A stretch of DNA of 64,000 nt from Alphaproteobacteria bacterium. GTDB taxonomy: Bacteria; Pseudomonadota; Alphaproteobacteria; UBA828. The notes under the pieces are model-generated. The model did not search any database, had not been told where the DNA came from, and saw nothing but the letters and a program-made list of their open reading frames with translations. The stretch lies in contig CAXXMU010000001.1 in NCBI GenBank assembly GCA_963667785.2, positions 256,001 through 320,000 of the forward strand, read 5' to 3'. Below, one piece after another: positions 1-64,000 of the stretch. The position numbers were made by a program, and so were the translations under genes. How positions within the stretch are numbered: the first letter of the stretch is position 1; every line of letters starts with the position of its first letter.

Positions 1-305
1 GCATCCTCATGCCGATGGTCAACGAGGCGATCTATGCGCTCTACGAAGGCGTCGGCACGGTGAAGGCGATCGACACGGCGATGAAGCTCGGTGCGCATCA
101 CCGCATGGGGCCGCTGGAGCTCGCCGACTTCATCGGCCTCGACACCTGCCACTCGATCATGCAGGTGCTCTACGAGGGCCTCGCCGACAGCAAGTACCGG
201 CCCTGTCCGCTGCTCGTGAAGTATGTCGAGGCCGGCTGGCTCGGCCGCAAGACCGGCAAGGGTTTTTACGACTACTCCACCGGCACGCCGGTTCCCACCC
301 GCTGA
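1..305 (+). CDS. hbd: 3-hydroxybutyryl-CoA dehydrogenase, C-terminal part (5' truncated by window)
   Basis: C-terminal domain motifs [21 protein letters not shown] and [14 protein letters not shown]. Confidence 0.9.
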
Positions 306-321
306 CAGGTCGTCCCGCCGC

Positions 322-774
322 TTACCCGCGGTGATAGGGGTGGCCGGAGAGGATGCTGGCCGCGCGCCAGAGCTGTTCCGCCAGCATCGCGCGGGCGAGC
401 AGATGCGGCCACGTCATCGGACCCAGCGACAGCACCGTGTCGGCGCGGGCGAGCGCCGCCTCTCCGTGCCCGTCGGCGCCGCCGATCAGGAACGCCATGA
501 CGGCGGTACCCTCGTCGCGCTGCTGCGCGATGCGCTCCGCAAACGCCTCGCTCGTGAGCGCCTTTCCGGAGCCGTCGAGCGCCACGACATGGACACCGGC
601 CGGCAGCCCCTTCAGCAGCGCCGCCGCCTCGCGCTCCCGTCCCGCCTTGCCGCCACCGCCCGCGCGCACCTCCCGCAGCTCGAGCGGCCACGGCAGCCGC
701 CGCCGGTAGCTCTCGAAGAGCTGTCCGGCCGGGTCGTCCCCGGCCCGCCCCACTGCTGCCACGACCAGGCGCAT
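322..774 (-). CDS. rlmH: 23S rRNA pseudouridine(1915)-N3-methyltransferase RlmH
   Basis: MRLVVAAVGR start; IGGADG, SLGPMTWPH and GHPYHR motifs; follows rsfS. Confidence 0.95.
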   Translation of the reverse strand: MRLVVAAVGRAGDDPAGQLFESYRRRLPWPLELREVRAGGGGKAGREREAAALLKGLPAGVHVVALDGSGKALTSEAFAERIAQQRDEGTAVMAFLIGGADGHGEAALARADTVLSLGPMTWPHLLARAMLAEQLWRAASILSGHPYHRG

Positions 775-788
775 CGGCGCCCGGCGCC

Positions 789-1208
789 CTAGCGCTCGTC
801 GCCCGTCAGCGCCTGCTCGTCGGCCGTGCCGATCGATTCGACGGACCACATCTTCTCGAGGTTGTAGAGGGCGCGAATCTCCGGCCGGAAGACGTGCACG
901 ATGACGTCGCCCGCGTCGATCAGCACCCAGTCGCAGTTCTCGCGACCTTCGGCCGCGCGCGCCGGCGTGCCGTCGTCCTTGAGCTGCTTGATGAGGCGAT
1001 CCGCCACCGCATCGACGTGGCGCTTCGAGCGACCGCTGGCGATGACCATGAGGTCGGCGATCGCGGTCTTGCCGTCGAGGTCGATGGTGACGATGTCCTC
1101 CGCCTTGGCGTCGGTGAGGGCGGAGGCGACGGCCCGGTGAAGGGCTTCGGCGCCGGCCTTGGCCGGAGCCTGGGGATCTCTCCCAACAGATTGATTGGAT
1201 TGCGTTAT
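789..1208 (-). CDS. rsfS: Ribosome silencing factor RsfS (Iojap); start codon uncertain, possibly ATA at 1208
   Basis: DAKAEDIVTIDL..IADLMVIASGRS..WVLIDAGDVIVHVFRPE..YNLEKMW. The conserved N-terminus lies upstream of the first ATG (1049) and the frame is open to a TGA at 1218-1220. Confidence 0.88.
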   Translation of the reverse strand: MTQSNQSVGRDPQAPAKAGAEALHRAVASALTDAKAEDIVTIDLDGKTAIADLMVIASGRSKRHVDAVADRLIKQLKDDGTPARAAEGRENCDWVLIDAGDVIVHVFRPEIRALYNLEKMWSVESIGTADEQALTGDER

Positions 1209-1882
1209 GGTGCTTCTTCAGCCTCCCCGTGTCGGCCCGCTTCGCCTCCTGCGGCGCGGAGCATCGTTGCCGAGGCGGGATGCAGCGGACCATGGATCAC
1301 CATCCAGGCCGGTGGCTTGGATTGAACGAGCCCGCGCGCGCGGCGTTCTGCCATTCTCCTGCGCGCGAATCGCTGTGCGGGCTTCACCGCGCAAGCATAG
1401 CGCGAGTATGGCCAGCGGTCGATGATCGCGACGGGCAGCGCCCGGAAGAGCTGGGGCCAGCGCCGCCAGTCCGCCAGCGTCACCAGATTGTCGGCACCGA
1501 CGATCCAGACCATGCGGTGGCGCGGAAAGCGCCGTCTCAGCCGCGCCACCGTGTCGACGGAGTAGCGGCTGCCGAGGCGCCGCTCGATGTCGGTCACGCG
1601 GAGCCGCCGGTCGTCGGCGGCGGCTTCCGCCGCGGCCAGCCGGTCGTCGAACGGCGCCATGCCGGCGCAGGGCTTGAGCGGGTTCTGGGGCGAGACCAGC
1701 CACCACACCTCGTGCAGGCCGAGGCGCCTGAGGGCCAGCAGGCTGATGTGTCGATGGCCCTCGTGGGCGGGGTTGAACGAGCCGCCGAGCAGGCCGATCT
1801 TCCGGCCCGGCGGGCGCGCCGGCGGGGCGCTGCCGGGCACGGGCCTCGACCGCCGGCGGCGCATCGGCGCGATAGGGGGCAC
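1205..1882 (-). CDS. nadD: Nicotinate-nucleotide adenylyltransferase
   Basis: GGSFNPAHEGH (HxGH), VSPQNPLK, WIVGADNL, SATMLR; start approximate. Confidence 0.95.
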   Translation of the reverse strand: MPPIAPMRRRRSRPVPGSAPPARPPGRKIGLLGGSFNPAHEGHRHISLLALRRLGLHEVWWLVSPQNPLKPCAGMAPFDDRLAAAEAAADDRRLRVTDIERRLGSRYSVDTVARLRRRFPRHRMVWIVGADNLVTLADWRRWPQLFRALPVAIIDRWPYSRYACAVKPAQRFARRRMAERRARGLVQSKPPAWMVIHGPLHPASATMLRAAGGEAGRHGEAEEAP

Positions 1883-1890
1883 GAGAGGGT

Positions 1891-3179
1891 TCAGGGGCGA
1901 ACCTGTCCGTTGCCGTAGACCTTGTACTTGTAGGTCGTCAGTTGCTCGACACCCACCGGCCCGCGCGCATGCAGCTTGCCCGTGGAGATGCCGATTTCGG
2001 CGCCCATGCCGAACTCGCCGCCGTCGGCGAACTGGGTCGAGGCGTTGTGCAGCACGATGCCGCTGTCCACCGCCTCCATGAAGCGATCGGCGGCGCTTGC
2101 GTCCTCCGTCACGATGGCGTCGGTGTGGTGGGAGCCATGCTCGTTGACGTGGGCGATCGCCGCATCGAGTCCGTCCACCAGCCCGACCGAGATGATCGCG
2201 TCGAGATACTCCGTCCCCCAGTCGGCGGGCGCGGCCGGCACGACGCGGGAATCGAGAGCCTGCACGCGGCGGTCGCCGCGCACCTCGCAGCCTGCCTCGA
2301 ACAGCGGCTCGAGGATCAGTGGCAGCGCGTCCGCCATGGCGGTGTCCACGAGCAGGGTCTCGGCGGCGCCGCAGATTCCGGTGCGCCGCATCTTCGCGTT
2401 GAAGGTGACGTCGCGCGCCTTCTCGGGGTCGGCGGCGGCGTGCACGTAGACATGGCAGTTGCCGTCGAGATGCGCCATCACCGGCACCCGGCTCTCTTCC
2501 TTCACGCGCTCGATCAGCGAGCGGCCGCCGCGCGGCACGATCAGGTCCAGCACGTCGTCCATGGCGAGCAGGATGCCCACCGCGGCGCGGTCCGTCGTCG
2601 GCACGAGCTGGATGCAGCCCGCCGGCAGCCCGCTCTCGACAAGGGCCTGGCGCAGCGCCGCGGCGATGGCGCGCGAGGAATGCCAGCTCTCCGAGCCGCC
2701 GCGCAGGATCGCCGCGTTACCCGACATGAGGCAGAGTGCGCCGGCGTCGGCGGTCACGTTGGGCCGCGATTCGTAGATGATCCCGATGATCCCGATCGGC
2801 ACCGAGACCCGGCGGATGCGGAGCCCGTTGGGCCGCTCCCACTCGCCGAGCAGGCGGCCGACCGGGTCCTCCAGCGCGGCGACCTGCTCGACGCCCGCCG
2901 CCATGGCCTCGACCCGGCCGGGATCGAGGGCGAGGCGGTCGAGAAGGGCGCCGCTCAGCTCCTTCTCCCGCGCGGCCGCCATGTCGCGGGCGTTCGCCTC
3001 CAGGATGGTGGCCTCGCTCGCACGCAATGCCGCCGCCGCCGCCCTCAGCGCCCCCCGCCTGGTCTCGGCGGAGGCGGCCGCGAGCGCCCGTGCCGCCGCA
3101 CGCGCCTCGGCGCCGAGCGCGGCCATCGCGGCTTCGATGTCGCGGTCCTCGTCGCGGTTCCGCGCCGCCTGGGCGATGC

Positions 3180-3183
<4 letters not shown>
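1891..3183 (-). CDS. proA: Gamma-glutamyl phosphate reductase
   Basis: [43 protein letters not shown]. Confidence 0.97.
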
Positions 3184-5653
<2,470 letters not shown>

Positions 5654-5654
<1 letters not shown>

Positions 5655-6343
5655 CAGCTCTTCTCCTCCGCCGACTCGTCCGCCTGCGCATCGTCCGCCT
5701 CGCCGGCATCCGCCTCGGTGGCTGCGGGAGCGGCGTCCTCGCTCGCCTTTGCCTTGGCCGTCGTCCGCCGTCGGGTGGCGGTCCGCTTCTTCGCCGCAGG
5801 CTTCTCGGCCGGTGCGGGCGCTTCCGTTGCCGCCGCGGTCTCCGCCTCGGCGGGCGCCGGCGCGTCGTCCCCGGTCTTCGGCGCCTTGGGCGCGGCCCGC
5901 TTCCGTGTCGTCGTTCCGGTTTTCGCCTCGGTCTTCGCCCGCGCCGGCCTCTTCCTCCGGCCGCCGGCCGGCGCCGCCTCGTCGTCGGTCGAGGCCGCCT
6001 TCTTCTTCCGCCGCACCTTCCGCTTCTGGCCCGCCGCCAGGATTTCGTCGATGCGGAGCACGGTCAGGTCCTGCCGGTGCCCGCGCTTGCGGCGGTGGTT
6101 CTTCCGCCGTTTCTTGCGGAAGACGATGATCTTGTCGCCGCGCGTGTGCTCCACCACAGTCGCCGCCACGCGCGCGCCGTCGACGAGCGGCCGCCCCAGC
6201 GAGACGGTCTCGCCGTCGCTCATCGCCAGCACCTCTCCCAGCTCGATCGTCTCGCCGGCCTCGGCCTTGAGACGCTCGACCCGGATAACGTCCTCCGGCG
6301 CGACGCGGTACTGCTTTCCGCCGGTGCGAACCACAGCGAACAT
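5654..6343 (-). CDS. rplU: 50S ribosomal protein L21 with long low-complexity C-terminal extension
   Basis: [33 protein letters not shown]; about 125 extra residues follow. Confidence 0.97.
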
Positions 6344-6390
6344 GGCAACCATCCGTATTGGGAGGAGGGGGCACCCCCCGCAGCGGGCGC

Positions 6391-6418
6391 ACTATAGGCC
6401 CACCGCGGCTGCTGTCAA
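6391..6418 (-). promoter_or_regulatory. Sigma70-type promoter of the rplU-rpmA-obgE operon
   Basis: Minus strand TTGACA-16 nt-TATAGT, about 50 nt upstream of the rplU start. Confidence 0.75.
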
Positions 6419-6455
6419 TCAGCCGCGCCGCCGGCGGGCGGACCAGAAGGGCGGA

Positions 6456-6758
6456 TCAGAAGCCGTGCTTGGCGGCTTCCTCGGCGTACTTGCGCTTCTG
6501 CTCGGGCGTGGCCTCGGTCTGGAAGTGCTCCTTCCACTCGGCGTAGGTCATGCCATAGACGAGTTGGCGCGCCTCCTCGAGATCCATGTCGAGCCCCTTC
6601 TCCTCGGCGGCGGCGCGGTACCATTTGGACAGGCAATTGCGACAGAAGCCCGCGAGGTTCATCAGGTCGATGTTCTGCACGTCCGTGCGCTTGCGCAGGT
6701 GCGCGACCAAGGTGCGGAAGGCCGCAGCCTCCAGCTCGGTCTGGGTCCTATCGTCCAT
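6456..6758 (-). CDS. DUF1244 family protein
   Basis: ELEAAAFRTLVAHLRKRTDVQNIDLMNLAGFCRNCLSKWY. Confidence 0.9.
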   Translation of the reverse strand: MDDRTQTELEAAAFRTLVAHLRKRTDVQNIDLMNLAGFCRNCLSKWYRAAAEEKGLDMDLEEARQLVYGMTYAEWKEHFQTEATPEQKRKYAEEAAKHGF

Positions 6759-7029
6759 CTTCCGTCTCTCCGCCGCCGCCCGCCTCGTCGAGCCTCGCTT
6801 CCAGCGCGGCGACGCGCTCGGCGAGCGCCTCAGCCTCGCTGCGTGCGTTCGCGGCCATCTCCTTGACGGCGTCGAACTCGTCGCGCGGGACCAGGTCCAT
6901 CTGCGCCAGGACCCGCTCCAGCCGGCGCTTGACGAGGGCGTCGAGCTCGCCCTTGAGCCCGCTCGCCGCCCCCATGGCTCCGGTGGCGACGCGGGCCACG
7001 TCGTCGAGAATGTGGCTGTCCGTCTGCAT
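6748..7029 (-). CDS. ubiK: Accessory factor UbiK / BMFP family protein
   Basis: LDDVARVATGA..MDLVPRDEFDAVKEMA followed by a coiled coil. Confidence 0.85.
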   Translation of the reverse strand: MQTDSHILDDVARVATGAMGAASGLKGELDALVKRRLERVLAQMDLVPRDEFDAVKEMAANARSEAEALAERVAALEARLDEAGGGGETEDGR

Positions 7030-7218
7030 CGGCAGTCTCCTCCGGCCGGCGCTCGAGGGATATGACTATCGCGCCGCAAGGCGCGTCGCGTCGCGCGGCC
7101 GCACGCGCAGAGCGCACGTTCGAGCAGACCGAGCGCCGGTGCTTGAGAGATATGAATAAAGCGGCGACCATCGAGGGCGCAAGCCCATGAGACCGCGGCC
7201 CGGAGGAGGGTGCCGGCC

Positions 7219-7845
7219 ATGACCGGGAAAGCCAGTATCGTCGGCGTGCTTCTCGCCGGCGGCCTCGCGCGCCGCATGGGGGGCGGCGACAAGTGCTTGC
7301 AGCCGCTGGCCGGCGAGACCCTGCTCGCGCGGGTGATCGCGCGGGCCGCACCCCAGGTCGGCCCGCTGATCCTCAACGCGAACGGCGATCCTAAGCGCTT
7401 CGCGGCCTACGGCCTGCCGGTGGTGGCGGACGTGGTGGAGGGCCATGCCGGGCCGCTCGCCGGCATCCTCACCGCGCTCGACTGGGCCGCCGATCACGCG
7501 CCCCACTGCCCCCTGGTGGCGAGCTTCGCCACCGACGCGCCGTTCCTGCCGCGCGACCTGGTCGAGACGATGGCGCAGGCCCGCGATCTCGCCGGCGCCG
7601 ACCTCGCCTGCGCCGCCTCGGACGGGCGGGCGCATCCGGTGTTCGGGCTCTGGCCGGTGGAACTCCGCGCCGACCTGCGGCAGGCCCTGGTCGAGCGGGG
7701 CGAGCGCAAGATCGACCGCTGGACCGCCAGCCACAGGCTGGTCGAGGTCGCCTTTCCCGTCGGTCCCGTCGACCCGTTCTTCAACGCCAACCGCGCCGAC
7801 GACCTGGCCGAAGCCGAGCGCCTGATAGCCGCGCACGGCTGGTAA
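7219..7845 (+). CDS. mobA: Molybdenum cofactor guanylyltransferase
   Basis: LAGGLARRMGGGDK, GPLAGI, DAPFLP, FFNAN; GGAGGAGG SD at 7202-7209. Confidence 0.95.
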   Translation: MTGKASIVGVLLAGGLARRMGGGDKCLQPLAGETLLARVIARAAPQVGPLILNANGDPKRFAAYGLPVVADVVEGHAGPLAGILTALDWAADHAPHCPLVASFATDAPFLPRDLVETMAQARDLAGADLACAASDGRAHPVFGLWPVELRADLRQALVERGERKIDRWTASHRLVEVAFPVGPVDPFFNANRADDLAEAERLIAAHGW

Positions 7846-7849
7846 GCTT

Positions 7850-9112
7850 CTACTCGTCCGCGTGGGCGTAGGTGAGGTCGTGCGGCGGCCGGTCGCCGAG
7901 GGCCGGATCGGTGCCCGCCGGCTGGTAGGGGGCGCCGAGGGTGCCGATATCGAGCGGCACGTCCTGGGCGAGCAGGCTGCGGGCGATGACCAGCCGCTGG
8001 ATCGAGGGCGTGCCCTCCTCCAGCATGTTGATCCGGCATTCGCGGTAGAGGCGCTCCAGCGGATAGGGATAGTCGGTGAAGTACGCGCGCCCGCCGACCA
8101 CGTCCATCGCCTTGTCGGTGACCCGCATCACGGTCTCGAGCCCGAACAGCTTGGCGATCGATGCCTCCAGCGCGCACGGCTCCTCGCGGTCGATCCTGGC
8201 GGCCACGTCGTCGAGGATGAGGCGCAGCGCGTAGACATCGCGGGCCATGTCGGCGAGCTCGGACTGGACCGAAGGGCGGGCGGCGATGGGCCGGCCGAAG
8301 GTGATGCGCTTGCCGGCGAAATGGAGCGCGATTTCCAGCGCCCGCTCGGCGGTGCCCAGCGAGCTGGCGGCGACGAAGACGCGGCTCGGCTCCAGCTCGC
8401 CGAGGAAGACGTCGAGGCCGTCGCCCTCGGCCCCCACCATGCTGTCCACGGGCACCGGCGTGTTCTCGAAGCGCAGGATGCCGTGCGGCGGGCCGTTGTT
8501 GCCCATCATGTCGGGCATCGGCTCGATGGTGAAGCCGGGCGCGCCGGTGGGCACCACCAGGGCGGTGAGCCCGCGGCGGTCGCCGCGCGCGCCGGTGCGG
8601 CAGCAGATGAGGTGGCCGCTCGCGAAGTCCGCGTTGGTGATGTAGTGCTTCGCGCCGTTCACGATCCAGTGATCGCCCTCGCGCCGGGCACGGGTGCCGA
8701 CATCCATGCCGCTCCCGGAATTGGGCTCCGTGATGGCGAAGGTGAGCGACTGCTCGCCCCGCGCCAGCGCCGGCAGCAGCGCCTTCTTCTGGGCCTCGGT
8801 GCCGTAGGCGACCACCGCGCGGGCGCTCGTGTTGTGGACGTGAAGCAACACCCGGACGACGCCCGAGACCTTCGAGAACTCGGCGAGCAGCGGCAGGTAG
8901 CGGGCGCAGCTCAGCGCGATTCCGCCATATTCCTCGGGGATGACCGCGCCGAACAGGCCGTGGTCCCGGAACTGCGGGAAGAGCTCGTCCTGGGGGAAGC
9001 GCCCCGTCCGCTCCATCTCGCCCGCGCGCGGCTCGACCTCGCGCCAGAGGAAATCGAACACCCGCCTGCGGTAGGCCTCGTAGTCGTCGTCCGTCCTGAT
9101 GCTGATCGCCAT
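7850..9112 (-). CDS. Acyl-CoA dehydrogenase family protein
   Basis: [43 protein letters not shown]. Confidence 0.93.
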
Positions 9113-9195
9113 GCTGCCGCTCCTGCTGCTCCGGCTTGTTACTTCCGCGCGAGGTGCTATCTATCACACCAGGAACGGACGCGTGCGAGGGCGAG

Positions 9196-9669
9196 ATGAC
9201 TGAAACGGCGATTTTCGGGGCGGGCTGCTTCTGGGGCGTCGAGGCCGCGTTTCGCCGGGTGGACGGCGTCGTCGAGACCGCGGTCGGCTACGCGGGCGGC
9301 TCCACGGCGGAGCCCACCTATCACGAGGTGTGCAGCGGCACGACGGGGCACGCGGAGGTGGTGCGGGTCGCTTTCGATCCTGCGCGGGTGAGCTACGAGG
9401 AGCTGCTGCAGCTCTTCTGGCAGGTGCACGACCCGACCCAGGTGAACCGCCAGGGGCCCGACGTCGGCACCCAGTACCGCTCGGTCGTCTTCTGCGGCTC
9501 GGAGGCCCAGAAGGAGGCGGCGGAGGCGAGCAAGGCGGCGCTCGTGGCGGCGGGGCATCGGATCGCGACGAGCATCGAGCCGGCGGCCGCGTTCTGGATG
9601 GCCGAGGACTACCATCAGCAGTATGTCGAGAAGAACCGGCGCATCCACGCCGGCTTCTTCCGCGTCTGA
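9196..9669 (+). CDS. msrA: Peptide-methionine (S)-S-oxide reductase
   Basis: [34 protein letters not shown]. Confidence 0.97.
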
Positions 9670-9719
9670 CCGGCCCCGGCCGGCGTCCCTGCGCGCCTCG
9701 CCAACACTCTCGACCGCTC

Positions 9720-11069
9720 ATGGCAGCTTCCGGAGCGGCTGAGCCCACCGACCTGCTGGACGGGCTGATCGCGCGCGCCCGCCGTCTCGGCGCCGACGCT
9801 GCCGATGCGGTTCTGGTGTACAGCAGCGCGCTCAGCGCACGCTGCCGCCTCGGCGAGCCCGAGGAGCTGATTCGTGCGGAGGCCCGCGACCTGGGCCTGC
9901 GCGTCTTCGTCGGCGACCGCCAGGCCATCGTCTCCACTACCGACTTCTCTGAAGGCGCGCTCGGCCCGCTCGCCGAGCGGGCGCTCGCCATGGCGCGCGC
10001 GGTGCCGGAGGACCCTTACGCGGGCCTTGCCGACCCGGCCCGCCTCGCCAGCGACTGGCCGTCGCTCGACCTCGTCGATGCGGGCGAGCCCGATGCCGAG
10101 GGTCTGATGGCACGCGCGGCGGAGGCGGAGGAAGCCGCGCTCGCGGTCGCCGGAGTCACCAACTCCGACGGCGCCGACGCGGGCTGGCGCCGGAACCAGG
10201 TGACGCTCGCGACCAGCACGGGCTTCGTCGGCAGCCACGCAAACAGCGGGTTTTCGGTCAGCGCGGCGGTACTGGCGGGCGAAGGCACGGCCATGGAGCG
10301 CGACTACGAGTGGTCGACGGCGGTGCACGAATGCGACCTGGAGGCCCCCGCGGCGGTCGGCCGCCGCGCCGGCGAGCGCGCGGTGCGTCGCCTCGGCGCG
10401 CGCAAGGCGCGCTCCGGCCAGGTGCCGGTGGTCTACGACCCGCGCATTGCCGGCGGGCTGCTCTCCCATCTCACCGGCGCGATCTCGGGCCCCGCGATCG
10501 CCCGCGGCACGAGCTTCCTGAAGGACGCGCTGGAGACCGCGCTGTTCGCCCCCGGCACCGCCATCGTCGACGACCCCCACCGGACGCGGGGGCTGCGCTC
10601 GCGTCCCTTCGATGGCGAGGGGGTCGCGACGGAGCGCCGCGAGGTCGTCGCCGACGGCGTGCTGCGGAGCTGGCTGCTCGACAGCCGCTCGGCCCGCCAG
10701 CTCGGCCTCGTAAGCACCGGCCATGCCGTGCGCAGCGCGAGCACGCCGCCCGCGCCCGCGCCCTCCAACCTGTGGCTCGAGCCCGGGCGCGAGAGCCGGA
10801 AGGCGCTGATCGGCGGGATCGCGAGCGGGTTCTACGTCACCGAGCTGATCGGCATGGGGGTGAACCTCGTGACCGGCGATTACAGCCGGGGCGCGGCGGG
10901 CTTCTGGATCGAGCAGGGCGAGATCGCCTACCCGGTGAGCGAGATCACCGTCGCCGGCAATCTCCGCGAGATGTTCCGCCAGCTCACGCCGGCCGACGAT
11001 CTCACCTTCCGCTACGGCGTCGACAGCCCCACCGTCTGCATCGAGGGCATGACGGTCGCGGGCCGCTAG
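9720..11069 (+). CDS. pmbA: TldD/PmbA family protein (PmbA/TldE)
   Basis: DLGLRVFVG, MERDY, RPFDGEG, GVNLVTGDYSRGAAG, PVSEITVAGNL. Confidence 0.92.
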   Translation: MAASGAAEPTDLLDGLIARARRLGADAADAVLVYSSALSARCRLGEPEELIRAEARDLGLRVFVGDRQAIVSTTDFSEGALGPLAERALAMARAVPEDPYAGLADPARLASDWPSLDLVDAGEPDAEGLMARAAEAEEAALAVAGVTNSDGADAGWRRNQVTLATSTGFVGSHANSGFSVSAAVLAGEGTAMERDYEWSTAVHECDLEAPAAVGRRAGERAVRRLGARKARSGQVPVVYDPRIAGGLLSHLTGAISGPAIARGTSFLKDALETALFAPGTAIVDDPHRTRGLRSRPFDGEGVATERREVVADGVLRSWLLDSRSARQLGLVSTGHAVRSASTPPAPAPSNLWLEPGRESRKALIGGIASGFYVTELIGMGVNLVTGDYSRGAAGFWIEQGEIAYPVSEITVAGNLREMFRQLTPADDLTFRYGVDSPTVCIEGMTVAGR

Positions 11070-11182
11070 GCGGGAGCGACGGGCACCGCGGGCCGGCCCG
11101 CCCCGGCTGGAGCCCGGAGCCCGGCCGTGCTATGGGATTGATCTCAAGCGCTTAGGTATCGCGCTTGTGCCGGGCGAAAGCC

Positions 11183-12961
11183 GTGGAGCAACCTGACCCA
11201 CCCCATCGACCGCTTTCGACGAGGCGCCTCGTGGTCCGCCTCGTGCGCGACCATGTGCGCCCTCACCTGGGCCGGCTTCTGCTCGCCGGCCTCTGTATGG
11301 CGCTCGCCGCCGGCTCCACCGCAGCCCTCGCCTATCTCATGGAGCCGGTGCTCGACCAGATCTTCCTGGAGAAGGACCGCACGCTCCTCATCGTCGTCCC
11401 CGTCGCGGTCATCGGCATCACGCTGATCCGGGGGGCCGCCACCTACGGTCACTCGGTGCTGATGGCCTTCGTCGGCCAGCGCGTCATCGCCGACCTGCAG
11501 AGCCGGGTGTTCGCCCACATCCTGCGCTTCGACCTCGCCTTCTTCCAGGACACCGCGTCGGGGAGGCTGGTCTCGCGGCTCACCAACGATGTCAACATGA
11601 TGCGCAACGCGGTCGCGAACGCGCTGACCGGCATGGTCAGGGATTCGCTGACCCTGTTCTTCCTGATCGGCGTCATGTTCGAGAAGGACTGGAAGCTGGC
11701 GCTGATCGCCTGCGTGGTCTTCCCCATCGCGATCTATCCGATCGCCAGGATCGGTCGGCGCATGCGCAAGGTCTCGACCTCCGCGCTCAGCGAGCTCGGC
11801 CTCTTCACCGCGCGGCTCAACGAGGCCTTCCAGGGCGCGCGCCACGTCAAGGCCTACAACCGCGAGGACTTCGAGGCGACGCGCACCGACCGGCTGATCG
11901 AGAGCGTCTTCCGCCTGATCTTCAAGCAGCAGCGCATCCGCTCCATCGCCTCGCCGCTGATGGAAACGCTCGGCGGCATATTCATCGCGGTGCTGATCCT
12001 CTACGGCGGCTGGCAGGTCATCGAGGGGGCGCTCTCGCCCGGCGCCTTCTTCGCCTTCATCACCGCCATGCTGCTCGCCTACCGGCCGCTCAAGGCGCTG
12101 GCCAACCTCAACGCCAGCCTGCAGGAGGGCCTCGCCGCGAGCCAGCGCGTGTTCGACCTGCTGGACACCGCGCCGCGCATCGTCGAGGCCCCGGATGCGC
12201 GTCCGCTCCGGGTCGCCGGCGGCGCCGTCGCGCTGGAGGGCGTGCGCTTCACCTACCCGAACGGCACGCCGGCGCTGCACGCGCTCGACCTCAAGGTTCC
12301 GGCGGGAGAGACGATCGCGCTCGTCGGCCCCTCGGGCGCGGGCAAGTCGACCGTGCTCAACCTGATCCCCCGGTTCTACGATGTCGACGGCGGGTCGGTC
12401 AGGATCGACGGCACCGATATCCGCGAGGCGACGATCGAGAGCGTGCGCGACGCGATCGCGCTGGTGAGCCAGGAAGCGGTGCTCTTCGACGATTCCATCC
12501 GCGCCAACATCGCCTACGGGCGGATCGACGCGAGCGATGACGAGATCGAGGCCGCCGCCCGCTCGGCCGGTGCCGCCGGCTTCGTCGAGGAGCTCCCCCA
12601 GGGCTACGACACCGTCATCGGCGAGCACGGGGTCAAGCTCTCCGGCGGCCAGCGGCAGCGGATCTCGATTGCCCGCGCCATCCTCAAGGATGCACCCATC
12701 CTGCTGCTCGACGAGGCGACGAGCGCGCTCGACGCCGAATCCGAGCGCCAGGTGCAGGAGGCCCTGCGCGGCCTGATGCGGGGCCGGACCACTCTCGTCA
12801 TCGCCCACCGGCTCTCCACGGTGCAGGACGCCGACCAGATCCATGTGCTGGATGGCGGCAGGCTCGTGGAATCGGGCACGCACCGGACGTTGCTCGCAGC
12901 CGGCGGCCTTTATGCGCGGCTGCACGAGATGCAGTTCGCGGCCGACATGGCTGCCGAATAG
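11183..12961 (+). CDS. msbA: Lipid A export ABC transporter (MsbA-like, permease plus ATPase)
   Basis: TM domain, GPSGAGKST, LSGGQRQR, LLLDEATSALD; first gene of the lipid A block; start approximate. Confidence 0.85.
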   Translation: MEQPDPPHRPLSTRRLVVRLVRDHVRPHLGRLLLAGLCMALAAGSTAALAYLMEPVLDQIFLEKDRTLLIVVPVAVIGITLIRGAATYGHSVLMAFVGQRVIADLQSRVFAHILRFDLAFFQDTASGRLVSRLTNDVNMMRNAVANALTGMVRDSLTLFFLIGVMFEKDWKLALIACVVFPIAIYPIARIGRRMRKVSTSALSELGLFTARLNEAFQGARHVKAYNREDFEATRTDRLIESVFRLIFKQQRIRSIASPLMETLGGIFIAVLILYGGWQVIEGALSPGAFFAFITAMLLAYRPLKALANLNASLQEGLAASQRVFDLLDTAPRIVEAPDARPLRVAGGAVALEGVRFTYPNGTPALHALDLKVPAGETIALVGPSGAGKSTVLNLIPRFYDVDGGSVRIDGTDIREATIESVRDAIALVSQEAVLFDDSIRANIAYGRIDASDDEIEAAARSAGAAGFVEELPQGYDTVIGEHGVKLSGGQRQRISIARAILKDAPILLLDEATSALDAESERQVQEALRGLMRGRTTLVIAHRLSTVQDADQIHVLDGGRLVESGTHRTLLAAGGLYARLHEMQFAADMAAE

Positions 12962-12963
12962 GC

Positions 12964-13668
12964 ATGGCTCTCGGCAAGCGGCTTGCGCGCAGCCGGCTCG
13001 GGCTCGCCGCGCTCGCCCGGCTCTACGCCAGCTATACCGGCCTCGTCTTCGCCACGAGCCGCTGGCAGACGCGCGGGCGCGAGGACGCAGACGCCATGCT
13101 GCGGGCTGGCACGCCGTTCATCGCCGCCTTCTGGCACAATCGGCTGATGATGGCGCCGCAGGGCTGGCGGGAGAAGGCGACGATGCACGTCATCATCTCG
13201 CGCCACCGCGATGGCGAGAGCATCGCGCGCGCGGTGCGGCACCTGGGCGTGGCGGCGGTGCGTGGCTCGCGCACGCGGGGCGGCGCCGCGGCGCTGCGCA
13301 CCTCGCTGCGCCTGCTGGAGGAGGGCGGCTATCTCGGCATCACGCCTGACGGGCCGCGCGGCCCCCGAATGCGGGCGCAGCCCGGGATCATCGCCCTGGC
13401 GCGTCTCTCCGGCGCGCCGATCGTGCCCGCCACCTACGCCGTCTCGCGTCGCGTGGTGGCGGACAGCTGGGATCGCTTCGTGATCGCCCTGCCGTTCAGC
13501 CGCGGGGTCTATCTCTGGGGCCAGCCGATTCATGTCGCGGCCGGCGCCGACGACGCTGCCATGGAGCGATCGCGCCTGCTGCTCGAGGAGCGGCTCAACG
13601 CGCTGACCGACGAAGCGGACCGCATGGTCGGCGCGGAGCCGATCGAGCCGGCCGCCGCGAGCGGATGA
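12964..13668 (+). CDS. DUF374 family lipid A secondary acyltransferase (LpxJ-like)
   Basis: FWHNR, ISRHRDGE, VRGS, ITPDGPRGP, WDRFVIALPF; lies between msbA and waaA. Confidence 0.85.
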   Translation: MALGKRLARSRLGLAALARLYASYTGLVFATSRWQTRGREDADAMLRAGTPFIAAFWHNRLMMAPQGWREKATMHVIISRHRDGESIARAVRHLGVAAVRGSRTRGGAAALRTSLRLLEEGGYLGITPDGPRGPRMRAQPGIIALARLSGAPIVPATYAVSRRVVADSWDRFVIALPFSRGVYLWGQPIHVAAGADDAAMERSRLLLEERLNALTDEADRMVGAEPIEPAAASG

Positions 13669-14978
13669 TCGAGGCCCTGATCACGCCGGCAAGCTACCGT
13701 TGTGCGAGCGTGCTTGCGGCGCCGATGGTCCACGCCTGGCTCGCCCATCGGCGCCGCCGCGGCAAGGAGGATCGTGACCGTTTCGGCGAGCGGCTCGGCC
13801 GGCCCGGCCTGGCCCGGCCCGACGGCGCGCTGGTCTGGATGCACGGCGCGAGCGTCGGCGAGGGCCTGTCGCTGCTGCCGCTCGTGACGCGGCTTCGCGA
13901 AGCGCTGCCCGGCGTCGGCGTCCTCGTCACCACCGGCACGGTGACCTCGGCGCGGCTGCTGCGCGAGCGTCTGCCGGCCGGCGTGCTGCACCAGTTCGCG
14001 CCGGTCGACCGGCCGGACGCGGTCCGGCGCTTCCTCGCGCACTGGCGGCCGGCGCTCGCCGTCTGGGTGGAATCGGAGCTCTGGCCCAACCTGATCCTCG
14101 AGACCGCGGCGCGCGGCATCCCCATGCTGCTCGTCAACGGGCGCATGTCCGGCCGCTCCGCCGCGCGCTGGCGGCGGGCGCCGCACCTGAGCGGGCCGCT
14201 GCTCGCCGCCTTCGCCTGCGTGCTGGCGCAAACCGAGGCCGACGCCCGGCGCTTTCGCGCGCTCGGTGCACGCACCGTCGCCGTCCGGGGCAATCTCAAG
14301 AACGATGCGCCGCCGCTGCCGGCGGACGAGCACCTGCTGCAAAGCGCGCGGCAGGCGATGGCCGGCCGGCCCCGCTGGGCGGCCGCGAGCACGCATGACG
14401 GCGAGGAGGAGGCGATTGCGGACGCGCACGCCATCCTGCGCCGGACCGTCCCCGCTCTGCTCACCATCCTCGCGCCCCGCCATCCCGAGCGCGGTGCGGC
14501 CGTTGCCGCCATGCTCGAAGGCCGCGGCCTCACCACTGCCCGGCGATCGGCGAACGAGGCGATCGCGGCGGAGACCGCCGTCTATCTCGTCGACACACTC
14601 GGCGAGCTCGGACTGGTCTACCGCCTCGCCGACATCGCCTTCGTCGGCGGCTCGCTCGCACCCCACGGCGGGCACAATCCGCTGGAGCCGGCGCGTCTCG
14701 ACTGCGCCCTCGTGACCGGCCCCCACACGGAGAACTTCTCCGAGACCTACGCCGCGCTGGAAGACGGCGGCGCCGTCAGCCGGGTGAGCGATGCCGGCAC
14801 GCTGGCCGACGCCGTCGGCACCCTGCTCGACGACGAGACCGCCTGCGCCCGCCGCCGCGCCGCCGCCCGCGAGGCGGCACGGGCGATGGCAGGCGCGGCC
14901 GACGCGGCGCTCGGCCTCATCCGCGACCACCTCGAACCGCGCGGCGGCGATGCGCGCACCGGCGTTCTGGGCGGATGA
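13665..14978 (+). CDS. waaA: 3-deoxy-D-manno-octulosonic acid transferase
   Basis: WMHGASVGE, ESELWPN, ASTHDGEE, APRHPERG, GGHNPLEPA. Confidence 0.96.
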   Translation: MIEALITPASYRCASVLAAPMVHAWLAHRRRRGKEDRDRFGERLGRPGLARPDGALVWMHGASVGEGLSLLPLVTRLREALPGVGVLVTTGTVTSARLLRERLPAGVLHQFAPVDRPDAVRRFLAHWRPALAVWVESELWPNLILETAARGIPMLLVNGRMSGRSAARWRRAPHLSGPLLAAFACVLAQTEADARRFRALGARTVAVRGNLKNDAPPLPADEHLLQSARQAMAGRPRWAAASTHDGEEEAIADAHAILRRTVPALLTILAPRHPERGAAVAAMLEGRGLTTARRSANEAIAAETAVYLVDTLGELGLVYRLADIAFVGGSLAPHGGHNPLEPARLDCALVTGPHTENFSETYAALEDGGAVSRVSDAGTLADAVGTLLDDETACARRRAAAREAARAMAGAADAALGLIRDHLEPRGGDARTGVLGG

Positions 14979-15942
14979 GCGCGGCGGTGCCGCCGCCGCC
15001 GCGCTCGCGCCGCTCTCCTGGCTCTACCGTCTCGCCGCCGAGGCGCGCGCGGGTCTGGCCCGGCCGGAACGCGCCGCCGTGGGCGTGCTCTGCGTCGGCA
15101 ACTTCACGGTGGGCGGCGCCGGCAAGACGCCCACGGTGCTCGCCCTTGCCGCGCTGCTCGCGGAAGACGGGATCCGGCCGCATATCCTCACCCGCGGCTA
15201 TGGGGGGTGCGAGCGCGGGCCGCTCCGGGTCGATCCCGATCGGCATGACGCGCGTGCCGTCGGCGACGAGGCGCTGCTGCTGGCGCGGGCCGCACCCACC
15301 TGGCTATCCCGCGACCGGCCGGCGGGAGCCGCCTCGGCGGCCGCGGCCGGCGCACCGCTCGTGCTCATGGATGACGGCATGCAGTCGCCGGGCCTGGCGA
15401 AGGACATCTGCCTCGCGGTCGTCGATGGCGGCGCAGGCTTCGGCAATGGCCGCCTGCTGCCGGCGGGGCCGTTGCGCGAGCCGCTTGCACGCGGCCTCGG
15501 CCGGGCGCACGCGCTGGTTCTCGTCGGGCCCGACCGGCGGGGCGCGCTCGCCGCGCTCGGCGCGCACGACCTGCCGGTGATCGAGGCGTCGCTGGTGCCG
15601 GGCGAGGAGGTTCGGGCGCTCCGCGAGCGGCCGCTCGTCGCCTTCGCCGGGATCGGGCGGCCCGGCAAGTTCTTCGAGACCCTGGCGGACAGCGGGTGCA
15701 CGGTGATCGCGCGCCATGCCTTCCCCGACCACCACCGCTACACGTCCGGCGAGATCGCGGCCATCGTCGCGCAGGCGAAGGAGCGGGACGCAGTCGCGGT
15801 GACGACCGAGAAGGACCATGTGCGCCTGCCGGCGGAGACGCGCGCGCTGGTGTGCGCGCTGCCCGTGACGCTGGTCTGGCGCGACCCCGCGGAAGCGCGG
15901 GCCCTGCTGGCGCCGCTCGTGGCGCGCTGCCGCCGTGCGTAG
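14950..15942 (+). CDS. lpxK: Tetraacyldisaccharide 4'-kinase
   Basis: VGNFTVGGAGKTP, RGYG, GDEALLL, DDGMQ, LPAGPLRE, TTEKD. Confidence 0.96.
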   Translation: MRAPAFWADERGGAAAAALAPLSWLYRLAAEARAGLARPERAAVGVLCVGNFTVGGAGKTPTVLALAALLAEDGIRPHILTRGYGGCERGPLRVDPDRHDARAVGDEALLLARAAPTWLSRDRPAGAASAAAAGAPLVLMDDGMQSPGLAKDICLAVVDGGAGFGNGRLLPAGPLREPLARGLGRAHALVLVGPDRRGALAALGAHDLPVIEASLVPGEEVRALRERPLVAFAGIGRPGKFFETLADSGCTVIARHAFPDHHRYTSGEIAAIVAQAKERDAVAVTTEKDHVRLPAETRALVCALPVTLVWRDPAEARALLAPLVARCRRA

Positions 15943-16825
15943 GGCGCGGCCGGCGCGCGCCGCGCGGTACCTGTGCGAAGCCGCCGCCGTCGCCACCCTG
16001 CTCGCGTTCTTTCGCATGCTGCCGCTGGACTGGGCATCGGCCCTCGGCGCATGCATCGGGGGTCTGCTGGGGCCGGCGCTTCCGGTGCACCGGCGCGGCC
16101 TCGAGAACATGGCCCGGGCGCTGCCGGAGCTCTCCGAGGCCGAGGTTCGGGCTTGCGCGCGGCGCATGTGGCGCCATCTCGGCCGCACCGCCGCGGAATA
16201 CCCGCATCTCCGGCGCTTCTCGATCGAGAGGTCAGACGGACGGGTCGAGCTAGTCGGCCGCGACAATCTGGAGGAAGCCCGGCGCTCGCCCACGGGCGGG
16301 ATCTTCGTCACCGGCCACATCGGCAATTGGGAGCTCACCGTGCTTCCGGCGGAGCAGACCGGCATCCCGCTTGCCACCGTCTACCGGACGGCAAACAACC
16401 CGATCGTGGACCGAATGATCCAGCGGCTGAGGAGCGGGGTCGGGCAGCTCTACCTGCCCAAGGGCGCGAGCGGCGCCCGCGAGATGGTGCGCGCGCTCGG
16501 GGCGGGCAAGCACCTCCTTCTCCTGGTGGATCAGAAGCTCAACACCGGCATACCGGTGCCGTTCTTCGGTCGCGATGCCATGACCCCGCCTGCGGTGGCG
16601 GCGCTCGCGCTCAAGTACGACTGCCCGCTCTGGCCGCTTCGGGTCGAGCGGCTGAAGGGCGCGACCTTCCGCGTGACCGTGCTGCCTAAGCTCGCCATCC
16701 CGGAGGCCGGCACCCGGGAGGAACGCATCCGCGTCATCATGGTCGCCATCAACGCCACGCTCGAAGGCTGGATCCGCGAGCGGCCCGAGCAGTGGCTGTG
16801 GCTCCACCGGCGCTGGCCGGACTGA
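15935..16825 (+). CDS. Lipid A lauroyl/acyltransferase (LpxL/HtrB family)
   Basis: GHIGNWE, DQK, PFFG, PEQWLWLHRRW. Confidence 0.93.
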   Translation: MRRARPARAARYLCEAAAVATLLAFFRMLPLDWASALGACIGGLLGPALPVHRRGLENMARALPELSEAEVRACARRMWRHLGRTAAEYPHLRRFSIERSDGRVELVGRDNLEEARRSPTGGIFVTGHIGNWELTVLPAEQTGIPLATVYRTANNPIVDRMIQRLRSGVGQLYLPKGASGAREMVRALGAGKHLLLLVDQKLNTGIPVPFFGRDAMTPPAVAALALKYDCPLWPLRVERLKGATFRVTVLPKLAIPEAGTREERIRVIMVAINATLEGWIRERPEQWLWLHRRWPD

Positions 16826-16937
16826 GGCGTGCCCGCGCGCCGGAGCCCGGCGGTTGCGGACGAATGCCCCGCGCCTGTAGTAAGGAGGCACCCGGGCACG
16901 CAGCCCCGAGACATCCCCTGCCAGAGCGAGGACGTCG

Positions 16938-18026
16938 ATGACGAAACCGGTAGGCGTTGGCTTTCTGGGTTCGCAGTTCGTGAGCGGGATTCACGCCCGC
17001 GCGCTCGTGCGCAATCCGCACGCGAACCTCGTCGCGGTGGCATCGCCCACGCCGGGCCATGCCGAGACCTTCGCCGGGACCTACGGCCTCCCCCATCACC
17101 ACACCGATCATCGCCCGCTGCTGGAGCGGGACGATATCGACATGGTGGTCATCGGCACGCCCAACGACACCCACTGCCGGCTGGTGCTGGACTGCGCGGC
17201 CGCCGGCAAGCATGTCGTGCTGGAGAAGCCGATGTGCCTGAGCCTGGCCGAGGCCGACAGCATGGTCGCCGCCTGCGCCGATGCCGGCGTGCTCTTCATG
17301 TATGCCGAGGAGGTGTGCTTCGCGCCCAAGTACGTGCGCATGAAGTCGCTGCTCGATTCCGGTGCGCTGGGCAGGCCGACCCTCGTCAAGCAGTCGGAGA
17401 AGCATGACGGTCCCCACGCGCCCCATTTCTGGGACGTCGATCGCGCCGGCGGCGGCGTGCTCGCCGACATGGGCTGCCACGGCATCGCCTTCGCCCGCTG
17501 GATGCTCGACCGGGTGCCGATCGTCTCGGTCTACGCCCAGCTCTCGACCCAGGTGCACGGCGACAAGACCAGGGGCGAGGACAACGCGCTGCTCGTCCTC
17601 GAGTTCGAGGGGGGCTGCCTCTTCCTGAACGAGACGAGCTGGACCAAGCCCGGCGGCATGGACGACCGGGCCGAGGTGCACGGCTCCGAGGGCGTGGCCT
17701 ACGCCGACCTGCTGCACGGCAACTCGATCGAGACCTACAGCCGCGCGGGCTACGACTACGCGGTGGAGAAGGCCGGCAGCACCCAGGGCTGGAGCTTCAC
17801 GATCTACGAGGAGGAGTGGAACTACGGCTTCTGGGGCGAATTCGACCACTTCGTGGACTGCGTGCAGAACGGCACGGCCCCGCTGGTGACCGGAGAGGAC
17901 GCCCGCGCGGTGCAGGAGGTCCTGTTCGCTGCCTACGAATCCGCCCGCACCGGCGCCAAGGTGAGGCTCCCGTTCAGGACCGACGCGGCCAAGCCCTGGG
18001 ACCTCTGGCGGGGCGGCGCGGGGTGA
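16938..18026 (+). CDS. Gfo/Idh/MocA family NAD(P)-dependent oxidoreductase
   Basis: TPNDTH, GKHVVLEKP, GGGVLADMGCH. Confidence 0.93.
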   Translation: MTKPVGVGFLGSQFVSGIHARALVRNPHANLVAVASPTPGHAETFAGTYGLPHHHTDHRPLLERDDIDMVVIGTPNDTHCRLVLDCAAAGKHVVLEKPMCLSLAEADSMVAACADAGVLFMYAEEVCFAPKYVRMKSLLDSGALGRPTLVKQSEKHDGPHAPHFWDVDRAGGGVLADMGCHGIAFARWMLDRVPIVSVYAQLSTQVHGDKTRGEDNALLVLEFEGGCLFLNETSWTKPGGMDDRAEVHGSEGVAYADLLHGNSIETYSRAGYDYAVEKAGSTQGWSFTIYEEEWNYGFWGEFDHFVDCVQNGTAPLVTGEDARAVQEVLFAAYESARTGAKVRLPFRTDAAKPWDLWRGGAG

Positions 18027-18030
18027 GGCG

Positions 18031-18759
18031 GTGCGGTTTGCCGTCCTGCCGGATCGGGAGGCGCTGGATCGGGAGGCGGCGGCGCTGGTCTGGGAGGCGG
18101 TCGGCGCAAGGCCCGACCTCCTGATCTGCCTCGCCAGCGGGGAGACGCCCACAGGGACCTACGCGCTGCTCGCCGGGGCCCCGGAACGGCTCGCCAGCGC
18201 GCGCTTCATCCAGCTCGACGAGTGGGCCGGCCTCGGTGCCGACGATCCGGCGAGCTGCGCCGCCTACCTGGAGCGCACGGTGCGCGGTCCCCTTGCGGTG
18301 CCGGCGGAGCGCTGGATCGGCTTTCGCGGCGCGGCACCCGATAGTGCCGCGGAGTGCCGCCGGGTCGAAGAGGCGCTGAGGGCGGCGGGCCCCATCGACC
18401 TCTGCATCCTCGGCCTCGGGCGCAACGGACATCTCGCGCTGAACGAGCCGGCGGCGAGCTTCGATCCCTTCTGCCATGTCGCGACGCTTGCCGAGCAGTC
18501 GCGCGCGCACCCCATGCTGGCCGGAACCGCCGGCCCGGTGCGGCAGGGACTGACGCTCGGCCTCGGCGACATCCTGCGCGCGCGGCGCATCCTGCTGCTG
18601 GTCGCTGGCCCCGCCAAGCGGGAGCCGCTCGCCCGGCTCGCGGCCGGCCGCGTCACGCCGCAGCTCCCGGCCTCGTTCCTCTGGCTGCACGGGAACGTGA
18701 CCTGCCTCTGCGATGAGGCGGCGGCGGCGGGCGCCCGGCTCGAGGGCGCCGGGCCATGA
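18031..18759 (+). CDS. Glucosamine/galactosamine-6-phosphate isomerase family (NagB/YieK-like)
   Basis: LASGETP, QLDEW, LGLGRNGHLALNEP, PASFLWLH. Confidence 0.88.
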   Translation: MRFAVLPDREALDREAAALVWEAVGARPDLLICLASGETPTGTYALLAGAPERLASARFIQLDEWAGLGADDPASCAAYLERTVRGPLAVPAERWIGFRGAAPDSAAECRRVEEALRAAGPIDLCILGLGRNGHLALNEPAASFDPFCHVATLAEQSRAHPMLAGTAGPVRQGLTLGLGDILRARRILLLVAGPAKREPLARLAAGRVTPQLPASFLWLHGNVTCLCDEAAAAGARLEGAGP

Positions 18760-19666
18760 GCCGGCTTGCGCTCGGCGTCGATATCGGCGGCACCAAGATC
18801 GCGGTCGGCGCGGTCGATGCGGGCGGCGCGATACACGCGCGGCGGACCATCGCGACGGACGTCGAGGCCGGCTTCGATGCAGGCCTCGCACGGCTGGTGC
18901 AGGCCATCGACGAGACGGTGGCCGAGACCCGTGCAGACCCGGCTGCGCTCGCGGGTATCGGCCTCGGCTGCCCCGGCCCCTTCGACGAGGCGAGCGGGCG
19001 GATCGAGAACTTCTACACGCTCCCCGGCTGGGAGGGGAACGACATCGTGAGCCCGCTCGCCGCCCGCTATCGGACCCCGGTGCGCCTCGTCAACGATGCC
19101 GATGCGGCTCTGCTCGGCGAGGCGCTGGCAGGCGCTGCCCGCGGCGCGCGTATCGCCGTCATGCTGACCGTCGGCACCGGCATCGGCGGCGCGGCGCTGA
19201 TCGACGGCGCGATCCTGCGGGGTGCGGCCGGCGCCCATCCCGAGATCGGCCACCTGGTCGTCGATCCCGCCGGCCCGGAATGCTACTGCGGGCAGCACGG
19301 CTGCCTCGAGGCGCTCGCCGCGGGCCCGGCGCTGGCGCGGGCGGGCGCGGGGCTCGACTATGCCGATGCCGAGGCCGTCTTCGCCGCCGCCGCGGCCGGC
19401 GCGGCGCCTGCCGAGGCCATCGTCGCCCGCAGTGCCGACGCGATGGAAGTCGCCGTCTGGAGCCTCATCCACGCCTTCCTGCCCGAGGTGATCCTCTTCG
19501 GCGGAGGCATGGGAGAGCGGCACTTCGCGCTCTATCGCGACGCTGCCGGCGCGCCGTCGCGCGGGCCGTGCTGGCACCCGCCGGTGCGATCCGCGTGGTC
19601 AAGGCGACGCTCGGCAACGACGCCGGCATGGTCGGCGCCGCGGCGCTCATGCTGGAGGATGCCTGA
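18756..19666 (+). pseudogene. ROK family sugar kinase with an apparent 1-nt frameshift near 19549 (pseudogene or assembly error)
   Basis: GVDIGGTK, NDADAA, GTGIGG, EIGH, CYCGQHGCLE in one frame; the conserved end LGNDAGMVGAA is in another frame ending at 19666. Confidence 0.8.
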
Positions 19667-19735
19667 GCGACGCCGGGTGCGGACCCCGGCCCTTCCGCGC
19701 TAGACTCGGGCCTCGCAGGCAACGCGCGAGCGACC

Positions 19736-21382
19736 ATGGCCATGCCGTCGTCACAGGAAGCCCCCGGAAGCCACCGGCGCGTCGCAGCGGAAGCGGACGT
19801 CGATGCGGTCGTCGTCGGCGCCGGCTTCGCGGGCCTCTACATGCTCCATCGGCTGCGCGCGATGGGGCTCCGGGTGCGCGTCTTCGAGAAGGGCGACGGG
19901 GTCGGCGGCACCTGGTACTGGAACCGCTATCCCGGCGCCCGTTGCGACACCGACAGCGTCGAATACTCCTACCAGTTCTCCGACGCGCTGCAGCAGGAGT
20001 GGCGTTGGACCGAGCGCTTCGCGACGCAACCGGAGATCCTGCGCTATCTGGAGCATGTCGCCGACCGCTTCGACCTTCGCCGCGACATCGCGTTCGGCAC
20101 CACCGTCACCGAGGCGGCGTTCGACGATGCGGCGGGATGCTGGCGGATCGCGACCGACGACGGCGCCAGGCTTTCCGCCACCTACTGTGTCATGGCCACC
20201 GGCTGCCTTTCTGCCGTCAACCGGCCGGCGTTCGACGGACTCGATCGCTTCGCCGGCGCCTGGTACCACACCGGCGCCTGGCCCCATGACGAGGTATCCT
20301 TCGCCGGCCAGCACGTCGGCGTCGTCGGCACCGGCTCGTCGGCCATTCAAGCGATTCCGCTGATCGCAGCCGAGGCGCGCCACCTCACCGTCTTCCAGCG
20401 CCAGGCGAACTACACCGTACCCGCCCGAAACGCGCCGCTGGACGAGGCCGAGTACGCCGCCATCAGGGAGAGCTACGGGGAGCTGCGGCGCCAGGCGAGC
20501 GAGACGCCGACCGGCTGCTGGTGGGCCGTGAACCAGGCGGCGGCGGAAGAGATGAGCGCCGAGGAGCGAGAGCGGGAGCTCGAAGCCCGCTGGCAGGTCG
20601 GCGGGCTCCGCATGTACGGCGTCTTCAAGGACGTGCTGGTCAACGGCGAGGCGAACGACATCGCGGCCTCGTTCATCCGCGACAAGATCCGCGCCCAGGT
20701 CCGCGATCCCGAGGTGGCGGCGCTGCTCTCGCCGCACTCCTATGTCGGCTGCAAGCGCATCTGCCTCGATACCGACTACTACGCCACCTTCAACCGGCCC
20801 AACGTGACGTTGGTGGACATCAGCGAGGCGCCGATCGAGGAAATCACGCCCACCGGGCTGCGCTCCGGCGGCAGGCACTATGCACTCGACGCGATCGTCT
20901 TCGCGACCGGATACGACGCGATGACGGGGCCCCTGTTCAGGATCGACATCCGCGGCCGGGGCGGGAGGACGCTGAAGGCGACGTGGGCCGACGGCCCCCG
21001 CACCTATCTCGGCCTCGCCGTCGAAGGCTTCCCCAACCTGTTCACCATCACGGGCCCCACCAGCCCCTCGGTGCTCACCAACATGGTCCCGGCCATCGAG
21101 CAGCATGCGGAGTGGATCGCCGGCTGCATCGCGCACGCGCGCGGCACGGGCCGCCCGTGCATCGAGGCGAGCCGCGCGGCGGAGGATGCATGGATGGCCC
21201 ACCACGAGGAGGTGGCGGGGGGCACCCTCTTCCCCTCCTGCAACTCCTGGTATGTCGGCGCCAACGTCGACGGCAAGCCGCGCCGCGTGATGCCCTACAC
21301 CGGCGGCTTTCCGGACTATGTCGCGACGTGCGACGCGGTGGCCGCCAGCGGCTACGAGGGGTTCACGCTGACCGCCGCATGA
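19736..21382 (+). CDS. Type I Baeyer-Villiger monooxygenase (cyclohexanone monooxygenase-like)
   Basis: GAGFAG, GGTWYWNRYPGARCD, fingerprint FAGAWYHTGAWP, GTGSSA, GCKR, ATGYDA. Confidence 0.95.
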   Translation: MAMPSSQEAPGSHRRVAAEADVDAVVVGAGFAGLYMLHRLRAMGLRVRVFEKGDGVGGTWYWNRYPGARCDTDSVEYSYQFSDALQQEWRWTERFATQPEILRYLEHVADRFDLRRDIAFGTTVTEAAFDDAAGCWRIATDDGARLSATYCVMATGCLSAVNRPAFDGLDRFAGAWYHTGAWPHDEVSFAGQHVGVVGTGSSAIQAIPLIAAEARHLTVFQRQANYTVPARNAPLDEAEYAAIRESYGELRRQASETPTGCWWAVNQAAAEEMSAEERERELEARWQVGGLRMYGVFKDVLVNGEANDIAASFIRDKIRAQVRDPEVAALLSPHSYVGCKRICLDTDYYATFNRPNVTLVDISEAPIEEITPTGLRSGGRHYALDAIVFATGYDAMTGPLFRIDIRGRGGRTLKATWADGPRTYLGLAVEGFPNLFTITGPTSPSVLTNMVPAIEQHAEWIAGCIAHARGTGRPCIEASRAAEDAWMAHHEEVAGGTLFPSCNSWYVGANVDGKPRRVMPYTGGFPDYVATCDAVAASGYEGFTLTAA

Positions 21383-21473
21383 GCCGCCCGTTCTGAGTCG
21401 CGCGCGCCCGCAGGGTCACGCGCGCGGAGCAATATCGCCCGTGCCGGGGGAATTCCGGCCAACGGCAGGCGGG

Positions 21474-21914
21474 TTAACCCTCCCCGCGCCGTCCCGGCGG
21501 GGGCTCGCAGGGCTCGGTGCCCATGTCGGCGGGCACGGAAATCTCGATCAGGTCGAACGTGTCGGAGGTGGCGATCTCGTTGTGCGGCGTGCCGCCGGGG
21601 ATGTAGAGGGAATCCCCTTCCTCGATGCGGATGGTCTCGTCCTCGAAGGCGAGGTCGATCCAGCCGCTCAGCATGTAGACGATCTGCCCCTCGCAGATGT
21701 GTGTGTGCCAGCCCGTGGGCCGGGTGAGCCCGGCCTTGGCCGAGGTGATCTGGGCGCGGATGCGTCCGTCGCTCGCCGCCGTGATGCCGAGGTCGCGGTA
21801 GGTGAGGAAGTCGCGCCTTCCCGGCATGAAGGTGGGGTCGTCCTTCCTGACCAGTGTGAAGGGTGGCTGCCGCTCGTCCGGGCCTAGCGCCGTCGCCGCC
21901 TGAGCCTTGGTCAT
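21474..21914 (-). CDS. Cupin domain protein
   Basis: GWHTH..Q..YMLSG and GDSLYIPGGTPHNE cupin motifs. Confidence 0.9.
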   Translation of the reverse strand: MTKAQAATALGPDERQPPFTLVRKDDPTFMPGRRDFLTYRDLGITAASDGRIRAQITSAKAGLTRPTGWHTHICEGQIVYMLSGWIDLAFEDETIRIEEGDSLYIPGGTPHNEIATSDTFDLIEISVPADMGTEPCEPPPGRRGEG

Positions 21915-22017
21915 GGCGCTCGCTCCTCTTCGCCGGGGGAGGCGTCATGGTAGGAAGCGCCGCCCGGCCTGACAAGCCGATCGCCGCCGGCCCGCGCGAC
22001 GCGGCTCCGCGCCGGCC

Positions 22018-23469
22018 TCACGACGGATAGATTGCGCGGCGCAGGGTCTCGGCGATCGCGCCCACCACCGGGCCGAAGGCCTGGCACTGGCCCGGATCCG
22101 GCACGATCTCCCGGACCTCCGCCTCGAGCCCGGCCAGCGGCGGCGGAGCGGGCCGGCCGGTGACGTCGAGCGCGCGGAGCGCAATCGGCACGAGGCCGGC
22201 GAGCGCCATGTCGAGGCAGCGCCCGGCGCGATCCTGCTTGGACCATGCCATGAACACGGGGCTCGCCACGTCGTTCTGGCCGAAGCCGCCCGATTCGCTG
22301 CCGGGGAGCAGCGTCGCCTGGGCGTAGAGCCGGGCCTCCTCCTCGTAGCCGGTCTGGGCCATCGGCACGCATCCCAGGTAGGTGCGGGGCGCATCGTCGC
22401 CGCCATCCGGGTCGCGCAGCTGATCGGGAAGCAGCGAGACGTTGCCGTCCAGGAGCTTCGCGCCGTGCCGCTCGGCAAGGACGCAGAGATTGGCGCACGC
22501 GGCGCTCAGCGCGTCCATGGCGAGCACCGCGTGGGGGTTGTGATAGCCGCCGTTCGTCACGAAGCGGCCGAAGGGGTGATCCTCGTCCGAATCCTCGATC
22601 CATACCGGGTTGTCGGTCACGGCCTGAAGGGATTCCGCGGCGACCTCCGCAGCCAGGGAGGCCGCGCGCCGGGCCTGGCTGAGCATGCGCGGAAGGATGC
22701 GGTAGCTGACCGGCGCCTGGTAGGGGCGCCGGTCGCCGCCGTGACCGTCCCCCACCAGCGCGCGCAGGCGATCGAGCGCCCAGCGGTCGTGGGGGTTGTT
22801 CCAGTACGCGCCAAGGGCGGCGTCGAGATGGCAGAGCGGCGCGTTGAAGGCCTCGAAGGAGAGCGCGAATACGCTGGCCGCCACGTCGAGACGGCTCTCC
22901 GCGACGAGCGCTGCATCGGTGACGAGGCCCGTGGCCGCCGGCGAGCCGTTGAGCAGGCACATCACGTCCTTGATCGCAGGCTCCGCCCCCTCCGCCAGAT
23001 CGGTGAACAGGTGCCCCAGCGAGAGGATCTCGCCCGCGCCGCCCTGGCCCCGCGCCGGGACCACGGGCATCGGGCGCCCGTCCAGCATGGCGGCGACGCG
23101 CTGCGCGATCTCCGGCGAAACGGCGGCCTCGCCTTCCACGAAGTTGGTCAGGCGCGCGAGCACGATCGCGCGCACGACGCGTTCCGGCAGCGGATCGCCC
23201 CACGACGTCGCCACCCGCGCCGGCGACATGCCGGCCCATCGCTCGCGCTGTTCGGGCGTCAACGCCTGCCGCGCGAGCTGGCCCGGACCCGTCGTCACGC
23301 CGTAGATGGTGACCTCGGGGTCATGCTCGATGATGCGCTCCAGGCGCTCCCGGCCCCGCGCCATGGCCGCGAGCGCGCCGGCGCCGAGCTCCACGCCTTC
23401 ACCCTCCCACGCCACCCGGCGGGCGGCATCGAGCGTGAAGTCGGCACGGGTTTCCACGAGTACCGTCAT
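22018..23469 (-). CDS. Aromatic amino acid ammonia-lyase (HAL/PAL) superfamily protein lacking the MIO tripeptide
   Basis: IYGVTTGPG, LLNGS, YQAPVSYR, VTDNP, NGGYH, QNDVAS; the MIO loop reads GQGGAGEI. Confidence 0.85.
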   Translation of the reverse strand: MTVLVETRADFTLDAARRVAWEGEGVELGAGALAAMARGRERLERIIEHDPEVTIYGVTTGPGQLARQALTPEQRERWAGMSPARVATSWGDPLPERVVRAIVLARLTNFVEGEAAVSPEIAQRVAAMLDGRPMPVVPARGQGGAGEILSLGHLFTDLAEGAEPAIKDVMCLLNGSPAATGLVTDAALVAESRLDVAASVFALSFEAFNAPLCHLDAALGAYWNNPHDRWALDRLRALVGDGHGGDRRPYQAPVSYRILPRMLSQARRAASLAAEVAAESLQAVTDNPVWIEDSDEDHPFGRFVTNGGYHNPHAVLAMDALSAACANLCVLAERHGAKLLDGNVSLLPDQLRDPDGGDDAPRTYLGCVPMAQTGYEEEARLYAQATLLPGSESGGFGQNDVASPVFMAWSKQDRAGRCLDMALAGLVPIALRALDVTGRPAPPPLAGLEAEVREIVPDPGQCQAFGPVVGAIAETLRRAIYPS

Positions 23470-23524
23470 GATCCGGTTCCCTGTCCGGCGAAGCGTGCGA
23501 CTCTCCGGGGGGAGGCGGGAGCGC

Positions 23525-24094
23525 CTAGCGCGCCTGCCGGCGCTTGGCCTCCTCGAGCTGGGCCTCGGTGTACTGGATGCCGATCAGCGTCTCGTAGGCG
23601 AGTGCGCTCTCGCCGGGCCTGAGCGGGATCCACTGAGCGACGTACTCCACCGTCTCGGCGCCCGTGGCCTCGTCGTCGAAGGCGATCTCCGCCGTGAAGA
23701 TCTCCTTGGCGACGATGCGGCGCCCGCCGTCGGTCAGCGCGACGAAATAGGGCGCGCTGACGCTGTCCGCGGTTGCGGCCGGCCCCCGCGTCGCACGGAT
23801 GGGCAGGGAGAACGCCACCTCGACGCTGCCGCTGCCGTCCTCGTCGATGGCGTAATCGCAGCGCTCGCTCGCCTCGCGGAGCTCCACCTCGAAGGCCACG
23901 TCGGCCTCCTCGCGCCCCGGCCCCTCGCCGTAGAGGGTGAGCACGCGTGCCTGCTGGAGGACGCTGACGCGGGGACACGGCGGAGAGTCGTCCAGGATGC
24001 CGCATCCGGCGAGCGCGCCCAGCATGGCTGCGCCGAGCAGCGGCGCAGCGAAGGCCGCCGGGCTACGCTGTCGCCTGCCCGTTCCGGTACTCAC
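23525..24094 (-). CDS. Hypothetical lipoprotein
   Basis: Lipobox LAGC followed by PPCPRV; GGAG SD before GTG at 24094. Confidence 0.75.
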   Translation of the reverse strand: MSTGTGRRQRSPAAFAAPLLGAAMLGALAGCGILDDSPPCPRVSVLQQARVLTLYGEGPGREEADVAFEVELREASERCDYAIDEDGSGSVEVAFSLPIRATRGPAATADSVSAPYFVALTDGGRRIVAKEIFTAEIAFDDEATGAETVEYVAQWIPLRPGESALAYETLIGIQYTEAQLEEAKRRQAR

Positions 24095-24120
24095 GGGAAC
24101 TCCGCCGCGAAAGGGAGAGA

Positions 24121-24360
24121 TCAGAGCGTGTTGTGCGTGCCGTCGCAGTGCGGCCCGCTCCCGGTCCGCTTGCAACCGCAGAGCCACGCGGTCTCGCTCT
24201 CCTCGGCGGTGAAGACGACGGGGCGGATGTCGGTGGTCTTGTGCGAGCCGTCGCAGAAGGGCTGGGTGCTGCTCAGGCCGCAGGCGCACCAGAAATACTT
24301 CTCCCCGGCGACGAGCTCGGTTTCGTAGGGTTCCGCCTGGGCGACGACCGGTTCGCTCAT
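24121..24360 (-). CDS. CDGSH iron-sulfur protein with two domains (MiNT/CISD3-like NEET)
   Basis: WCACGLSSTQPFCDGSH and LCGCKRTGSGPHCDGTH. Confidence 0.95.
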   Translation of the reverse strand: MSEPVVAQAEPYETELVAGEKYFWCACGLSSTQPFCDGSHKTTDIRPVVFTAEESETAWLCGCKRTGSGPHCDGTHNTL

Positions 24361-24524
24361 GGTGGGATGCCTCGGCAGTCTGCAGCGCTGGATTGGACGG
24401 CCTCAATCTAGCCGCCGCCACCGCGCCCGACAAGGCCGCCGGCCCGGTCTGCTTGATCCGGGCGGGAGTCGCGGTTTAGGGTGCGGCGCGTTCTTGCCGC
24501 GTTGTGGCGGGCGGGTGAGGGGAC

Positions 24525-25547
24525 ATGACAGCCGAACCGAGTTTCGTCGAGCTGATCGGCAAGACGCCGCTGATCCGTCTGCACGGCCCCTCCGAGGCGA
24601 CCGGCTGCGAGATCCTCGGCAAGTGCGAGTTCCTGAACCCCGGCGGCTCGGTCAAGGACCGGGCGGCGCTCTTCATAGTGCGCGACGCCGAGAAGCGCGG
24701 CGTCCTCAGGCCCGGCGGCACCATCGTCGAAGGCACCGCCGGCAACACCGGCATCGGGCTCGCGCTGGTCGGCAACGCCCTCGGCTACCGCTCGGTGATC
24801 GTGATTCCGGAGACCCAGAGCCAGGAAAAGAAGGACATGCTGCGGCTCTGCGGCGCCCGGCTCATCGAGGTGCCGGCGGTCCCCTACCGCGACCCGAACA
24901 ACTACGTGAAGTACTCGGGCCGGCTCGCCGACGAGCTCGCCGAGACGGAGCCCAACGGCGCGATCTGGGCCAACCAGTTCGACAATGTGGCCAACCGCCA
25001 GGGCCATGTGGAGACGACCGGGCCCGAGATATGGGAGCAGACCGGCGGCGGGATCGACGGCTTCATCTGCGCGGTCGGCACCGGCGGCACCCTCGCCGGC
25101 GTCGGCATGGCGCTCAAGGAGCGCAAGCCCTCGGTGACGATCGGCCTGGCCGATCCCATGGGGGCTGCGCTCTACAACCACTACGCCCACGGCGAGTTGA
25201 AGGCGGAGGGCAGCTCGATCACCGAGGGGATCGGCCAGGGCCGGATCACCGCCAATCTGGAAGACGCGCCGATCGACGTGCCGTTCCAGATTCCGGACGA
25301 GGAGGCGCTGCCGGCGATCTTCGATCTGGCGCAGAACGAGGGCCACATCATGGGCGGCTCCACCGGAATCAACGTGGCCGGCGCGATCCGCCTGGCCAGG
25401 GAGATGGGCCCGGGCCACACCATCGTCACCGTGCTCTGCGACTACGGAACCCGCTACTTCAGCAAGCTCTTCAACCCCGCATTCCTGCGCGAGCGCGGCC
25501 TGCCGGTGCCGCCCTGGCTCGATGACGCCCGTGACGCCGCCGACTGA
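24525..25547 (+). CDS. cysK: Cysteine synthase A
   Basis: KCEFLNPGGSVKDR, EGTAGNTG, GTGGT, EGIG. Confidence 0.93.
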   Translation: MTAEPSFVELIGKTPLIRLHGPSEATGCEILGKCEFLNPGGSVKDRAALFIVRDAEKRGVLRPGGTIVEGTAGNTGIGLALVGNALGYRSVIVIPETQSQEKKDMLRLCGARLIEVPAVPYRDPNNYVKYSGRLADELAETEPNGAIWANQFDNVANRQGHVETTGPEIWEQTGGGIDGFICAVGTGGTLAGVGMALKERKPSVTIGLADPMGAALYNHYAHGELKAEGSSITEGIGQGRITANLEDAPIDVPFQIPDEEALPAIFDLAQNEGHIMGGSTGINVAGAIRLAREMGPGHTIVTVLCDYGTRYFSKLFNPAFLRERGLPVPPWLDDARDAAD

Positions 25548-26253
25548 GCCGCTCTTTCGCACAAACCCCTACGCGCGCACCTGCGAGGCGCAGGTCGGCA
25601 CGCCGGCCCCCGGCGCGGTGCGGCTGGACCGCACGGTCTTCTATCCCGAGGGCGGCGGCCAGCCGGGCGACAGCGGGGTCCTGCGCGCCGCCGACGGCAG
25701 CGAGATCGCGGTGCACGGCACGCGCAAGGGCGAGGCCGCCGGCGACATCCTGCACCTCGTCGATCCCGATGCGGCCGTGCCCGCTCCGGGGAGCAGCGTG
25801 GTCGCCGAGCTCGACTGGGAGCGTCGCCACCGCCACATGCGCATGCATACCTGCCTGCATCTGCTGAGCGCCGTGATCGACGCGCCGGTGACCGGCGGGC
25901 AGCTCACGGCGGAGAAGGGGCGCCTCGACTTCGATCTCGACACCAGGCTGGAGAAGGCGGCCGTCGAGGAGGCGCTCAACGCGCTCATCGCACGCGACCT
26001 GCCGGTCGCGGCACGCTGGATCAGCGACGAATCGCTCGCCGCGCAGCCGGAGCTGGTGAAGACCATGCGAGTGAAGCCGCCCGCCGGCCAGGGCCGGGTG
26101 AGGCTGATCGACGTGGACGGCGTCGACCTCCAGCCCTGCGGCGGCACCCATGTGGCGCGAACGGGCGAGATCGGGCCGGTCGTCGTGCGCAAGATCGAGA
26201 GCAAGGGCCGCCACAACCGGCGCGTCGTCCTCGTCTTCGGAGACGCATCGTGA
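25522..26253 (+). CDS. AlaX-type alanyl-tRNA editing protein
   Basis: FYPEGGGQPGD, MRMHTCLH (HxxxH), QPCGGTH (CxxxH). Confidence 0.93.
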   Translation: MTPVTPPTEPLFRTNPYARTCEAQVGTPAPGAVRLDRTVFYPEGGGQPGDSGVLRAADGSEIAVHGTRKGEAAGDILHLVDPDAAVPAPGSSVVAELDWERRHRHMRMHTCLHLLSAVIDAPVTGGQLTAEKGRLDFDLDTRLEKAAVEEALNALIARDLPVAARWISDESLAAQPELVKTMRVKPPAGQGRVRLIDVDGVDLQPCGGTHVARTGEIGPVVVRKIESKGRHNRRVVLVFGDAS

Positions 26254-27116
26254 GCGCGGGCGATGCGCCGCTCGTCGTGAGCACCGCCTGGCTCGCCGCC
26301 AATGGCGCCGCCGGCAGCGACGTGCGGATCCTCGACGGCTCCTGGCACCTGCCGCCGCTGGCGCGCGACCCGGCCGCCGAGTTCCGCGAGGCGCACATTC
26401 CGGGCGCCGCCTTCTTCGATATCGACGGCATCTGCGATCCCGACTCCTCGCTGCCGCACATGCTGCCCCGGGCGGCGGATTTCGCCGCCGCCGTCTCGGC
26501 GCTCGGGATCGGCAACGCCTCGCACGTCGTCGTCTACGACACCGTGGGGCTCTACAGCGCCGCGCGCGTCTGGTGGATGTTCCGCGTCTTCGGGCACGGG
26601 CGCGTCTCGGTGCTCGCGGGCGGCCTGCCGCGCTGGCGGGCGGAGGGCCGGCCCGTGGAGAGCGGGGAGCCCGCGATCGCGGCGGGAGCGTTCGCGGCGA
26701 CCTACGACGGGACGCTGGTCCGCTCGTTCGAGCAGGTCCGCGCCACCCTCGAGTCGGGCGACGCGCAGATCGTGGACGCGCGTGCCGCCGCGCGCTTCAG
26801 CGGCGAGGATCCGGGGCCGAGGCCCGACCTTCCGCGCGGCCACATTCCCGGCAGTCGCAACGTGCCCTTCGACGCGGTGCTCGACGATGACGCCGCCGCG
26901 CTGGGCGAGGCGGCGGCGATCCGCCGGGCGTTCGCCGCCGCCGGCGTCGACCCCGCCCGCCCGGTCATCGCCACGTGCGGATCGGGCATCACTGCGTGTA
27001 CGCTGGCGCTCGCGCTCGCCGCCATCGGTGCCGAGCAGGTTGCCGTCTACGACGGCTCCTGGACCGATTGGGGCAGTCGCGCGGACGCGCCAGTGGAGAG
27101 CGGGGGAGCAGTCTAG
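26250..27116 (+). CDS. sseA: 3-mercaptopyruvate sulfurtransferase
   Basis: HIPGA, SAARVWWM, active-site CGSGITAC, YDGSWTDW. Confidence 0.95.
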   Translation: MSAGDAPLVVSTAWLAANGAAGSDVRILDGSWHLPPLARDPAAEFREAHIPGAAFFDIDGICDPDSSLPHMLPRAADFAAAVSALGIGNASHVVVYDTVGLYSAARVWWMFRVFGHGRVSVLAGGLPRWRAEGRPVESGEPAIAAGAFAATYDGTLVRSFEQVRATLESGDAQIVDARAAARFSGEDPGPRPDLPRGHIPGSRNVPFDAVLDDDAAALGEAAAIRRAFAAAGVDPARPVIATCGSGITACTLALALAAIGAEQVAVYDGSWTDWGSRADAPVESGGAV

Positions 27117-27128
27117 GAGCGCTCGACG

Positions 27129-28118
27129 ATGCGACGGCGACGGAACGCGCCCCTCATCTCAGCCGCGATGGCGGCGCTGCTGGCGTTCGCGCTGGCGGAC
27201 GGCGCCACTGCCAGCGACCCGCCGGCCGAGGGGGCCGTCGCGAGCGCCGCTGCCGTCGAAGCCCCGGCCAGCGACATGATCGGCGAGTTCCGCCAGGTCG
27301 TGACCGCCTACGAGGACACCCTGCTCGACCTCGCCCGCGCCAACGGCCTCGGCTACGTCGAGATGATCGCGGCCAATCCCGGCGTCGACCCGTGGGTGCC
27401 CGGCGAAAGCACGACCGTCACCCTGCCGACCGCGCACATCCTGCCCGATACCGCGCGAGAGGGCCTGGTCGTCAACCTGGCCGAGCATCGTCTCTACTTC
27501 TTCGGCGCGCCCGGCACGGAGCCGGTGACCTTCCCGCTCGGCGTCGGCCGGGAGGGATGGACGACGCCGCTCGGCACCACCGAGATCGTCCGCAAGAAGG
27601 AAAGGCCGACCTGGTATCCGCCGGAGTCGATCCGCGAGGAGAAGCCCCATCTGCCCAAGGTGGTGCCGCCCGGCCCCGACAATCCGCTCGGCAGCCACGC
27701 GCTCTACTTCGCCTGGCCCACCTACCTGATCCACGGCACCAACAGGCCGTGGGGGATCGGGCGGCGGGTCAGCCATGGGTGCATCCGCCTCTACCCGGAG
27801 GATATCGCGCGCCTCTACGCGATGGTGCCCATCGGCACGCCGGTCCACGTGATCGACCAGGCGGTCAAGGTGGGCTGGGCCGACGGCGAGCTCTTCGTCG
27901 AGGCCCATCCCGAAGCGGCCCAGGCCGACGAGCTGTCCGCCACCGGCCGCATCGAAAGCGCCGGCGCCGACTCGCTCGCCGACGTGTTCTACCGGATCAT
28001 GTCTCGGGCCGGCGACTCCCAGGACAGGCTGAACTGGAGCCTCATCCGCAAGGCGCTGGAGGAGCGGTCCGGCGTCCCCGTCAGGGTTACCGAGAACCGC
28101 ACCTCAGCCTCCGGTTAG
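27129..28118 (+). CDS. L,D-transpeptidase (ErfK/YbiS/YcfS type) with signal peptide and LysM-like N-domain
   Basis: ANPGVDPWVP, PPGPDNPLG, IHGTN..GIGRRVSHGCIRL. Confidence 0.93.
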   Translation: MRRRRNAPLISAAMAALLAFALADGATASDPPAEGAVASAAAVEAPASDMIGEFRQVVTAYEDTLLDLARANGLGYVEMIAANPGVDPWVPGESTTVTLPTAHILPDTAREGLVVNLAEHRLYFFGAPGTEPVTFPLGVGREGWTTPLGTTEIVRKKERPTWYPPESIREEKPHLPKVVPPGPDNPLGSHALYFAWPTYLIHGTNRPWGIGRRVSHGCIRLYPEDIARLYAMVPIGTPVHVIDQAVKVGWADGELFVEAHPEAAQADELSATGRIESAGADSLADVFYRIMSRAGDSQDRLNWSLIRKALEERSGVPVRVTENRTSASG

Positions 28119-28128
28119 CTTTCCCATC

Positions 28129-28148
28129 GGCGGCCCGCGACGGCCGCC
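28129..28148. terminator. GC-rich hairpin between the convergent L,D-transpeptidase and lipoprotein genes
   Basis: GGCGGCC-6 nt-GGCCGCC; no clear poly-U tail. Confidence 0.35.
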
Positions 28149-28156
28149 CACCCGGC

Positions 28157-28486
28157 CTATTTGCTGTTCATCTTCTGGAAGATGCGATCCGCCTTGTCGG
28201 CAGCCATGTGCGACGCCTCGGCCGCTGCCTCGGCTGCGCCTGCCGCGTCGCCCGCTGCCGCTGCCGCCGCCTGGGCGTTGGCGTTGGCCTCGTCCACTGC
28301 GGCCCGCAACTCGTCCACGGCCACCAGGGCCTGATTGGCGGTCTGCAGGGCCTGGTTCGCTATCGCCTCGGCGCCGGCTATGGCAGCCGCTGCCTGTTCC
28401 TGCTCTGCGGCCGACTGGCACCCGGCAGCAACCGCCAGCGGAAGGGCGAGAATCGCGATCCGCAGCGCCCACGTCTTGTTGAGCAT
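28157..28486 (-). CDS. Lpp/OprI-like alanine-zipper lipoprotein with C-terminal Lys
   Basis: Signal peptide ending AAGC, Ala-rich coiled coil, end ADKADRIFQKMNSK; very strong SD AGGAGGAGG. Confidence 0.85.
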   Translation of the reverse strand: MLNKTWALRIAILALPLAVAAGCQSAAEQEQAAAAIAGAEAIANQALQTANQALVAVDELRAAVDEANANAQAAAAAAGDAAGAAEAAAEASHMAADKADRIFQKMNSK

Positions 28487-28651
28487 AGCCTCCTCCTGAG
28501 TCCGATAGAACGCGGCGGAGTTGAGGCGATTCGCTCAATTGTGTCAAGCCGCCTCTCCCAAATAGCCGCCATTGGAACGAATTATCTTCAAATAGAAGAG
28601 CCGGGGGACTGCGTTTTTGCCGGCACGTGCCGGAGCGGCTACTCTTCTCCC

Positions 28652-29233
28652 ATGGACGGACCCTCGTCGCCCCCGCCGGGCGAGTCCGTCGATCGCGACG
28701 GGCCCGGCACGCCGGTCATCTTCGATGCGGTGCTCGCGCCGAACCGCTCGCTCGGGCGCATGGGCTTCGTCGCAGTCATGGGCGGCGTGATCGTGGTCAG
28801 CGTCGGCCTCGGCACCTATTTCCTGCTCCAGGGCGCCTGGCCGGTGCTCGGCTTCTTCGGCCTCGACATCGCGCTGCTCTATCTCGCCTTCCGCCTGAGC
28901 TACCGGTCGGGTCGCCTGCGCGAGACCATATGCGTGACCGCGAACGAGGTCGTGATCCGGCGCATCGCGCCCAACGGGCGGACGACGGAGTGGCGCTTCA
29001 ACCCGTATTGGCTGCGCGTCGCCCTCGACGAGCCGGTCGAGCACCACAGCCAGATCACGCTCTCGTCGCACGGCCGGTCGCTGGTCATCGGCCCCTTTCT
29101 CGCGCCGGAGGAACGGGCGAGCCTGGTGCAGGCGCTGCGCGAGGCCCTCGGCGAGGCCAACCGGCGCTACGACGGCGCCGGGGAGGTGCAGCCGGACCTG
29201 CAGGGGGAGGGGGCGGCTCCCGAGTCCGGCTGA
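28652..29233 (+). CDS. DUF2244 family membrane protein
   Basis: LAPNRSL, GAWPVLGFFGLD, FNPYW, IGPFLAPEER. Confidence 0.9.
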   Translation: MDGPSSPPPGESVDRDGPGTPVIFDAVLAPNRSLGRMGFVAVMGGVIVVSVGLGTYFLLQGAWPVLGFFGLDIALLYLAFRLSYRSGRLRETICVTANEVVIRRIAPNGRTTEWRFNPYWLRVALDEPVEHHSQITLSSHGRSLVIGPFLAPEERASLVQALREALGEANRRYDGAGEVQPDLQGEGAAPESG

Positions 29234-29241
29234 GGCCGGGC

Positions 29242-29733
29242 TCAGCCGATCGGCGGGGTGCGCACCGTCATCTTGCCGCGCATGGCCGCCGGCGTGTCGG
29301 CCTCCGGCACCTCGCCGCCGGCGCTCGCCTGGTAGGCGCGGGCGTAGGCGAGGACATCCGCCGCGTTTTCCGGCGTCAGGTGGCTGAAGCGCACATGGTG
29401 CTTGCCGCCCGCGCGAAAGCCCACGTTGCACGGGCTCTTGCAGCCGTTCAGGCAATAGACCGCACGCAGGTTGAGGGTCTCCGGCAGGGGGTCCGCCTCG
29501 ATCAGGTCGCGCACCGCCTCCAGCAGGAAGGTGCCCTGGCGCTTGCCGTCGCGCTCCCGCGCGGATTCGGACCAGACGCAGGAGCGGCAGACGTAGAAGG
29601 TCGTCGTCTCCTCCTCCGCCGGCGCGGGCGCCTTGCTCCGGGTGCTCCGCCTGGCCCCGGCCGGCCGAGACTTGCCCGCGCCGCCGGCGCGCGCCTTCCC
29701 GCCCTCTCGTCTCGCCGGCGTTCGCGCCGCCAT
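29242..29733 (-). CDS. DUF1636 family thioredoxin-like metal-binding protein
   Basis: VCRSC ... CLNGCKSPC ... GK; basic N-terminal extension. Confidence 0.82.
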   Translation of the reverse strand: MAARTPARREGGKARAGGAGKSRPAGARRSTRSKAPAPAEEETTTFYVCRSCVWSESARERDGKRQGTFLLEAVRDLIEADPLPETLNLRAVYCLNGCKSPCNVGFRAGGKHHVRFSHLTPENAADVLAYARAYQASAGGEVPEADTPAAMRGKMTVRTPPIG

Positions 29734-29740
29734 GGGTCGC

Positions 29741-30514
29741 CTATCCGAAGCTGTAGTAGAAGTTGAGAAGAATGCCGTTGACCTGCGTCGGCTTCTCGAT
29801 CGGGGTCCAATGCCCGCATCCGGGAAGCACGACGACGCGCGATCCGGCGATCCGGCTGCCGAGCGCCTTGACCGCCGGCGGCGGCGAGACTCCGTCCTCG
29901 TCGCCGGTGACCAGAAAGGTCGGGCAGGCGATGTCGGCCAGGTTCGCGCTGGTGGCGGCGGCGAGCGCCTCGCAGGTTCGCGCATAGCCCTCGGCATCCT
30001 GGCGCATGAGAATCTCGCGGACGAAGGCCGCCGCCGCCGGGTAGTGCGCCTTGGTCTCGGCCGAGGTCGCGACCTCCACCAGGGTGTCTGCGATCGGCGC
30101 CATGCCGCTGTTGCGGGCCGCGGCAGCACGGTCGCGGATCGCCTGGCGCGCCGGCTCCGGCGGCTCCGCGAGGGGGCCGAGCAACGCGAGGCTCTTCACC
30201 CGCTCGGGATGGTCGGCGGCGATGTGCTGGCAGACGATGGTGCCCATCGAATGGCCGCAGAGGTGGGCGGTCGGTATCTCCAGCTCGTCCATCACCGCGA
30301 TCACGTCGGCGACGAAGGATGCGATCGACAGCGCGCCCGCGGCGGGCGAGCGGCCCGAGCCTTCGAGATCGAGCCGCACGACCCGTAAGGAGCGGGCGAG
30401 CGGGCCGACCTGCGGGTACCAGCTGTTGCTGGTGCCGCCGAGGCCGTGAATCATCACCACCGCGTCGCCGTCGCCCTGCTGCTCGACCGCGATCTCCTTG
30501 CCGTTGATCTCCAT
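29741..30514 (-). CDS. Alpha/beta hydrolase (PcaD enol-lactonase-like)
   Basis: IHGLGG, GHSMG nucleophile, GDED, CGHW. Confidence 0.9.
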   Translation of the reverse strand: MEINGKEIAVEQQGDGDAVVMIHGLGGTSNSWYPQVGPLARSLRVVRLDLEGSGRSPAAGALSIASFVADVIAVMDELEIPTAHLCGHSMGTIVCQHIAADHPERVKSLALLGPLAEPPEPARQAIRDRAAAARNSGMAPIADTLVEVATSAETKAHYPAAAAFVREILMRQDAEGYARTCEALAAATSANLADIACPTFLVTGDEDGVSPPPAVKALGSRIAGSRVVVLPGCGHWTPIEKPTQVNGILLNFYYSFG

Positions 30515-30621
30515 CGCTCGCGACTCCCGTGACGACACCCCGGCGCGCCGGCCGCTTCAGCACATAGCATGCGGCGGCACCGGCCGGATAGGCGCTTTGC
30601 GCGGCCGCTCCCCCGGCGTGA

Positions 30622-32319
30622 TCAGTCGAGGTGGGACGTGTCGATCGCCTCGCATCCGGCGAGCGCGGGGAAGAACCGCTGCCCCTCGCTCGCGCCCGCT
30701 CTGGGCGGCTCCGGCGCGGCCAGCTCCTGGGCCGCGAAGAGGCGCGCGACTACCGCCTTGCGGGCATCGCCCGCGGCCCAGTCGATCGCCGCCTCCTCGA
30801 GCAGGAAGGCGCCGGCCAGCCCCCGCGCCATGCAGTCCATCAGCCGGTGGGCCTGACGGGCGGCCTCGGCCTCGTCGCCCTGGACGAGGGCGACCAGCGC
30901 TGCGGTGTCCTGCCTCGCATGCGCGATCAGCCCGCGCGGCCGCTCGAACGCCGCATGATCGGTGACGACGGGCAGGTCGAGCGCGGCGCCGAGCCGCGCG
31001 TCGAACGCCGAGAGCCCCTCCGGCCCGGCGCCGATCAGACGCAGCACCTCCAGCGCCTGGATGTTGGGCGGCCCTTCCCACACGGTCAGCACCTGGGCAT
31101 CGCGGTAGAGTCTGGCCGTCGGGTATTCCTCGGTGTAGCCGTTGCCGCCGAGGATCTCGATCGCCCGGCTGGTCGTCGTGATCGCCCACGCGGCGGTGAG
31201 ATACTTGGCGAGCGCCGTGACGAGGCGCATCCAGGGCTGCGCCGCCGGGTCCTGCTCGGCCGCGTCGAAGGCGCAGGCCGCGGCGAAGGCCAGCGCCACG
31301 CTCGCCTCCAGACGCACCAGCATCTCGACGAGCTGGTCCTGCACCATGGGATAGTCGAGAAGCCGATGACCGAAGGCGCGGCGCGCACCCGCATGGGCGA
31401 GCGCCTCCGCAAAAGCGCGCCGCTGAATGCCGGCCGACGCCATCGCGTTGTGGATGCGGCTGTAGCCGAGCGCCGCCATCATCGTCCTAAGTCCGTGCGG
31501 CGGCGGCGCCACCTCCAGCGCGTGCGCCTCAGCAAGTTCGATCTCGCCGGTGGCGAGGCCGCGGGTGCCGAGCTTCTCCTTCAGCCGCCTGATGCGGTAG
31601 CGGTTGGGCCTGCCGTCGGGAGCCTGCGCCGGCACCAGATAGAGGCCGAGGCCGGCGCCGCCCGGAGCCGCACCCTCCGGCCTCGCCAGCGCGAGCGCGA
31701 GATCGCAGTCGACGTTGCTGGCGAACCACTTGAGCCCGCTGAGCGCGAACCCGCCATTTGTGCCGCGCGCGGTCGTGGCGGTGGCGCCGACATCGCTGCC
31801 GCCCTGCTTCTCGGTGGCCCAGGTGCCGCCGGTCGCGGCGCTGCCGTCCATGCGCACGAGCGCCGGCAAATGAGCCTCCCGCAGGGCCTTGGGCGCGAAG
31901 CGATCCAGCACGTGGGCGACGGCGCCGGTGAGCGTCACCGGGCAGTGGACGGAGATGTCGGCCTGCGAGAGCAGATAGCCCATCGCGAAGGTGAGCGAGA
32001 ACGGGCGCCGGGCGGGGCCGTGGTTGAGCCCCACGATGCCGCGCTCGTAGACCTCGCGGTGAACCGCCGCGTAGAGCGGATTGTGGCGGACCACCGAGCG
32101 GGGGCGGCCGCCGTCGTCCAGCGTCTCCAGAACCGGCGGGGCGAAGCGGTTGGTGTAGTCGGCCTGCCCCTCGACCGTGGTCGCGGCCCAGGCGCCGAAG
32201 TCGTCCAGGCGCTCGGCGTCCGCCTCGGTCAGCCACGGCGTGCTGCGGCGCAGCAGGGCCTGGAGATTCCGGTCCGCCCGGTAGTAGTTGCCGCCGTGAG
32301 CGCCGTTCCTCTCGGTCAT
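30622..32319 (-). CDS. AidB-like acyl-CoA dehydrogenase
   Basis: CPVTLT, TEKQGGSDV, RRLKEKLGTR, GGNGYTEE, WEGPPN; GGAGG SD. Confidence 0.9.
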   Translation of the reverse strand: MTERNGAHGGNYYRADRNLQALLRRSTPWLTEADAERLDDFGAWAATTVEGQADYTNRFAPPVLETLDDGGRPRSVVRHNPLYAAVHREVYERGIVGLNHGPARRPFSLTFAMGYLLSQADISVHCPVTLTGAVAHVLDRFAPKALREAHLPALVRMDGSAATGGTWATEKQGGSDVGATATTARGTNGGFALSGLKWFASNVDCDLALALARPEGAAPGGAGLGLYLVPAQAPDGRPNRYRIRRLKEKLGTRGLATGEIELAEAHALEVAPPPHGLRTMMAALGYSRIHNAMASAGIQRRAFAEALAHAGARRAFGHRLLDYPMVQDQLVEMLVRLEASVALAFAAACAFDAAEQDPAAQPWMRLVTALAKYLTAAWAITTTSRAIEILGGNGYTEEYPTARLYRDAQVLTVWEGPPNIQALEVLRLIGAGPEGLSAFDARLGAALDLPVVTDHAAFERPRGLIAHARQDTAALVALVQGDEAEAARQAHRLMDCMARGLAGAFLLEEAAIDWAAGDARKAVVARLFAAQELAAPEPPRAGASEGQRFFPALAGCEAIDTSHLD

Positions 32320-32438
32320 GCGCGCGCGACCTCCTGGTACGCAGGGGGCGCCTGCGGGGGTATAGTCCGCGATGTTACTCCGATTTGGCAGGCGCACGCC
32401 CGGCCCGTGTGGCGCGGGCGTGCCGGGTGAGGCGGATC

Positions 32439-33212
32439 ATGGCGCGGCTGGCCGGCAAGGTGGCGATCGTGACCGGGGCGACCAGCGGGCTCGGCGCGGC
32501 GGCGGCGGCGCGCATGGCCGGAGAAGGCGCGACGGTGCTGGTGACAGGGCGGGACGAAGGGCGCGGCTGCGCGGTTGCCGAGACCATCGCGGCTGCGGGC
32601 GGCGAGGCCCGGTTCCAGCCGCTCGACGTGACCGACGAGGCCGCCTGGCAGGCGACGGTCGACGGCGTCATGGCGGCGCACGGCCGCCTCGACATCCTCT
32701 TCAACAATGCCGGCACCACCCGTGCCGAGCCGATCGCCGAGGTGACGCTCGAGACCTGGCGGCGGATCATGGCGGTCAACGCCGACGGCGTCTTCCTCGG
32801 CACGCGGAGCGCGATCCCCGCCATGCGGCGCTCGGGCGGCGGCTCCATCATCAACATGTCGTCGGTGCTCGGCCTGGTCGGCACGGCGCATCTCGCCGCC
32901 TACACGGCGTCGAAGGGCGCGGTCCGCTACTTCACCAAGTGCGTGGCGCTCGAATGCGCCCGCGACGGCAGCGGCATCCGCGTCAACTCCATCCACCCCG
33001 CCTTCATCGCCACGCCGATGATGGACGAGACGGCGATCCGCATGTTCGGCGATGCCGAGGCCGGCTTCCGCGAGTTCGGCAAGCTGCACCCGGTGGGCCA
33101 TGTCGGCGAGCCCGACGACGTCGCCAACGGCGTGGTCTATCTGGCCTCGGACGAGGCGAAGTTCGTCACCGGCACCGAGCTGGTGATCGACGGCGGCTAC
33201 ACGGCGGAATAG
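32439..33212 (+). CDS. Short-chain dehydrogenase/reductase (3-alpha,20-beta-HSD/cyclopentanol dehydrogenase-like)
   Basis: TGATSGLG, NNAG, YTASK, IRVNSIHP, IDGG. Confidence 0.95.
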   Translation: MARLAGKVAIVTGATSGLGAAAAARMAGEGATVLVTGRDEGRGCAVAETIAAAGGEARFQPLDVTDEAAWQATVDGVMAAHGRLDILFNNAGTTRAEPIAEVTLETWRRIMAVNADGVFLGTRSAIPAMRRSGGGSIINMSSVLGLVGTAHLAAYTASKGAVRYFTKCVALECARDGSGIRVNSIHPAFIATPMMDETAIRMFGDAEAGFREFGKLHPVGHVGEPDDVANGVVYLASDEAKFVTGTELVIDGGYTAE

Positions 33213-33246
33213 GCGCGCTCGCGCGCCGCTAGCGGAGAGACGAGCC

Positions 33247-34029
33247 ATGGCGGACGACTTCAAGGTGTACTGGCAGCCGGGATGCTCGAGCTGCCTCAGG
33301 GCCAAGGAGTTCCTGGCCGCGCGCGGCATCGCCTACGAATCCATCAACGTTCGCGCGAAGCCGGAGGCGATGGAGGAGCTGGCCGCGCTCGGCGCGCAGT
33401 CGATCCCGGTGGTGGTCCAGGGGCGGCGCTTCGTCTTCGCCCAGGACCTGGGCGATCTCGCGCGTTTCGTCGGCGTCAGGCTGGAGCGGGAGCCGCTGCC
33501 GCCGGCGGAGCTGGTGCAACGGCTCGACCTGATCCTCGCGGCGACGCAGCGCTACCTCGGCCAGTTCCCGGCCGCGGCGCTTGAGGAGGGGCTGCCGGGG
33601 CGGGAGAGGACCATCCTCGACCTCGGCTACCACATCTTCGTGATTCCCGCGGCCTTCCTCGATGCCGCCCGCGGCGCCCGGCTCACCTTCGACTACTTCG
33701 AGCGCACGCCCGGCCCCGACATGCGGAGCGCCGCGCAGGTCTCGGCCTATGGCGAGACCGTGCGCCACGCGCTCCGGGAGTGGTGGGGCAAGGCCGATGC
33801 GGCGCGCCTCGGCACGCTCGACACCTATTACGGCATCCACCCGGCGGAGCGCGTGCTGGAGCGGACCGCGTGGCATGCGGCGCAGCACGCGCGCCAGCTC
33901 ATGGCGCTCCTGGAGCAGCGCGGCATCGCGCCCGACCGCGCTCTCGGCGAGGCCGAGCTCGACGGCCTGCCGCTGCCGGAAGGGGTGTACGACGACGAGG
34001 TCGCGCTCGAAGGCGCCGCCGGCGGCTGA
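33247..34029 (+). CDS. Glutaredoxin-like domain fused to a DinB-like domain
   Basis: YWQPGCSSC, SIPVV; C-terminal LGYH and WHAAQHARQ. Confidence 0.8.
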   Translation: MADDFKVYWQPGCSSCLRAKEFLAARGIAYESINVRAKPEAMEELAALGAQSIPVVVQGRRFVFAQDLGDLARFVGVRLEREPLPPAELVQRLDLILAATQRYLGQFPAAALEEGLPGRERTILDLGYHIFVIPAAFLDAARGARLTFDYFERTPGPDMRSAAQVSAYGETVRHALREWWGKADAARLGTLDTYYGIHPAERVLERTAWHAAQHARQLMALLEQRGIAPDRALGEAELDGLPLPEGVYDDEVALEGAAGG

Positions 34030-34114
34030 GCGGCGCGCGCCGGCCGGCGAGGCACGGGCCCGACGGGTATCCCCGATCGCGACGTTTGACTGCGTTGTTG
34101 AGATGCCCATTTCA

Positions 34115-34209
34115 CGTCATGGCCGGGCTCGTCCCGGCCATCCACGTGTTTGCGTGGCGTTCGACAGGTCTGGCTCAGCGAGATGCCCGGATCAAGTCCG
34201 GGCATGACG
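34115..34209. repeat. Alphaproteobacterial REP-like palindromic element
   Basis: CGTCATGGCCGGGCTCGTCCCGGCCATCC ... GATGCCCGGATCAAGTCCGGGCATGACG: two imperfect palindromes in inverted orientation between convergent genes. Confidence 0.85.
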
Positions 34210-34221
34210 AAGTAGAGTTCG

Positions 34222-34824
34222 CTACCAGCCGCCGGTTTCGAGCCAGCGGTCGATCTGCTCCAGCCGGTCGTGGCCCCAGAACATCTCGTCGCCGACGAAG
34301 ACGGTGGGCGAGCCGAAGACGCCGCGATCGAGCGCCTGATCGTTCTCGACGCGCAGCCGGTCCTTCACCGCCTGGTCCTGCAGCGCCGCCACCAGCGCAT
34401 CGCCGTCGACGCCGAGCGCCTGCGCCGCCTCGACCACGGTCTCGGGCCGGCTCAGGTCGCGGTTCCCGGTGAAGTAGCCGCGGTAGAGCGCCAGCGCGAG
34501 GTCGTGGGCGGCGCCCGCGTCGCTCTCCGCCAGCCAGTAGAAGGCGCGGCAGGCGGCGATGCTGTTGACCGGGAAGTTGTCGGGTACGCTGAAGGCGATG
34601 CCGTGAAGGCGGGCCGAGCGCAGCATGTCGTGGCGCGAGTAGGGCCCCTTCATCGGCTGGTCCACCAGCGGGCTGCCGCCGATCTTCTGGAAGACGGCGC
34701 CGAGCAGGAAGGGCCGCCACGCGACCGTGCGCCCGTGCCGTTCCGCAATGCCGTCGATGCGCTCGGCTGCGAGATAGCCGTAGGGCGAGGAGAAGTCGAA
34801 GTAGAAGTCGATGCTCTCGCTCAT
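34222..34824 (-). CDS. 2-hydroxychromene-2-carboxylate isomerase / DsbA (kappa-GST) family protein
   Basis: DFYFDFSSPYGY, GVFGSP, FWGHDRL. Confidence 0.92.
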   Translation of the reverse strand: MSESIDFYFDFSSPYGYLAAERIDGIAERHGRTVAWRPFLLGAVFQKIGGSPLVDQPMKGPYSRHDMLRSARLHGIAFSVPDNFPVNSIAACRAFYWLAESDAGAAHDLALALYRGYFTGNRDLSRPETVVEAAQALGVDGDALVAALQDQAVKDRLRVENDQALDRGVFGSPTVFVGDEMFWGHDRLEQIDRWLETGGW

Positions 34825-34829
34825 CGCCG

Positions 34830-35981
34830 TCACTCCCGCGCGAGCGCCCGGCTGATGACCAGCCGCTGGACGTCGCTCGTGCCCTCGTAGATCGTGCAGA
34901 CGCGCTGGTCGCGGTAGATGCGCTCCACCGGGAAGTCGCTCAGGTAGCCGTAGCCGCCGAGGGTCTGGATCGCCTTCGAGCAGACCCGCTCCGCCGTCTC
35001 CGAGGCGAAGAGCTTGGCCATGGAGGCTTCCTTCAGGCAGGGCTCGCCGGCATCGCGCAGCCGCGCCGCCTGCAGCGTCAGCAGGCGCGATGCCTCGATC
35101 TCCGTCGCCATGTCGGCGAGCCGGAAGCCCACCGCCTGATGCTCGATCAGCGGCTTGCCGAAGCTCTCCCGCTCCCTGGCATAGGCGAGCGCGGCCTCGT
35201 AGGCGGCCCGCATGGCGCCGGTCGCCTGGGCGGCGACGCCGATGCGCCCGCCCTCGAGGTTGCCGAGCGCGATGGCGTAGCCCTGGCCGGGCTCGCCCAG
35301 CATCAGGTCGGGGGTGAGGCGGACCTCCTCGAAGACGATCTGGCAGGTGTCGTGCGCCCGCTGGCCCATCTTTGTCTCGTGGCTCGCGACCCGGTAGCCG
35401 TCCGTATCGGTCGGCACCAGGAAGCAGCTGATCCCCTTCTTGCCGGCGTCCGGGTCGGTGACGGCGAAGACCATCGCGAGGTCCGCCCTGGAGCCGCTGG
35501 AGACGAACTGCTTGGTGCCGCTCAGGCGGTAGCCGTTGCCGTCCGGCACCGCGCGGGTGCGCAGGTTGGAGGCGTCCGAGCCCGCCTGCGGCTCGGTCAG
35601 GCAGAAGCAGCCGAGCATGTCGCCGCGCGCGAGCGGGCGCAGGAAGCGCTCCTTCTGCGCCTCCGAGCCGGCCTTGAGAATGCCCGCGCAGACGAGCGAG
35701 TTGTTGACGCTCATCGCCGTCGACGTGCCGACGTCGCCGGCCGCGATCTCCTCCATGGCGAGCGCGTAGGCCACGTGGTCGGCACCGGCTCCGTCCCATT
35801 CCGGCGGCACCAGCATGCCCATCAGCCCGAGCCTGCCCATGCGGGAGAGGAGGTCGTCGGGGTAGCCGCCCTCCAGGTCCCACCTGCCGGCATGGGGGGC
35901 GAGCTCGCCCTCGGCGAAGTCGCGCGCCATGTCGCGGACCATCCGCTGCTCGTCGCTGAGGAAGAGGCCGTTCCCTGCCAT
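34830..35981 (-). CDS. Short/branched-chain acyl-CoA dehydrogenase
   Basis: FCLTEPQAGSDA, SFGKPL, ASMAKLFASE, GGYGY, IYEGTSDVQR. Confidence 0.95.
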   Translation of the reverse strand: MAGNGLFLSDEQRMVRDMARDFAEGELAPHAGRWDLEGGYPDDLLSRMGRLGLMGMLVPPEWDGAGADHVAYALAMEEIAAGDVGTSTAMSVNNSLVCAGILKAGSEAQKERFLRPLARGDMLGCFCLTEPQAGSDASNLRTRAVPDGNGYRLSGTKQFVSSGSRADLAMVFAVTDPDAGKKGISCFLVPTDTDGYRVASHETKMGQRAHDTCQIVFEEVRLTPDLMLGEPGQGYAIALGNLEGGRIGVAAQATGAMRAAYEAALAYARERESFGKPLIEHQAVGFRLADMATEIEASRLLTLQAARLRDAGEPCLKEASMAKLFASETAERVCSKAIQTLGGYGYLSDFPVERIYRDQRVCTIYEGTSDVQRLVISRALARE

Positions 35982-35992
35982 GGCGTCTGCTC

Positions 35993-36592
35993 TCAGAGCC
36001 GCTCGTAGGCGGCGTCGACCGGCGTGCAGGCGACGCCGTTGATGGGCAGGATGTCCTGCGGGCAGCAGGAGAACGCCAGCACGATGTCCATCTCCGCCCG
36101 CAGCACCACGTGGTCGCCGGGGCTGGAGACGGTGGGCTCGAAGGAGACCGAGCCGTCGGCGCCCACGGGGATGTTCATCCACATGTTCCAGGGGGACGGC
36201 GTCTCCGCCGACTTGAGCCCGATCGCCGCGAGGCCGGCGTGGAGATTGTCCTCGCAATTGTCGTGATCGTCGCCGGCGCCGAGCAGGATGTAGCGCCAGC
36301 GGTCACAGGCGGCGATCAGCGTGTCGTGGATGCCGGGCGAGGTGTCCTCCACGAGGGTGAGGATCGCGCGCCGCCTGTTGGTGACCATGGTATCGCCGGG
36401 CCGGGGGAAGATGCCGCCGATGGCGACGCGCGAATGCTCCATCGACATGAACTCGGTCATGTCGCCTGCATTGAAGGCCCAGGTATCCACCACCTGGGTG
36501 CCGTGGGTGTTGACGAGCTTGAGCGCCTCGCCCGCGCCGAGCCTGAGCGCGTGGCCGCTTCTCGCCGGTATCGTCTCGCGCCCGCCCGCCAT
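35993..36592 (-). CDS. DUF1989 (urea carboxylase-associated) family protein
   Basis: GTQVVDTW, HDTLIAACD, NCEDN, NMWMNIP, SCCPQD. Confidence 0.9.
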   Translation of the reverse strand: MAGGRETIPARSGHALRLGAGEALKLVNTHGTQVVDTWAFNAGDMTEFMSMEHSRVAIGGIFPRPGDTMVTNRRRAILTLVEDTSPGIHDTLIAACDRWRYILLGAGDDHDNCEDNLHAGLAAIGLKSAETPSPWNMWMNIPVGADGSVSFEPTVSSPGDHVVLRAEMDIVLAFSCCPQDILPINGVACTPVDAAYERL

Positions 36593-36602
36593 GGCGGCGG
36601 CC

Positions 36603-37790
36603 CTAGTGCAGGCGCTCGACGGCGAGCGCCGTGGCCTCGCCGCCGCCGATGCAGAGCGCGGCCGCGCCCTTCTCAAGCCCGTACTTCTCGAGCGCGGCCA
36701 AGAGCGTGATGACGATGCGCGCGCCCGACGCGCCGACCGGATGGCCGAGCGCGCAGGCGCCCCCGTGCACGTTCACCTTCTTGTGGTCGAGGTCGAGATC
36801 GCGCATGGCCGCCATGGCGACCACGGCGAAGGCCTCGTTGATCTCGTAGAGGTCCACGTCGTCCGCGTCCCAGCCGATCTTCTCGAACAGCTTGCGGAGC
36901 GCCGGCCCCGGCGCGGTGGTGAACCAGGCCGGCGCCTGCGCGTGGGTGGCGTGGCCGTGAATGACGGCGACCGGCCTGAGCCCGCGTGCGTCGGCCTCGG
37001 AGCGGCGCATCAGCACCAGCGCCGCGCCGCCGTCCGAGATCGAGCTGGAATTGGCGGCGGTCACCGAGCCGTCCTTGGCGAAGGCGGGCCGGAGCGTCGG
37101 GATCTTGTCGAGGTCGGCCGTCAGCGGCTGCTCGTCCTGGGCGACCACCGTCTCTCCCTTGCGGTGCGTGACCGTGACCGGCGCGACCTCGCCGTCGAAG
37201 GAGCCGTCCTCGATCGCCGTCTTCGCGCGGGTGAGCGAGGTGATGGCGAACTCGTCCTGCTGCTCGCGGGTGAACTGGTAGGTGCGCGCCGTCTCCTCGG
37301 CGAAGTGGCCCATCAGCTTGCCCTTGTCGTAGGCGTCCTCCAGGCCGTCGAGGAACATGTGGTCCTGCACCTTGCCGTGGCCCATGCGGTAGCCGCCGCG
37401 GGCGCGATCCAGCAGGTAGGGCGCGTTGGTCATGCTCTCCATGCCGCCGGCGACGACGATGGCGCCGGAGCCGGCCGCGATCAGGTCGTGGGCGAACATC
37501 GCCGCCTTCATGCCGGAGCCGCACATCTTGTTGATGGTGGTGCAGCCGACATGGTCGGGGATGCCGGCGCCGATGGCGGCCTGGCGCGCCGGCGCCTGGC
37601 CCTGGCCGGCCGAGAGGATGTTGCCCATGATCACCTCGTCGACCTCGTGCGCCTCGACGCCCGCGCGGGAAAGCGCCGCCTCGATCGCCGCAGAGCCGAG
37701 CTCGGGCGCTCGGGCGTCCTTCAGCGCTCCCTGGAATCCGCCCATGGGCGTGCGCGCCATGCCGACGATGACGATCGGATCATCCATCAT
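36603..37790 (-). CDS. Acetyl-CoA C-acyltransferase (thiolase)
   Basis: NKMCGSG, EINEAFA, GHPVGASG, LCIGGG. Confidence 0.96.
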   Translation of the reverse strand: MMDDPIVIVGMARTPMGGFQGALKDARAPELGSAAIEAALSRAGVEAHEVDEVIMGNILSAGQGQAPARQAAIGAGIPDHVGCTTINKMCGSGMKAAMFAHDLIAAGSGAIVVAGGMESMTNAPYLLDRARGGYRMGHGKVQDHMFLDGLEDAYDKGKLMGHFAEETARTYQFTREQQDEFAITSLTRAKTAIEDGSFDGEVAPVTVTHRKGETVVAQDEQPLTADLDKIPTLRPAFAKDGSVTAANSSSISDGGAALVLMRRSEADARGLRPVAVIHGHATHAQAPAWFTTAPGPALRKLFEKIGWDADDVDLYEINEAFAVVAMAAMRDLDLDHKKVNVHGGACALGHPVGASGARIVITLLAALEKYGLEKGAAALCIGGGEATALAVERLH

Positions 37791-37887
37791 GTTCCGTGTT
37801 CTCCCGCGTTCCGTGGGCGCATGCTGCACCGCGGCACATTACATAGTCCCTGCCCTGGCGAATATCCAGCCCGCCCGGTGGCCCGCG

Positions 37888-39198
37888 TCAGACCTGGCCC
37901 TCGGCCGGCTTGTGGGTCAGCGCCACGCTGTTGGGCCTCCCCGGCAGGGAGAGCGCCGTCACCGCCGGCGGGGTACGTGCGACCACCTCGCCGCGGCGGA
38001 TCACCGCGAGCCGCGTCGCCCGCAGCCTGATCGCCTCCAGCGGGTCCGCGGCCTGGAGGACGACCATGTCGGCATGGCAGCCGGGCTCCAGCCCGTAGCC
38101 GTCCAGGTGCATGATCCTGGCGGGGTTCACCGTGATCGCGTCGAAGCAGGCCTTCACCTCGTCCGCCCCGAACATGCCCGCCACGTGCGAGCCCATGTGC
38201 GCGACCTCGAGCATGTCGGCGCTGCCATAGACGTACCACGGGTCCATCATGCAATCCTGGCCGAAGGCCAGCGTGATGCCGGCCTCCCTCAGCTCGGGCA
38301 CGCGCGTTATGCCGCGCCATTTCGGATAGCTGCCGTTGTTGTGTCCCCACGCCGCGATGTTGGTGAGCGGATTGGGAGTCACGCCGATCTCCGACTCCGC
38401 AATCAGCGGAATCAGCTTGCTGACGTAGTAGTTGTCCATGACGTGCATGGAGGCCAGGTGCGACGCCGTCACCCGCCCCTGGAGGCCGAGGCGGTGGGTC
38501 TCCCGGGAGAGCGTCTCGATGTGACGCGACATCGGGTCGTCGGTCTCGTCGCAGTGCATGTCGACGAGCAGCCCGCGCTCTGCGGCAATCTCCAACAGCT
38601 CGGTCACCGACGCGGTGCCGTCGGCCATCGTGCGCTCGAAGTGCGGAATGCCGCCGACCACCTCGACTCCCATGTCGAGCGCCCGCCGCAGGTGGTCCTG
38701 CGCGCCCGGGTAGCGGTAGTAGCCCATCTGCGGGAAGGCGATGAGCTGCAGGTCGATGTAGGGCGCGACCCGGCGCTTGACTTCGAGCAGCGCCTCCACG
38801 CCGGTCAGCCTCTCGTCGCAGACGTCGACATGGCTGCGAATCGCCTGGATTCCCTGGGCGATCGCCATGTCGCAATAGGTCATCGCCCGCTCGGCGACCG
38901 CCTCCGGAGTCAATTGGCGCTTCAGCTCGTCCCACAGATAGATGCCCTCGAAGAGGAGGCCGGACTGGTCGGGGCGCGGCAAGGCGTCGGTCAGAGGGCG
39001 CGCCAGCGTCGCATCCATGTGGAAGTGAGCGTCGATGAAGGGCGGCGTGACCAGCCGGTCCGTGGCGTCGATCTCCTGCCCGGCCTCGGCCTGCAGCGCG
39101 GGCTCCACGGCAACGATGCGCCCGTCCTGCACGCCGATGTCCACGCCGGCTCGTCCATCGGGCAGAGTGGCCCCGCGCACGATCAAGTCCATCGCCAT
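37888..39198 (-). CDS. Cytosine deaminase-like metal-dependent amidohydrolase
   Basis: DAHFHMD, GGIPHFE, HCDE, ASH, GQDCMMDPWY. Confidence 0.9.
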   Translation of the reverse strand: MAMDLIVRGATLPDGRAGVDIGVQDGRIVAVEPALQAEAGQEIDATDRLVTPPFIDAHFHMDATLARPLTDALPRPDQSGLLFEGIYLWDELKRQLTPEAVAERAMTYCDMAIAQGIQAIRSHVDVCDERLTGVEALLEVKRRVAPYIDLQLIAFPQMGYYRYPGAQDHLRRALDMGVEVVGGIPHFERTMADGTASVTELLEIAAERGLLVDMHCDETDDPMSRHIETLSRETHRLGLQGRVTASHLASMHVMDNYYVSKLIPLIAESEIGVTPNPLTNIAAWGHNNGSYPKWRGITRVPELREAGITLAFGQDCMMDPWYVYGSADMLEVAHMGSHVAGMFGADEVKACFDAITVNPARIMHLDGYGLEPGCHADMVVLQAADPLEAIRLRATRLAVIRRGEVVARTPPAVTALSLPGRPNSVALTHKPAEGQV

Positions 39199-39277
39199 GT
39201 CGTCTCTCCCGTTTCTGTTCCGGCCCGTTTCCGCTCTGCCCCGTCTCCCGCCTTGACGCGTAAAGTCCGGCGCCGCT

Positions 39278-40276
39278 CTACGCGTCGCGCCCCAGAAGGC
39301 GGCGGACGATGCGGCGCGCGGCGGCACCAGGCGTGAGCGTGCCTGCCGCGACCTCCGCTTCCAGCGCGTCCACCGCAGGCGCCAGCCGCTCGTCGGCGCG
39401 GAGCGTCGCCATCAGCGTGTCCTCGGCCTCGCGCCAGAGCCAGGCGCGCGCCTGCGCGGCCCGCTTCGCCTCCAGCGCGCCCGCCTGTGAGAGCGTCGCC
39501 CGGTGCCGCTCCACCGCGTTCGCGATCTCGTCGAGGCCGTGGCCCTCCAGCGACGAGCAGGCGATGACGCAGGGGGTCCACGGCCCCTCGCCGGCGTGGA
39601 GCGAGAGCGCGGCCTCGAAGTCCGCCGTGGCGTGGGCGGCAGGGCCCGCCAGCGCGCCGTCGGCCTTGGTGACGACGACGATGTCGGCGCGCTCCACGAC
39701 GCCGCGCTTGATCCCCTGCAGCTCGTCGCCGGCGCCCGGCTGCACCAGCAGCATGGTGAGGTCCACCATGTCGGCGACGGCGGCCTCGGACTGGCCGACG
39801 CCGACGGTCTCCACCATCACCAGGTCGAAGCCCGCCGCCTCGCAGGCGAGCATCACGTCGCGCGTGCGCCGTGCGACGCCGCCGAGCGTGCCGCCGGCGG
39901 GCGAGGCGCGGATGAAGCTCTGCTCGCTCCGGGCGAGCTCCGGCATGCGCGTCTTGTCGCCGAGGATCGAGCCGCCCGAGCGCGTGCTGGAGGGGTCGAT
40001 CGCGAGCACGGCAAGCCGGCGGCCGGCCGCGATCTGCCGGGTGCCGAAGGCCTCGATGAAGGTCGACTTGCCCACCCCCGGCGCGCCCGAGATGCCGAGC
40101 CTGACGGCCTTGCCGGAATGCGGCAGCAACGCCTGGAGCAGCGCCTCGGCCTCGGCGCGATCGGCCTCCCTGGTCGATTCGAGGAGGGTGATCGCCGCCG
40201 CGAGCGCCCGCCGGTCGCCCGCGAGAACCGCGTCGGCCGACGGCGCACGGTCGGCGGTGCCCTTGCTGCCCGTCAT
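39278..40276 (-). CDS. meaB: Methylmalonyl-CoA mutase-associated GTPase MeaB
   Basis: GAPGVGKST, DPSS..SGGSILGDKTRM, ETVGVGQSE, GDELQGIK. Confidence 0.96.
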   Translation of the reverse strand: MTGSKGTADRAPSADAVLAGDRRALAAAITLLESTREADRAEAEALLQALLPHSGKAVRLGISGAPGVGKSTFIEAFGTRQIAAGRRLAVLAIDPSSTRSGGSILGDKTRMPELARSEQSFIRASPAGGTLGGVARRTRDVMLACEAAGFDLVMVETVGVGQSEAAVADMVDLTMLLVQPGAGDELQGIKRGVVERADIVVVTKADGALAGPAAHATADFEAALSLHAGEGPWTPCVIACSSLEGHGLDEIANAVERHRATLSQAGALEAKRAAQARAWLWREAEDTLMATLRADERLAPAVDALEAEVAAGTLTPGAAARRIVRRLLGRDA

Positions 40277-42168
40277 GGCGCGCTCTCGCCGCCGGGCAGG
40301 AGGGGCGCATCCTCCTCGCCGCGCACGTCCTCGTCGGCGAGCCGTTGCGCCAGCTCCTCGCGAAGCTCGGCGGTCTCCTGCTGGCGCCACCACATCTCGG
40401 CATAGCGGCCGTCGCGCACCAGGAGCTCCGCGTGGCGGCCGCGCTCGACGATGCGGCCTGCCTCCAGCACGAGGATCTGGTCGGCGTCGATGACGGTGGA
40501 GAGGCGGTGGGCGATCATCAGCGTGGAGCGGTCGCGGCTGACCTCCTTGAGGCTCGCCTGGATTTCCTTTTCGGTCTGCGAATCGAGGGCAGACGTTGCC
40601 TCGTCGAACAGCAGGATACGCGGATTCTTGAGGATGGTGCGCGCGATCGCGACCCGCTGCTTCTCGCCGCCCGAGAGCTTGAGGCCGCGCTCGCCGACCA
40701 GGCTCTCGTAGCCGTCGGGCAGCGTGGCGATGAAGTCGTGGATATGGGCGAGCCGCGCCGCTTCCTCAATCTCTTCCCTGCTCGCCTCGGGCCGGCCGTA
40801 GGCGATGTTGTAGTAGATCGTGTCGTTGAAGAGCACCGTGTCCTGGGGAACGATGCCGATGGCCGCGCGCAGGCTGTCCTGGCTGACCGTGCGCACGTCC
40901 TGGCCGTCGATCCTGACGTGGCCCGACTCGATGTCGTAGAAGCGGAAGAGGATGCGCGAGATGGTGGACTTGCCGGCGCCGCTCGCGCCGACGATGGCGG
41001 TGGTGGTGCCGGGCGCCACGCTGAACGAGATGCCGTCGAGGATGCCGCGCCGCTCCTCGTAGCGGAAGCGCACGTCGTCGAACTCGATGGCGCCGGCCGT
41101 CACCCGCAGCGGGGCGGCGTCCGGGGCATCCTCGATCTCGCGCTCCACCGACAGGATGCCGAACATCGACTCCATGTCGGTGAGCGACTGCTTGATCTCG
41201 CGATAGACGAAGCCGAGGAAGTTGAGCGGGATGTAGAGCTGCAGCAGGTAGGTGTTGACCAGCACGAAGTCGCCGATGGTCATGGTGCCGGCGGCGACCT
41301 CGTAGCCGGCCATGATGGTGATGCCGGTGAGCCCGGTGGCGATGATCACCCCCTGGCCGATGTTGAGCAGCGAGAGGCTGGTCTTGCTCTGCACCGCCGC
41401 TCGTTCGTATTGCCGGCGCGAGACGTCGAAGCGCTGCGCCTCGTGCATCTCGTTGCCGAAGTACTTGACCGTCTCGTAGTTGAGCAGGCTGTCGATGGCC
41501 TTGGTGTTCGCCTCGCTGTCCTTCTCGTTCATGCGCCGGCGGTACTTCAGCCGCCACTCGGTGACCGTCAGCGTGAAGGCGATGAAGGAACCGATGGTGA
41601 CGAAGGTTATCGCCGCGTAGGCGATGCCGTAGAGGAACCAGAGGATGCCGCAGACCATGGTGACCTCCACCAGGGTCGGCAGGATGTTGAACAGCATGAA
41701 GGTGAGCAGGAACTCGATCCCCTTGATGCCGCGCTCGATGGCGCGGCTGAGGCCCCCGGTGCGCCGCTCGATGTGGAAGCGGAGCGAGAGCCGGTGCAGG
41801 TGGTTGAAGACCTGCAGCGCCACGGTGCGGATCGCGCGCTCGCCCACCTTGGCGAAGACCGCGTCCCTGAGCTCGCCGAAGGCGACGGTGAGCACCCTGA
41901 GCGCGCCATAGGCGAGCAGGATCGCCACCGGCACCACGATGACCGCCGCGGTGTCATCCGAGAGGATGTCGACCGCATCCTTGTAGAGGATCGGCACATA
42001 GACGTTCGCCACCTTGGCGCCGACGAGGAGGAGCACCGCGAGCGCGACCCGGCCGCGCATCTCCAGCGAGCCGCGCGGCCAGAGATAGGGCAGCAGCGTG
42101 CGGATGGTGTGCAGGTGCGAGCGTTCCCCCGCATCCCGCACGCGGGCCTCGCGATCGAGAGAAACCAT
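40273..42168 (-). CDS. Atm1/ABCB7-type ABC exporter
   Basis: LRFHIERRTGG, DSLLNYETVKYF, PLNFLG, GASGAGKST, LSGGEKQR. Confidence 0.93.
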   Translation of the reverse strand: MVSLDREARVRDAGERSHLHTIRTLLPYLWPRGSLEMRGRVALAVLLLVGAKVANVYVPILYKDAVDILSDDTAAVIVVPVAILLAYGALRVLTVAFGELRDAVFAKVGERAIRTVALQVFNHLHRLSLRFHIERRTGGLSRAIERGIKGIEFLLTFMLFNILPTLVEVTMVCGILWFLYGIAYAAITFVTIGSFIAFTLTVTEWRLKYRRRMNEKDSEANTKAIDSLLNYETVKYFGNEMHEAQRFDVSRRQYERAAVQSKTSLSLLNIGQGVIIATGLTGITIMAGYEVAAGTMTIGDFVLVNTYLLQLYIPLNFLGFVYREIKQSLTDMESMFGILSVEREIEDAPDAAPLRVTAGAIEFDDVRFRYEERRGILDGISFSVAPGTTTAIVGASGAGKSTISRILFRFYDIESGHVRIDGQDVRTVSQDSLRAAIGIVPQDTVLFNDTIYYNIAYGRPEASREEIEEAARLAHIHDFIATLPDGYESLVGERGLKLSGGEKQRVAIARTILKNPRILLFDEATSALDSQTEKEIQASLKEVSRDRSTLMIAHRLSTVIDADQILVLEAGRIVERGRHAELLVRDGRYAEMWWRQQETAELREELAQRLADEDVRGEEDAPLLPGGESAP

Positions 42169-42290
42169 GGGGCCGTGAGTCCGGTGGCTCGCCCCGCCGC
42201 CGGCGGGGCTCAGGGCGCGTCAGGCGCGTGTGTCACATAAGCACGATGCGGCGGCGGATCAAATGCCGCCGCCCGTTCGCCTGGCGCCGA

Positions 42291-44435
<2,145 letters not shown>

Positions 44436-44439
44436 GCGC

Positions 44440-45081
44440 TCACGCTCCCTCGCCGGCGCCGATCGCGTCCAGTCCCCAGGGGGTCCAGCCGTCCGCGCGG
44501 TCGCGCGCGAACAGCTCGATCCGGCGCGCGTCCGGGAACATCGCCTCGATGCGGTGGCGCACCTCGTCGGGCTTCCGCGAATGATTGCCGCGCTTCTCGC
44601 TCACGAGCTGGCGGACGTTGCGGGCGCCGCGCGGCGCCGGAATCCGCCCGTGCTTGAAGACGAGGCAGAGCTCGCACTGGCTGAGCGTATAGAAGCCAGG
44701 GTTGACGCGCTGCTTGTCCCAGACGAAGGCGACCGTGGCCCAGGCGAAGCCCCAGTGCTTGCCGAGCGCGATCGCCTGGTCGAGATGCGGGCTCGACGAC
44801 CACATGAAGAGCAGGCTGTCGCGCGCCCGGATGCGGGGGATGTCGAGCCCGGCGAGCGCCTCCAGCGTCACGGTGGGGTAGTGGCGCGCGGCCCCGCCGG
44901 TGTCCCCGCTGCCGGGCCCGGCGTGCTGAAGCTGCCCGCGATAGTCCCAGGGGGGATCGGCATAGATGATCTCGAACTGCGCCTTCGGCAGGGCGGGGAA
45001 TGCCGCCGCCTCGGCTGGCTGCGGAGTCCGCCGCTGCGCCGGCAGGGTAACGGGGGCCGCCCCCGGAAAGTGCCCGTCCAT
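44440..45081 (-). CDS. MT-A70 family (beta-class) N6-adenine methyltransferase
   Basis: [34 protein letters not shown]; alternative start at 45102. Confidence 0.9.
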
Positions 45082-45220
45082 CGTCTCGCGCCCTTGCGCC
45101 AAAGGTAGACGGCAGAGGCCGCCTGCCGCAAGGCGCGTGGCGCTGCCGCTCGCCGCGTCGATTGAAGGGCGGGCGGGCCTTCGGCATCATGCGCCGACGG
45201 CGCGCACGCGGAGGCGACCC

Positions 45221-46843
45221 ATGCACGCGACCATGATGGACTACCCGCTCACCCTCGCCCACTACCTGGAGCGGGCGGGCACGCTGCTCGGCGATCGCGA
45301 GATCGTCACCCGCCTGCCGGACAGGTCGGTGCACCGCTACCGCTTCGGCGATTTCCACCGCCGCGCGCGGCAGCTCGCCTCGGCGCTGGCCCGCGCGGGG
45401 CTGAAGCGGGGCGAGCCGGTGGCCACCATGAAGTGGAACAACTATCCGCATCAGGAGGCCTATTTCGGCGTGGCCTGCGCCGGCGGCGTGCTGCATACCC
45501 TCAACTTCCGCCTTCACCCGAACGACATAGCCTACATCGCCAACCACGCCGGCGACCGCTTCGTGATCGTGGACGACGTGCTGCTCCCGCTCTTCGAGAA
45601 GGTCCGGCCGGAGATCGCGGCCGAGCGCGTGTTCGTGGTGGCGCTCTCGGGCGCGCCGGTGCCGGCGGGCTACGAGAGCTACGAGGACCTGCTCGGGACC
45701 GGCGACGCCGACGACGACCTGCCCCGGCCGGAGGAGGGCGATGCCTGCGGCGTCTGCTACACCTCGGGCACCACCGGCAGGCCCAAGGGCGTCGTCTACT
45801 CGCACCGCGCGATGGTGCTCCACACCATGGCGATGTGCATGACCGAGCCCTTCGGGCTGAGCCAGAACGACACGATCATGCCGGTGGTGCCGATGTTCCA
45901 CGCCAATGCCTGGGGCCTGCCCTACGGCGCCGTCGCGTCCGGCGCCCGCATCGTCCTGCCCGGCCCCCATCTCGACCCGGTGAGCCTGCTCGATCTCGCC
46001 GAGGCCGAGGGGGTCACGTTCGCCGCCGGCGTGCCGACGATCTGGAACGGAATCCTCCAGGCGCTCGACGCCGAGCCCGACCGCTGGTCGCTCGCTGCGG
46101 GGCTGCGGACCGCAGTCGGCGGCTCGGCTGCGAGCGAGGCGATGATCCGCGGCTTCGACCGCCACGGCGTCCGCACCATCCACGCCTGGGGCATGACCGA
46201 GACCACGCCGCTCGGCAGCGCCGCGGTCCTGAAGTCGTCCATGGAGGCGCTCGACGAGGACACGCGCTACGACTACCGGGCGAAGCAAGGTATCGCCATG
46301 CCCTTCGTCGACATGCGGCTGATGAACGACGCCGGCATGGTGCCCAGGGACGGCGAGACCATGGGCGAGCTGCAGGTGCGCGGGCCCTGGGTCGCCGCCG
46401 CCTATCACGAGTCGGACGAGCTCGCCGACAAGTGGACGGACGACGGCTGGCTGCGAACCGGCGACGTCGCCACCATCGACGCCGAAGGGTTCATGAAGAT
46501 CACCGACCGCACCAAGGACCTGATCAAGTCCGGCGGCGAGTGGATCAGCTCGGTCGATCTGGAGAACGCGCTCATGGGCCACGATGCCGTGAGCGAGGCT
46601 GCGGTCATCGCGGTCCGCCACGCGAAGTGGGAGGAGCGCCCGCTCGCCGTCGTCGTGCTGAAGGAAGGCGCACAGGCGGACGCGGATGCGCTGCAGGGCC
46701 ACCTCGCCGGCCGCTTCGCCAAGTGGTGGCTGCCGGACGACTATGTCTTCGTGGACGAGATCCCGCGCACGTCCACCGGCAAGTTCCTCAAGTCGGCGCT
46801 GCGCGAGCGCTACGAGGAGCGGCTGGTGGCCGGCGACGGCTGA
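45221..46843 (+). CDS. Medium/long-chain acyl-CoA ligase (AlkK/DmdB-like)
   Basis: YTSGTTGRPKG, PMFHANAWG, WGMTE, TGD, KSGGEWISS, TSTGK. Confidence 0.93.
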   Translation: MHATMMDYPLTLAHYLERAGTLLGDREIVTRLPDRSVHRYRFGDFHRRARQLASALARAGLKRGEPVATMKWNNYPHQEAYFGVACAGGVLHTLNFRLHPNDIAYIANHAGDRFVIVDDVLLPLFEKVRPEIAAERVFVVALSGAPVPAGYESYEDLLGTGDADDDLPRPEEGDACGVCYTSGTTGRPKGVVYSHRAMVLHTMAMCMTEPFGLSQNDTIMPVVPMFHANAWGLPYGAVASGARIVLPGPHLDPVSLLDLAEAEGVTFAAGVPTIWNGILQALDAEPDRWSLAAGLRTAVGGSAASEAMIRGFDRHGVRTIHAWGMTETTPLGSAAVLKSSMEALDEDTRYDYRAKQGIAMPFVDMRLMNDAGMVPRDGETMGELQVRGPWVAAAYHESDELADKWTDDGWLRTGDVATIDAEGFMKITDRTKDLIKSGGEWISSVDLENALMGHDAVSEAAVIAVRHAKWEERPLAVVVLKEGAQADADALQGHLAGRFAKWWLPDDYVFVDEIPRTSTGKFLKSALRERYEERLVAGDG

Positions 46844-48591
46844 GGTTTCGGCGGCACGCGCGCGCCTTCCCGGCGCGCTGCTGTCGCGGCCTCGTCCACC
46901 TGCAGGGGGTCGCCCCGGAAAACCACGCCGAAGAGGCGCGCCGCCTCGTCCGCCGTGTAGTAGCCCCGCATCACGTCCCGCAGCACCAGCGCCGGGTCGC
47001 GCTCGCTCGCATTCCCGTAGCCGCCGCCGCCCGGCGTGGAGACGCGCACCGTGTCGCCGGGGCGGAGCGCGATCTCCTGGTCCTTGGAGAGATGCGGCGG
47101 CCGGTAGGACGTGCCGTCGGCGCGGATCACGTCCACGGTGTTGACCCCGCCGGGCTCGCCGCCCTGGGCGCCGTTCGGCCCGGTGCGGCCGTGGTCCATC
47201 ACCATCGAGGCGTTGGCGGCGCCCCGCCGGAGCGTGCACGCGTAGGTGACGCCGAAGCCGCCGCGCCAGCGGCCGGCCCCGCCCGAGCCCTCGTGCAGGG
47301 AATACTCCTGGAAGAGCACCGGGTACTTCTGCTCCATCACCTCGATGGGCTGCGACTTGGAGATGCCGATGGTCGAGCAGCCGTTGGTGAGCCCGTCGCC
47401 CGCCGGCGAGCCGCCGTAGCCGCCGCCGGTGAAGAGGTACATCACGAAATCCCGCGCCCGCGCGGGGTCGGTTCCGCCCACGGCGAAGTTGCCGGAGGTG
47501 CCGGCGGGCGCGGCGAAGAGGCGCTCGGGGATCGCCTGGGCCAGCGCGTCGAACACGGCCTCGGCGATGCGCTGGCTCACCTCCGCCGCGCAGCCCGAGA
47601 CCGGACGCGGGTACTCGGCATGGAGGAAGGTGCCTCGGGGCTCTTCGATGTGCAGCGGCTCGAACATGCCGGCGTTGATCGGCACGTCGGGGAAGACGTG
47701 GCGGATCGCGAGATAGATCGAGGACTTGGTGGTCGCCGCCACGCTGTTCATGGGGCCGGCGCAGGGCGGGCTCGAGCGCGCCATGTCGAAGTGGAGCTCG
47801 GTCCCCGCCACGCGCACCCGCATGTCGATGGTGAGCGGCTCGTTCACCACGCCGTCGGAATCGACCTGGGCGTGGCCGCGATAGGTGCCGTCGGGGATGG
47901 TCGCGATCTTGGCCCGCATCTGCTGCGCCGCGCGCCGGCGCATCTCGGCGATCACGTCCTCGACGAGCGCCGCGCCGTACTTGTCGAGCAGGGCCGTCAT
48001 CCGCCGCGCGCCCACCAGCAGCGCCGACGACTGGGCCTCGATGTCGCCGATGCGCTGCTCCGGCACGCGGATGTTGGAGAGGATGATGGAGAGGAGCTCC
48101 TCGTCGATCCTCCCCTCCTTGTAGAGCTTGACCGGCGGGAAGCGCAGGCCCTCCTGCACCACCTCGGTGGCGCGCGCCGAGAACCCGCCCGGCACCATGC
48201 CGCCGGTGTCCGGCCAGTGGCCTGTGTTGGAGAGCCAGGCGAAGTGCGCGCCCCGGTAGAAGAAGGGCATGGCGAAGCGCACGTCCATCAGGTGGGTGCC
48301 GCCGAGATAGGGGTCGTTGACGGCGAAGATGTCGCCCTCGCGCACGGTGGGCTTCGTGGCGATCAGATGCTCGGTCGAGAACTGCATCGTGCCGACGAAG
48401 ACCGGCAGCCCCAGCTCGCCCTGCGCGATGAGCTTGCCGTCCTCCTTCGCGTAGATGCCGTCCGAGCGGTCGAGTCCCTCGGAGATGACCGGGCTGAAGG
48501 CGGAGCGCACGAAGGCGAGGTCCATCTCGTTGCAGACCTGCTGCAGGCCGCTCTGCACCACGCCGAGGGTGATGGGATCGAGGCTGCTCAC
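46810..48591 (-). CDS. Hydantoinase B / oxoprolinase family subunit
   Basis: RSAFSPVI, NDPYLGGTHLMD, GHWPDTGG, QEGL, GAGRWRGG, TPGGGGYG. Confidence 0.95.
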   Translation of the reverse strand: MSSLDPITLGVVQSGLQQVCNEMDLAFVRSAFSPVISEGLDRSDGIYAKEDGKLIAQGELGLPVFVGTMQFSTEHLIATKPTVREGDIFAVNDPYLGGTHLMDVRFAMPFFYRGAHFAWLSNTGHWPDTGGMVPGGFSARATEVVQEGLRFPPVKLYKEGRIDEELLSIILSNIRVPEQRIGDIEAQSSALLVGARRMTALLDKYGAALVEDVIAEMRRRAAQQMRAKIATIPDGTYRGHAQVDSDGVVNEPLTIDMRVRVAGTELHFDMARSSPPCAGPMNSVAATTKSSIYLAIRHVFPDVPINAGMFEPLHIEEPRGTFLHAEYPRPVSGCAAEVSQRIAEAVFDALAQAIPERLFAAPAGTSGNFAVGGTDPARARDFVMYLFTGGGYGGSPAGDGLTNGCSTIGISKSQPIEVMEQKYPVLFQEYSLHEGSGGAGRWRGGFGVTYACTLRRGAANASMVMDHGRTGPNGAQGGEPGGVNTVDVIRADGTSYRPPHLSKDQEIALRPGDTVRVSTPGGGGYGNASERDPALVLRDVMRGYYTADEAARLFGVVFRGDPLQVDEAATAARREGARVPPKPQPSPATSRSS

Positions 48592-50627
48592 GGGCCGATC
48601 TCCACGATCAGGTTGCCGATGGCATCGAGGGATGCCCGGTTGCCCGGCTCGACGACGCTGGTGCAGTCGGTCTGCTGGATGATCGCCGGACCCTCGAAGC
48701 CGGCGCCGGCAGGGAGCCGCTCGCGGTCGTAGACCGGCGTCTCCTGCCAGCCGGCGGGGAACCAGACGCGGCGGGAGCCGACCACCGCCTCGCCCAGGGT
48801 CGCGGCCTGGCGCGCGCCCGCGAGCGCCGCGAGCGGCACCGCGGGCCGGGCGCCGATCACGGCGGTGTGGAGGTTGACGAGCACCGGGCGGATCGTGTCG
48901 AGCGCGACGGCGAAGCGCTCCCAGTATGCCGCCTCGAAGGCCTGCTGCAGCGCCTCGCGCGTCGCGTCGGGTCGCTCCACGGGCACCGTCAGCAGGTGGG
49001 TCTGCCCCTCGAACTGCATGTCGGCGCTGTGGTGGCAGGCGATGGCGCCGACCGCGACGCCCTCGTCCGCGATGGCTGCGCGCCCCTGCGCCGCCTGGCG
49101 TTCGAGGATCGCGCGCACGCCCGCCACGTCGACGTCCGCCAGCGGCGCGTTCACCGTGTTCACGAAGTCGTGGCGGATGTCGGCGGTGATGCAGCCGACG
49201 GCGCTGGTGATCCCCGGCCGGGCCGGGATCATCACGCGCGGGATGCCGAGCTCGGCAGCAAGCGCTGCGGCGTGCATGGGGCCGGCGCCGCCGAAGGCGA
49301 ACAGCACGAAGTCGCGCGGGTCGTGGCCGCGCGCGAGCGTCGCCATGCGGATCGCGCCGGCCATGCGGTCGTTGGCGATGCGGATCACCGCGGCCGCAGC
49401 ACCCTCGGCATCGAGGCCGAGCGGGCCGCCGACGGTCTCCGCGAACACGGCCCGCACGGCGCCCGCCGCGACCGGGGAGTCCACCGCCAGCAGCGAGTCC
49501 GGATCGAGCCGGCCGAGGATCAGGTTGGCGTCGGTGAGCGTCGGCCGCGCGCCGCCCCGGCCGTAGCAGATCGGCCCCGGCTGGGCGCCGGCGCTCTCCG
49601 GCCCCACCTGGAGCAGGCCGGCCTCGTCGATCCGCGCGATGCTGCCGCCGCCGGCGCCGACCGTGTGCACGTCCACCATGGGGACGTGGATCGGCATGCC
49701 GTGCTCCAGCTCCATCTCGGCCGTGACCGCCGGCACGCCCTCCAGCACAAGGCCCACGTCGGCGCTGGTGCCGCCGGTGTCGAAGGTGATCAGGTCGCGG
49801 CACCCGGCGGCGCGGCCGATGGCGGCGGCGGCCATGACGCCCGAGGCGGGGCCGGAGAGCACGGTGTTGACGGCCTTCGCCGCGGCCGAGCGGGCGGAGA
49901 CGCTGCCGCCGTTGCCCTGGATCACCAGCAGCTCGCGCCCGTAGCCGCGCGCGCCCAGCTCGCTCTCGAGCTGGTCGAGATAGCGGTGCAGCAGCGGCTG
50001 GACGCAGGCGTTCACCGCCGCGGCGACGCCGCGCTCGTACTCGCGGAACTCGGAGAGGATCGCGTGGCCGGCGGTGACGTGGCCGCCGGGCCAGCACTCG
50101 CGGGCGATGGCGAGCGCGCGCTCCTCGTGCCGGGGGTTCTTGTAGCTGTGCAGGAAGTGGATCACCAGCGAATCGCAGCCGGCGGCCTCCAGCGTCGTCA
50201 GCGCGGCGCGCACCGCGTCCTCGTCCAGCGGCACCAGCACCTCACCGGCGGCGTCCATGCGCTCCGGCACCTCGATGCGCAGCTCGCGCGGGATCAACGG
50301 CGTGAAGCTGCCGATGAGTCCGTAGGCGTGGGGCCGCGTGCGCCGGCCGAGCTCGAGGATGTCGCGGAAGCCCTGCGTCGTGATCAGGCCGCAGCGGCTG
50401 AGCTTGCGCTCGAGCAGCGCGTTGGTGGTGACCGTGGTGCCGTGAACGATGGCGGCGATGTCGGCGAAGGAGGCGGCGGCCCGGTCGAGCGCCGCGAGCA
50501 CGCCCGCTGCCTGGTTCGCCGGCGTCGACGGCACCTTGGCCAGGCGCACGGCGCCGGTCTCGGGCTCCACGAGGATGAGATCGGTGAAGGTTCCGCCGAC
50601 ATCCACGCCGACGACCGCGCCGCTCAT
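48588..50627 (-). CDS. Hydantoinase A / oxoprolinase family ATP-binding subunit
   Basis: DVGGTFTD, HGTTVTTNALLE, SGPASG, DTGGTS, GAGGGS, GPESAGAQPGP, FGGAG. Confidence 0.95.
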   Translation of the reverse strand: MSGAVVGVDVGGTFTDLILVEPETGAVRLAKVPSTPANQAAGVLAALDRAAASFADIAAIVHGTTVTTNALLERKLSRCGLITTQGFRDILELGRRTRPHAYGLIGSFTPLIPRELRIEVPERMDAAGEVLVPLDEDAVRAALTTLEAAGCDSLVIHFLHSYKNPRHEERALAIARECWPGGHVTAGHAILSEFREYERGVAAAVNACVQPLLHRYLDQLESELGARGYGRELLVIQGNGGSVSARSAAAKAVNTVLSGPASGVMAAAAIGRAAGCRDLITFDTGGTSADVGLVLEGVPAVTAEMELEHGMPIHVPMVDVHTVGAGGGSIARIDEAGLLQVGPESAGAQPGPICYGRGGARPTLTDANLILGRLDPDSLLAVDSPVAAGAVRAVFAETVGGPLGLDAEGAAAAVIRIANDRMAGAIRMATLARGHDPRDFVLFAFGGAGPMHAAALAAELGIPRVMIPARPGITSAVGCITADIRHDFVNTVNAPLADVDVAGVRAILERQAAQGRAAIADEGVAVGAIACHHSADMQFEGQTHLLTVPVERPDATREALQQAFEAAYWERFAVALDTIRPVLVNLHTAVIGARPAVPLAALAGARQAATLGEAVVGSRRVWFPAGWQETPVYDRERLPAGAGFEGPAIIQQTDCTSVVEPGNRASLDAIGNLIVEIGP

Positions 50628-50634
50628 GAAACGC

Positions 50635-51510
50635 TCATGCGGCGACGGAGGCGCGGCCTGCGCCACCGGCGTCCGCCGGCGCGAGCGCGCGGGTCTCGCC
50701 CTGGAGCGCGAGGCGGGCCGTCTCGATGAGGCCGGCGCGCTGCATCGCCCGCGCCTCCGCAAGCCCGGCATCCAGCGCCGCCGCTACGGCATGGGCGGGG
50801 AGCGGTCCCACCGCGACAATAACCAGTTGCATGCCCAGGTCGCTGTCCTCGCGAAGCGACACGGCCGGCGCGCGCTCGATGGCCGGATGGTCGAGCGTGA
50901 TCGCGTTGGCGATCAGCGTCGCCGCGGCGTCCGCCGCAGCCGCCGTCCGCGCCAGCACCGTGACCGCATCGGCGATGCCGAGCGAGAGCGAGCGCCCGCG
51001 CCAGCCCGACGTCGCCATGCCCCGTGCGGGTGCGTCCGCGCCGAGAGTGATCCGCCCGTCGAGTCCCGGCCGGTCGGGGTCGTTCACCACGCCCGCGGCG
51101 AGCGCGGTTCCAGCCGTGAGATGCACGGCGATGTCGCCGCCGTTGTTGGCGTAGGCGCGCGAAAGGCGGCGCCCAGCCGTCATGGCGGCCAGCACCTCGT
51201 CGGCGACGGCGCCGGCGACTGCCGCCATGGGCGTGACGAAGCGCGCCCGATGGGGCCAGCAGGCGTCCACCATGCGCCGCGCCACCGGGCCGCGCGGTGC
51301 AGGCCGCGTCTCGCCGAGGGGGCGGCGCAGCAGGGCGAGCTCGGCCACCAGGTCGCCCAGGATCGCGGCGAAGCATTCGCCCGCCTGGCGGTAGGCGGCG
51401 CCCACCTCCGCCGCCTCACCGAAGGCCTCGGCCACGATGTCGATCGGCCCGTGCTGCAGGTGCAGCCTGCGGCCGTCGCCCAGCATCGCGATGCGGGCCG
51501 TGCCGCTCAT
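50635..51510 (-). CDS. UPF0280 family, ApbE-like (putative flavin transferase)
   Basis: LHLQHGPID, TPMAAVAGAVAD, NNGGD, ATSG..GRSLSLGIADAVTV. Confidence 0.88.
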   Translation of the reverse strand: MSGTARIAMLGDGRRLHLQHGPIDIVAEAFGEAAEVGAAYRQAGECFAAILGDLVAELALLRRPLGETRPAPRGPVARRMVDACWPHRARFVTPMAAVAGAVADEVLAAMTAGRRLSRAYANNGGDIAVHLTAGTALAAGVVNDPDRPGLDGRITLGADAPARGMATSGWRGRSLSLGIADAVTVLARTAAAADAAATLIANAITLDHPAIERAPAVSLREDSDLGMQLVIVAVGPLPAHAVAAALDAGLAEARAMQRAGLIETARLALQGETRALAPADAGGAGRASVAA

Positions 51511-52982
51511 CGCGGCCCGCGCTCCGGCAGCGGCCAGGGGTTCGCGGCGGGCCACGGCTCGGCCCTGTGGTCGGCATCCTCCAGCGCGTCCGCCAGCGGC
51601 ACGACGCGGTCGACGTGGCCGCCGAGGGCCGCGAACTCGGCCAGGCTGAGCGTGAACTCGATGGGGGCGACCAGCGCCGGCGTCGGCACGTAGCCGAAGG
51701 CATCGGCCGGCATGCGGGTCACGTCCACCATGAAGGTGATGCCGCCGCCGGGCCAGACGTGGACCGGCGCGCCGCCGGCGGTGACGCGGGTGAGCGCGTC
51801 CTTGATGGAGCGGGTGAGCCGCACCGGGTTCTCGGTGACGCCCGCGCGCAGGCTCCCGCCCGCGCCCGCCATGAAGAGCACGGTGCAGAGCGCGGGCTCG
51901 CAGTTCTCGGCGATGCGCTCCACCACGGTCTCGATCGCCGCCGGCATCGGCGCGGGCCGCGGCGTCAGCGTCTCGTCCAGCTCGAACCAGGCGGCGTCCT
52001 CGCCGGTGGTGGAGACCATGTGGAGCCTGAGCCCCGGCCACGCCTTCTTCGGGTCGATCCTCTCGATGATCTCCAGCGGATCGTCGATGTCGGTGGCGGC
52101 CCAGCCGCGCCCCTTGCGCGCCACCTGGAAGTAGCGCCCCGGCGTCGAGCGGCGACCCCGCACGCGGATTCCGCTGGGCGGCATGTCGAGGAAGCGCCCG
52201 GCCTGGTGCTCGGTGAGAACGCCGGTGATCTGGTCGTCGACCACGATCACCTCGTCGGCATGGCCGTGCCACTGGCGCGCGAACATGCCCATGGCGGCGG
52301 AGCCGCAGCCGGCCCGCATGCGCTCCTCGCGCTGGCCGTCCACCACCGGCGCCGCGCCCGCCTGGACGACGAGCTCCGCCCCGCCGTCCACCGTGAGCGT
52401 CGCCGGCTTGCCGTTGCAGAGGTCGAGCAGGGCGGCGCAGGTGACGGTGCCCTCGCGCTTGCTGCCGCCGGTGAAGTGCCGCACGCCGCCCAGCGAGAGC
52501 ATCTGCGAGCCGTACTCGGCCGTGGTGACGTGGCCGATGGGCTCGCCGTCGGCCCGCACCGAGGCCTGCTCGGGGCCGACGTGGCGGTCGGTGTCGATCT
52601 TCACCTTCACGCCGCAGTAGCTGAAGATTCCCTCCGAGACGACGGTCACCATGTCCACGCCCGCCGCTTCGCTCGCGATGATGAAGGGGGCGGGCTTGTA
52701 GTCGGGATAGGTGGTGCCGGAGCCGATGCCGGTCACGAAGCGCTCGCGCGGGGCGACCACGCCGCCGTCCCAGTCCTCCGCCCCGTCGAGGAAAGGCACC
52801 AGCGCGTCCGCACGCTCGGTGACGAGCAGCGGGTCCACGCGGGTCAGCGTGCCGCTGACATTGGCGTAGCGGTCGCAGGCGCCGACCTTGCCCTCGCGTA
52901 TGCGGCAGAGCACCGGGCAGGCGTCGCAGCGGATGATGGAGGCGCCGTCCCTGGCCGCGCGCCCAGCCTTCTGCTCGGTCAC
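51507..52982 (-). CDS. 6-hydroxynicotinate reductase-like Fe-S flavoprotein
   Basis: N-terminal CDACPVLC..GACDRY, TTYPDYKPAPF, EGIFSYC, MRAGCGSA, STPGRYF, GSLRAG, WPGGGI. Confidence 0.85.
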   Translation of the reverse strand: MTEQKAGRAARDGASIIRCDACPVLCRIREGKVGACDRYANVSGTLTRVDPLLVTERADALVPFLDGAEDWDGGVVAPRERFVTGIGSGTTYPDYKPAPFIIASEAAGVDMVTVVSEGIFSYCGVKVKIDTDRHVGPEQASVRADGEPIGHVTTAEYGSQMLSLGGVRHFTGGSKREGTVTCAALLDLCNGKPATLTVDGGAELVVQAGAAPVVDGQREERMRAGCGSAAMGMFARQWHGHADEVIVVDDQITGVLTEHQAGRFLDMPPSGIRVRGRRSTPGRYFQVARKGRGWAATDIDDPLEIIERIDPKKAWPGLRLHMVSTTGEDAAWFELDETLTPRPAPMPAAIETVVERIAENCEPALCTVLFMAGAGGSLRAGVTENPVRLTRSIKDALTRVTAGGAPVHVWPGGGITFMVDVTRMPADAFGYVPTPALVAPIEFTLSLAEFAALGGHVDRVVPLADALEDADHRAEPWPAANPWPLPERGPR

Positions 52983-55747
52983 GGGCCGGCCTCCCGCTCC
53001 CTGAGCGCCCGGCGCAGCCGGTGGGGCAGGGCGGGCACCCGGGTGACCCGCACGCCCGTGGCGTGGCGGATGGCGCCGAGGATGGCCGGCGCGGTCGGCA
53101 CCAGGCCCGGCTCGCCCACGCCCTTGGCGCCGAAGGGGCCGAGAGGCTCGGGGTCCTCGACGATGATGACCTCGATCTCCGGCACGTCGCCGATGGTCGG
53201 GATCAGATAGTCGTGCAGGTTCTCGGTCCGGCCCGGCAGATACTCCTCCATCAGCGCGAGCCCGATGCCCTGGGCGATCCCGCCCTCGATCTGGCCCTCC
53301 ACCTGGGTCGGGTTGATGGCGCGGCCGACATCGTGCGCGGCATGGATGCGGACGGGCGTCACGGTTCCGAGCTCGGTGTCCACGTCGACCACGGCGATCT
53401 GCGCGCCGAACGCGTAGGTCGCGTAGGGCTTGCCCTGGCCCTTGGCGTCGAGCGCGGTGGTCGGCGGGTCGAAGCGGCCCGTGCCCTCCAGCACCACGCC
53501 CGCCGCATCGGCCTTCAGCCGGCCGAGGTCGATCTCCGTCCGCCGCGCGCCGTCGCGTACCGTCACGCGCCCGGCCGCGAGCTCGATGCGTGCGCCGTCG
53601 CCGGCATTGGCCTCGCGCAGGATCGCCGCGCGCAGGGCGGCGCCGGCAAGCGCGGCCGCCTTGCCGGAGACGAAGGTCTGGCGCGAGGCGGAGGTCTTGC
53701 CGGCGTCCTCGGTCCAGTCGGTGTCGCCGATCACCTGGGCGATCCGGTCCGCCGCCACGCCGAGGGCATCGGCGCAGATCTGGGCGAGGATCGTGGTCGA
53801 GCCCTGGCCGATATCGACCGCGCCGTTGTAGAGGGTGAGCCGGCCCTCGCGGTCGAGGGCGACGCGCATCGAGGACGGGTTGCTGAGCGCGGTGTTGCCG
53901 ATGCCGTACCACATGCAGCCGATGCCGGCGCCGCGCCGCAGCGGGCCGCCCTGCCGGTTGGCCTGCGCGGCGTCCTCGAGCGCGCGCTGCCAGCGGGCCG
54001 CGAGCGCTTCCAGGCAGGGGGCGAGCCCGGCGCTCGCCTCCAGCACCTGGCCCGTCGCGGTCGCATCGCCGACACGGATCGCGTTCTTCAGGCGCATCTC
54101 CAGCCGGTCCATGCCGAGCCCGTCCGCGAGGTCGTCCATCAGCGCCTCGTGGGCGATGGCGGCCTGGGGCACGCCGAAGCCGCGGAAGGCACCGGCGGGC
54201 GGCCCGTTGGTATAGAAGGCCCGGCCGCGCGCCGAGACGTGAGGCACGGCGTAGGGGCCCGAAGCGTGGATTGGCACGCGGCTCGCCACGGTCGGCCCCC
54301 AGGAGGCGTAGGCGCCGGTGTCGAAGGTGGCATCGAACGCGACCGCCTGCAGCCTGCCGTCGGAATCGCAGCCGAAGCGCGCCTCGATCGCCGTGGGATG
54401 GCGCTTGGGGCTCGCCATCATGCTCTCGGGCCGCTCGTAGACGCAGGCGACCGGCTTGGCCGTGAGCCAGGCGGCGAGCGCCGTGAGCGGCTGGACCGAG
54501 ACGTCGAGCTTGCCGCCGAAGCCGCCGCCGCAGGCGCTCGGCACGATCCGCACTTGCGTGGGCGCGAGGCCCAGCACCTCGGCCGTCGAGTCCCGGTTCA
54601 TCACCGGCGTCTGGGTCGAGACGAAGAGCTCGACTCGCCCGCCTGCCCGCCTCGCCCAGCCGGCCTCGGGCTCGATGTAGGCGTGCTCGACGAACGCGGT
54701 CTCGAAGCGTCCCCCGGCCGTCACCGCCGCACCCGCCAGCGCTGCTTCCGCGTCCCCGCGCTCGACCCCGCCCTCGATCAGGCGGTTGCCCTCGGCGTCA
54801 TCGTGGACGAGCGGCGCGGCGGGCGCGCGGGCCTCGTCCAGGCCGTGCACGGCCGGCAGCGGCTCGTAGGCGATCGGCAGGTCCGCGTCGCGCAGCGCCG
54901 TCACCGCCTCGCGCGTGCCCACCAGCGCCGCGACGGGATCGCCCCGGTAGCGCACGAGACCCTCGGCCAGCACCGGCTGGTCCCGCAGGTCGGGGTAGAT
55001 GCCGACACGGTTGTAGGGCACGTCGGCGGCGGTAAGCACGCGCTCCACGCCGGGCCGGGCGGCGGCCACCGCCTCCAGGTCGCCGAGGGTGACTCGCGCC
55101 GAGTCATGAGGCGAGCGGACGATCCTGAGCCAGAGCGCGTCGGCCGGCACGGCGTCGGCGCCGTAGCGCTCGGCGCCGGTGAGCTTGGGCATGCCGTCCG
55201 GCTTCGGCATGCGGGCGCCGACGGCGGCGCCGGCAGGGGGTGCCGCGAGCGGCAGCGGGCCGTCGCCCGCCGCGTCCAGCACCGCCGCCACGATCTTGCG
55301 ATAGCCCGTGCAGCGGCAGAGGACGCCGCCGAGGCCGTCCATCACCTCCGCCGGGCGGGGGCGGGGAGAGGCGCGCAGCAGTTCCGTCGCGGCGATCAGC
55401 ATGCCGGGCGTGCACGCGCCGCATTGCGCCGCGCCGTGGCGCAGGAAGGCCCGCTGCAGGCGGTTCAGCCGGCCGTTCGCGGCAAGCCCTTCCACGGTGG
55501 TCACGTGGCGCCCTGCGGCCTGGGCCAACGACACCATGCAGCTACAGACCTGTTCGCCGTCGAGCAGCACCGTGCAGGCGCCGCAGTCGCCGGCGTTGCA
55601 GCCGACCTTGGTCCCGGTCAGGCCGAGATCGTCGCGCAGCGCATCGGCGAGGCGACGGAGCGGCGGCGCGGCGACGGCGACCTCGCGCCCGTTGACCGTG
55701 AACGCGGTGGTGCCGTCGCTCGCGGCGCACGTGCCGTTCCCGCTCAC
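52979..55747 (-). CDS. Xanthine oxidase-family molybdo-hydroxylase with fused 2x[2Fe-2S] and Mo-binding subunits (nicotinate dehydrogenase-like)
   Basis: GCNAGDCGAC..C, QCGACTPG, LCRCTGY, GGGFGGK, AFRGFG, GAKGVGE. Confidence 0.9.
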   Translation of the reverse strand: MSGNGTCAASDGTTAFTVNGREVAVAAPPLRRLADALRDDLGLTGTKVGCNAGDCGACTVLLDGEQVCSCMVSLAQAAGRHVTTVEGLAANGRLNRLQRAFLRHGAAQCGACTPGMLIAATELLRASPRPRPAEVMDGLGGVLCRCTGYRKIVAAVLDAAGDGPLPLAAPPAGAAVGARMPKPDGMPKLTGAERYGADAVPADALWLRIVRSPHDSARVTLGDLEAVAAARPGVERVLTAADVPYNRVGIYPDLRDQPVLAEGLVRYRGDPVAALVGTREAVTALRDADLPIAYEPLPAVHGLDEARAPAAPLVHDDAEGNRLIEGGVERGDAEAALAGAAVTAGGRFETAFVEHAYIEPEAGWARRAGGRVELFVSTQTPVMNRDSTAEVLGLAPTQVRIVPSACGGGFGGKLDVSVQPLTALAAWLTAKPVACVYERPESMMASPKRHPTAIEARFGCDSDGRLQAVAFDATFDTGAYASWGPTVASRVPIHASGPYAVPHVSARGRAFYTNGPPAGAFRGFGVPQAAIAHEALMDDLADGLGMDRLEMRLKNAIRVGDATATGQVLEASAGLAPCLEALAARWQRALEDAAQANRQGGPLRRGAGIGCMWYGIGNTALSNPSSMRVALDREGRLTLYNGAVDIGQGSTTILAQICADALGVAADRIAQVIGDTDWTEDAGKTSASRQTFVSGKAAALAGAALRAAILREANAGDGARIELAAGRVTVRDGARRTEIDLGRLKADAAGVVLEGTGRFDPPTTALDAKGQGKPYATYAFGAQIAVVDVDTELGTVTPVRIHAAHDVGRAINPTQVEGQIEGGIAQGIGLALMEEYLPGRTENLHDYLIPTIGDVPEIEVIIVEDPEPLGPFGAKGVGEPGLVPTAPAILGAIRHATGVRVTRVPALPHRLRRALREREAGP

Positions 55748-56589
55748 ATCATGCTCCCGAGCTCGGCGAGCGTGCGCGCCGTCAGCGTCCGTGCCGCATC
55801 GAGGCGATAGGCAGCGGAACCGCGCGCATCGTCGAGCGGCGCAAGCGGCGCCATGTGCGCGTCCGTCACGGCCCGGCCGAGCGATTCGTCGCAGTTGCGG
55901 CCGAGGAGCGCCTCCTCCAGCGCCGGCAGGCGGCGCGCCACCGGCGAGCAGGCGCCGACCGCGACCGCGGCGCGCACGATGCGGCCGTCCGCGTCCGTCT
56001 CCAGCGCCGCCGCCGCCATGACGATCGAGATCACCAGGTAGCGCCGGGCGCCGAGCTTGAGGAAGTGCCCGCGCGCCCGCTCCGCAGCGGGCCTGGGCAC
56101 GCGCACCGCCAGCATGAGCTGGTCCGGCGCGAGCGCCGTCTCGCGGTTGCCGCGGATGAAGGCGGCGAGCGGCATGGTCTCCCGCCGCTCGTGCGAGGCG
56201 AGCTCCACCTCGGCGCCGAGGCTGAGCAGCACCGGCACACCGTCGGCGGCGGGCGAGGCGTTGCAGAGATTGCCGCAGAGCGTGCCGGCGTTCTGCACCT
56301 GGCGGCCGCCGATCTCGAGCGCCGCCAGCTTGAGGCCGTCGAACCAGGGGGGCAGGTCGGCCCGGACGATATCGGTCCAGGTCGCGAGCGCAGGAATGCG
56401 CCAGTGGTCCGCGCGCTCCTCGATCGCGCGCATCGAGTCGAGCGCGGTGATGTCGAGGACGGGCTCGTCGAGCGGCTTGCCCACCCGCGCCGGGTAGAAG
56501 TCGGTGCCGCCGGCCAGCACCGTCAGCCGCCGGCTGCCGAGCGCCGCCAGCGCATCGTCGAGGGCGGTGGGACGCAGGTAGTCCGGCAT
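55744..56589 (-). CDS. FAD-binding subunit of the Mo-hydroxylase
   Basis: AGGTD, IGGRQVQNAGTLCGN..NASPAAD, FLKLGAR, RGSAAYR. Confidence 0.92.
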   Translation of the reverse strand: MPDYLRPTALDDALAALGSRRLTVLAGGTDFYPARVGKPLDEPVLDITALDSMRAIEERADHWRIPALATWTDIVRADLPPWFDGLKLAALEIGGRQVQNAGTLCGNLCNASPAADGVPVLLSLGAEVELASHERRETMPLAAFIRGNRETALAPDQLMLAVRVPRPAAERARGHFLKLGARRYLVISIVMAAAALETDADGRIVRAAVAVGACSPVARRLPALEEALLGRNCDESLGRAVTDAHMAPLAPLDDARGSAAYRLDAARTLTARTLAELGSMM

Positions 56590-56608
56590 CACGGCAGCCT
56601 CATCTCGC

Positions 56609-56626
56609 TTTCCATGATACCGGAAA
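56609..56626. promoter_or_regulatory. Candidate operator overlapping a -10-like box of the Mo-hydroxylase operon
   Basis: TTTCC-ATGATACC-GGAAA inverted repeat; the minus strand contains TATCAT; about 20 nt upstream of the ATG. Confidence 0.45.
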
Positions 56627-56685
56627 TGCCGGCTCTCCACGCCCGGCGGCCGTATCCGGCCGGGGCGAGGCCCGGCGCGGCTGCG

Positions 56686-57321
56686 TCAGGCGCCGGGGTC
56701 GGGGAGGCGCGCCCCGTAGAGCCATGGCTGGGCGGCCCTCTGCCTCGCCTCGAAGGCGTCGATCTCGGCGGCCCTGGCGAGCGTGATGCCGATATCGTCG
56801 AGCCCGTTCAGCAGCCGGTGCTTGCGGAAGGGCTCGATCTCGAAGGCGACGGTCTCGCCGTTCGAGCGCGTGATGGTCTGGGCTTCCAGGTCCACCGCCA
56901 TCCGGCAGGTCTGCGCGTTGCCGGCGTCGGCCGTCAGCGTGTTCGTGTCATCCTCGGGCAGCGCGACGAGCAGGATGCCGTTCTTGACGCAGTTGTTGAA
57001 GAAGATGTCGGCGAAGCTCGGCGCGATCACGCAGCGGATGCCGAAGTCCTCGAGCGCCCAAGGCGCGTGCTCGCGGCTCGACCCGCAGCCGAAGTTCTGG
57101 CCGGCGACAAGGATGCAGGCCTCGTTCCAGGGCGCCCGGTTGAGGACGAAGTCCGGAACCGGGCGGTCCTCCATGTCGTAGCGGAAGTCGTGGAAGAGGC
57201 CCTTGCCGAGCCCGGCACGGCTGATCGCGGTGAGGTACTGCTTGGGGATGATCTGGTCGGTATCGACGTTGATCATCGGCAGCGCCGCCGCCGGGCCCGA
57301 GAGGGTCGTGAAGGTGCGCAT
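56686..57321 (-). CDS. leuD: 3-isopropylmalate dehydratase small subunit
   Basis: [31 protein letters not shown]. Confidence 0.92.
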
Positions 57322-57333
57322 GACGGGCCCTCC

Positions 57334-58758
<1,425 letters not shown>

Positions 58759-58781
58759 CCTCCGGCGCCGGCGGCGCGCGG

Positions 58782-59198
58782 TCACTCGGTGGGCGCGGCC
58801 TCTTCGCTCGTCCGGGCAGCGGCCTTCCTGGCGCCGCGGTCGTCCCGCTTCTCGCGGATCCGCGCCGCCTTGCCGCGCAGGCCGCGCAGGTAGTAGAGCT
58901 TGGCGCGGCGCACCGCCCCCCGCTTCACCACCTCGATCTTCGCGATGCGCGGCGAATGGAGCGGGAAGACCCTCTCCACCCCCTCGCCGTAGGAGATCTT
59001 GCGGACCGTGAAGGAGGAGTTGAGGCTGCGGTTGCGCCGCGCGATGCAGACGCCCTCGAACACCTGCACCCGCTCGCGCGAGCCTTCCACCACCTTGACG
59101 TGGACGCGGAGGGTATCGCCGGGGGCGAACGAGGGGACCTCCCGCGCCTCCGTGAGCTTCTCCACGGCCTCGGCGTTCAACTGCTCGATCATGTTCAC
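58782..59198 (-). CDS. rplS: 50S ribosomal protein L19
   Basis: [37 protein letters not shown]. Confidence 0.98.
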
Positions 59199-59202
59199 GG
59201 CA

Positions 59203-59982
59203 CTATCCTCGCGTATCCTGGCGCGTCGCGCCTGTGGGCGCGCCCGCACAGCGCCGCGCCTGGTGACGCGCCCAGAGATCGGCGCGTCGCGTTCTGGTCA
59301 CCTGCTCCGCCTGCGCCCGCCGCCAGGCATCGACGGCGGCATGATCGCCGGAGAGGAGCACCTCCGGCACGGCCCGGCCCTCGAAGAGGCGCGGGCGGGT
59401 GTAGTGCGGATACTCCAGCAGGTCGTCCTCGAAGCTCTCCTCGACCAGCGAGGCGGGCCGGCCCACCACGCCGGGCAGCAGCCGCACGCAGGCGTCGATC
59501 ACCGCCATCGCCGCGATCTCCCCGCCCGAGAGCACGTAGTCGCCGACGCTGAGCTCGGCAACGCCACGGCCTTCCAGCACACGCTCGTCGACTCCCTCGA
59601 AACGGCCGCAGACCAGCAAGATGCCGGGGCCGTTCGCCAATTCCTTCACCCGGTCCTGAGCGAGCGGCGCACCGCGCGGCGAAAGCAGGAAGCGCGGCAC
59701 ATCGCCCGCCGCCGGCTGCACCGAATCGATGGCCGCTGCCAGGACATCGGCGCGCATGACCATGCCCGCCCCGCCGCCGAACGGGTGATCGTCGACGGTG
59801 CCGTGTTTATCGCGCGCGAAGCGGCGGATGTCCACCGTTTCCAGCCGCCAGAGGCCGGAATCCAGGCTGCGGCCCGCCAGCGCGGTGCCGAGAGGGCCGG
59901 GAAAGACCTCGGGAGAGAGCGTGAGCACATGAGCGCACCACGGCGCGCCCGTCCGTCCGCCCGCCTGCCCGCCTGCCGTCAC
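59203..59982 (-). CDS. trmD: tRNA (guanine37-N1)-methyltransferase
   Basis: [39 protein letters not shown]. Confidence 0.97.
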
Positions 59983-60575
59983 GATCCCTCCTCCGCCGTG
60001 GTGGCGACCACCATGCGGCCAGCCTCGATGTCGACGGCCGGCACGTGCTCGCGCGTGAAGGGGACGAGGGTGGAGGGGCCGTTCGCCGGCTGAATCTCGA
60101 CGATCGGGCCGGCGCCGTGGTCGTGGATCGCGCTGACCCGACCGATCGCGTCGCCCGATGCGCTCTCCGCCCGCAGCCCGAGAAGGTCCACGTGGTAGTA
60201 CTCGTCGCCCTCGGTGGGCGGCAGCAGCGCGCGGGCGACGTGGAGGTCGGTCCCGCGCAGGGCGTCCGCCGCGTCGCGATCGTCCACGCCCTCGATCCGG
60301 GCGAGCAGCAGCCCCTTGACGTGCCCGGTGAGCGCGAGAGCGAAGCGCCGCGACCCGTCCGCGTCGGCGAGCGGGCCGTAGGCGGCGAGATCGTCCGGGT
60401 TCTGGGTGTGGCTGCGCACGCGAACGATGCCGCGCACGCCGTGGGCGCCGACGATGCGCCCGACGCAGACCGTCCGCGACCGCTCCGGCCCGGCCGGCTC
60501 CGGCGCGGCCGGGGTGGCCGTGGCGCCCGCGCCGGCCGCGGCCTCAGTCGCCGGCTTTCTCTTCCTCTCCGCCAT
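59979..60575 (-). CDS. rimM: Ribosome maturation factor RimM
   Basis: [36 protein letters not shown]. Confidence 0.95.
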
Positions 60576-61098
60576 CGTCTGCAGCGGCCTCGCCGGGTGC
60601 CGCCTCCTCGGCGGCTGCCTCTTCCGGAGTTGCCTCCTCGACGGCCGCCTCTTCCGGAGCGGCCTCCTCAGGCGCGGCCTCTTCAGGAGCGGCCTCCTCG
60701 GGCGCGGCCTCTTCAGGAGCAGCCTCCTCGGGAGCGGCTTCCTCGGCGGCGCTGGCTGCCGCCGCCTTTTCCGCCCGTGCCGCCTCGCGCTCCAGCGCCT
60801 TCGCCCTGGGCTGGCCCTTCTGGGGATTGTTGCGCTGCGCCGGCATCGGGATGATCTCGGCGGCGCCGAGGAAGCGGGCGACACGGTCGGACGGCAGCGC
60901 GCCGACGTCCAGCCAGTGGCGCACGCGCTCGACGTTGAGGCGCACGCGCTCAGGATGGTCCTTGGGCAGCATCGGGTCGTAGGTCCCCAGCCGCTCGAGG
61001 AAGCGGCCGTCGCGCGGGCTGCGGCTGTCGGCCACCACCACGCGGTAGAACGGGCGCTTCTTGGCGCCGGCACGGGACAGGCGAATCTTCAGTGCCAT
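60544..61098 (-). CDS. rpsP: 30S ribosomal protein S16 with acidic repeat tail
   Basis: [32 protein letters not shown]. Confidence 0.98.
60580..60744 (-). repeat. 15-bp tandem repeat (about 11 units) encoding EEAAP in rpsP
   Basis: EEAAP x6, then [25 protein letters not shown]. Confidence 0.9.
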
Positions 61099-61150
61099 GG
61101 TCTCGTTACTCTCCTTGTCCGGGTGTGTCTGGTTGTATCTGGATGTTCGT

Positions 61151-62506
61151 TCAGCGGGGCGGCATCAGGCCGGGCATCCCGGCCCGCATGAGGCCCTTCT
61201 CGCCCAGTTTTCCGGCCCGCTTCATCATGATGTTCATCTGCTTGACCTGCTTGAGCAGGCGGTTCACGTCCTGCACGGAGGTGCCCGAGCCGCCGGCGAT
61301 GCGCCGCTTGCGCGAGCTGTTCAGCAGCTTCGGGTTGCGCCGTTCCAGCGGCGTCATCGAGTTGATGATGGCCTGCTGGCGGTCGAGCAGCGAGAGATCG
61401 AGGTTCGCCTCGGCGAGCTGGCGCTTGACCTTGCCGACGCCGGGCAGCATGCCGAGCAGGCCCTCCATGCCGCCCATCTTCCGCACCTGCTGAAGCTGCT
61501 GGGCGAGGTCGTTCATGTCGAACCCGCCCTTCTTCGCCTTGCGGACCAGCCGCTCGGCCTCCTCCTGCTCGATCGTCTCCTGCGCCTTCTCGACGAGCGA
61601 GACCACGTCGCCCATGCCGAGGATGCGCGACGCGATGCGGTCCGGGTGGAAGGGCTCGATGGCGTCGAGCTTCTCGCCCACGCCGATCAGCTTGATCGGG
61701 CAGCCGGTGACCGCGCGCATGCTGAGCGCCGCCCCACCGCGCCCGTCGCCGTCGACCCGGGTCAGCGCGATCCCGGTGAGGCCGATGCGCTCGTGGAACG
61801 CGCCGGCGACGTTGACCGCGTCCTGGCCGGTGAGCGCATCGGCGACCAGCAGGGTCTCGGCCGGCCCGGCGGCATCCCGCACCGCGGCGCACTCCGCCAT
61901 CAGGTCGTCGTCCACGTGCAGGCGGCCGGCGGTATCGAGCAGGACCACGTCATGGCCCTCCTGCGCGCCGGCCTTCATCGCCCGCCGCGCGATCGCCACC
62001 GCCCCCTGGCCGAACTCGATCGGCAGCACGTCCACCTCCGCCTGCATGCCGAGCACGGCGAGCTGCTCCATGGCCGCCGGCCGGCGGGTGTCGAGCGAGG
62101 CCATCAGCACGCGCTTCTTGTGACTCACGCGCAAGTAACGGCCGAGCTTGGCGGTGGTGGTGGTCTTGCCCGAGCCCTGGAGGCCGACCATGAGGACGGC
62201 GGCGGGCGGGCTGGCGGCGGCGATGGCGATCTCGGCGGTCTCGCCGCCCAGCATCTCGACCAGGTGATCGCTGACGATCTTGATGACCTGCTGGCCGGGC
62301 GCCACGCTCTTCAGCACGTCGGCGCCCACGGCCTTCTCGCGCACGCCGGCGACGAAGTCCTTGACCACCGGCAGCGCCACGTCGGCCTCGAGCAGGGCGA
62401 TGCGCACGTCGCGCAGCGCCGAATCCACGTCGGCCTCGCTCAGCGCGCCGCGCCGCGTCAGCGCCTCGAAGACCCCGCCTAGCCTACCGGACAGACTGTC
62501 GAACAC
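61151..62506 (-). CDS. ffh: Signal recognition particle protein Ffh
   Basis: [47 protein letters not shown]. Confidence 0.98.
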
Positions 62507-62533
62507 GTGCCGCTCCCGCCCCAACGGGCCTCG

Positions 62534-62562
62534 CGCCGGTGCGCGACACTCGCGGACCGGCG
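62534..62562 (-). promoter_or_regulatory. Structured ffh 5' leader hairpin
   Basis: Plus strand CGCCGGT-G-CGCGA-CAC-TCGCG-G-ACCGGCG nested stem between the promoter and the ffh start. Confidence 0.55.
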
Positions 62563-62607
62563 TCCCTCCTCGAAGGGCAGCCTTTCGAACCCTCTCGAAA
62601 CGGGCGG

Positions 62608-62636
62608 ACCCTAAGCCCGCTCCCTCACCGGGTCAA
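62608..62636 (-). promoter_or_regulatory. Sigma70-type promoter of the ffh-rpsP operon
   Basis: Minus strand TTGACC-17 nt-TAGGGT. Confidence 0.65.
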
Positions 62637-62664
62637 GGCGTCGTTCCGACAGCCTTGCCCCCTG

Positions 62665-63810
62665 TCAGCACTGGGCGCGGGCGTCGATCGGCCAGATGTC
62701 GACCAGCGTGTCGCCGCGCACGCAGTGATAGGCGTCGTAGAGGTTGAGCGTCCCGTAGCAGTGCGGCGTGAGGCATTCCAGCGCCTCGCCCACCTGCGGC
62801 ACCCGCGCGCCCGCCGGCACCGTGACGCGGCCCATGTCGTCGCCCACCAGCTCGTAGCGCGAGTCCGCTTCGGCGCCCGAGGTGACGCGGGGGGCGAGCT
62901 CCTCGCGCGCGAATTCCTTGATGCCGGCGTCGGTGACGGCGAACTCGTCCCGCGCGCTGATTACCGTGGTGCGCACGAAGAGCGCGGGCTCGAAGGGATG
63001 TGGGTTGTCCGGCTCGAAGGGCGTCTCGATGTAGTTCACGTCCATGAAGATGTAGCTGCCCGCCTGACACTCGGTGAAGAGGCCGGCGGCGGCGTCGATC
63101 GCATAGGTCCCGGTGCCGCCGCCGGAGACGATCTCCGGCGCGAGGCCCTCGGCGGCGAGGCGCTCGCACAACTCGGCGAGCGGCGCCGTGCAGCGCTCCT
63201 GCTCCGCGCGGCGGGCGGCGATGTCGGGTTCCCGCTGGAACGAGCCGTTGTAGCCCTGCACGCCTGCGTAGACCGCGCCGTCGGTCCCGGCGACGTGGCG
63301 CGCGAGCGCGACGGCGTCGTCGATCGATGCGAGGCCGGTGCGCCGGCCGCCGACCTCGAAGTCGACCAGCATGCGGAGCGGCCGGCCGGCCTCACGCGCC
63401 GCTGCGGCGAGCCGGCTGGCCACGGCCGCGTCGTCCACGGCGACCAGCAGCCCGTCGGCCCGGGCGTTGAGCCGGGCGAGGCGCTCGATCTTGGGCCCCG
63501 TCACCACCTGGGAGAAGAGCAGCACGCCGGGGATGCCGGCGTCGGCCATGACCTCCGCCTCCGCCAGCGTCGCGCAGCACTGGCCGAGAGCGCCGGCCGC
63601 GGCCTGGAGCTTCGCCACCGCCACCGACTTGTGGATCTTGGCGACCGGCCGGAGCCCGTGGCCGGCATCGGCGAGATAGCCGGCGAGATAGGCGATGTTG
63701 CGCTCCAGCCGGTCGAGGTCGAGCACCAGCGCCGGCGTCTCGAGCGCGGCGCGCGATCCGGACTGGTCGATCAGCGCCTGGTTGGGGCCAAGCTCTCCCG
63801 TGGGACTCAT
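62665..63810 (-). CDS. Fold-type III PLP enzyme (DSD1 / D-threonine aldolase-like)
   Basis: LETPALVLD, AKIHKS, SGGGTGT, ECQAGSYIFMD, WPIDAR. Confidence 0.9.
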   Translation of the reverse strand: MSPTGELGPNQALIDQSGSRAALETPALVLDLDRLERNIAYLAGYLADAGHGLRPVAKIHKSVAVAKLQAAAGALGQCCATLAEAEVMADAGIPGVLLFSQVVTGPKIERLARLNARADGLLVAVDDAAVASRLAAAAREAGRPLRMLVDFEVGGRRTGLASIDDAVALARHVAGTDGAVYAGVQGYNGSFQREPDIAARRAEQERCTAPLAELCERLAAEGLAPEIVSGGGTGTYAIDAAAGLFTECQAGSYIFMDVNYIETPFEPDNPHPFEPALFVRTTVISARDEFAVTDAGIKEFAREELAPRVTSGAEADSRYELVGDDMGRVTVPAGARVPQVGEALECLTPHCYGTLNLYDAYHCVRGDTLVDIWPIDARAQC

Positions 63811-63980
63811 CGCCGCTCCCCGTGCTGCGTGCTGCGTCGTTCGTGGGCGCGCCATCGAATAGCAGGGCGCGTGCGCGGTCAAATCGCCGCCGGCCCAACT
63901 GGCGCCGCAGGCCCGGGGTCGATAGGATCGCCCGGCGCCTCAGGGCGCGACAGCGCATCGCACCAGCGGGGAGGAGAACC

Positions 63981-64000
63981 GTGCCGGGACCGCTCGACGG
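63981..64000 (+). CDS. 5' end of a gene running off the window; MPGPLDG resembles the N-terminus of CaiB/BaiF CoA-transferases
   Basis: GGAGGAG SD, then GTG CCG GGA CCG CTC GAC GG; only about 7 codons visible. Confidence 0.4.

Follow-up and report, generated by a model that had tools for sequence, protein, structure and literature searches.

The MIO cofactor is regarded as a hallmark of the HAL/PAL enzyme superfamily, and the only MIO-less exceptions known to us are a few trimethylammonia-lyases that still keep their histidine-binding residues. Gene X, on the reverse strand of the window (the whole 64,000-nucleotide stretch of DNA analyzed here), encodes a member of this superfamily in which the MIO-forming triad is replaced. 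What, then, does X do, and on which substrate? Because X cannot build MIO and sits at the place of hutH in some relatives, its probable product is urocanate, formed by cofactor-free chemistry from a modified histidine or, which would be more surprising, from unmodified histidine.

X encodes a HAL-fold protein without the MIO-forming triad

The product of X (P0001) matches Pfam family PF00221 (E 5e-55; 187.5 bits against a gathering score of 27.3), and X is the sole PF00221 gene of the window's genome. The gene and its motifs are as follows.

22018..23469 (-), X, gene for the 483-aa MIO-less PF00221 putative lyase P0001; stop-free frame, GC3 0.89
23281..23307 (-), catalytic Tyr loop IYGVTTGPG, aa 55-63, with Tyr56; pairs with VYGVNTGFG of HutH
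23026..23049 (-), GQGGAGEI, aa 141-148; takes the place of the MIO-forming GSVGASGDL
22945..22950 (-), NG motif, Asn174-Gly175; located by alignment, invariant
22699..22719 (-), QAPVSYR, aa 251-257, with carboxylate binders Gln251 and Arg257; Val254 at the HAL Tyr280 position
22606..22614 (-), DNP, Asp286-Asn287-Pro288; located by alignment, invariant
22540..22557 (-), TNGGYH, aa 305-310; replaces SGGNFH
22261..22296 (-), ESGGFGQNDVAS, aa 392-403; four-residue insertion relative to HutH, and QND for QED

As alignment partner we used a canonical HutH from a related genome (L083). The alignment confirmed the original prediction that the loop of P0001 lacks Ser and is one residue shorter than that of HutH (GSVGASGDL pairs with GQ-GGAGEI), as well as the proposed pairing of SGGNFH with TNGGYH and of QEDHVS (DKEDHVS in L083) with QNDVAS, aa 398-403. 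Ala-Ser-Gly corresponds to Gly144-Ala145-Gly146, because the better alignment sets the gap ahead of the triad; the claim that MIO cannot be formed here from Ala-Ser-Gly stands. Asn174 corresponds to Asn195 of P. putida HAL.

The imidazole binders of HutH are absent from P0001, which reads RVAT for LSHA and QNDV for QEDH (KEDH in L083). HutH residues His83, Tyr280, Phe329 and Glu414 (P. putida HAL numbering) are all substituted in the alignment, Glu414 by Asn399, and the pocket gains Trp90, Tyr309 and Phe396. On the HutH equivalog model TIGR01225, P0001 scores 127 bits against a cut-off of 539.15. Given this score and the residue losses, we rejected the possibility that X is an ordinary histidase.

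Structure prediction, suggested earlier as a check, gave an AF2 model with the HAL fold and a mean pLDDT of 94.3. A structure search with this model returned ergothionase 6s7j at the top (Z 38.0, rmsd 2.2 A over 465 residues, 18% identity), with ergothionase, TAM and HAL tied at Z 37-38 (HAL 1b8f, Z 37.2), so that structure cannot separate them. By eye, the first residues of the translation contain no signal peptide.

The altered loop is conserved in a large clade

We tabulated conservation over 79 family members. In the loop, all of them have G143, G144, G146 and I148, and all but one have A145 and likewise E147 (78 of 79 for each); Gly-Ala-Gly occupies the MIO triad position in 78 of 79. A loop this nearly invariant marks X as a conserved enzyme and not a relic. 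The intact frame and the 78 of 483 positions that are invariant across the 79 sequences of a wide family likewise led us to reject a relic or pseudogene. The Tyr loop, NG, DNP and Q..SYR, which the original prediction had listed as retained, are all in place with their key residues invariant: Y56, G57, G61 and G63 in the Tyr loop; N174, R257 and N287; and Q251, A252, P253, V254 and S255 alongside R257 in the QAPVSYR stretch (n=79 throughout). G307, G308 and H310 are also invariant, and Y309 is found in 75 of 79. Invariance of the catalytic Tyr together with all the carboxylate binders is the signature of retained elimination chemistry.

The wider MIO-less clade comprises 185 cluster representatives at E <= 1e-30. 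Its motifs, tabulated from the 68 representatives that are 430 aa or longer, are (i) a shortened loop, G-x-G-x-[AGSP]-G-[ED]-[IV]; (ii) QAPVS[YFW]R; and (iii) GG[YF]HN. P0001 has all three and full-length similarity to the clade. The imidazole-binding His and Glu were found neither in P0001 nor in any clade member examined. No NCBIfam model was reported for the MIO-less lyases that we queried (NF058533 is unrelated, NF058528 nonexistent), an ESM Atlas search returned only clusters named 'aromatic amino acid lyase', and our literature search found no description of the clade or of a MIO-less enzyme in a hut operon. Judged from its motifs, this is a large, conserved, uncharacterized clade that appears to have lost both the cofactor and the histidine-binding residues. 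The labels 'aromatic amino acid lyase' and 'histidine ammonia-lyase' are misleading for X, whether its substrate is hercynine (or a related betaine) or histidine itself.

The neighborhood of X in the window

Two genes flank X in the same orientation.

21474..21914 (-), Cupin_2 gene, 146 aa, co-oriented, 103 bp downstream of X; Pfam E 3.6e-11
23525..24100 (-), open reading frame upstream of X, co-oriented, start uncertain; C-terminal ~190 aa small-lipoprotein-like, with a LAGC lipobox

The downstream cupin, already noted in the original prediction, carries HxH...E and H metal motifs, and the gap that separates it from X contains one promoter-like site. As a link it is weak: we rejected it as a functional partner because it is syntenic in just 4 of 80 related loci, all of them close kin. 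The upstream open reading frame, for which Pfam and NCBIfam gave no family match, is kept at 61-65% identity in these same four loci only. A neighboring FMO-like gene was rejected as a trimethylamine monooxygenase (34 bits against a 675-bit cut-off); it resembles Baeyer-Villiger enzymes, scoring 290 bits on the pentalenolactone D synthase model, which is below that model's cut-off. Nothing points to a sulfonium substrate, one of those originally suggested.

Some relatives of X lie in hut operons

In six loci (L014, L019, L026, L029, L035 and L102, the last on G013:C53), X directly follows a true hutU in the order hutC-hutU-X. Four of them (L014, L019, L029 and L102) also have hutI, hutF and hutG close by, and in L035 the hutU stop overlaps the X start (GTGA). 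The hutU products of the hut-linked loci score 948-950 bits on TIGR01228 and fall below the thiourocanate-hydratase cut-offs. The six hut-linked X copies are 76-78% identical to P0001, belong to one 11-row subclade (support 99), and share all tabulated putative active-site residues with P0001 except for W90S/D92E/S89C in L019 and L029. The hutC-hutU-X operon link is new here, and in one lineage X stands in for HutH. The earlier note had not foreseen a connection to urocanase or the hut operon.

Adjacency to hutU is one of three separate ties between the clade and urocanase-family genes. The second is a common partner: an OCD (ornithine cyclodeaminase/mu-crystallin family) orthologue lies immediately upstream of X in L044, L052 and L069, and OCD copies also adjoin hutU in L107, L108 and L122. 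The third is found in G147, where a tandem array of five clade paralogues comes after the genes for an S-methyl thiourocanate hydratase (891 bits, cut-off 880) and for an S-methyl-thiohydantoin-desulfurase-like protein. Paralogues of the G147 type are distant from X, and their neighbors are S-methyl-thiourocanate pathway genes. PF12974-like proteins are also encoded next to X in L017 and L018 and next to hutU in L107 and L108; being only 25-31% identical, they are a weak hint.

The context of X is otherwise highly variable, with no partner occurring in more than 11 of 80 loci. The conserved neighbors over these loci were hutU in five (the sixth case, L102, was fetched separately), OCD in three, OpuAC/Tmm in two, and an aldehyde dehydrogenase in six, all of one lineage; all other recurrent neighbors in the 80 loci were lineage-specific or housekeeping genes. 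In L024 and L036, X has an OpuAC-type binding protein on one side and a true trimethylamine monooxygenase (Tmm; 835 bits, cut-off 675) on the other. These two loci, which are closely related, are the only ones with Tmm next to X. Of the 55 carrier genomes, 24 have Tmm; the nine genomes searched from the window's 10-row subclade all lack it. We rejected co-occurrence of Tmm with X as a signal, having found no association beyond lineage.

At the genome level, urocanase is present in 41 of the 55 carrier genomes. A class-wide sample of other alphaproteobacterial genomes contained the wider clade in 8 of 200, with hutU in 7 of these 8 versus 45 of the remaining 192, and canonical hutH was clearly absent from 12 of the 41 urocanase-bearing carriers versus 3 of the 45 urocanase-bearing non-carriers in that sample; MAGs make up a large share of the genomes counted, and related genomes do not contribute to these counts independently. 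In the window's own genome (98% complete), we found no urocanase-family gene, no hutI, no hutC, no trimethylamine monooxygenase and no EgtD. Urocanase occurs in only two (G006 and G013) of the nine genomes searched from the window's subclade.

A histidine betaine as the candidate substrate

The link to urocanase and the hut operon makes a histidine derivative the likely type of substrate. We tentatively propose, as the likeliest of the readings considered, that X may be a cofactor-free lyase that eliminates the methylated amine of a histidine betaine, for example hercynine, to yield urocanate. A betaine is our best guess for the substrate, drawn by analogy with characterized MIO-less enzymes and also from the gene context in relatives. 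X would be a cytoplasmic HAL-fold enzyme, presumably a homotetramer, judging from its fold, carrying out an alpha,beta-elimination without MIO. Tyr56 would take the beta-proton, and Asn174, Gln251, Arg257 and Asn287 are the putative holders of the alpha-carboxylate. With its small Gly-Gly-Ala-Gly loop and the conserved Glu147 after it, X could have room at the MIO site for a bulky cationic leaving group. The likeliest substrate would be an N-alpha-methylated histidine, with hercynine (histidine betaine) the first candidate; the products would be urocanate and trimethylamine, with urocanate entering the ordinary hut pathway in some relatives.

Several points count against the hercynine reading. 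The window's genome could use neither product by known routes, yet its gene is intact and conserved, and of the nine genomes searched from its subclade seven have no urocanase and none has Tmm. The context of X varies widely outside the hut-linked loci, and Tmm adjoins X in only two closely related loci. Moreover, the alignment indicates that the His and Glu of HutH, ergothionase and the histidine-betaine lyases have become Val/Ala and Asn in X. If hercynine or a related betaine is the substrate, X would give marine and sponge-associated Alphaproteobacteria a cytoplasmic route by which histidine betaines enter the hut pathway, and would be a possible source of trimethylamine.

Alternative readings

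The loss of all HAL imidazole binders and the gain of Trp90, Tyr309 and Phe396 would also suit a cofactor-free lyase acting on a non-imidazole substrate, such as the betaine of an aromatic or aliphatic amino acid or some other activated acid with an alpha substituent, with the hut context of one subclade a lineage-specific accident. We consider this unlikely, although it keeps a real chance of being right. None of the urocanate-pathway genes searched for is present in the window's genome, contexts vary widely, and four relatives have a benzoate-dioxygenase-like Rieske system ~0.5-2 kb upstream of X; however, toxin-antitoxin genes are inserted between that system and X, which argues against an operon. 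The three separate urocanase-family links and the enrichment of urocanase-bearing genomes among carriers also speak against a non-imidazole substrate, as does the agreement in tabulated active-site residues between hut-linked and other copies, bar the L019 and L029 substitutions given above.

A second alternative is that X is a genuine L-histidine ammonia-lyase without MIO, a paralogue displacing HutH in a lineage of marine and sponge-associated Alphaproteobacteria. It would work either by a new cofactor-free catalysis or through an electrophile made from oxidized Gly-Ala-Gly rather than dehydrated Ala-Ser-Gly, and in genomes without urocanase, such as the window's, release of ammonia would be its sole use. 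In genomes without canonical hutH, X does stand where hutH would be in a hut operon that is complete in all else (hutC, hutU, hutI, hutF, hutG), and G006 has a full hut cluster and no hutH, its only X copy being one of the window's subclade located elsewhere in the genome. Histidine is also a far commoner nutrient than hercynine, and where urocanase and Tmm are missing, ammonia release still pays and trimethylamine release does not. Such an enzyme is nevertheless without known precedent, and removal of the MIO Ser is known to cripple HAL. The HAL imidazole binders His and Glu, plus Tyr280, are all substituted in X, and canonical hutH is retained in 27 of the 50 carrier genomes searched, where X would then be superfluous. 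According to the preprints cited below, every characterized MIO-less member also needs a trimethylammonium group. We regard a MIO-free histidase as quite improbable; were histidine the substrate, the view that its ammonia elimination needs MIO would be overturned.

It is very improbable that X is no lyase at all but a binding protein, an isomerase of an acrylate (e.g. urocanate), or the bearer of a different, possibly oxygen-dependent, self-made Gly-Ala-Gly cofactor: the strict conservation of the loop would be compatible with a structural or post-translationally modified element as well, and no activity is known for the clade, but the catalytic Tyr and every lyase carboxylate binder are invariant. 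None of these readings, including the hercynine lyase that we prefer, explains well why both urocanase and trimethylamine monooxygenase are missing from the window's genome.

Comparison with known enzymes

X shares with the MIO-dependent HAL, PAL, TAL, TAM and PAM enzymes the Tyr and the Arg, Gln and Asn binders, but it lacks their Ala-Ser-Gly (or Thr/Cys-Ser-Gly) triad. It resembles HutH (TIGR01225; P. putida 1b8f) in its fold, Tyr loop, Asn/Gln/Arg carboxylate binders and DNP, and in holding the hutH position in six loci; it differs from HutH in the missing Ala-Ser-Gly, the shorter loop and a deletion of ~23 residues past the loop.

The original prediction had suggested that the motif of X differs from that of ergothionases and that X may be a new subfamily. 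By sequence score, the clade is separate from the one solved ergothionase, 6s7j: its profile gives 129 bits on 6s7j versus 165-196 bits on HALs and TAMs. The imidazole binders His and Glu are also gone. P0001 and 6s7j are remote in sequence, and a phmmer search with P0001 did not list 6s7j at E <= 0.001. In a PDB query with another MIO-less paralogue, 6s7j was not among the alignments listed. Two preprints (bioRxiv 10.1101/2025.08.13.670108, 10.64898/2026.04.22.720169) describe the T. denticola ergothionase (6s7j) as having no MIO, a Tyr as base and a thiolate-binding Lys384; they report that Td_ETL and Swoo_3913 retain His and Glu as ligands of the imidazole nitrogens, and that all characterized MIO-less members require a trimethylammonium group. 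On that description, X and ergothionase are alike in the HAL fold, the absence of MIO and the putative Tyr base, and unlike in that P0001 has Val/Ala and Asn at the ergothionase His and Glu positions.

The same preprints (bioRxiv 10.1101/2025.08.13.670108, 10.64898/2026.04.22.720169) place the histidine betaine (hercynine) trimethylammonia-lyases Swoo_3913 of Shewanella woodyi and SO_3057/SO_3299 of S. oneidensis in the periplasm, coupled to flavocytochrome c reductases in anaerobic respiration. Compared with these enzymes as so described, X has no signal peptide by eye and no His/Glu binders, and its links, where present, are to the cytoplasmic hut pathway. Both are MIO-less PF00221 proteins, and the product of the Shewanella enzymes, urocanate or a derivative of it, is the one that the hutU neighborhood implies for X.

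A conserved lyase relative that lacks the MIO triad

The reading frame at window positions 22018-23469 (minus strand; protein P0001) runs for 483 codons without interruption, and its codon-position GC (0.75/0.54/0.89) is typical for real genes of this 72% GC window. P0001 matched PF00221 (E 5e-55) as two segments with the interruption at the MIO site, and scored 127 bits on the HutH equivalog model, against a cut-off of 539. The motifs quoted in the original prediction were all present in the translation at the residues it named, and aa 141-148 do correspond to nt 23049-23026.

We aligned P0001 with a canonical HutH, the MIO-bearing histidine ammonia-lyase (HAL), from a related genome (locus L083), and with distant relatives. 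The alignment placed the one-residue gap of the loop before the MIO triad, pairing HutH GSVG-A-S-G-DL with GQ-G-G-A-G-EI; P0001 is therefore the natural counterpart of a mutant in which the MIO serine becomes Ala and the residue preceding it changes from Ala to Gly. MIO cannot form in P0001 by the known dehydration route. The His of the HutH SH motif is replaced by Val86/Ala87, and HAL Tyr280, Phe329 and Glu414 (P. putida HAL numbering) by Val254, Tyr309 and Asn399, respectively. Relative to HutH, about 23 residues are deleted after the loop and four are inserted preceding QND.

A word-indexed search with P0001 returned 1934 relatives at E <= 0.001 among 8000 candidates scored. The best 120 of these 1934 are nearly all 480-490 aa long, and those among them with a source name are Alphaproteobacteria. 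When the 50%-identity representatives were searched exhaustively, 2919 matched at E <= 0.001, 185 of them at E <= 1e-30. Across the core family of close relatives (79 sequences, 55-89% identical), 78 of 483 positions are invariant, including Y56, G143, G144, G146, I148, N174, Q251-S255, R257, D286-P288, G307, G308 and H310; A145 and E147 each differ in a single one of the 79. None of the 68 listed representatives with a length of 430 aa or more (26-51% identity) has the nine-residue GS[VL]GASGDL, and their loop consensus is G-x-G-x-[AGSP]-G-[ED]-[IV]; ten carry Ser-Gly-Glu at the loop, three of them as Ala-Ser-Gly-Glu (P0130, P0131, P0168). P0001 therefore belongs to a large clade and is conserved, and its gene is clearly under purifying selection; a relic is ruled out by the intact frame, the conservation and the size of the clade.

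In a tree of 89 sequences, P0001 falls in a 10-row subclade (SH-aLRT 99), and six copies linked to hut (histidine degradation) genes fall within a separate 11-row subclade (SH-aLRT 99), both nested in a 34-row clade (support 100). Putative active-site residues are identical between the two subclades, except for W90S/D92E/S89C in L019 and L029.

Neighborhood and host genome

The genes surrounding P0001 in the window are as follows:

13665-16825, plus strand: lipid A genes KdtA, LpxK and LpxL (late acyltransferase), upstream, in a row
19736-21382, plus strand: 548-aa Baeyer-Villiger-type flavin monooxygenase, convergent with the cupin gene
103 bp downstream of the P0001 gene, co-oriented with it: cupin
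55 bp upstream of the P0001 gene, co-oriented with it: small lipoprotein-like ORF
24525-27116, plus strand: cysteine synthase A, AlaXM-like tRNA-editing protein and 3-mercaptopyruvate sulfurtransferase, a co-oriented sulfur-related trio divergent from the P0001 gene

The window is of Gram-negative origin. If kdtA and lpxK both start at their first ATG, they overlap by about 190 bp, and one start is probably mis-called. The flavin monooxygenase scored 290 bits on the pentalenolactone D synthase model, far under its cut-off, and is syntenic in the four closest relatives only. Cysteine synthase A scored 564 bits, and the AlaXM-like protein 215 bits, under cut-off. This neighborhood recurs in only four of 80 related loci (L002, L006, L008, L015). 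The co-oriented cupin gene named in the original prediction is confirmed as a neighbor, but such narrow synteny does not support it as a functional partner.

The closest relatives come from MAGs of Alphaproteobacteria and Rhodospirillales, several of which carry sponge-bin labels. The window's genome is 98.1% complete with 6.6% contamination. A genome search found the P0001 gene as its sole PF00221 gene, and detected no urocanase-family gene, hutI, hutC, EgtD or trimethylamine monooxygenase (Tmm) in this 98.1% complete assembly.

Association with hut operons lacking hutH

De novo clustering of ORFs from the 80 loci showed that the most widespread partner of the P0001 family occurs in at most 11 of them. 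One coherent context emerged: the family gene lies directly after urocanase (hutU) in L014, L019, L026, L029 and L035, and in a sixth case in genome G013 (contig C53, L102), with the order hutC-hutU-family gene in all six. Four of these loci (L014, L019, L029, L102) also have hutI, hutF and hutG nearby, and L026 and L035 have only hutC, hutU and the family gene within the stretch examined. In L035 the hutU stop overlaps the start codon of the family gene as GTGA. The adjacent hutU genes scored 948-950 bits on TIGR01228 and fell under the cut-offs of both thiourocanate-hydratase models; hutI scored 452 bits and hutF 536-600 bits. These neighbors are, on their model scores, true hut genes.

Among the genomes of the first five hut-linked loci, four (G001, G003, G004, G005) had no other PF00221 gene in whole-genome searches. 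Among 55 carrier genomes, many of them MAGs of unknown completeness alongside several chromosome-level assemblies, and with related genomes not independent, urocanase is present in 41 (all five of the first set; 36 of 50 in the second) and hutH over cut-off in 28 (G002 and 27 of the 50). Twelve carriers have urocanase and clearly no canonical hutH (G001, G003, G004, G005, G006, G013, G020, G021, G025, G036, G043, G053). Status is ambiguous in G023 (partial match) and G035 (384-bit HAL-like gene), and hutH of G031 is divided between two contig ends.

As a baseline we sampled 200 genomes of Alphaproteobacteria with a completeness of 90% or more (201 counting the window's genome, where hutU is absent). 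There, hutU occurs in 52 genomes, 48 of which have hutH over cut-off. Of the 45 with hutU and no clade member, three lack canonical hutH (G086, G119, G192); G086 has a 401-bit HAL-like gene, and the hutU of G192 contains stops. With seven candidates per genome scored, clade members were found in 8 of 200 genomes, and hutU in seven of these eight versus 45 of the remaining 192.

A further full-length HAL-like paralogue, at 350-400 bits on TIGR01225 and under cut-off, is present in many Alphaproteobacteria (e.g., G027:C1:1559522-1561006, G035:C1:1277027-1278511, G086:C1:818866-820317); in G035 and G086 it is the sole HAL-like gene beside hutU.

Other recurring neighbors and paralogue arrays

An ornithine cyclodeaminase/mu-crystallin family (OCD) gene lies about 25 bp upstream of the family gene, co-oriented, in L044:3526-4527, L052:5977-6975 and L069:2-622. 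An OCD copy 52-54% identical sits beside hutU in G020 (L107:6033-7190), with more copies near hutU in L108:4525-5727 and L122:3328-4353, and one 63-66% identical adjoins two other MIO-less PF00221 paralogues in L119.

In the closely related L024 and L036, the family gene is flanked by an OpuAC-type binding protein on one side and a convergent true Tmm of 835 bits on the other (L024:5875-10573, L036:746-4789). Tmm occurs in 24 of 55 carriers, adjacent to the family gene in these two loci only, and in none of the nine genomes searched from the window's subclade. An orthologue of the OpuAC protein, 70% identical, is encoded elsewhere in the window's genome (C2:494409-494936). PF12974 (phosphonate-binding-like) proteins overlap the family gene's start in L017:6198-7004 and L018:5853-7004, and in those genomes hutU has distant paralogues of them (25-31% identity) on its flanks (L107:7954-8766, L108:10515-11369). 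In some relatives, inserted AbiEi/AbiEii toxin-antitoxin genes and an inserted PIN-domain gene adjoin the family gene and separate it from a benzoate-dioxygenase-like Rieske operon (L010:5838-6902, L011:2885-3685, L011:8481-8864).

The alphaproteobacterial genome G147 (2.7 Mb, 100% complete) carries about fifteen MIO-less clade paralogues, arranged in tandem with as many as five or six per array (L112, 4178-14460; L113, 2107-10985; L114, L115, L120, L121). Its urocanase paralogues number at least six, and several of them score as S-methyl thiourocanate hydratase. The arrays look like specialization on many histidine-derived betaines. In one operon an S-methyl thiourocanate hydratase (891 bits, against a cut-off of 880) is followed by an S-methyl-thiohydantoin-desulfurase-like gene (409 bits, short of the 450 cut-off) and then by five MIO-less paralogues, which likewise align without the His and with N or D at the Glu position.

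Elsewhere in G147, thiourocanate hydratase (963 bits) clusters with thiohydantoin desulfurase (599 bits; L116:4814-11000), preceded by a PF00221 protein with intact GSVGASGDL, SH and QEDH, which is not an MIO-less ergothionase and may deaminate unmethylated 2-thiohistidine; its called 628-aa frame probably begins too early. A third kind of PF00221 paralogue occurs as a tandem pair (L119:5442-8506, G147; loop GM-GMDGE, HTD for QED) next to an OCD/mu-crystallin gene and an MFS transporter.

Candidate substrates

The catalytic base and carboxylate cradle are intact, hence P0001 should retain elimination chemistry, and a non-lyase role is improbable. Taken together, hutU adjacency, the OCD partner shared between contexts and the G147 arrays point to urocanate-type products for the clade. 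In the core family, whose link is to true HutU, hercynine or a less methylated N-alpha-methyl-histidine would be the simplest substrate, a tentative assignment by analogy. Trimethylamine leaves readily enough to make MIO dispensable. The main difficulty is that the window's genome and most of its subclade have no urocanase or Tmm, so that neither hercynine-lyase product would be usable there by known routes. A non-imidazole substrate is a weaker candidate; the G147 operon paralogues indicate that loss of both His and Glu does not exclude an imidazole substrate. Deamination of histidine itself is somewhat less probable still. It would explain family genes standing alone in hut operons without hutH, and is favored by genomes that have neither urocanase nor Tmm and yet keep the gene under purifying selection. 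However, it has no known chemical precedent, and every histidine-binding residue of HAL is missing from P0001, for which reasons we rate it low. It is testable, and the outcome could be surprising.

Comparison with known enzymes

An AlphaFold2 model of P0001 (51-row alignment; mean pLDDT 94.3, pTM 0.94) has the HAL fold by Foldseek and VIA-align. It matched ergothionase 6s7j with Z 38.0 (rmsd 2.2 A, 465 residues aligned), tyrosine aminomutase (TAM) with Z 37.9 and P. putida HAL with Z 37.2-37.3; these scores are tied, so structure does not single out a nearest enzyme. On the clade profile, 6s7j scored 129 bits, below HALs and TAMs at 165-196 bits, and phmmer with P0001 alone did not list it at E <= 0.001. 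By sequence, then, P0001 is no nearer to ergothionase than to HALs.

In its presumed mode of action P0001 is closest to the trimethylammonia-lyases. According to two preprints (bioRxiv 10.1101/2025.08.13.670108, 10.64898/2026.04.22.720169), the characterized MIO-less members all remove trimethylamine from a histidine betaine (ergothioneine, hercynine or N-pi-methyl-hercynine); the retained His and Glu that the preprints describe for such lyases are both missing from P0001. The missing residues and the lack of sequence closeness to ergothionase place P0001 in an uncharacterized MIO-less clade rather than among ergothionases. Our literature searches turned up no description of an MIO-less gene in a hut operon or of this clade itself. 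The links to hutU, the OCD gene and the thiourocanate pathway are new, as is the pattern of hutH replacement, and P0001 represents a genuine and conserved new form within a known enzyme type.

Follow-up and report, generated by a model that had tools for sequence, protein, structure and literature searches.

Which enzyme opens the ring in an Hnr-type operon that carries no enamidase gene? In the outline of nicotinate fermentation by Eubacterium barkeri given in PMC3511419, the upper pathway comprises nicotinate dehydrogenase, the 6-hydroxynicotinate reductase Hnr and enamidase. The operon considered here lies within an alphaproteobacterial window of 64,000 nt (the whole stretch of DNA analyzed) and ends in a HyuA/HyuB pair. 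The preliminary description of this DNA had proposed that the pair may be an ATP-dependent ring-opening step and that its target might be a substituted pyridine or a lactam of greater stability.

Gene order, junctions and domains of the operon

All six co-oriented genes named in the preliminary description were present on the minus strand, in the order FAD subunit, fused 2Fe-2S/Mo hydroxylase, Hnr-family reductase, UPF0280, HyuA and HyuB, and domain searches agreed with the assignments (Table 1). The junctions were exactly as claimed, with 4-nt GTGA overlaps at 55744-47, 52979-82 and 48588-91, and a 4-nt ATGA overlap at 51507-10; the UPF0280 stop codon (50635-37) is separated from the hyuA ATG at 50627 by 7 nt (GCGTTTC). 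The upstream end had to be revised, as position 56626 falls off the codon boundary of the FAD-subunit frame. This ORF is open to GTG 56640, the first possible start; the likely start is ATG 56589, which is preferred because homologue N termini align from M18. At the other end, the last 34 nt of hyuB overlap the end of a convergent acyl-CoA ligase gene (44966-46843, plus strand). The RNA contigs found on the region, from one library, were short ones only, 90 to 95% alike. Domain and similarity searches returned no enamidase gene within the operon, in agreement with the preliminary description, and no genes for additional carboxylase subunits were found there. Transporter, MarR and AA_synth genes were missing from the operon, though carried by many related clusters; AA_synth had no match anywhere in the genome (98% complete), and the best ABC transporter match was ∼470 kb away.

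Table 1. Features of the operon (positions within the window)
Product	Coordinates	Strand	Length	Domains or score
FAD-binding subunit, xanthine-dehydrogenase-family molybdenum hydroxylase	55744..56589	-	281 aa (from ATG 56589)	FAD_binding_5, CO_deh_flav_C
Fused 2Fe-2S/molybdopterin subunit, putative nicotinate dehydrogenase	52979..55747	-	922 aa	
Hnr-family protein, putative 6-hydroxynicotinate reductase	51507..52982	-	491 aa	
UPF0280 protein with ApbE-like fold	50635..51510	-	291 aa	NF003322, 359.8 bits (cutoff, 290)
HyuA-type ATP-binding subunit, predicted ATP-dependent lactamase	48588..50627	-	679 aa	Hydant_A_N, Hydantoinase_A, Hydant_A_C
HyuB-type metal-dependent hydrolytic subunit, predicted lactamase	46810..48591	-	593 aa	Hydantoinase_B (PF02538), 6.3e-160

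The Pfam matches of the FAD subunit were to PF00941 (9.7e-35) and PF03450 (3.6e-16), and the fused subunit joins Fer2, Fer2_2, Ald_Xan_dh_C, MoCoBD_1 and MoCoBD_2. A named XDH or CODH identity was ruled out for the latter, as all NCBIfam equivalogs scored under their cutoffs. The Hnr-family protein, encoded by a single-copy gene in this genome, had no Pfam, NCBIfam, PDB sequence or fold matches. It has more than 8,000 homologues, the best 120 of which are 70 to 94% identical, and several carry the name 6-hydroxynicotinate reductase at their source (NCBI or JGI), such names being annotations, not assays. Eight conserved Cys residues would fit an Fe-S protein. For comparison, PMC3511419 gives 42% identity between a Bradyrhizobiaceae homologue and the E. 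barkeri Hnr.

The UPF0280 protein matched PDB 2o34 in a sequence search (3.8e-08). Foldseek analysis of its predicted structure (pLDDT, 94) returned 2o34 (1e-10), followed by the FmnB, Ftp and ApbE flavin transferases (5e-05 to 1e-02), with TM scores of about 0.4 to 0.5. Based on this model, it is possible that UPF0280 is a flavin-transferase-type maturation factor for Hnr.

HyuA had its best PDB matches in 7hk5 (5.5e-134) and 6yra_A (1.2e-116), and HyuB matched 6yra_B (5.8e-82). The ATP-dependent lactamase family also includes 5-oxoprolinase (OplAB) and N-methylhydantoinase (7HK5). The motifs DVGGTFTD, DTGGT and GAQPGP at HyuA residues 9, 283 and 347 correspond to the ASKHA ATP-site motifs DxGGTxxD, DxGGT and GxxPGP as defined in PMC8453981. 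In HyuB, D41, H100, D103 and H125 align with the metal ligands D41, H99, D102 and H124 of CapB, which mutagenesis identified as essential in caprolactamase, and Phe137 stands at the position of Tyr136, the proposed acid/base of that enzyme (PMC8453981). Reading the alignment with CapB by eye, no obvious cationic partner for a substrate carboxylate was seen in the HyuB pocket; the vicinal Cys pair of CapB was also missing. Caprolactamase itself was rejected as an identity, as the CapAB equivalogs (NF050156 and NF050157) gave 507.3 bits for CapA and 328.5 bits for CapB against cutoffs of 1,000. Acetophenone and acetone carboxylases ranked well behind 6yra and 7hk5 as solved relatives. Since the operon lacks carboxylase subunit genes and the nearest solved relatives are lactam and hydantoin hydrolases, the HyuAB sequences conform to a hydrolase rather than a carboxylase type. 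The genome holds 32 HyuB-family copies, and the operon copy alone falls among the Hnr-associated HyuB proteins, which form one clade (support, 99*).

HyuAB and enamidase across Hnr loci and genomes

Comparison with 80 related loci, whose Hnr, hydroxylase and UPF0280 proteins are orthologous at 54 to 93% identity, identified an enamidase (ORF cluster 8) in 21 and HyuA in 19 but never both in one locus. The ORF cluster 8 representative matched PDB 2vun, the structure of the E. barkeri amidohydrolase enamidase, over its full length (4.1e-112). The HyuB-type loci include those of the cultured strains Falsiroseomonas oryziterrae (L055), Desertibaculum subflavum (L004) and Reyranella sp. (L019). Hydroxylase orthologues (54 to 90% identity) adjoin hnr in most of these loci, with both hydroxylase genes preceding it in most, and the UPF0280 gene comes after hnr in nearly all; accessory genes for a Liv-type ABC transporter, MarR, AA_synth, a CoA-transferase and an SDR are common to both cluster types. 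When the whole genomes of the 80 loci were searched, 35 had only an enamidase orthologue (68 to 100% identity) and 35 only a HyuB orthologue (65 to 90%); of the rest, one had both (G042), seven had neither, and two had only fragments of HyuA or HyuB, at contig ends.

The same division was seen in 401 alphaproteobacterial genomes sampled evenly. Of the 64 that carry Hnr, 39 had only the HyuB orthologue and 25 only the Ena orthologue, with none having both or neither, while in the 337 Hnr-less genomes a HyuB orthologue occurred three times and an Ena orthologue once. The orthologue cutoffs (HyuB, ≥63 to 65% identity; Ena, ≥68 to 69%) were chosen after viewing bimodal distributions, and the HyuB gap is narrow (63% versus 61%); a borderline case, G216, was placed inside the orthologue clade by the tree. 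HyuB lay ≤20 kb from hnr in only 19 of the 39 genomes, and Reyranella-like genomes carry hyuA in the cluster and hyuB elsewhere, adjoining a different Mo hydroxylase. Mutual exclusion of hyuAB and ena in hnr clusters, a test set in advance by the preliminary description, was clearly positive at both the locus and the whole-genome level.

On an Hnr tree of 81 rows, the HyuAB and enamidase states need at least 11 changes; the 61-row tree of the class sample needs at least 13, at least seven of them forced by starred branches. Phylogenetically independent contrasts in the class sample ran in opposite directions in seven of seven cases (sign test, P = 0.0156); the 80-locus tree gave too little power for the equivalent test (median P = 0.0625). 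The swap between HyuAB and enamidase is therefore a repeated one and not a single split. On both trees, Hnr proteins from HyuAB-type and enamidase-type clusters are intermixed, with sister pairs of opposite type, and because the other cluster genes are also common to both, the sequences point to the two types serving the same substrate. The earlier suggestion of a substituted pyridine, or of a lactam of greater stability, gains no support. More broadly, the operon could degrade another N-heterocycle (a substituted pyridine or related azine), with HyuAB opening the lactam of that route. The assignment of nicotinate to HyuAB-type clusters comes from homology, the hydroxylase scored under every equivalog cutoff, the HyuB pocket differs from that of caprolactamase and shows no obvious carboxylate-binding residue, and the transporter and regulator genes seen in the published clusters have no counterpart in the operon. 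However, a separate substrate class should give separate Hnr clades, which neither tree has, and the accessory genes do not divide by type; we consider a different heterocycle unlikely.

The whole-genome search for enamidase proposed in the preliminary description returned no Hnr-linked orthologue, but an enamidase-family paralogue lies on another contig (C5:436291-437439), in an unrelated cluster with genes for an HpaB-type monooxygenase, an isochorismatase, a MaoC hydratase, a B12-radical-SAM protein and a betaine-type ABC transporter. It matches 2vun over its full length (3.1e-93) and is 40% identical to the Hnr-linked enamidases, which are 68 to 100% identical to one another; hence, it is not their orthologue. 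One finding that the preliminary description had named as contrary to its proposal was a true enamidase elsewhere in the genome together with no conserved hnr-hyuAB linkage; the genome has this 40% paralogue only, and the hnr-hyuAB association is conserved. Judged by its sequence, the paralogue could still hydrolyze the reduced ring, in which case HyuAB would have no functional part in the Hnr route and might be, e.g., a 5-oxoprolinase or another lactamase that happens to lie downstream. Besides the full-length match, the 31 other HyuB-family copies in the genome would suit this explanation, as they indicate a family used for many substrates. Nevertheless, it appears very improbable. Paralogues at 39 to 43% identity are found with either cluster type, and one Hnr-less genome (G447) has one as well; no enamidase-family match at an E value of ≤1e-60 was found in 35 of the 39 HyuB-type genomes, including all three sampled from the same family. 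The gene context of the paralogue, the concentration of HyuB orthologues in Hnr genomes (39/64 versus 3/337) and the start of hyuA 7 nt past the UPF0280 stop codon likewise argue against it.

Proposed ring opening and comparison with known systems

The operon most likely breaks down nicotinate (vitamin B3) by the known hydroxylate-then-reduce route and would supply the upper steps of the reductive pathway. Its hydroxylase (FAD and FeS/Mo subunits) would convert nicotinate to 6-hydroxynicotinate. This product would be reduced to 1,4,5,6-tetrahydro-6-oxonicotinate (THON), a six-membered cyclic enamide, by the iron-sulfur reductase of the Hnr family, for which the ApbE-like UPF0280 protein is probably the maturation factor. 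HyuAB is then, in our judgment, probably an ATP-dependent opener of the THON ring that replaces enamidase, since the either/or pattern is with enamidase specifically, as such a replacement predicts. The pair would thus do at the cost of ATP what enamidase does in E. barkeri and in Azorhizobium/Bradyrhizobium-type clusters. If the pair works as caprolactamase does, HyuA would use ATP to activate the oxygen of the lactam, and the metal site of HyuB would hydrolyze the resulting lactim; loss of ammonia from the enamine so released would yield 2-formylglutarate. We infer both substrates (nicotinate and THON), the dependence on ATP, the chemical steps and what becomes of the enamine.

6-Hydroxynicotinate is itself a cyclic amide tautomer. 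HyuAB could therefore act at another step, through ATP activation of this 2-pyridone before reduction or through carboxylase-type chemistry, leaving the ring to open spontaneously or by another enzyme. ATP-dependent carboxylases also belong to the HyuA/HyuB family, and caprolactamase needs bicarbonate for a reason not understood (PMC8453981). However, enamidase would still be needed if an activation step were added, additional carboxylase subunit genes are missing from the operon, and the best structural relatives are hydrolases, so that action at another step seems decidedly unlikely.

The HyuAB operon is a variant, not described in the literature searched, of the known nicotinate pathway; no paper on a swap of HyuAB for enamidase was found in the searchable literature. 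We lean toward the broader view that this HyuA/HyuB clade has a new activity, that of an ATP-hydrolyzing THON (enamide δ-lactam) hydrolase, which has repeatedly displaced enamidase and represents the majority form of the pathway in Alphaproteobacteria (39 of the 64 Hnr genomes in the sample). If so, this distinct and widespread clade, within a large hydantoinase/oxoprolinase family that is mostly unassigned, would gain a concrete substrate and pathway, and reconstructions of nicotinate catabolism would be corrected for more than half of the sampled Hnr-bearing alphaproteobacteria, which otherwise seem to lack a ring-opening step. The swap would further offer a clear example in which a two-subunit enzyme that consumes ATP has taken over, many times and independently, from a metal hydrolase acting on the same bond. 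With ATP spent, the opening of the ring would become irreversible, a property of possible importance for organisms that scavenge nicotinate at low concentrations, e.g., sponge symbionts, and an ATP-dependent hydrolase for a functionalized six-membered lactam would be of interest for biocatalysis.

As in E. barkeri, an XDH-family Mo hydroxylase is followed by an Hnr-family reductase, with 6-hydroxynicotinate and THON as predicted intermediates. The operon differs in having HyuA/HyuB in the place of enamidase and in including a UPF0280 gene. The E. barkeri hydroxylase reportedly has four subunits, whereas that of the operon is encoded by two genes (FAD and fused FeS/Mo). Later fermentation genes are also missing from the operon; the aconitase-family genes upstream are true leuCD.

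Enamidase-type clusters are assigned to nicotinate degradation, in the account given by PMC3511419, in Azorhizobium caulinodans ORS571 (AZC_2790-2804), Bradyrhizobium japonicum (blr3818-3830), Rhodopseudomonas palustris HaA2 and strain SG-6C. Hnr of the operon and its counterpart in an R. palustris MAG (L079) share 68% identity, but the operon has HyuAB for enamidase and lacks the transporter, MarR and AA_synth genes. With caprolactamase CapAB of Pseudomonas jessenii (PDB 6YRA; PMC8453981), the operon pair shares the two-subunit organization, all Pfam domains, the three A-subunit ATP-site motifs and the Asp-His-Asp-His metal site of the B subunit. Unlike CapAB, it falls below the equivalog cutoffs, has Phe for Tyr136 and no vicinal Cys pair, and has Hnr as its genomic partner instead of a caprolactam or oxoproline pathway; the lactam that it is predicted to open is unsaturated and carboxylated. 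The family is known to act on six-membered lactams, as seen in the valerolactam-hydrolyzing enzyme system presented in PMC11033972.

Layout and surroundings of the hnr operon

Six co-oriented genes joined by short overlaps had been placed at 46810-56626 in the preliminary description. Pfam and NCBIfam searches agreed with the domain content assigned to the six ORFs, and the overlaps of GTGA (55744-47, 52979-82, and 48588-91) and ATGA (51507-10) were all borne out, as was the 7-nt spacer between the UPF0280 stop codon and the hyuA ATG at 50627. The downstream end at 46810 also stood, but the upstream end at 56626 did not; the FAD gene likely starts at ATG 56589 rather than at 56626 or 56640, because Met18 of the longest ORF is where the N termini of homologues begin to align.

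Genes of the hnr operon in order of transcription
Feature	Position	Strand	Length	Domains and evidence
Six head-to-tail ORFs	46810 to about 56600	-		ORF and domain search
FAD subunit	start likely ATG 56589			FAD_binding_5, CO_deh_flav_C
Hydroxylase fusion			922 aa	two 2Fe-2S domains, hammerhead, and both MoCo-binding domains
Hnr-family protein P0003			491 aa	>8000 homologues, several called 6-hydroxynicotinate reductase by NCBI or JGI
UPF0280 protein				NF003322, 359.8 bits (cut-off, 290)
HyuA	ATG at 50627			three hydantoinase-A domains
HyuB				Hydantoinase_B, 6.3e-160

The window has a G+C content of 70-75%, and its nearest relatives are metagenome-assembled Rhodospirillales genomes (L001 to L003; Hnr identity, 93%). 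The operon is preceded, on its own strand, by ffh, rimM, trmD, and rplS and then by two aconitase-family genes, with about 93 nt separating the leuD stop codon from the FAD start. The aconitase-family pair was ruled out as a counterpart of the Eubacterium barkeri dimethylmalate dehydratase, as the two genes scored above the curated cut-offs for leuC and leuD. On the downstream side, the end of hyuB is overlapped for 34 nt by a convergent acyl-CoA ligase gene, beyond which are a methylmalonyl-CoA mutase gene and an ABC exporter. Flanks identical in kind were found in L001 and L002. With no transporter or regulator of its own, the operon is a compact unit of six genes. Scanning 46000-59500 for promoters and terminators gave no promoter-like sites and a single terminator-like one, which was on the wrong strand; shuffled sequences gave more.

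The amidohydrolase encoded at 37888-39411 (minus strand) was rejected as a hidden enamidase; it is cytosine-deaminase-like (NF005748, 708 bits; cut-off, 438) and gave no match to the enamidase query. Together with genes for a thiolase and an acyl-CoA dehydrogenase (34830-37838, minus strand), it lies 7-12 kb downstream of the operon, and no link between these genes at 34830-39411 and the operon was found.

Between 30 and 45% of the operon's sampled words were present in sequencing runs among X1 to X20, several of which are labelled sponge metagenome. Contigs aligned to the region showed many related strains, 90-99% alike. Sponge metatranscriptome X20 and three other runs gave only short contigs over 44900-58900, mostly 90-95% alike, with no bridging piece and hence no sign of transcription or co-transcription. 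The sequencing-run matches fit a sponge-associated lineage.

Distribution of enamidase and HyuA/HyuB among Hnr-carrying genomes

A nicotinate cluster shared by A. caulinodans, B. japonicum, R. palustris, and strain SG-6C has been described (PMC3511419). Eighty loci whose Hnr is closely related to that of the window (identity, 64-93%) were retrieved and their ORFs clustered. Across them the core order FAD, FeS/Mo, Hnr, UPF0280 was conserved, and frequent companions were AA_synth (PF06684), a Liv-type ABC system, MarR, a family-III CoA-transferase, and an SDR. One further component took two forms that never occurred together in one locus: enamidase, a 398-aa amidohydrolase with a full-length match to PDB 2VUN (E value, 4.1e-112), in 21 loci, or HyuA/HyuB, with a HyuA orthologue in 19. 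All other recurrent gene clusters were found with both forms. The survey of hnr neighbourhoods for enamidase versus hyuAB, proposed in the preliminary description, found no locus among the 80 with both.

The cluster was most reduced in the clade of the window and L001 to L003, which is without AA_synth (PF06684), Liv-type ABC genes, and MarR. The window's genome as a whole gave no AA_synth, and its best ABC match (C1:782064-786764) showed 52-58% identity. In the Reyranella-like loci L030, L033, L035, L042, and L086 to L089, hyuA lies inside the hnr cluster and the hyuB orthologue (70-71%) elsewhere, on another contig or far off, adjoining a divergently oriented Mo hydroxylase gene whose product is only 29% identical to that of the window. 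Such split placement of the two subunit genes is unusual.

For each of the 80 loci, the whole genome was searched for enamidase and HyuB; identities were bimodal, and the upper modes were counted. Enamidase matches were either 68-100% or 36-43% identical to the representative, with two in between (52%, and 57% for a partial match), and HyuB matches were 65-90% identical to the window's HyuB, 57-61% (a sister group), or 34-43%. Enamidase only was found in 35 genomes, HyuB only in another 35, both in one, and neither in seven, with only contig-end fragments of HyuA or HyuB in two further genomes. In the sole genome with both (G042), the enamidase is on a separate contig with no hnr genes near. 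The seven genomes with neither are fragmentary assemblies, two of which hold the intermediate enamidase-like matches.

Because these 80 genomes had been chosen through Hnr, the either/or test was repeated on 401 alphaproteobacterial genomes sampled evenly. Hnr was present in 64, and using orthologue thresholds chosen after the distributions were seen (HyuB, ≥63%; enamidase, ≥69%), 39 of these carried a HyuB orthologue without an enamidase orthologue and 25 the reverse, with both in none and neither in none. The exclusion of hyuAB and ena held at the level of whole genomes as well as neighbourhoods. Among the 337 genomes lacking Hnr, three had a HyuB orthologue and one an enamidase orthologue. 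No enamidase-family match at an E value of ≤1e-60 was obtained in 35 of the 39 HyuB-type genomes. Of these 39, 19 had hyuB <20 kb from hnr, 9 had it at a greater distance along the same contig, and 11 had the two genes on different contigs; the either/or pattern therefore stands even without linkage.

As the thresholds were post hoc and the gap between HyuB groups narrow (63% versus 61%), a HyuB tree was built, in which rows G128, G327, and G244b were disregarded as mis-extracted by the longest-ORF rule, with absurd branch lengths. The Hnr-associated HyuB sequences formed one clade (support, 99; 23 rows) containing twelve hnr-linked copies, the window's among them. The borderline HyuB of genome G216 fell within this clade, and the group at 57-61% identity constituted a neighbouring one.

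Shared ancestry was controlled for with Hnr trees. At least 11 changes between the HyuB and enamidase states were required on a tree of 81 rows and at least 13 on a class-sample tree of 61 rows, where at least 7 were forced by well-supported branches; the latter tree leaves out a frameshifted Hnr (G119) and two partial ones (G363 and G453). Phylogenetically independent contrasts on the 80-locus tree gave a median p of 0.0625, a version that was underpowered, with seven incomplete genomes scored as having neither, and the test was therefore repeated on the class sample, where HyuB and enamidase changed in opposite directions in 7/7 contrasts (sign test, p = 0.0156). Sister Hnr sequences can have opposite partners (those of L041 and L054, for example), which argues for an unchanged role of Hnr in the two cluster types, only the following enzyme having been exchanged. 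As a prediction from comparative genomics, the exchange of enamidase for HyuA/HyuB is well supported.

Enamidase and HyuB paralogues in the window's own genome

The window's own assembly is 98% complete in 14 contigs and carries hnr and UPF0280 once each. The absence of enamidase noted for the operon extended to the whole genome for the Hnr-linked type, but not for the wider family; a gene on contig C5 (436291-437439; L085:9298-10482) matched 2VUN (E value, 3.1e-93) and was 40% identical to the Hnr-linked type. On sequence alone, its product could conceivably hydrolyse 1,4,5,6-tetrahydro-6-oxonicotinate (THON), the predicted product of Hnr. Its neighbours, however, encode an HpaB-type flavin monooxygenase, an isochorismatase, a MaoC hydratase, a B12-binding radical-SAM protein, a betaine-type ABC transporter, and a Mo-bisPGD oxidoreductase. 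Paralogues of the same grade accompany either cluster type and were also seen in a single Hnr-less genome, and the three genomes sampled from the same family have kept hnr and hyuB but are without such a paralogue. Because of these neighbours and the distribution among relatives, the C5 gene is read as serving a different pathway. The cluster around it may be a separate one for catabolism of an N-heterocycle or betaine-like compound.

The operon copy of HyuB was alone in falling within the Hnr-associated clade, to the exclusion of 31 additional HyuB-family copies in the genome. The hydantoinase/oxoprolinase family is strongly expanded for a 4.1-Mb genome, these 31 copies being tblastn matches of >500 aa (for example, at C1:1044053, C1:1048946, C2:581652, and C6:701824); near-identical pairs among them may have their source in contamination (6.6%). 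The closest paralogue of the operon's HyuA and HyuB (55% and 61%, respectively) is a fused 1255-aa HyuA-HyuB ORF at C1:1041971-1045738 (L093:7972-11739). It adjoins genes for a D-2-hydroxyacid dehydrogenase, an EamA transporter, and an Fe-alcohol dehydrogenase, with another HyuA/HyuB pair next, and its clade comprises mainly Hnr-less genomes.

Predicted ring opening by HyuA/HyuB and partners of Hnr

PMC8453981 characterizes ATP-dependent lactamases by an A subunit with three ATP-site motifs and a B subunit with an Asp-His-Asp-His metal site. Alanine substitutions at two ATP-site aspartates and at the four metal ligands left caprolactamase nearly or wholly inactive. The operon's HyuA has all three motifs (DVGGTFTD, DTGGT, and GAQPGP), and its HyuB has all four metal ligands (D41, H100, D103, and H125). 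Among solved structures, N-methylhydantoinase (7HK5) and caprolactamase (6YRA) are the closest, with carboxylases ranking behind. Assignment as caprolactamase equivalogs was ruled out (507 and 328 bits; cut-offs, 1000), and in contrast to caprolactamase, HyuB has Phe at the position of CapB Tyr136 and the vicinal cysteines are missing. The most economical reading is that HyuA would activate the lactam oxygen of THON at the expense of ATP, HyuB would hydrolyse the activated ring, and the enamine product would lose ammonia to give 2-formylglutarate, as with enamidase. No paper tying hydantoinase-type genes to nicotinate or THON was found in the literature searched; two older papers may hold a passing mention.

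P0003, the operon's Hnr-family protein, had no Pfam family above cut-off (one sub-threshold match, GCV_T_C at 21.9 versus 25.9 bits), no NCBIfam match, and no PDB sequence match. Its structure model, built from 32 sequences (pLDDT, 72.4), gave no Foldseek match at an E value of ≤0.001, and the best VIA Z was 4.7; no fold was assigned, which does not make the fold a new one. The database homologues P0007, P0010, and P0113 have lengths of 604-782 aa and a PF27030 domain, as would be expected of either Hnr-UPF0280 fusions or gene calls run through the 4-nt overlap. Genes resembling 2-oxoacid:ferredoxin oxidoreductase, with POR_N, POR, and PFOR_II domains and two partner ORF clusters, adjoin hnr in L007, L016, L027, L041, and L054, and none lies near the window's operon. 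The encoded enzyme could be a low-potential electron source for Hnr.

The Hnr of E. barkeri contains covalently bound flavin. The UPF0280 model (pLDDT, 94) resembles 2O34 and then the flavin transferases FmnB, Ftp, and ApbE, and a maturation role for UPF0280 would fit such a bound flavin.
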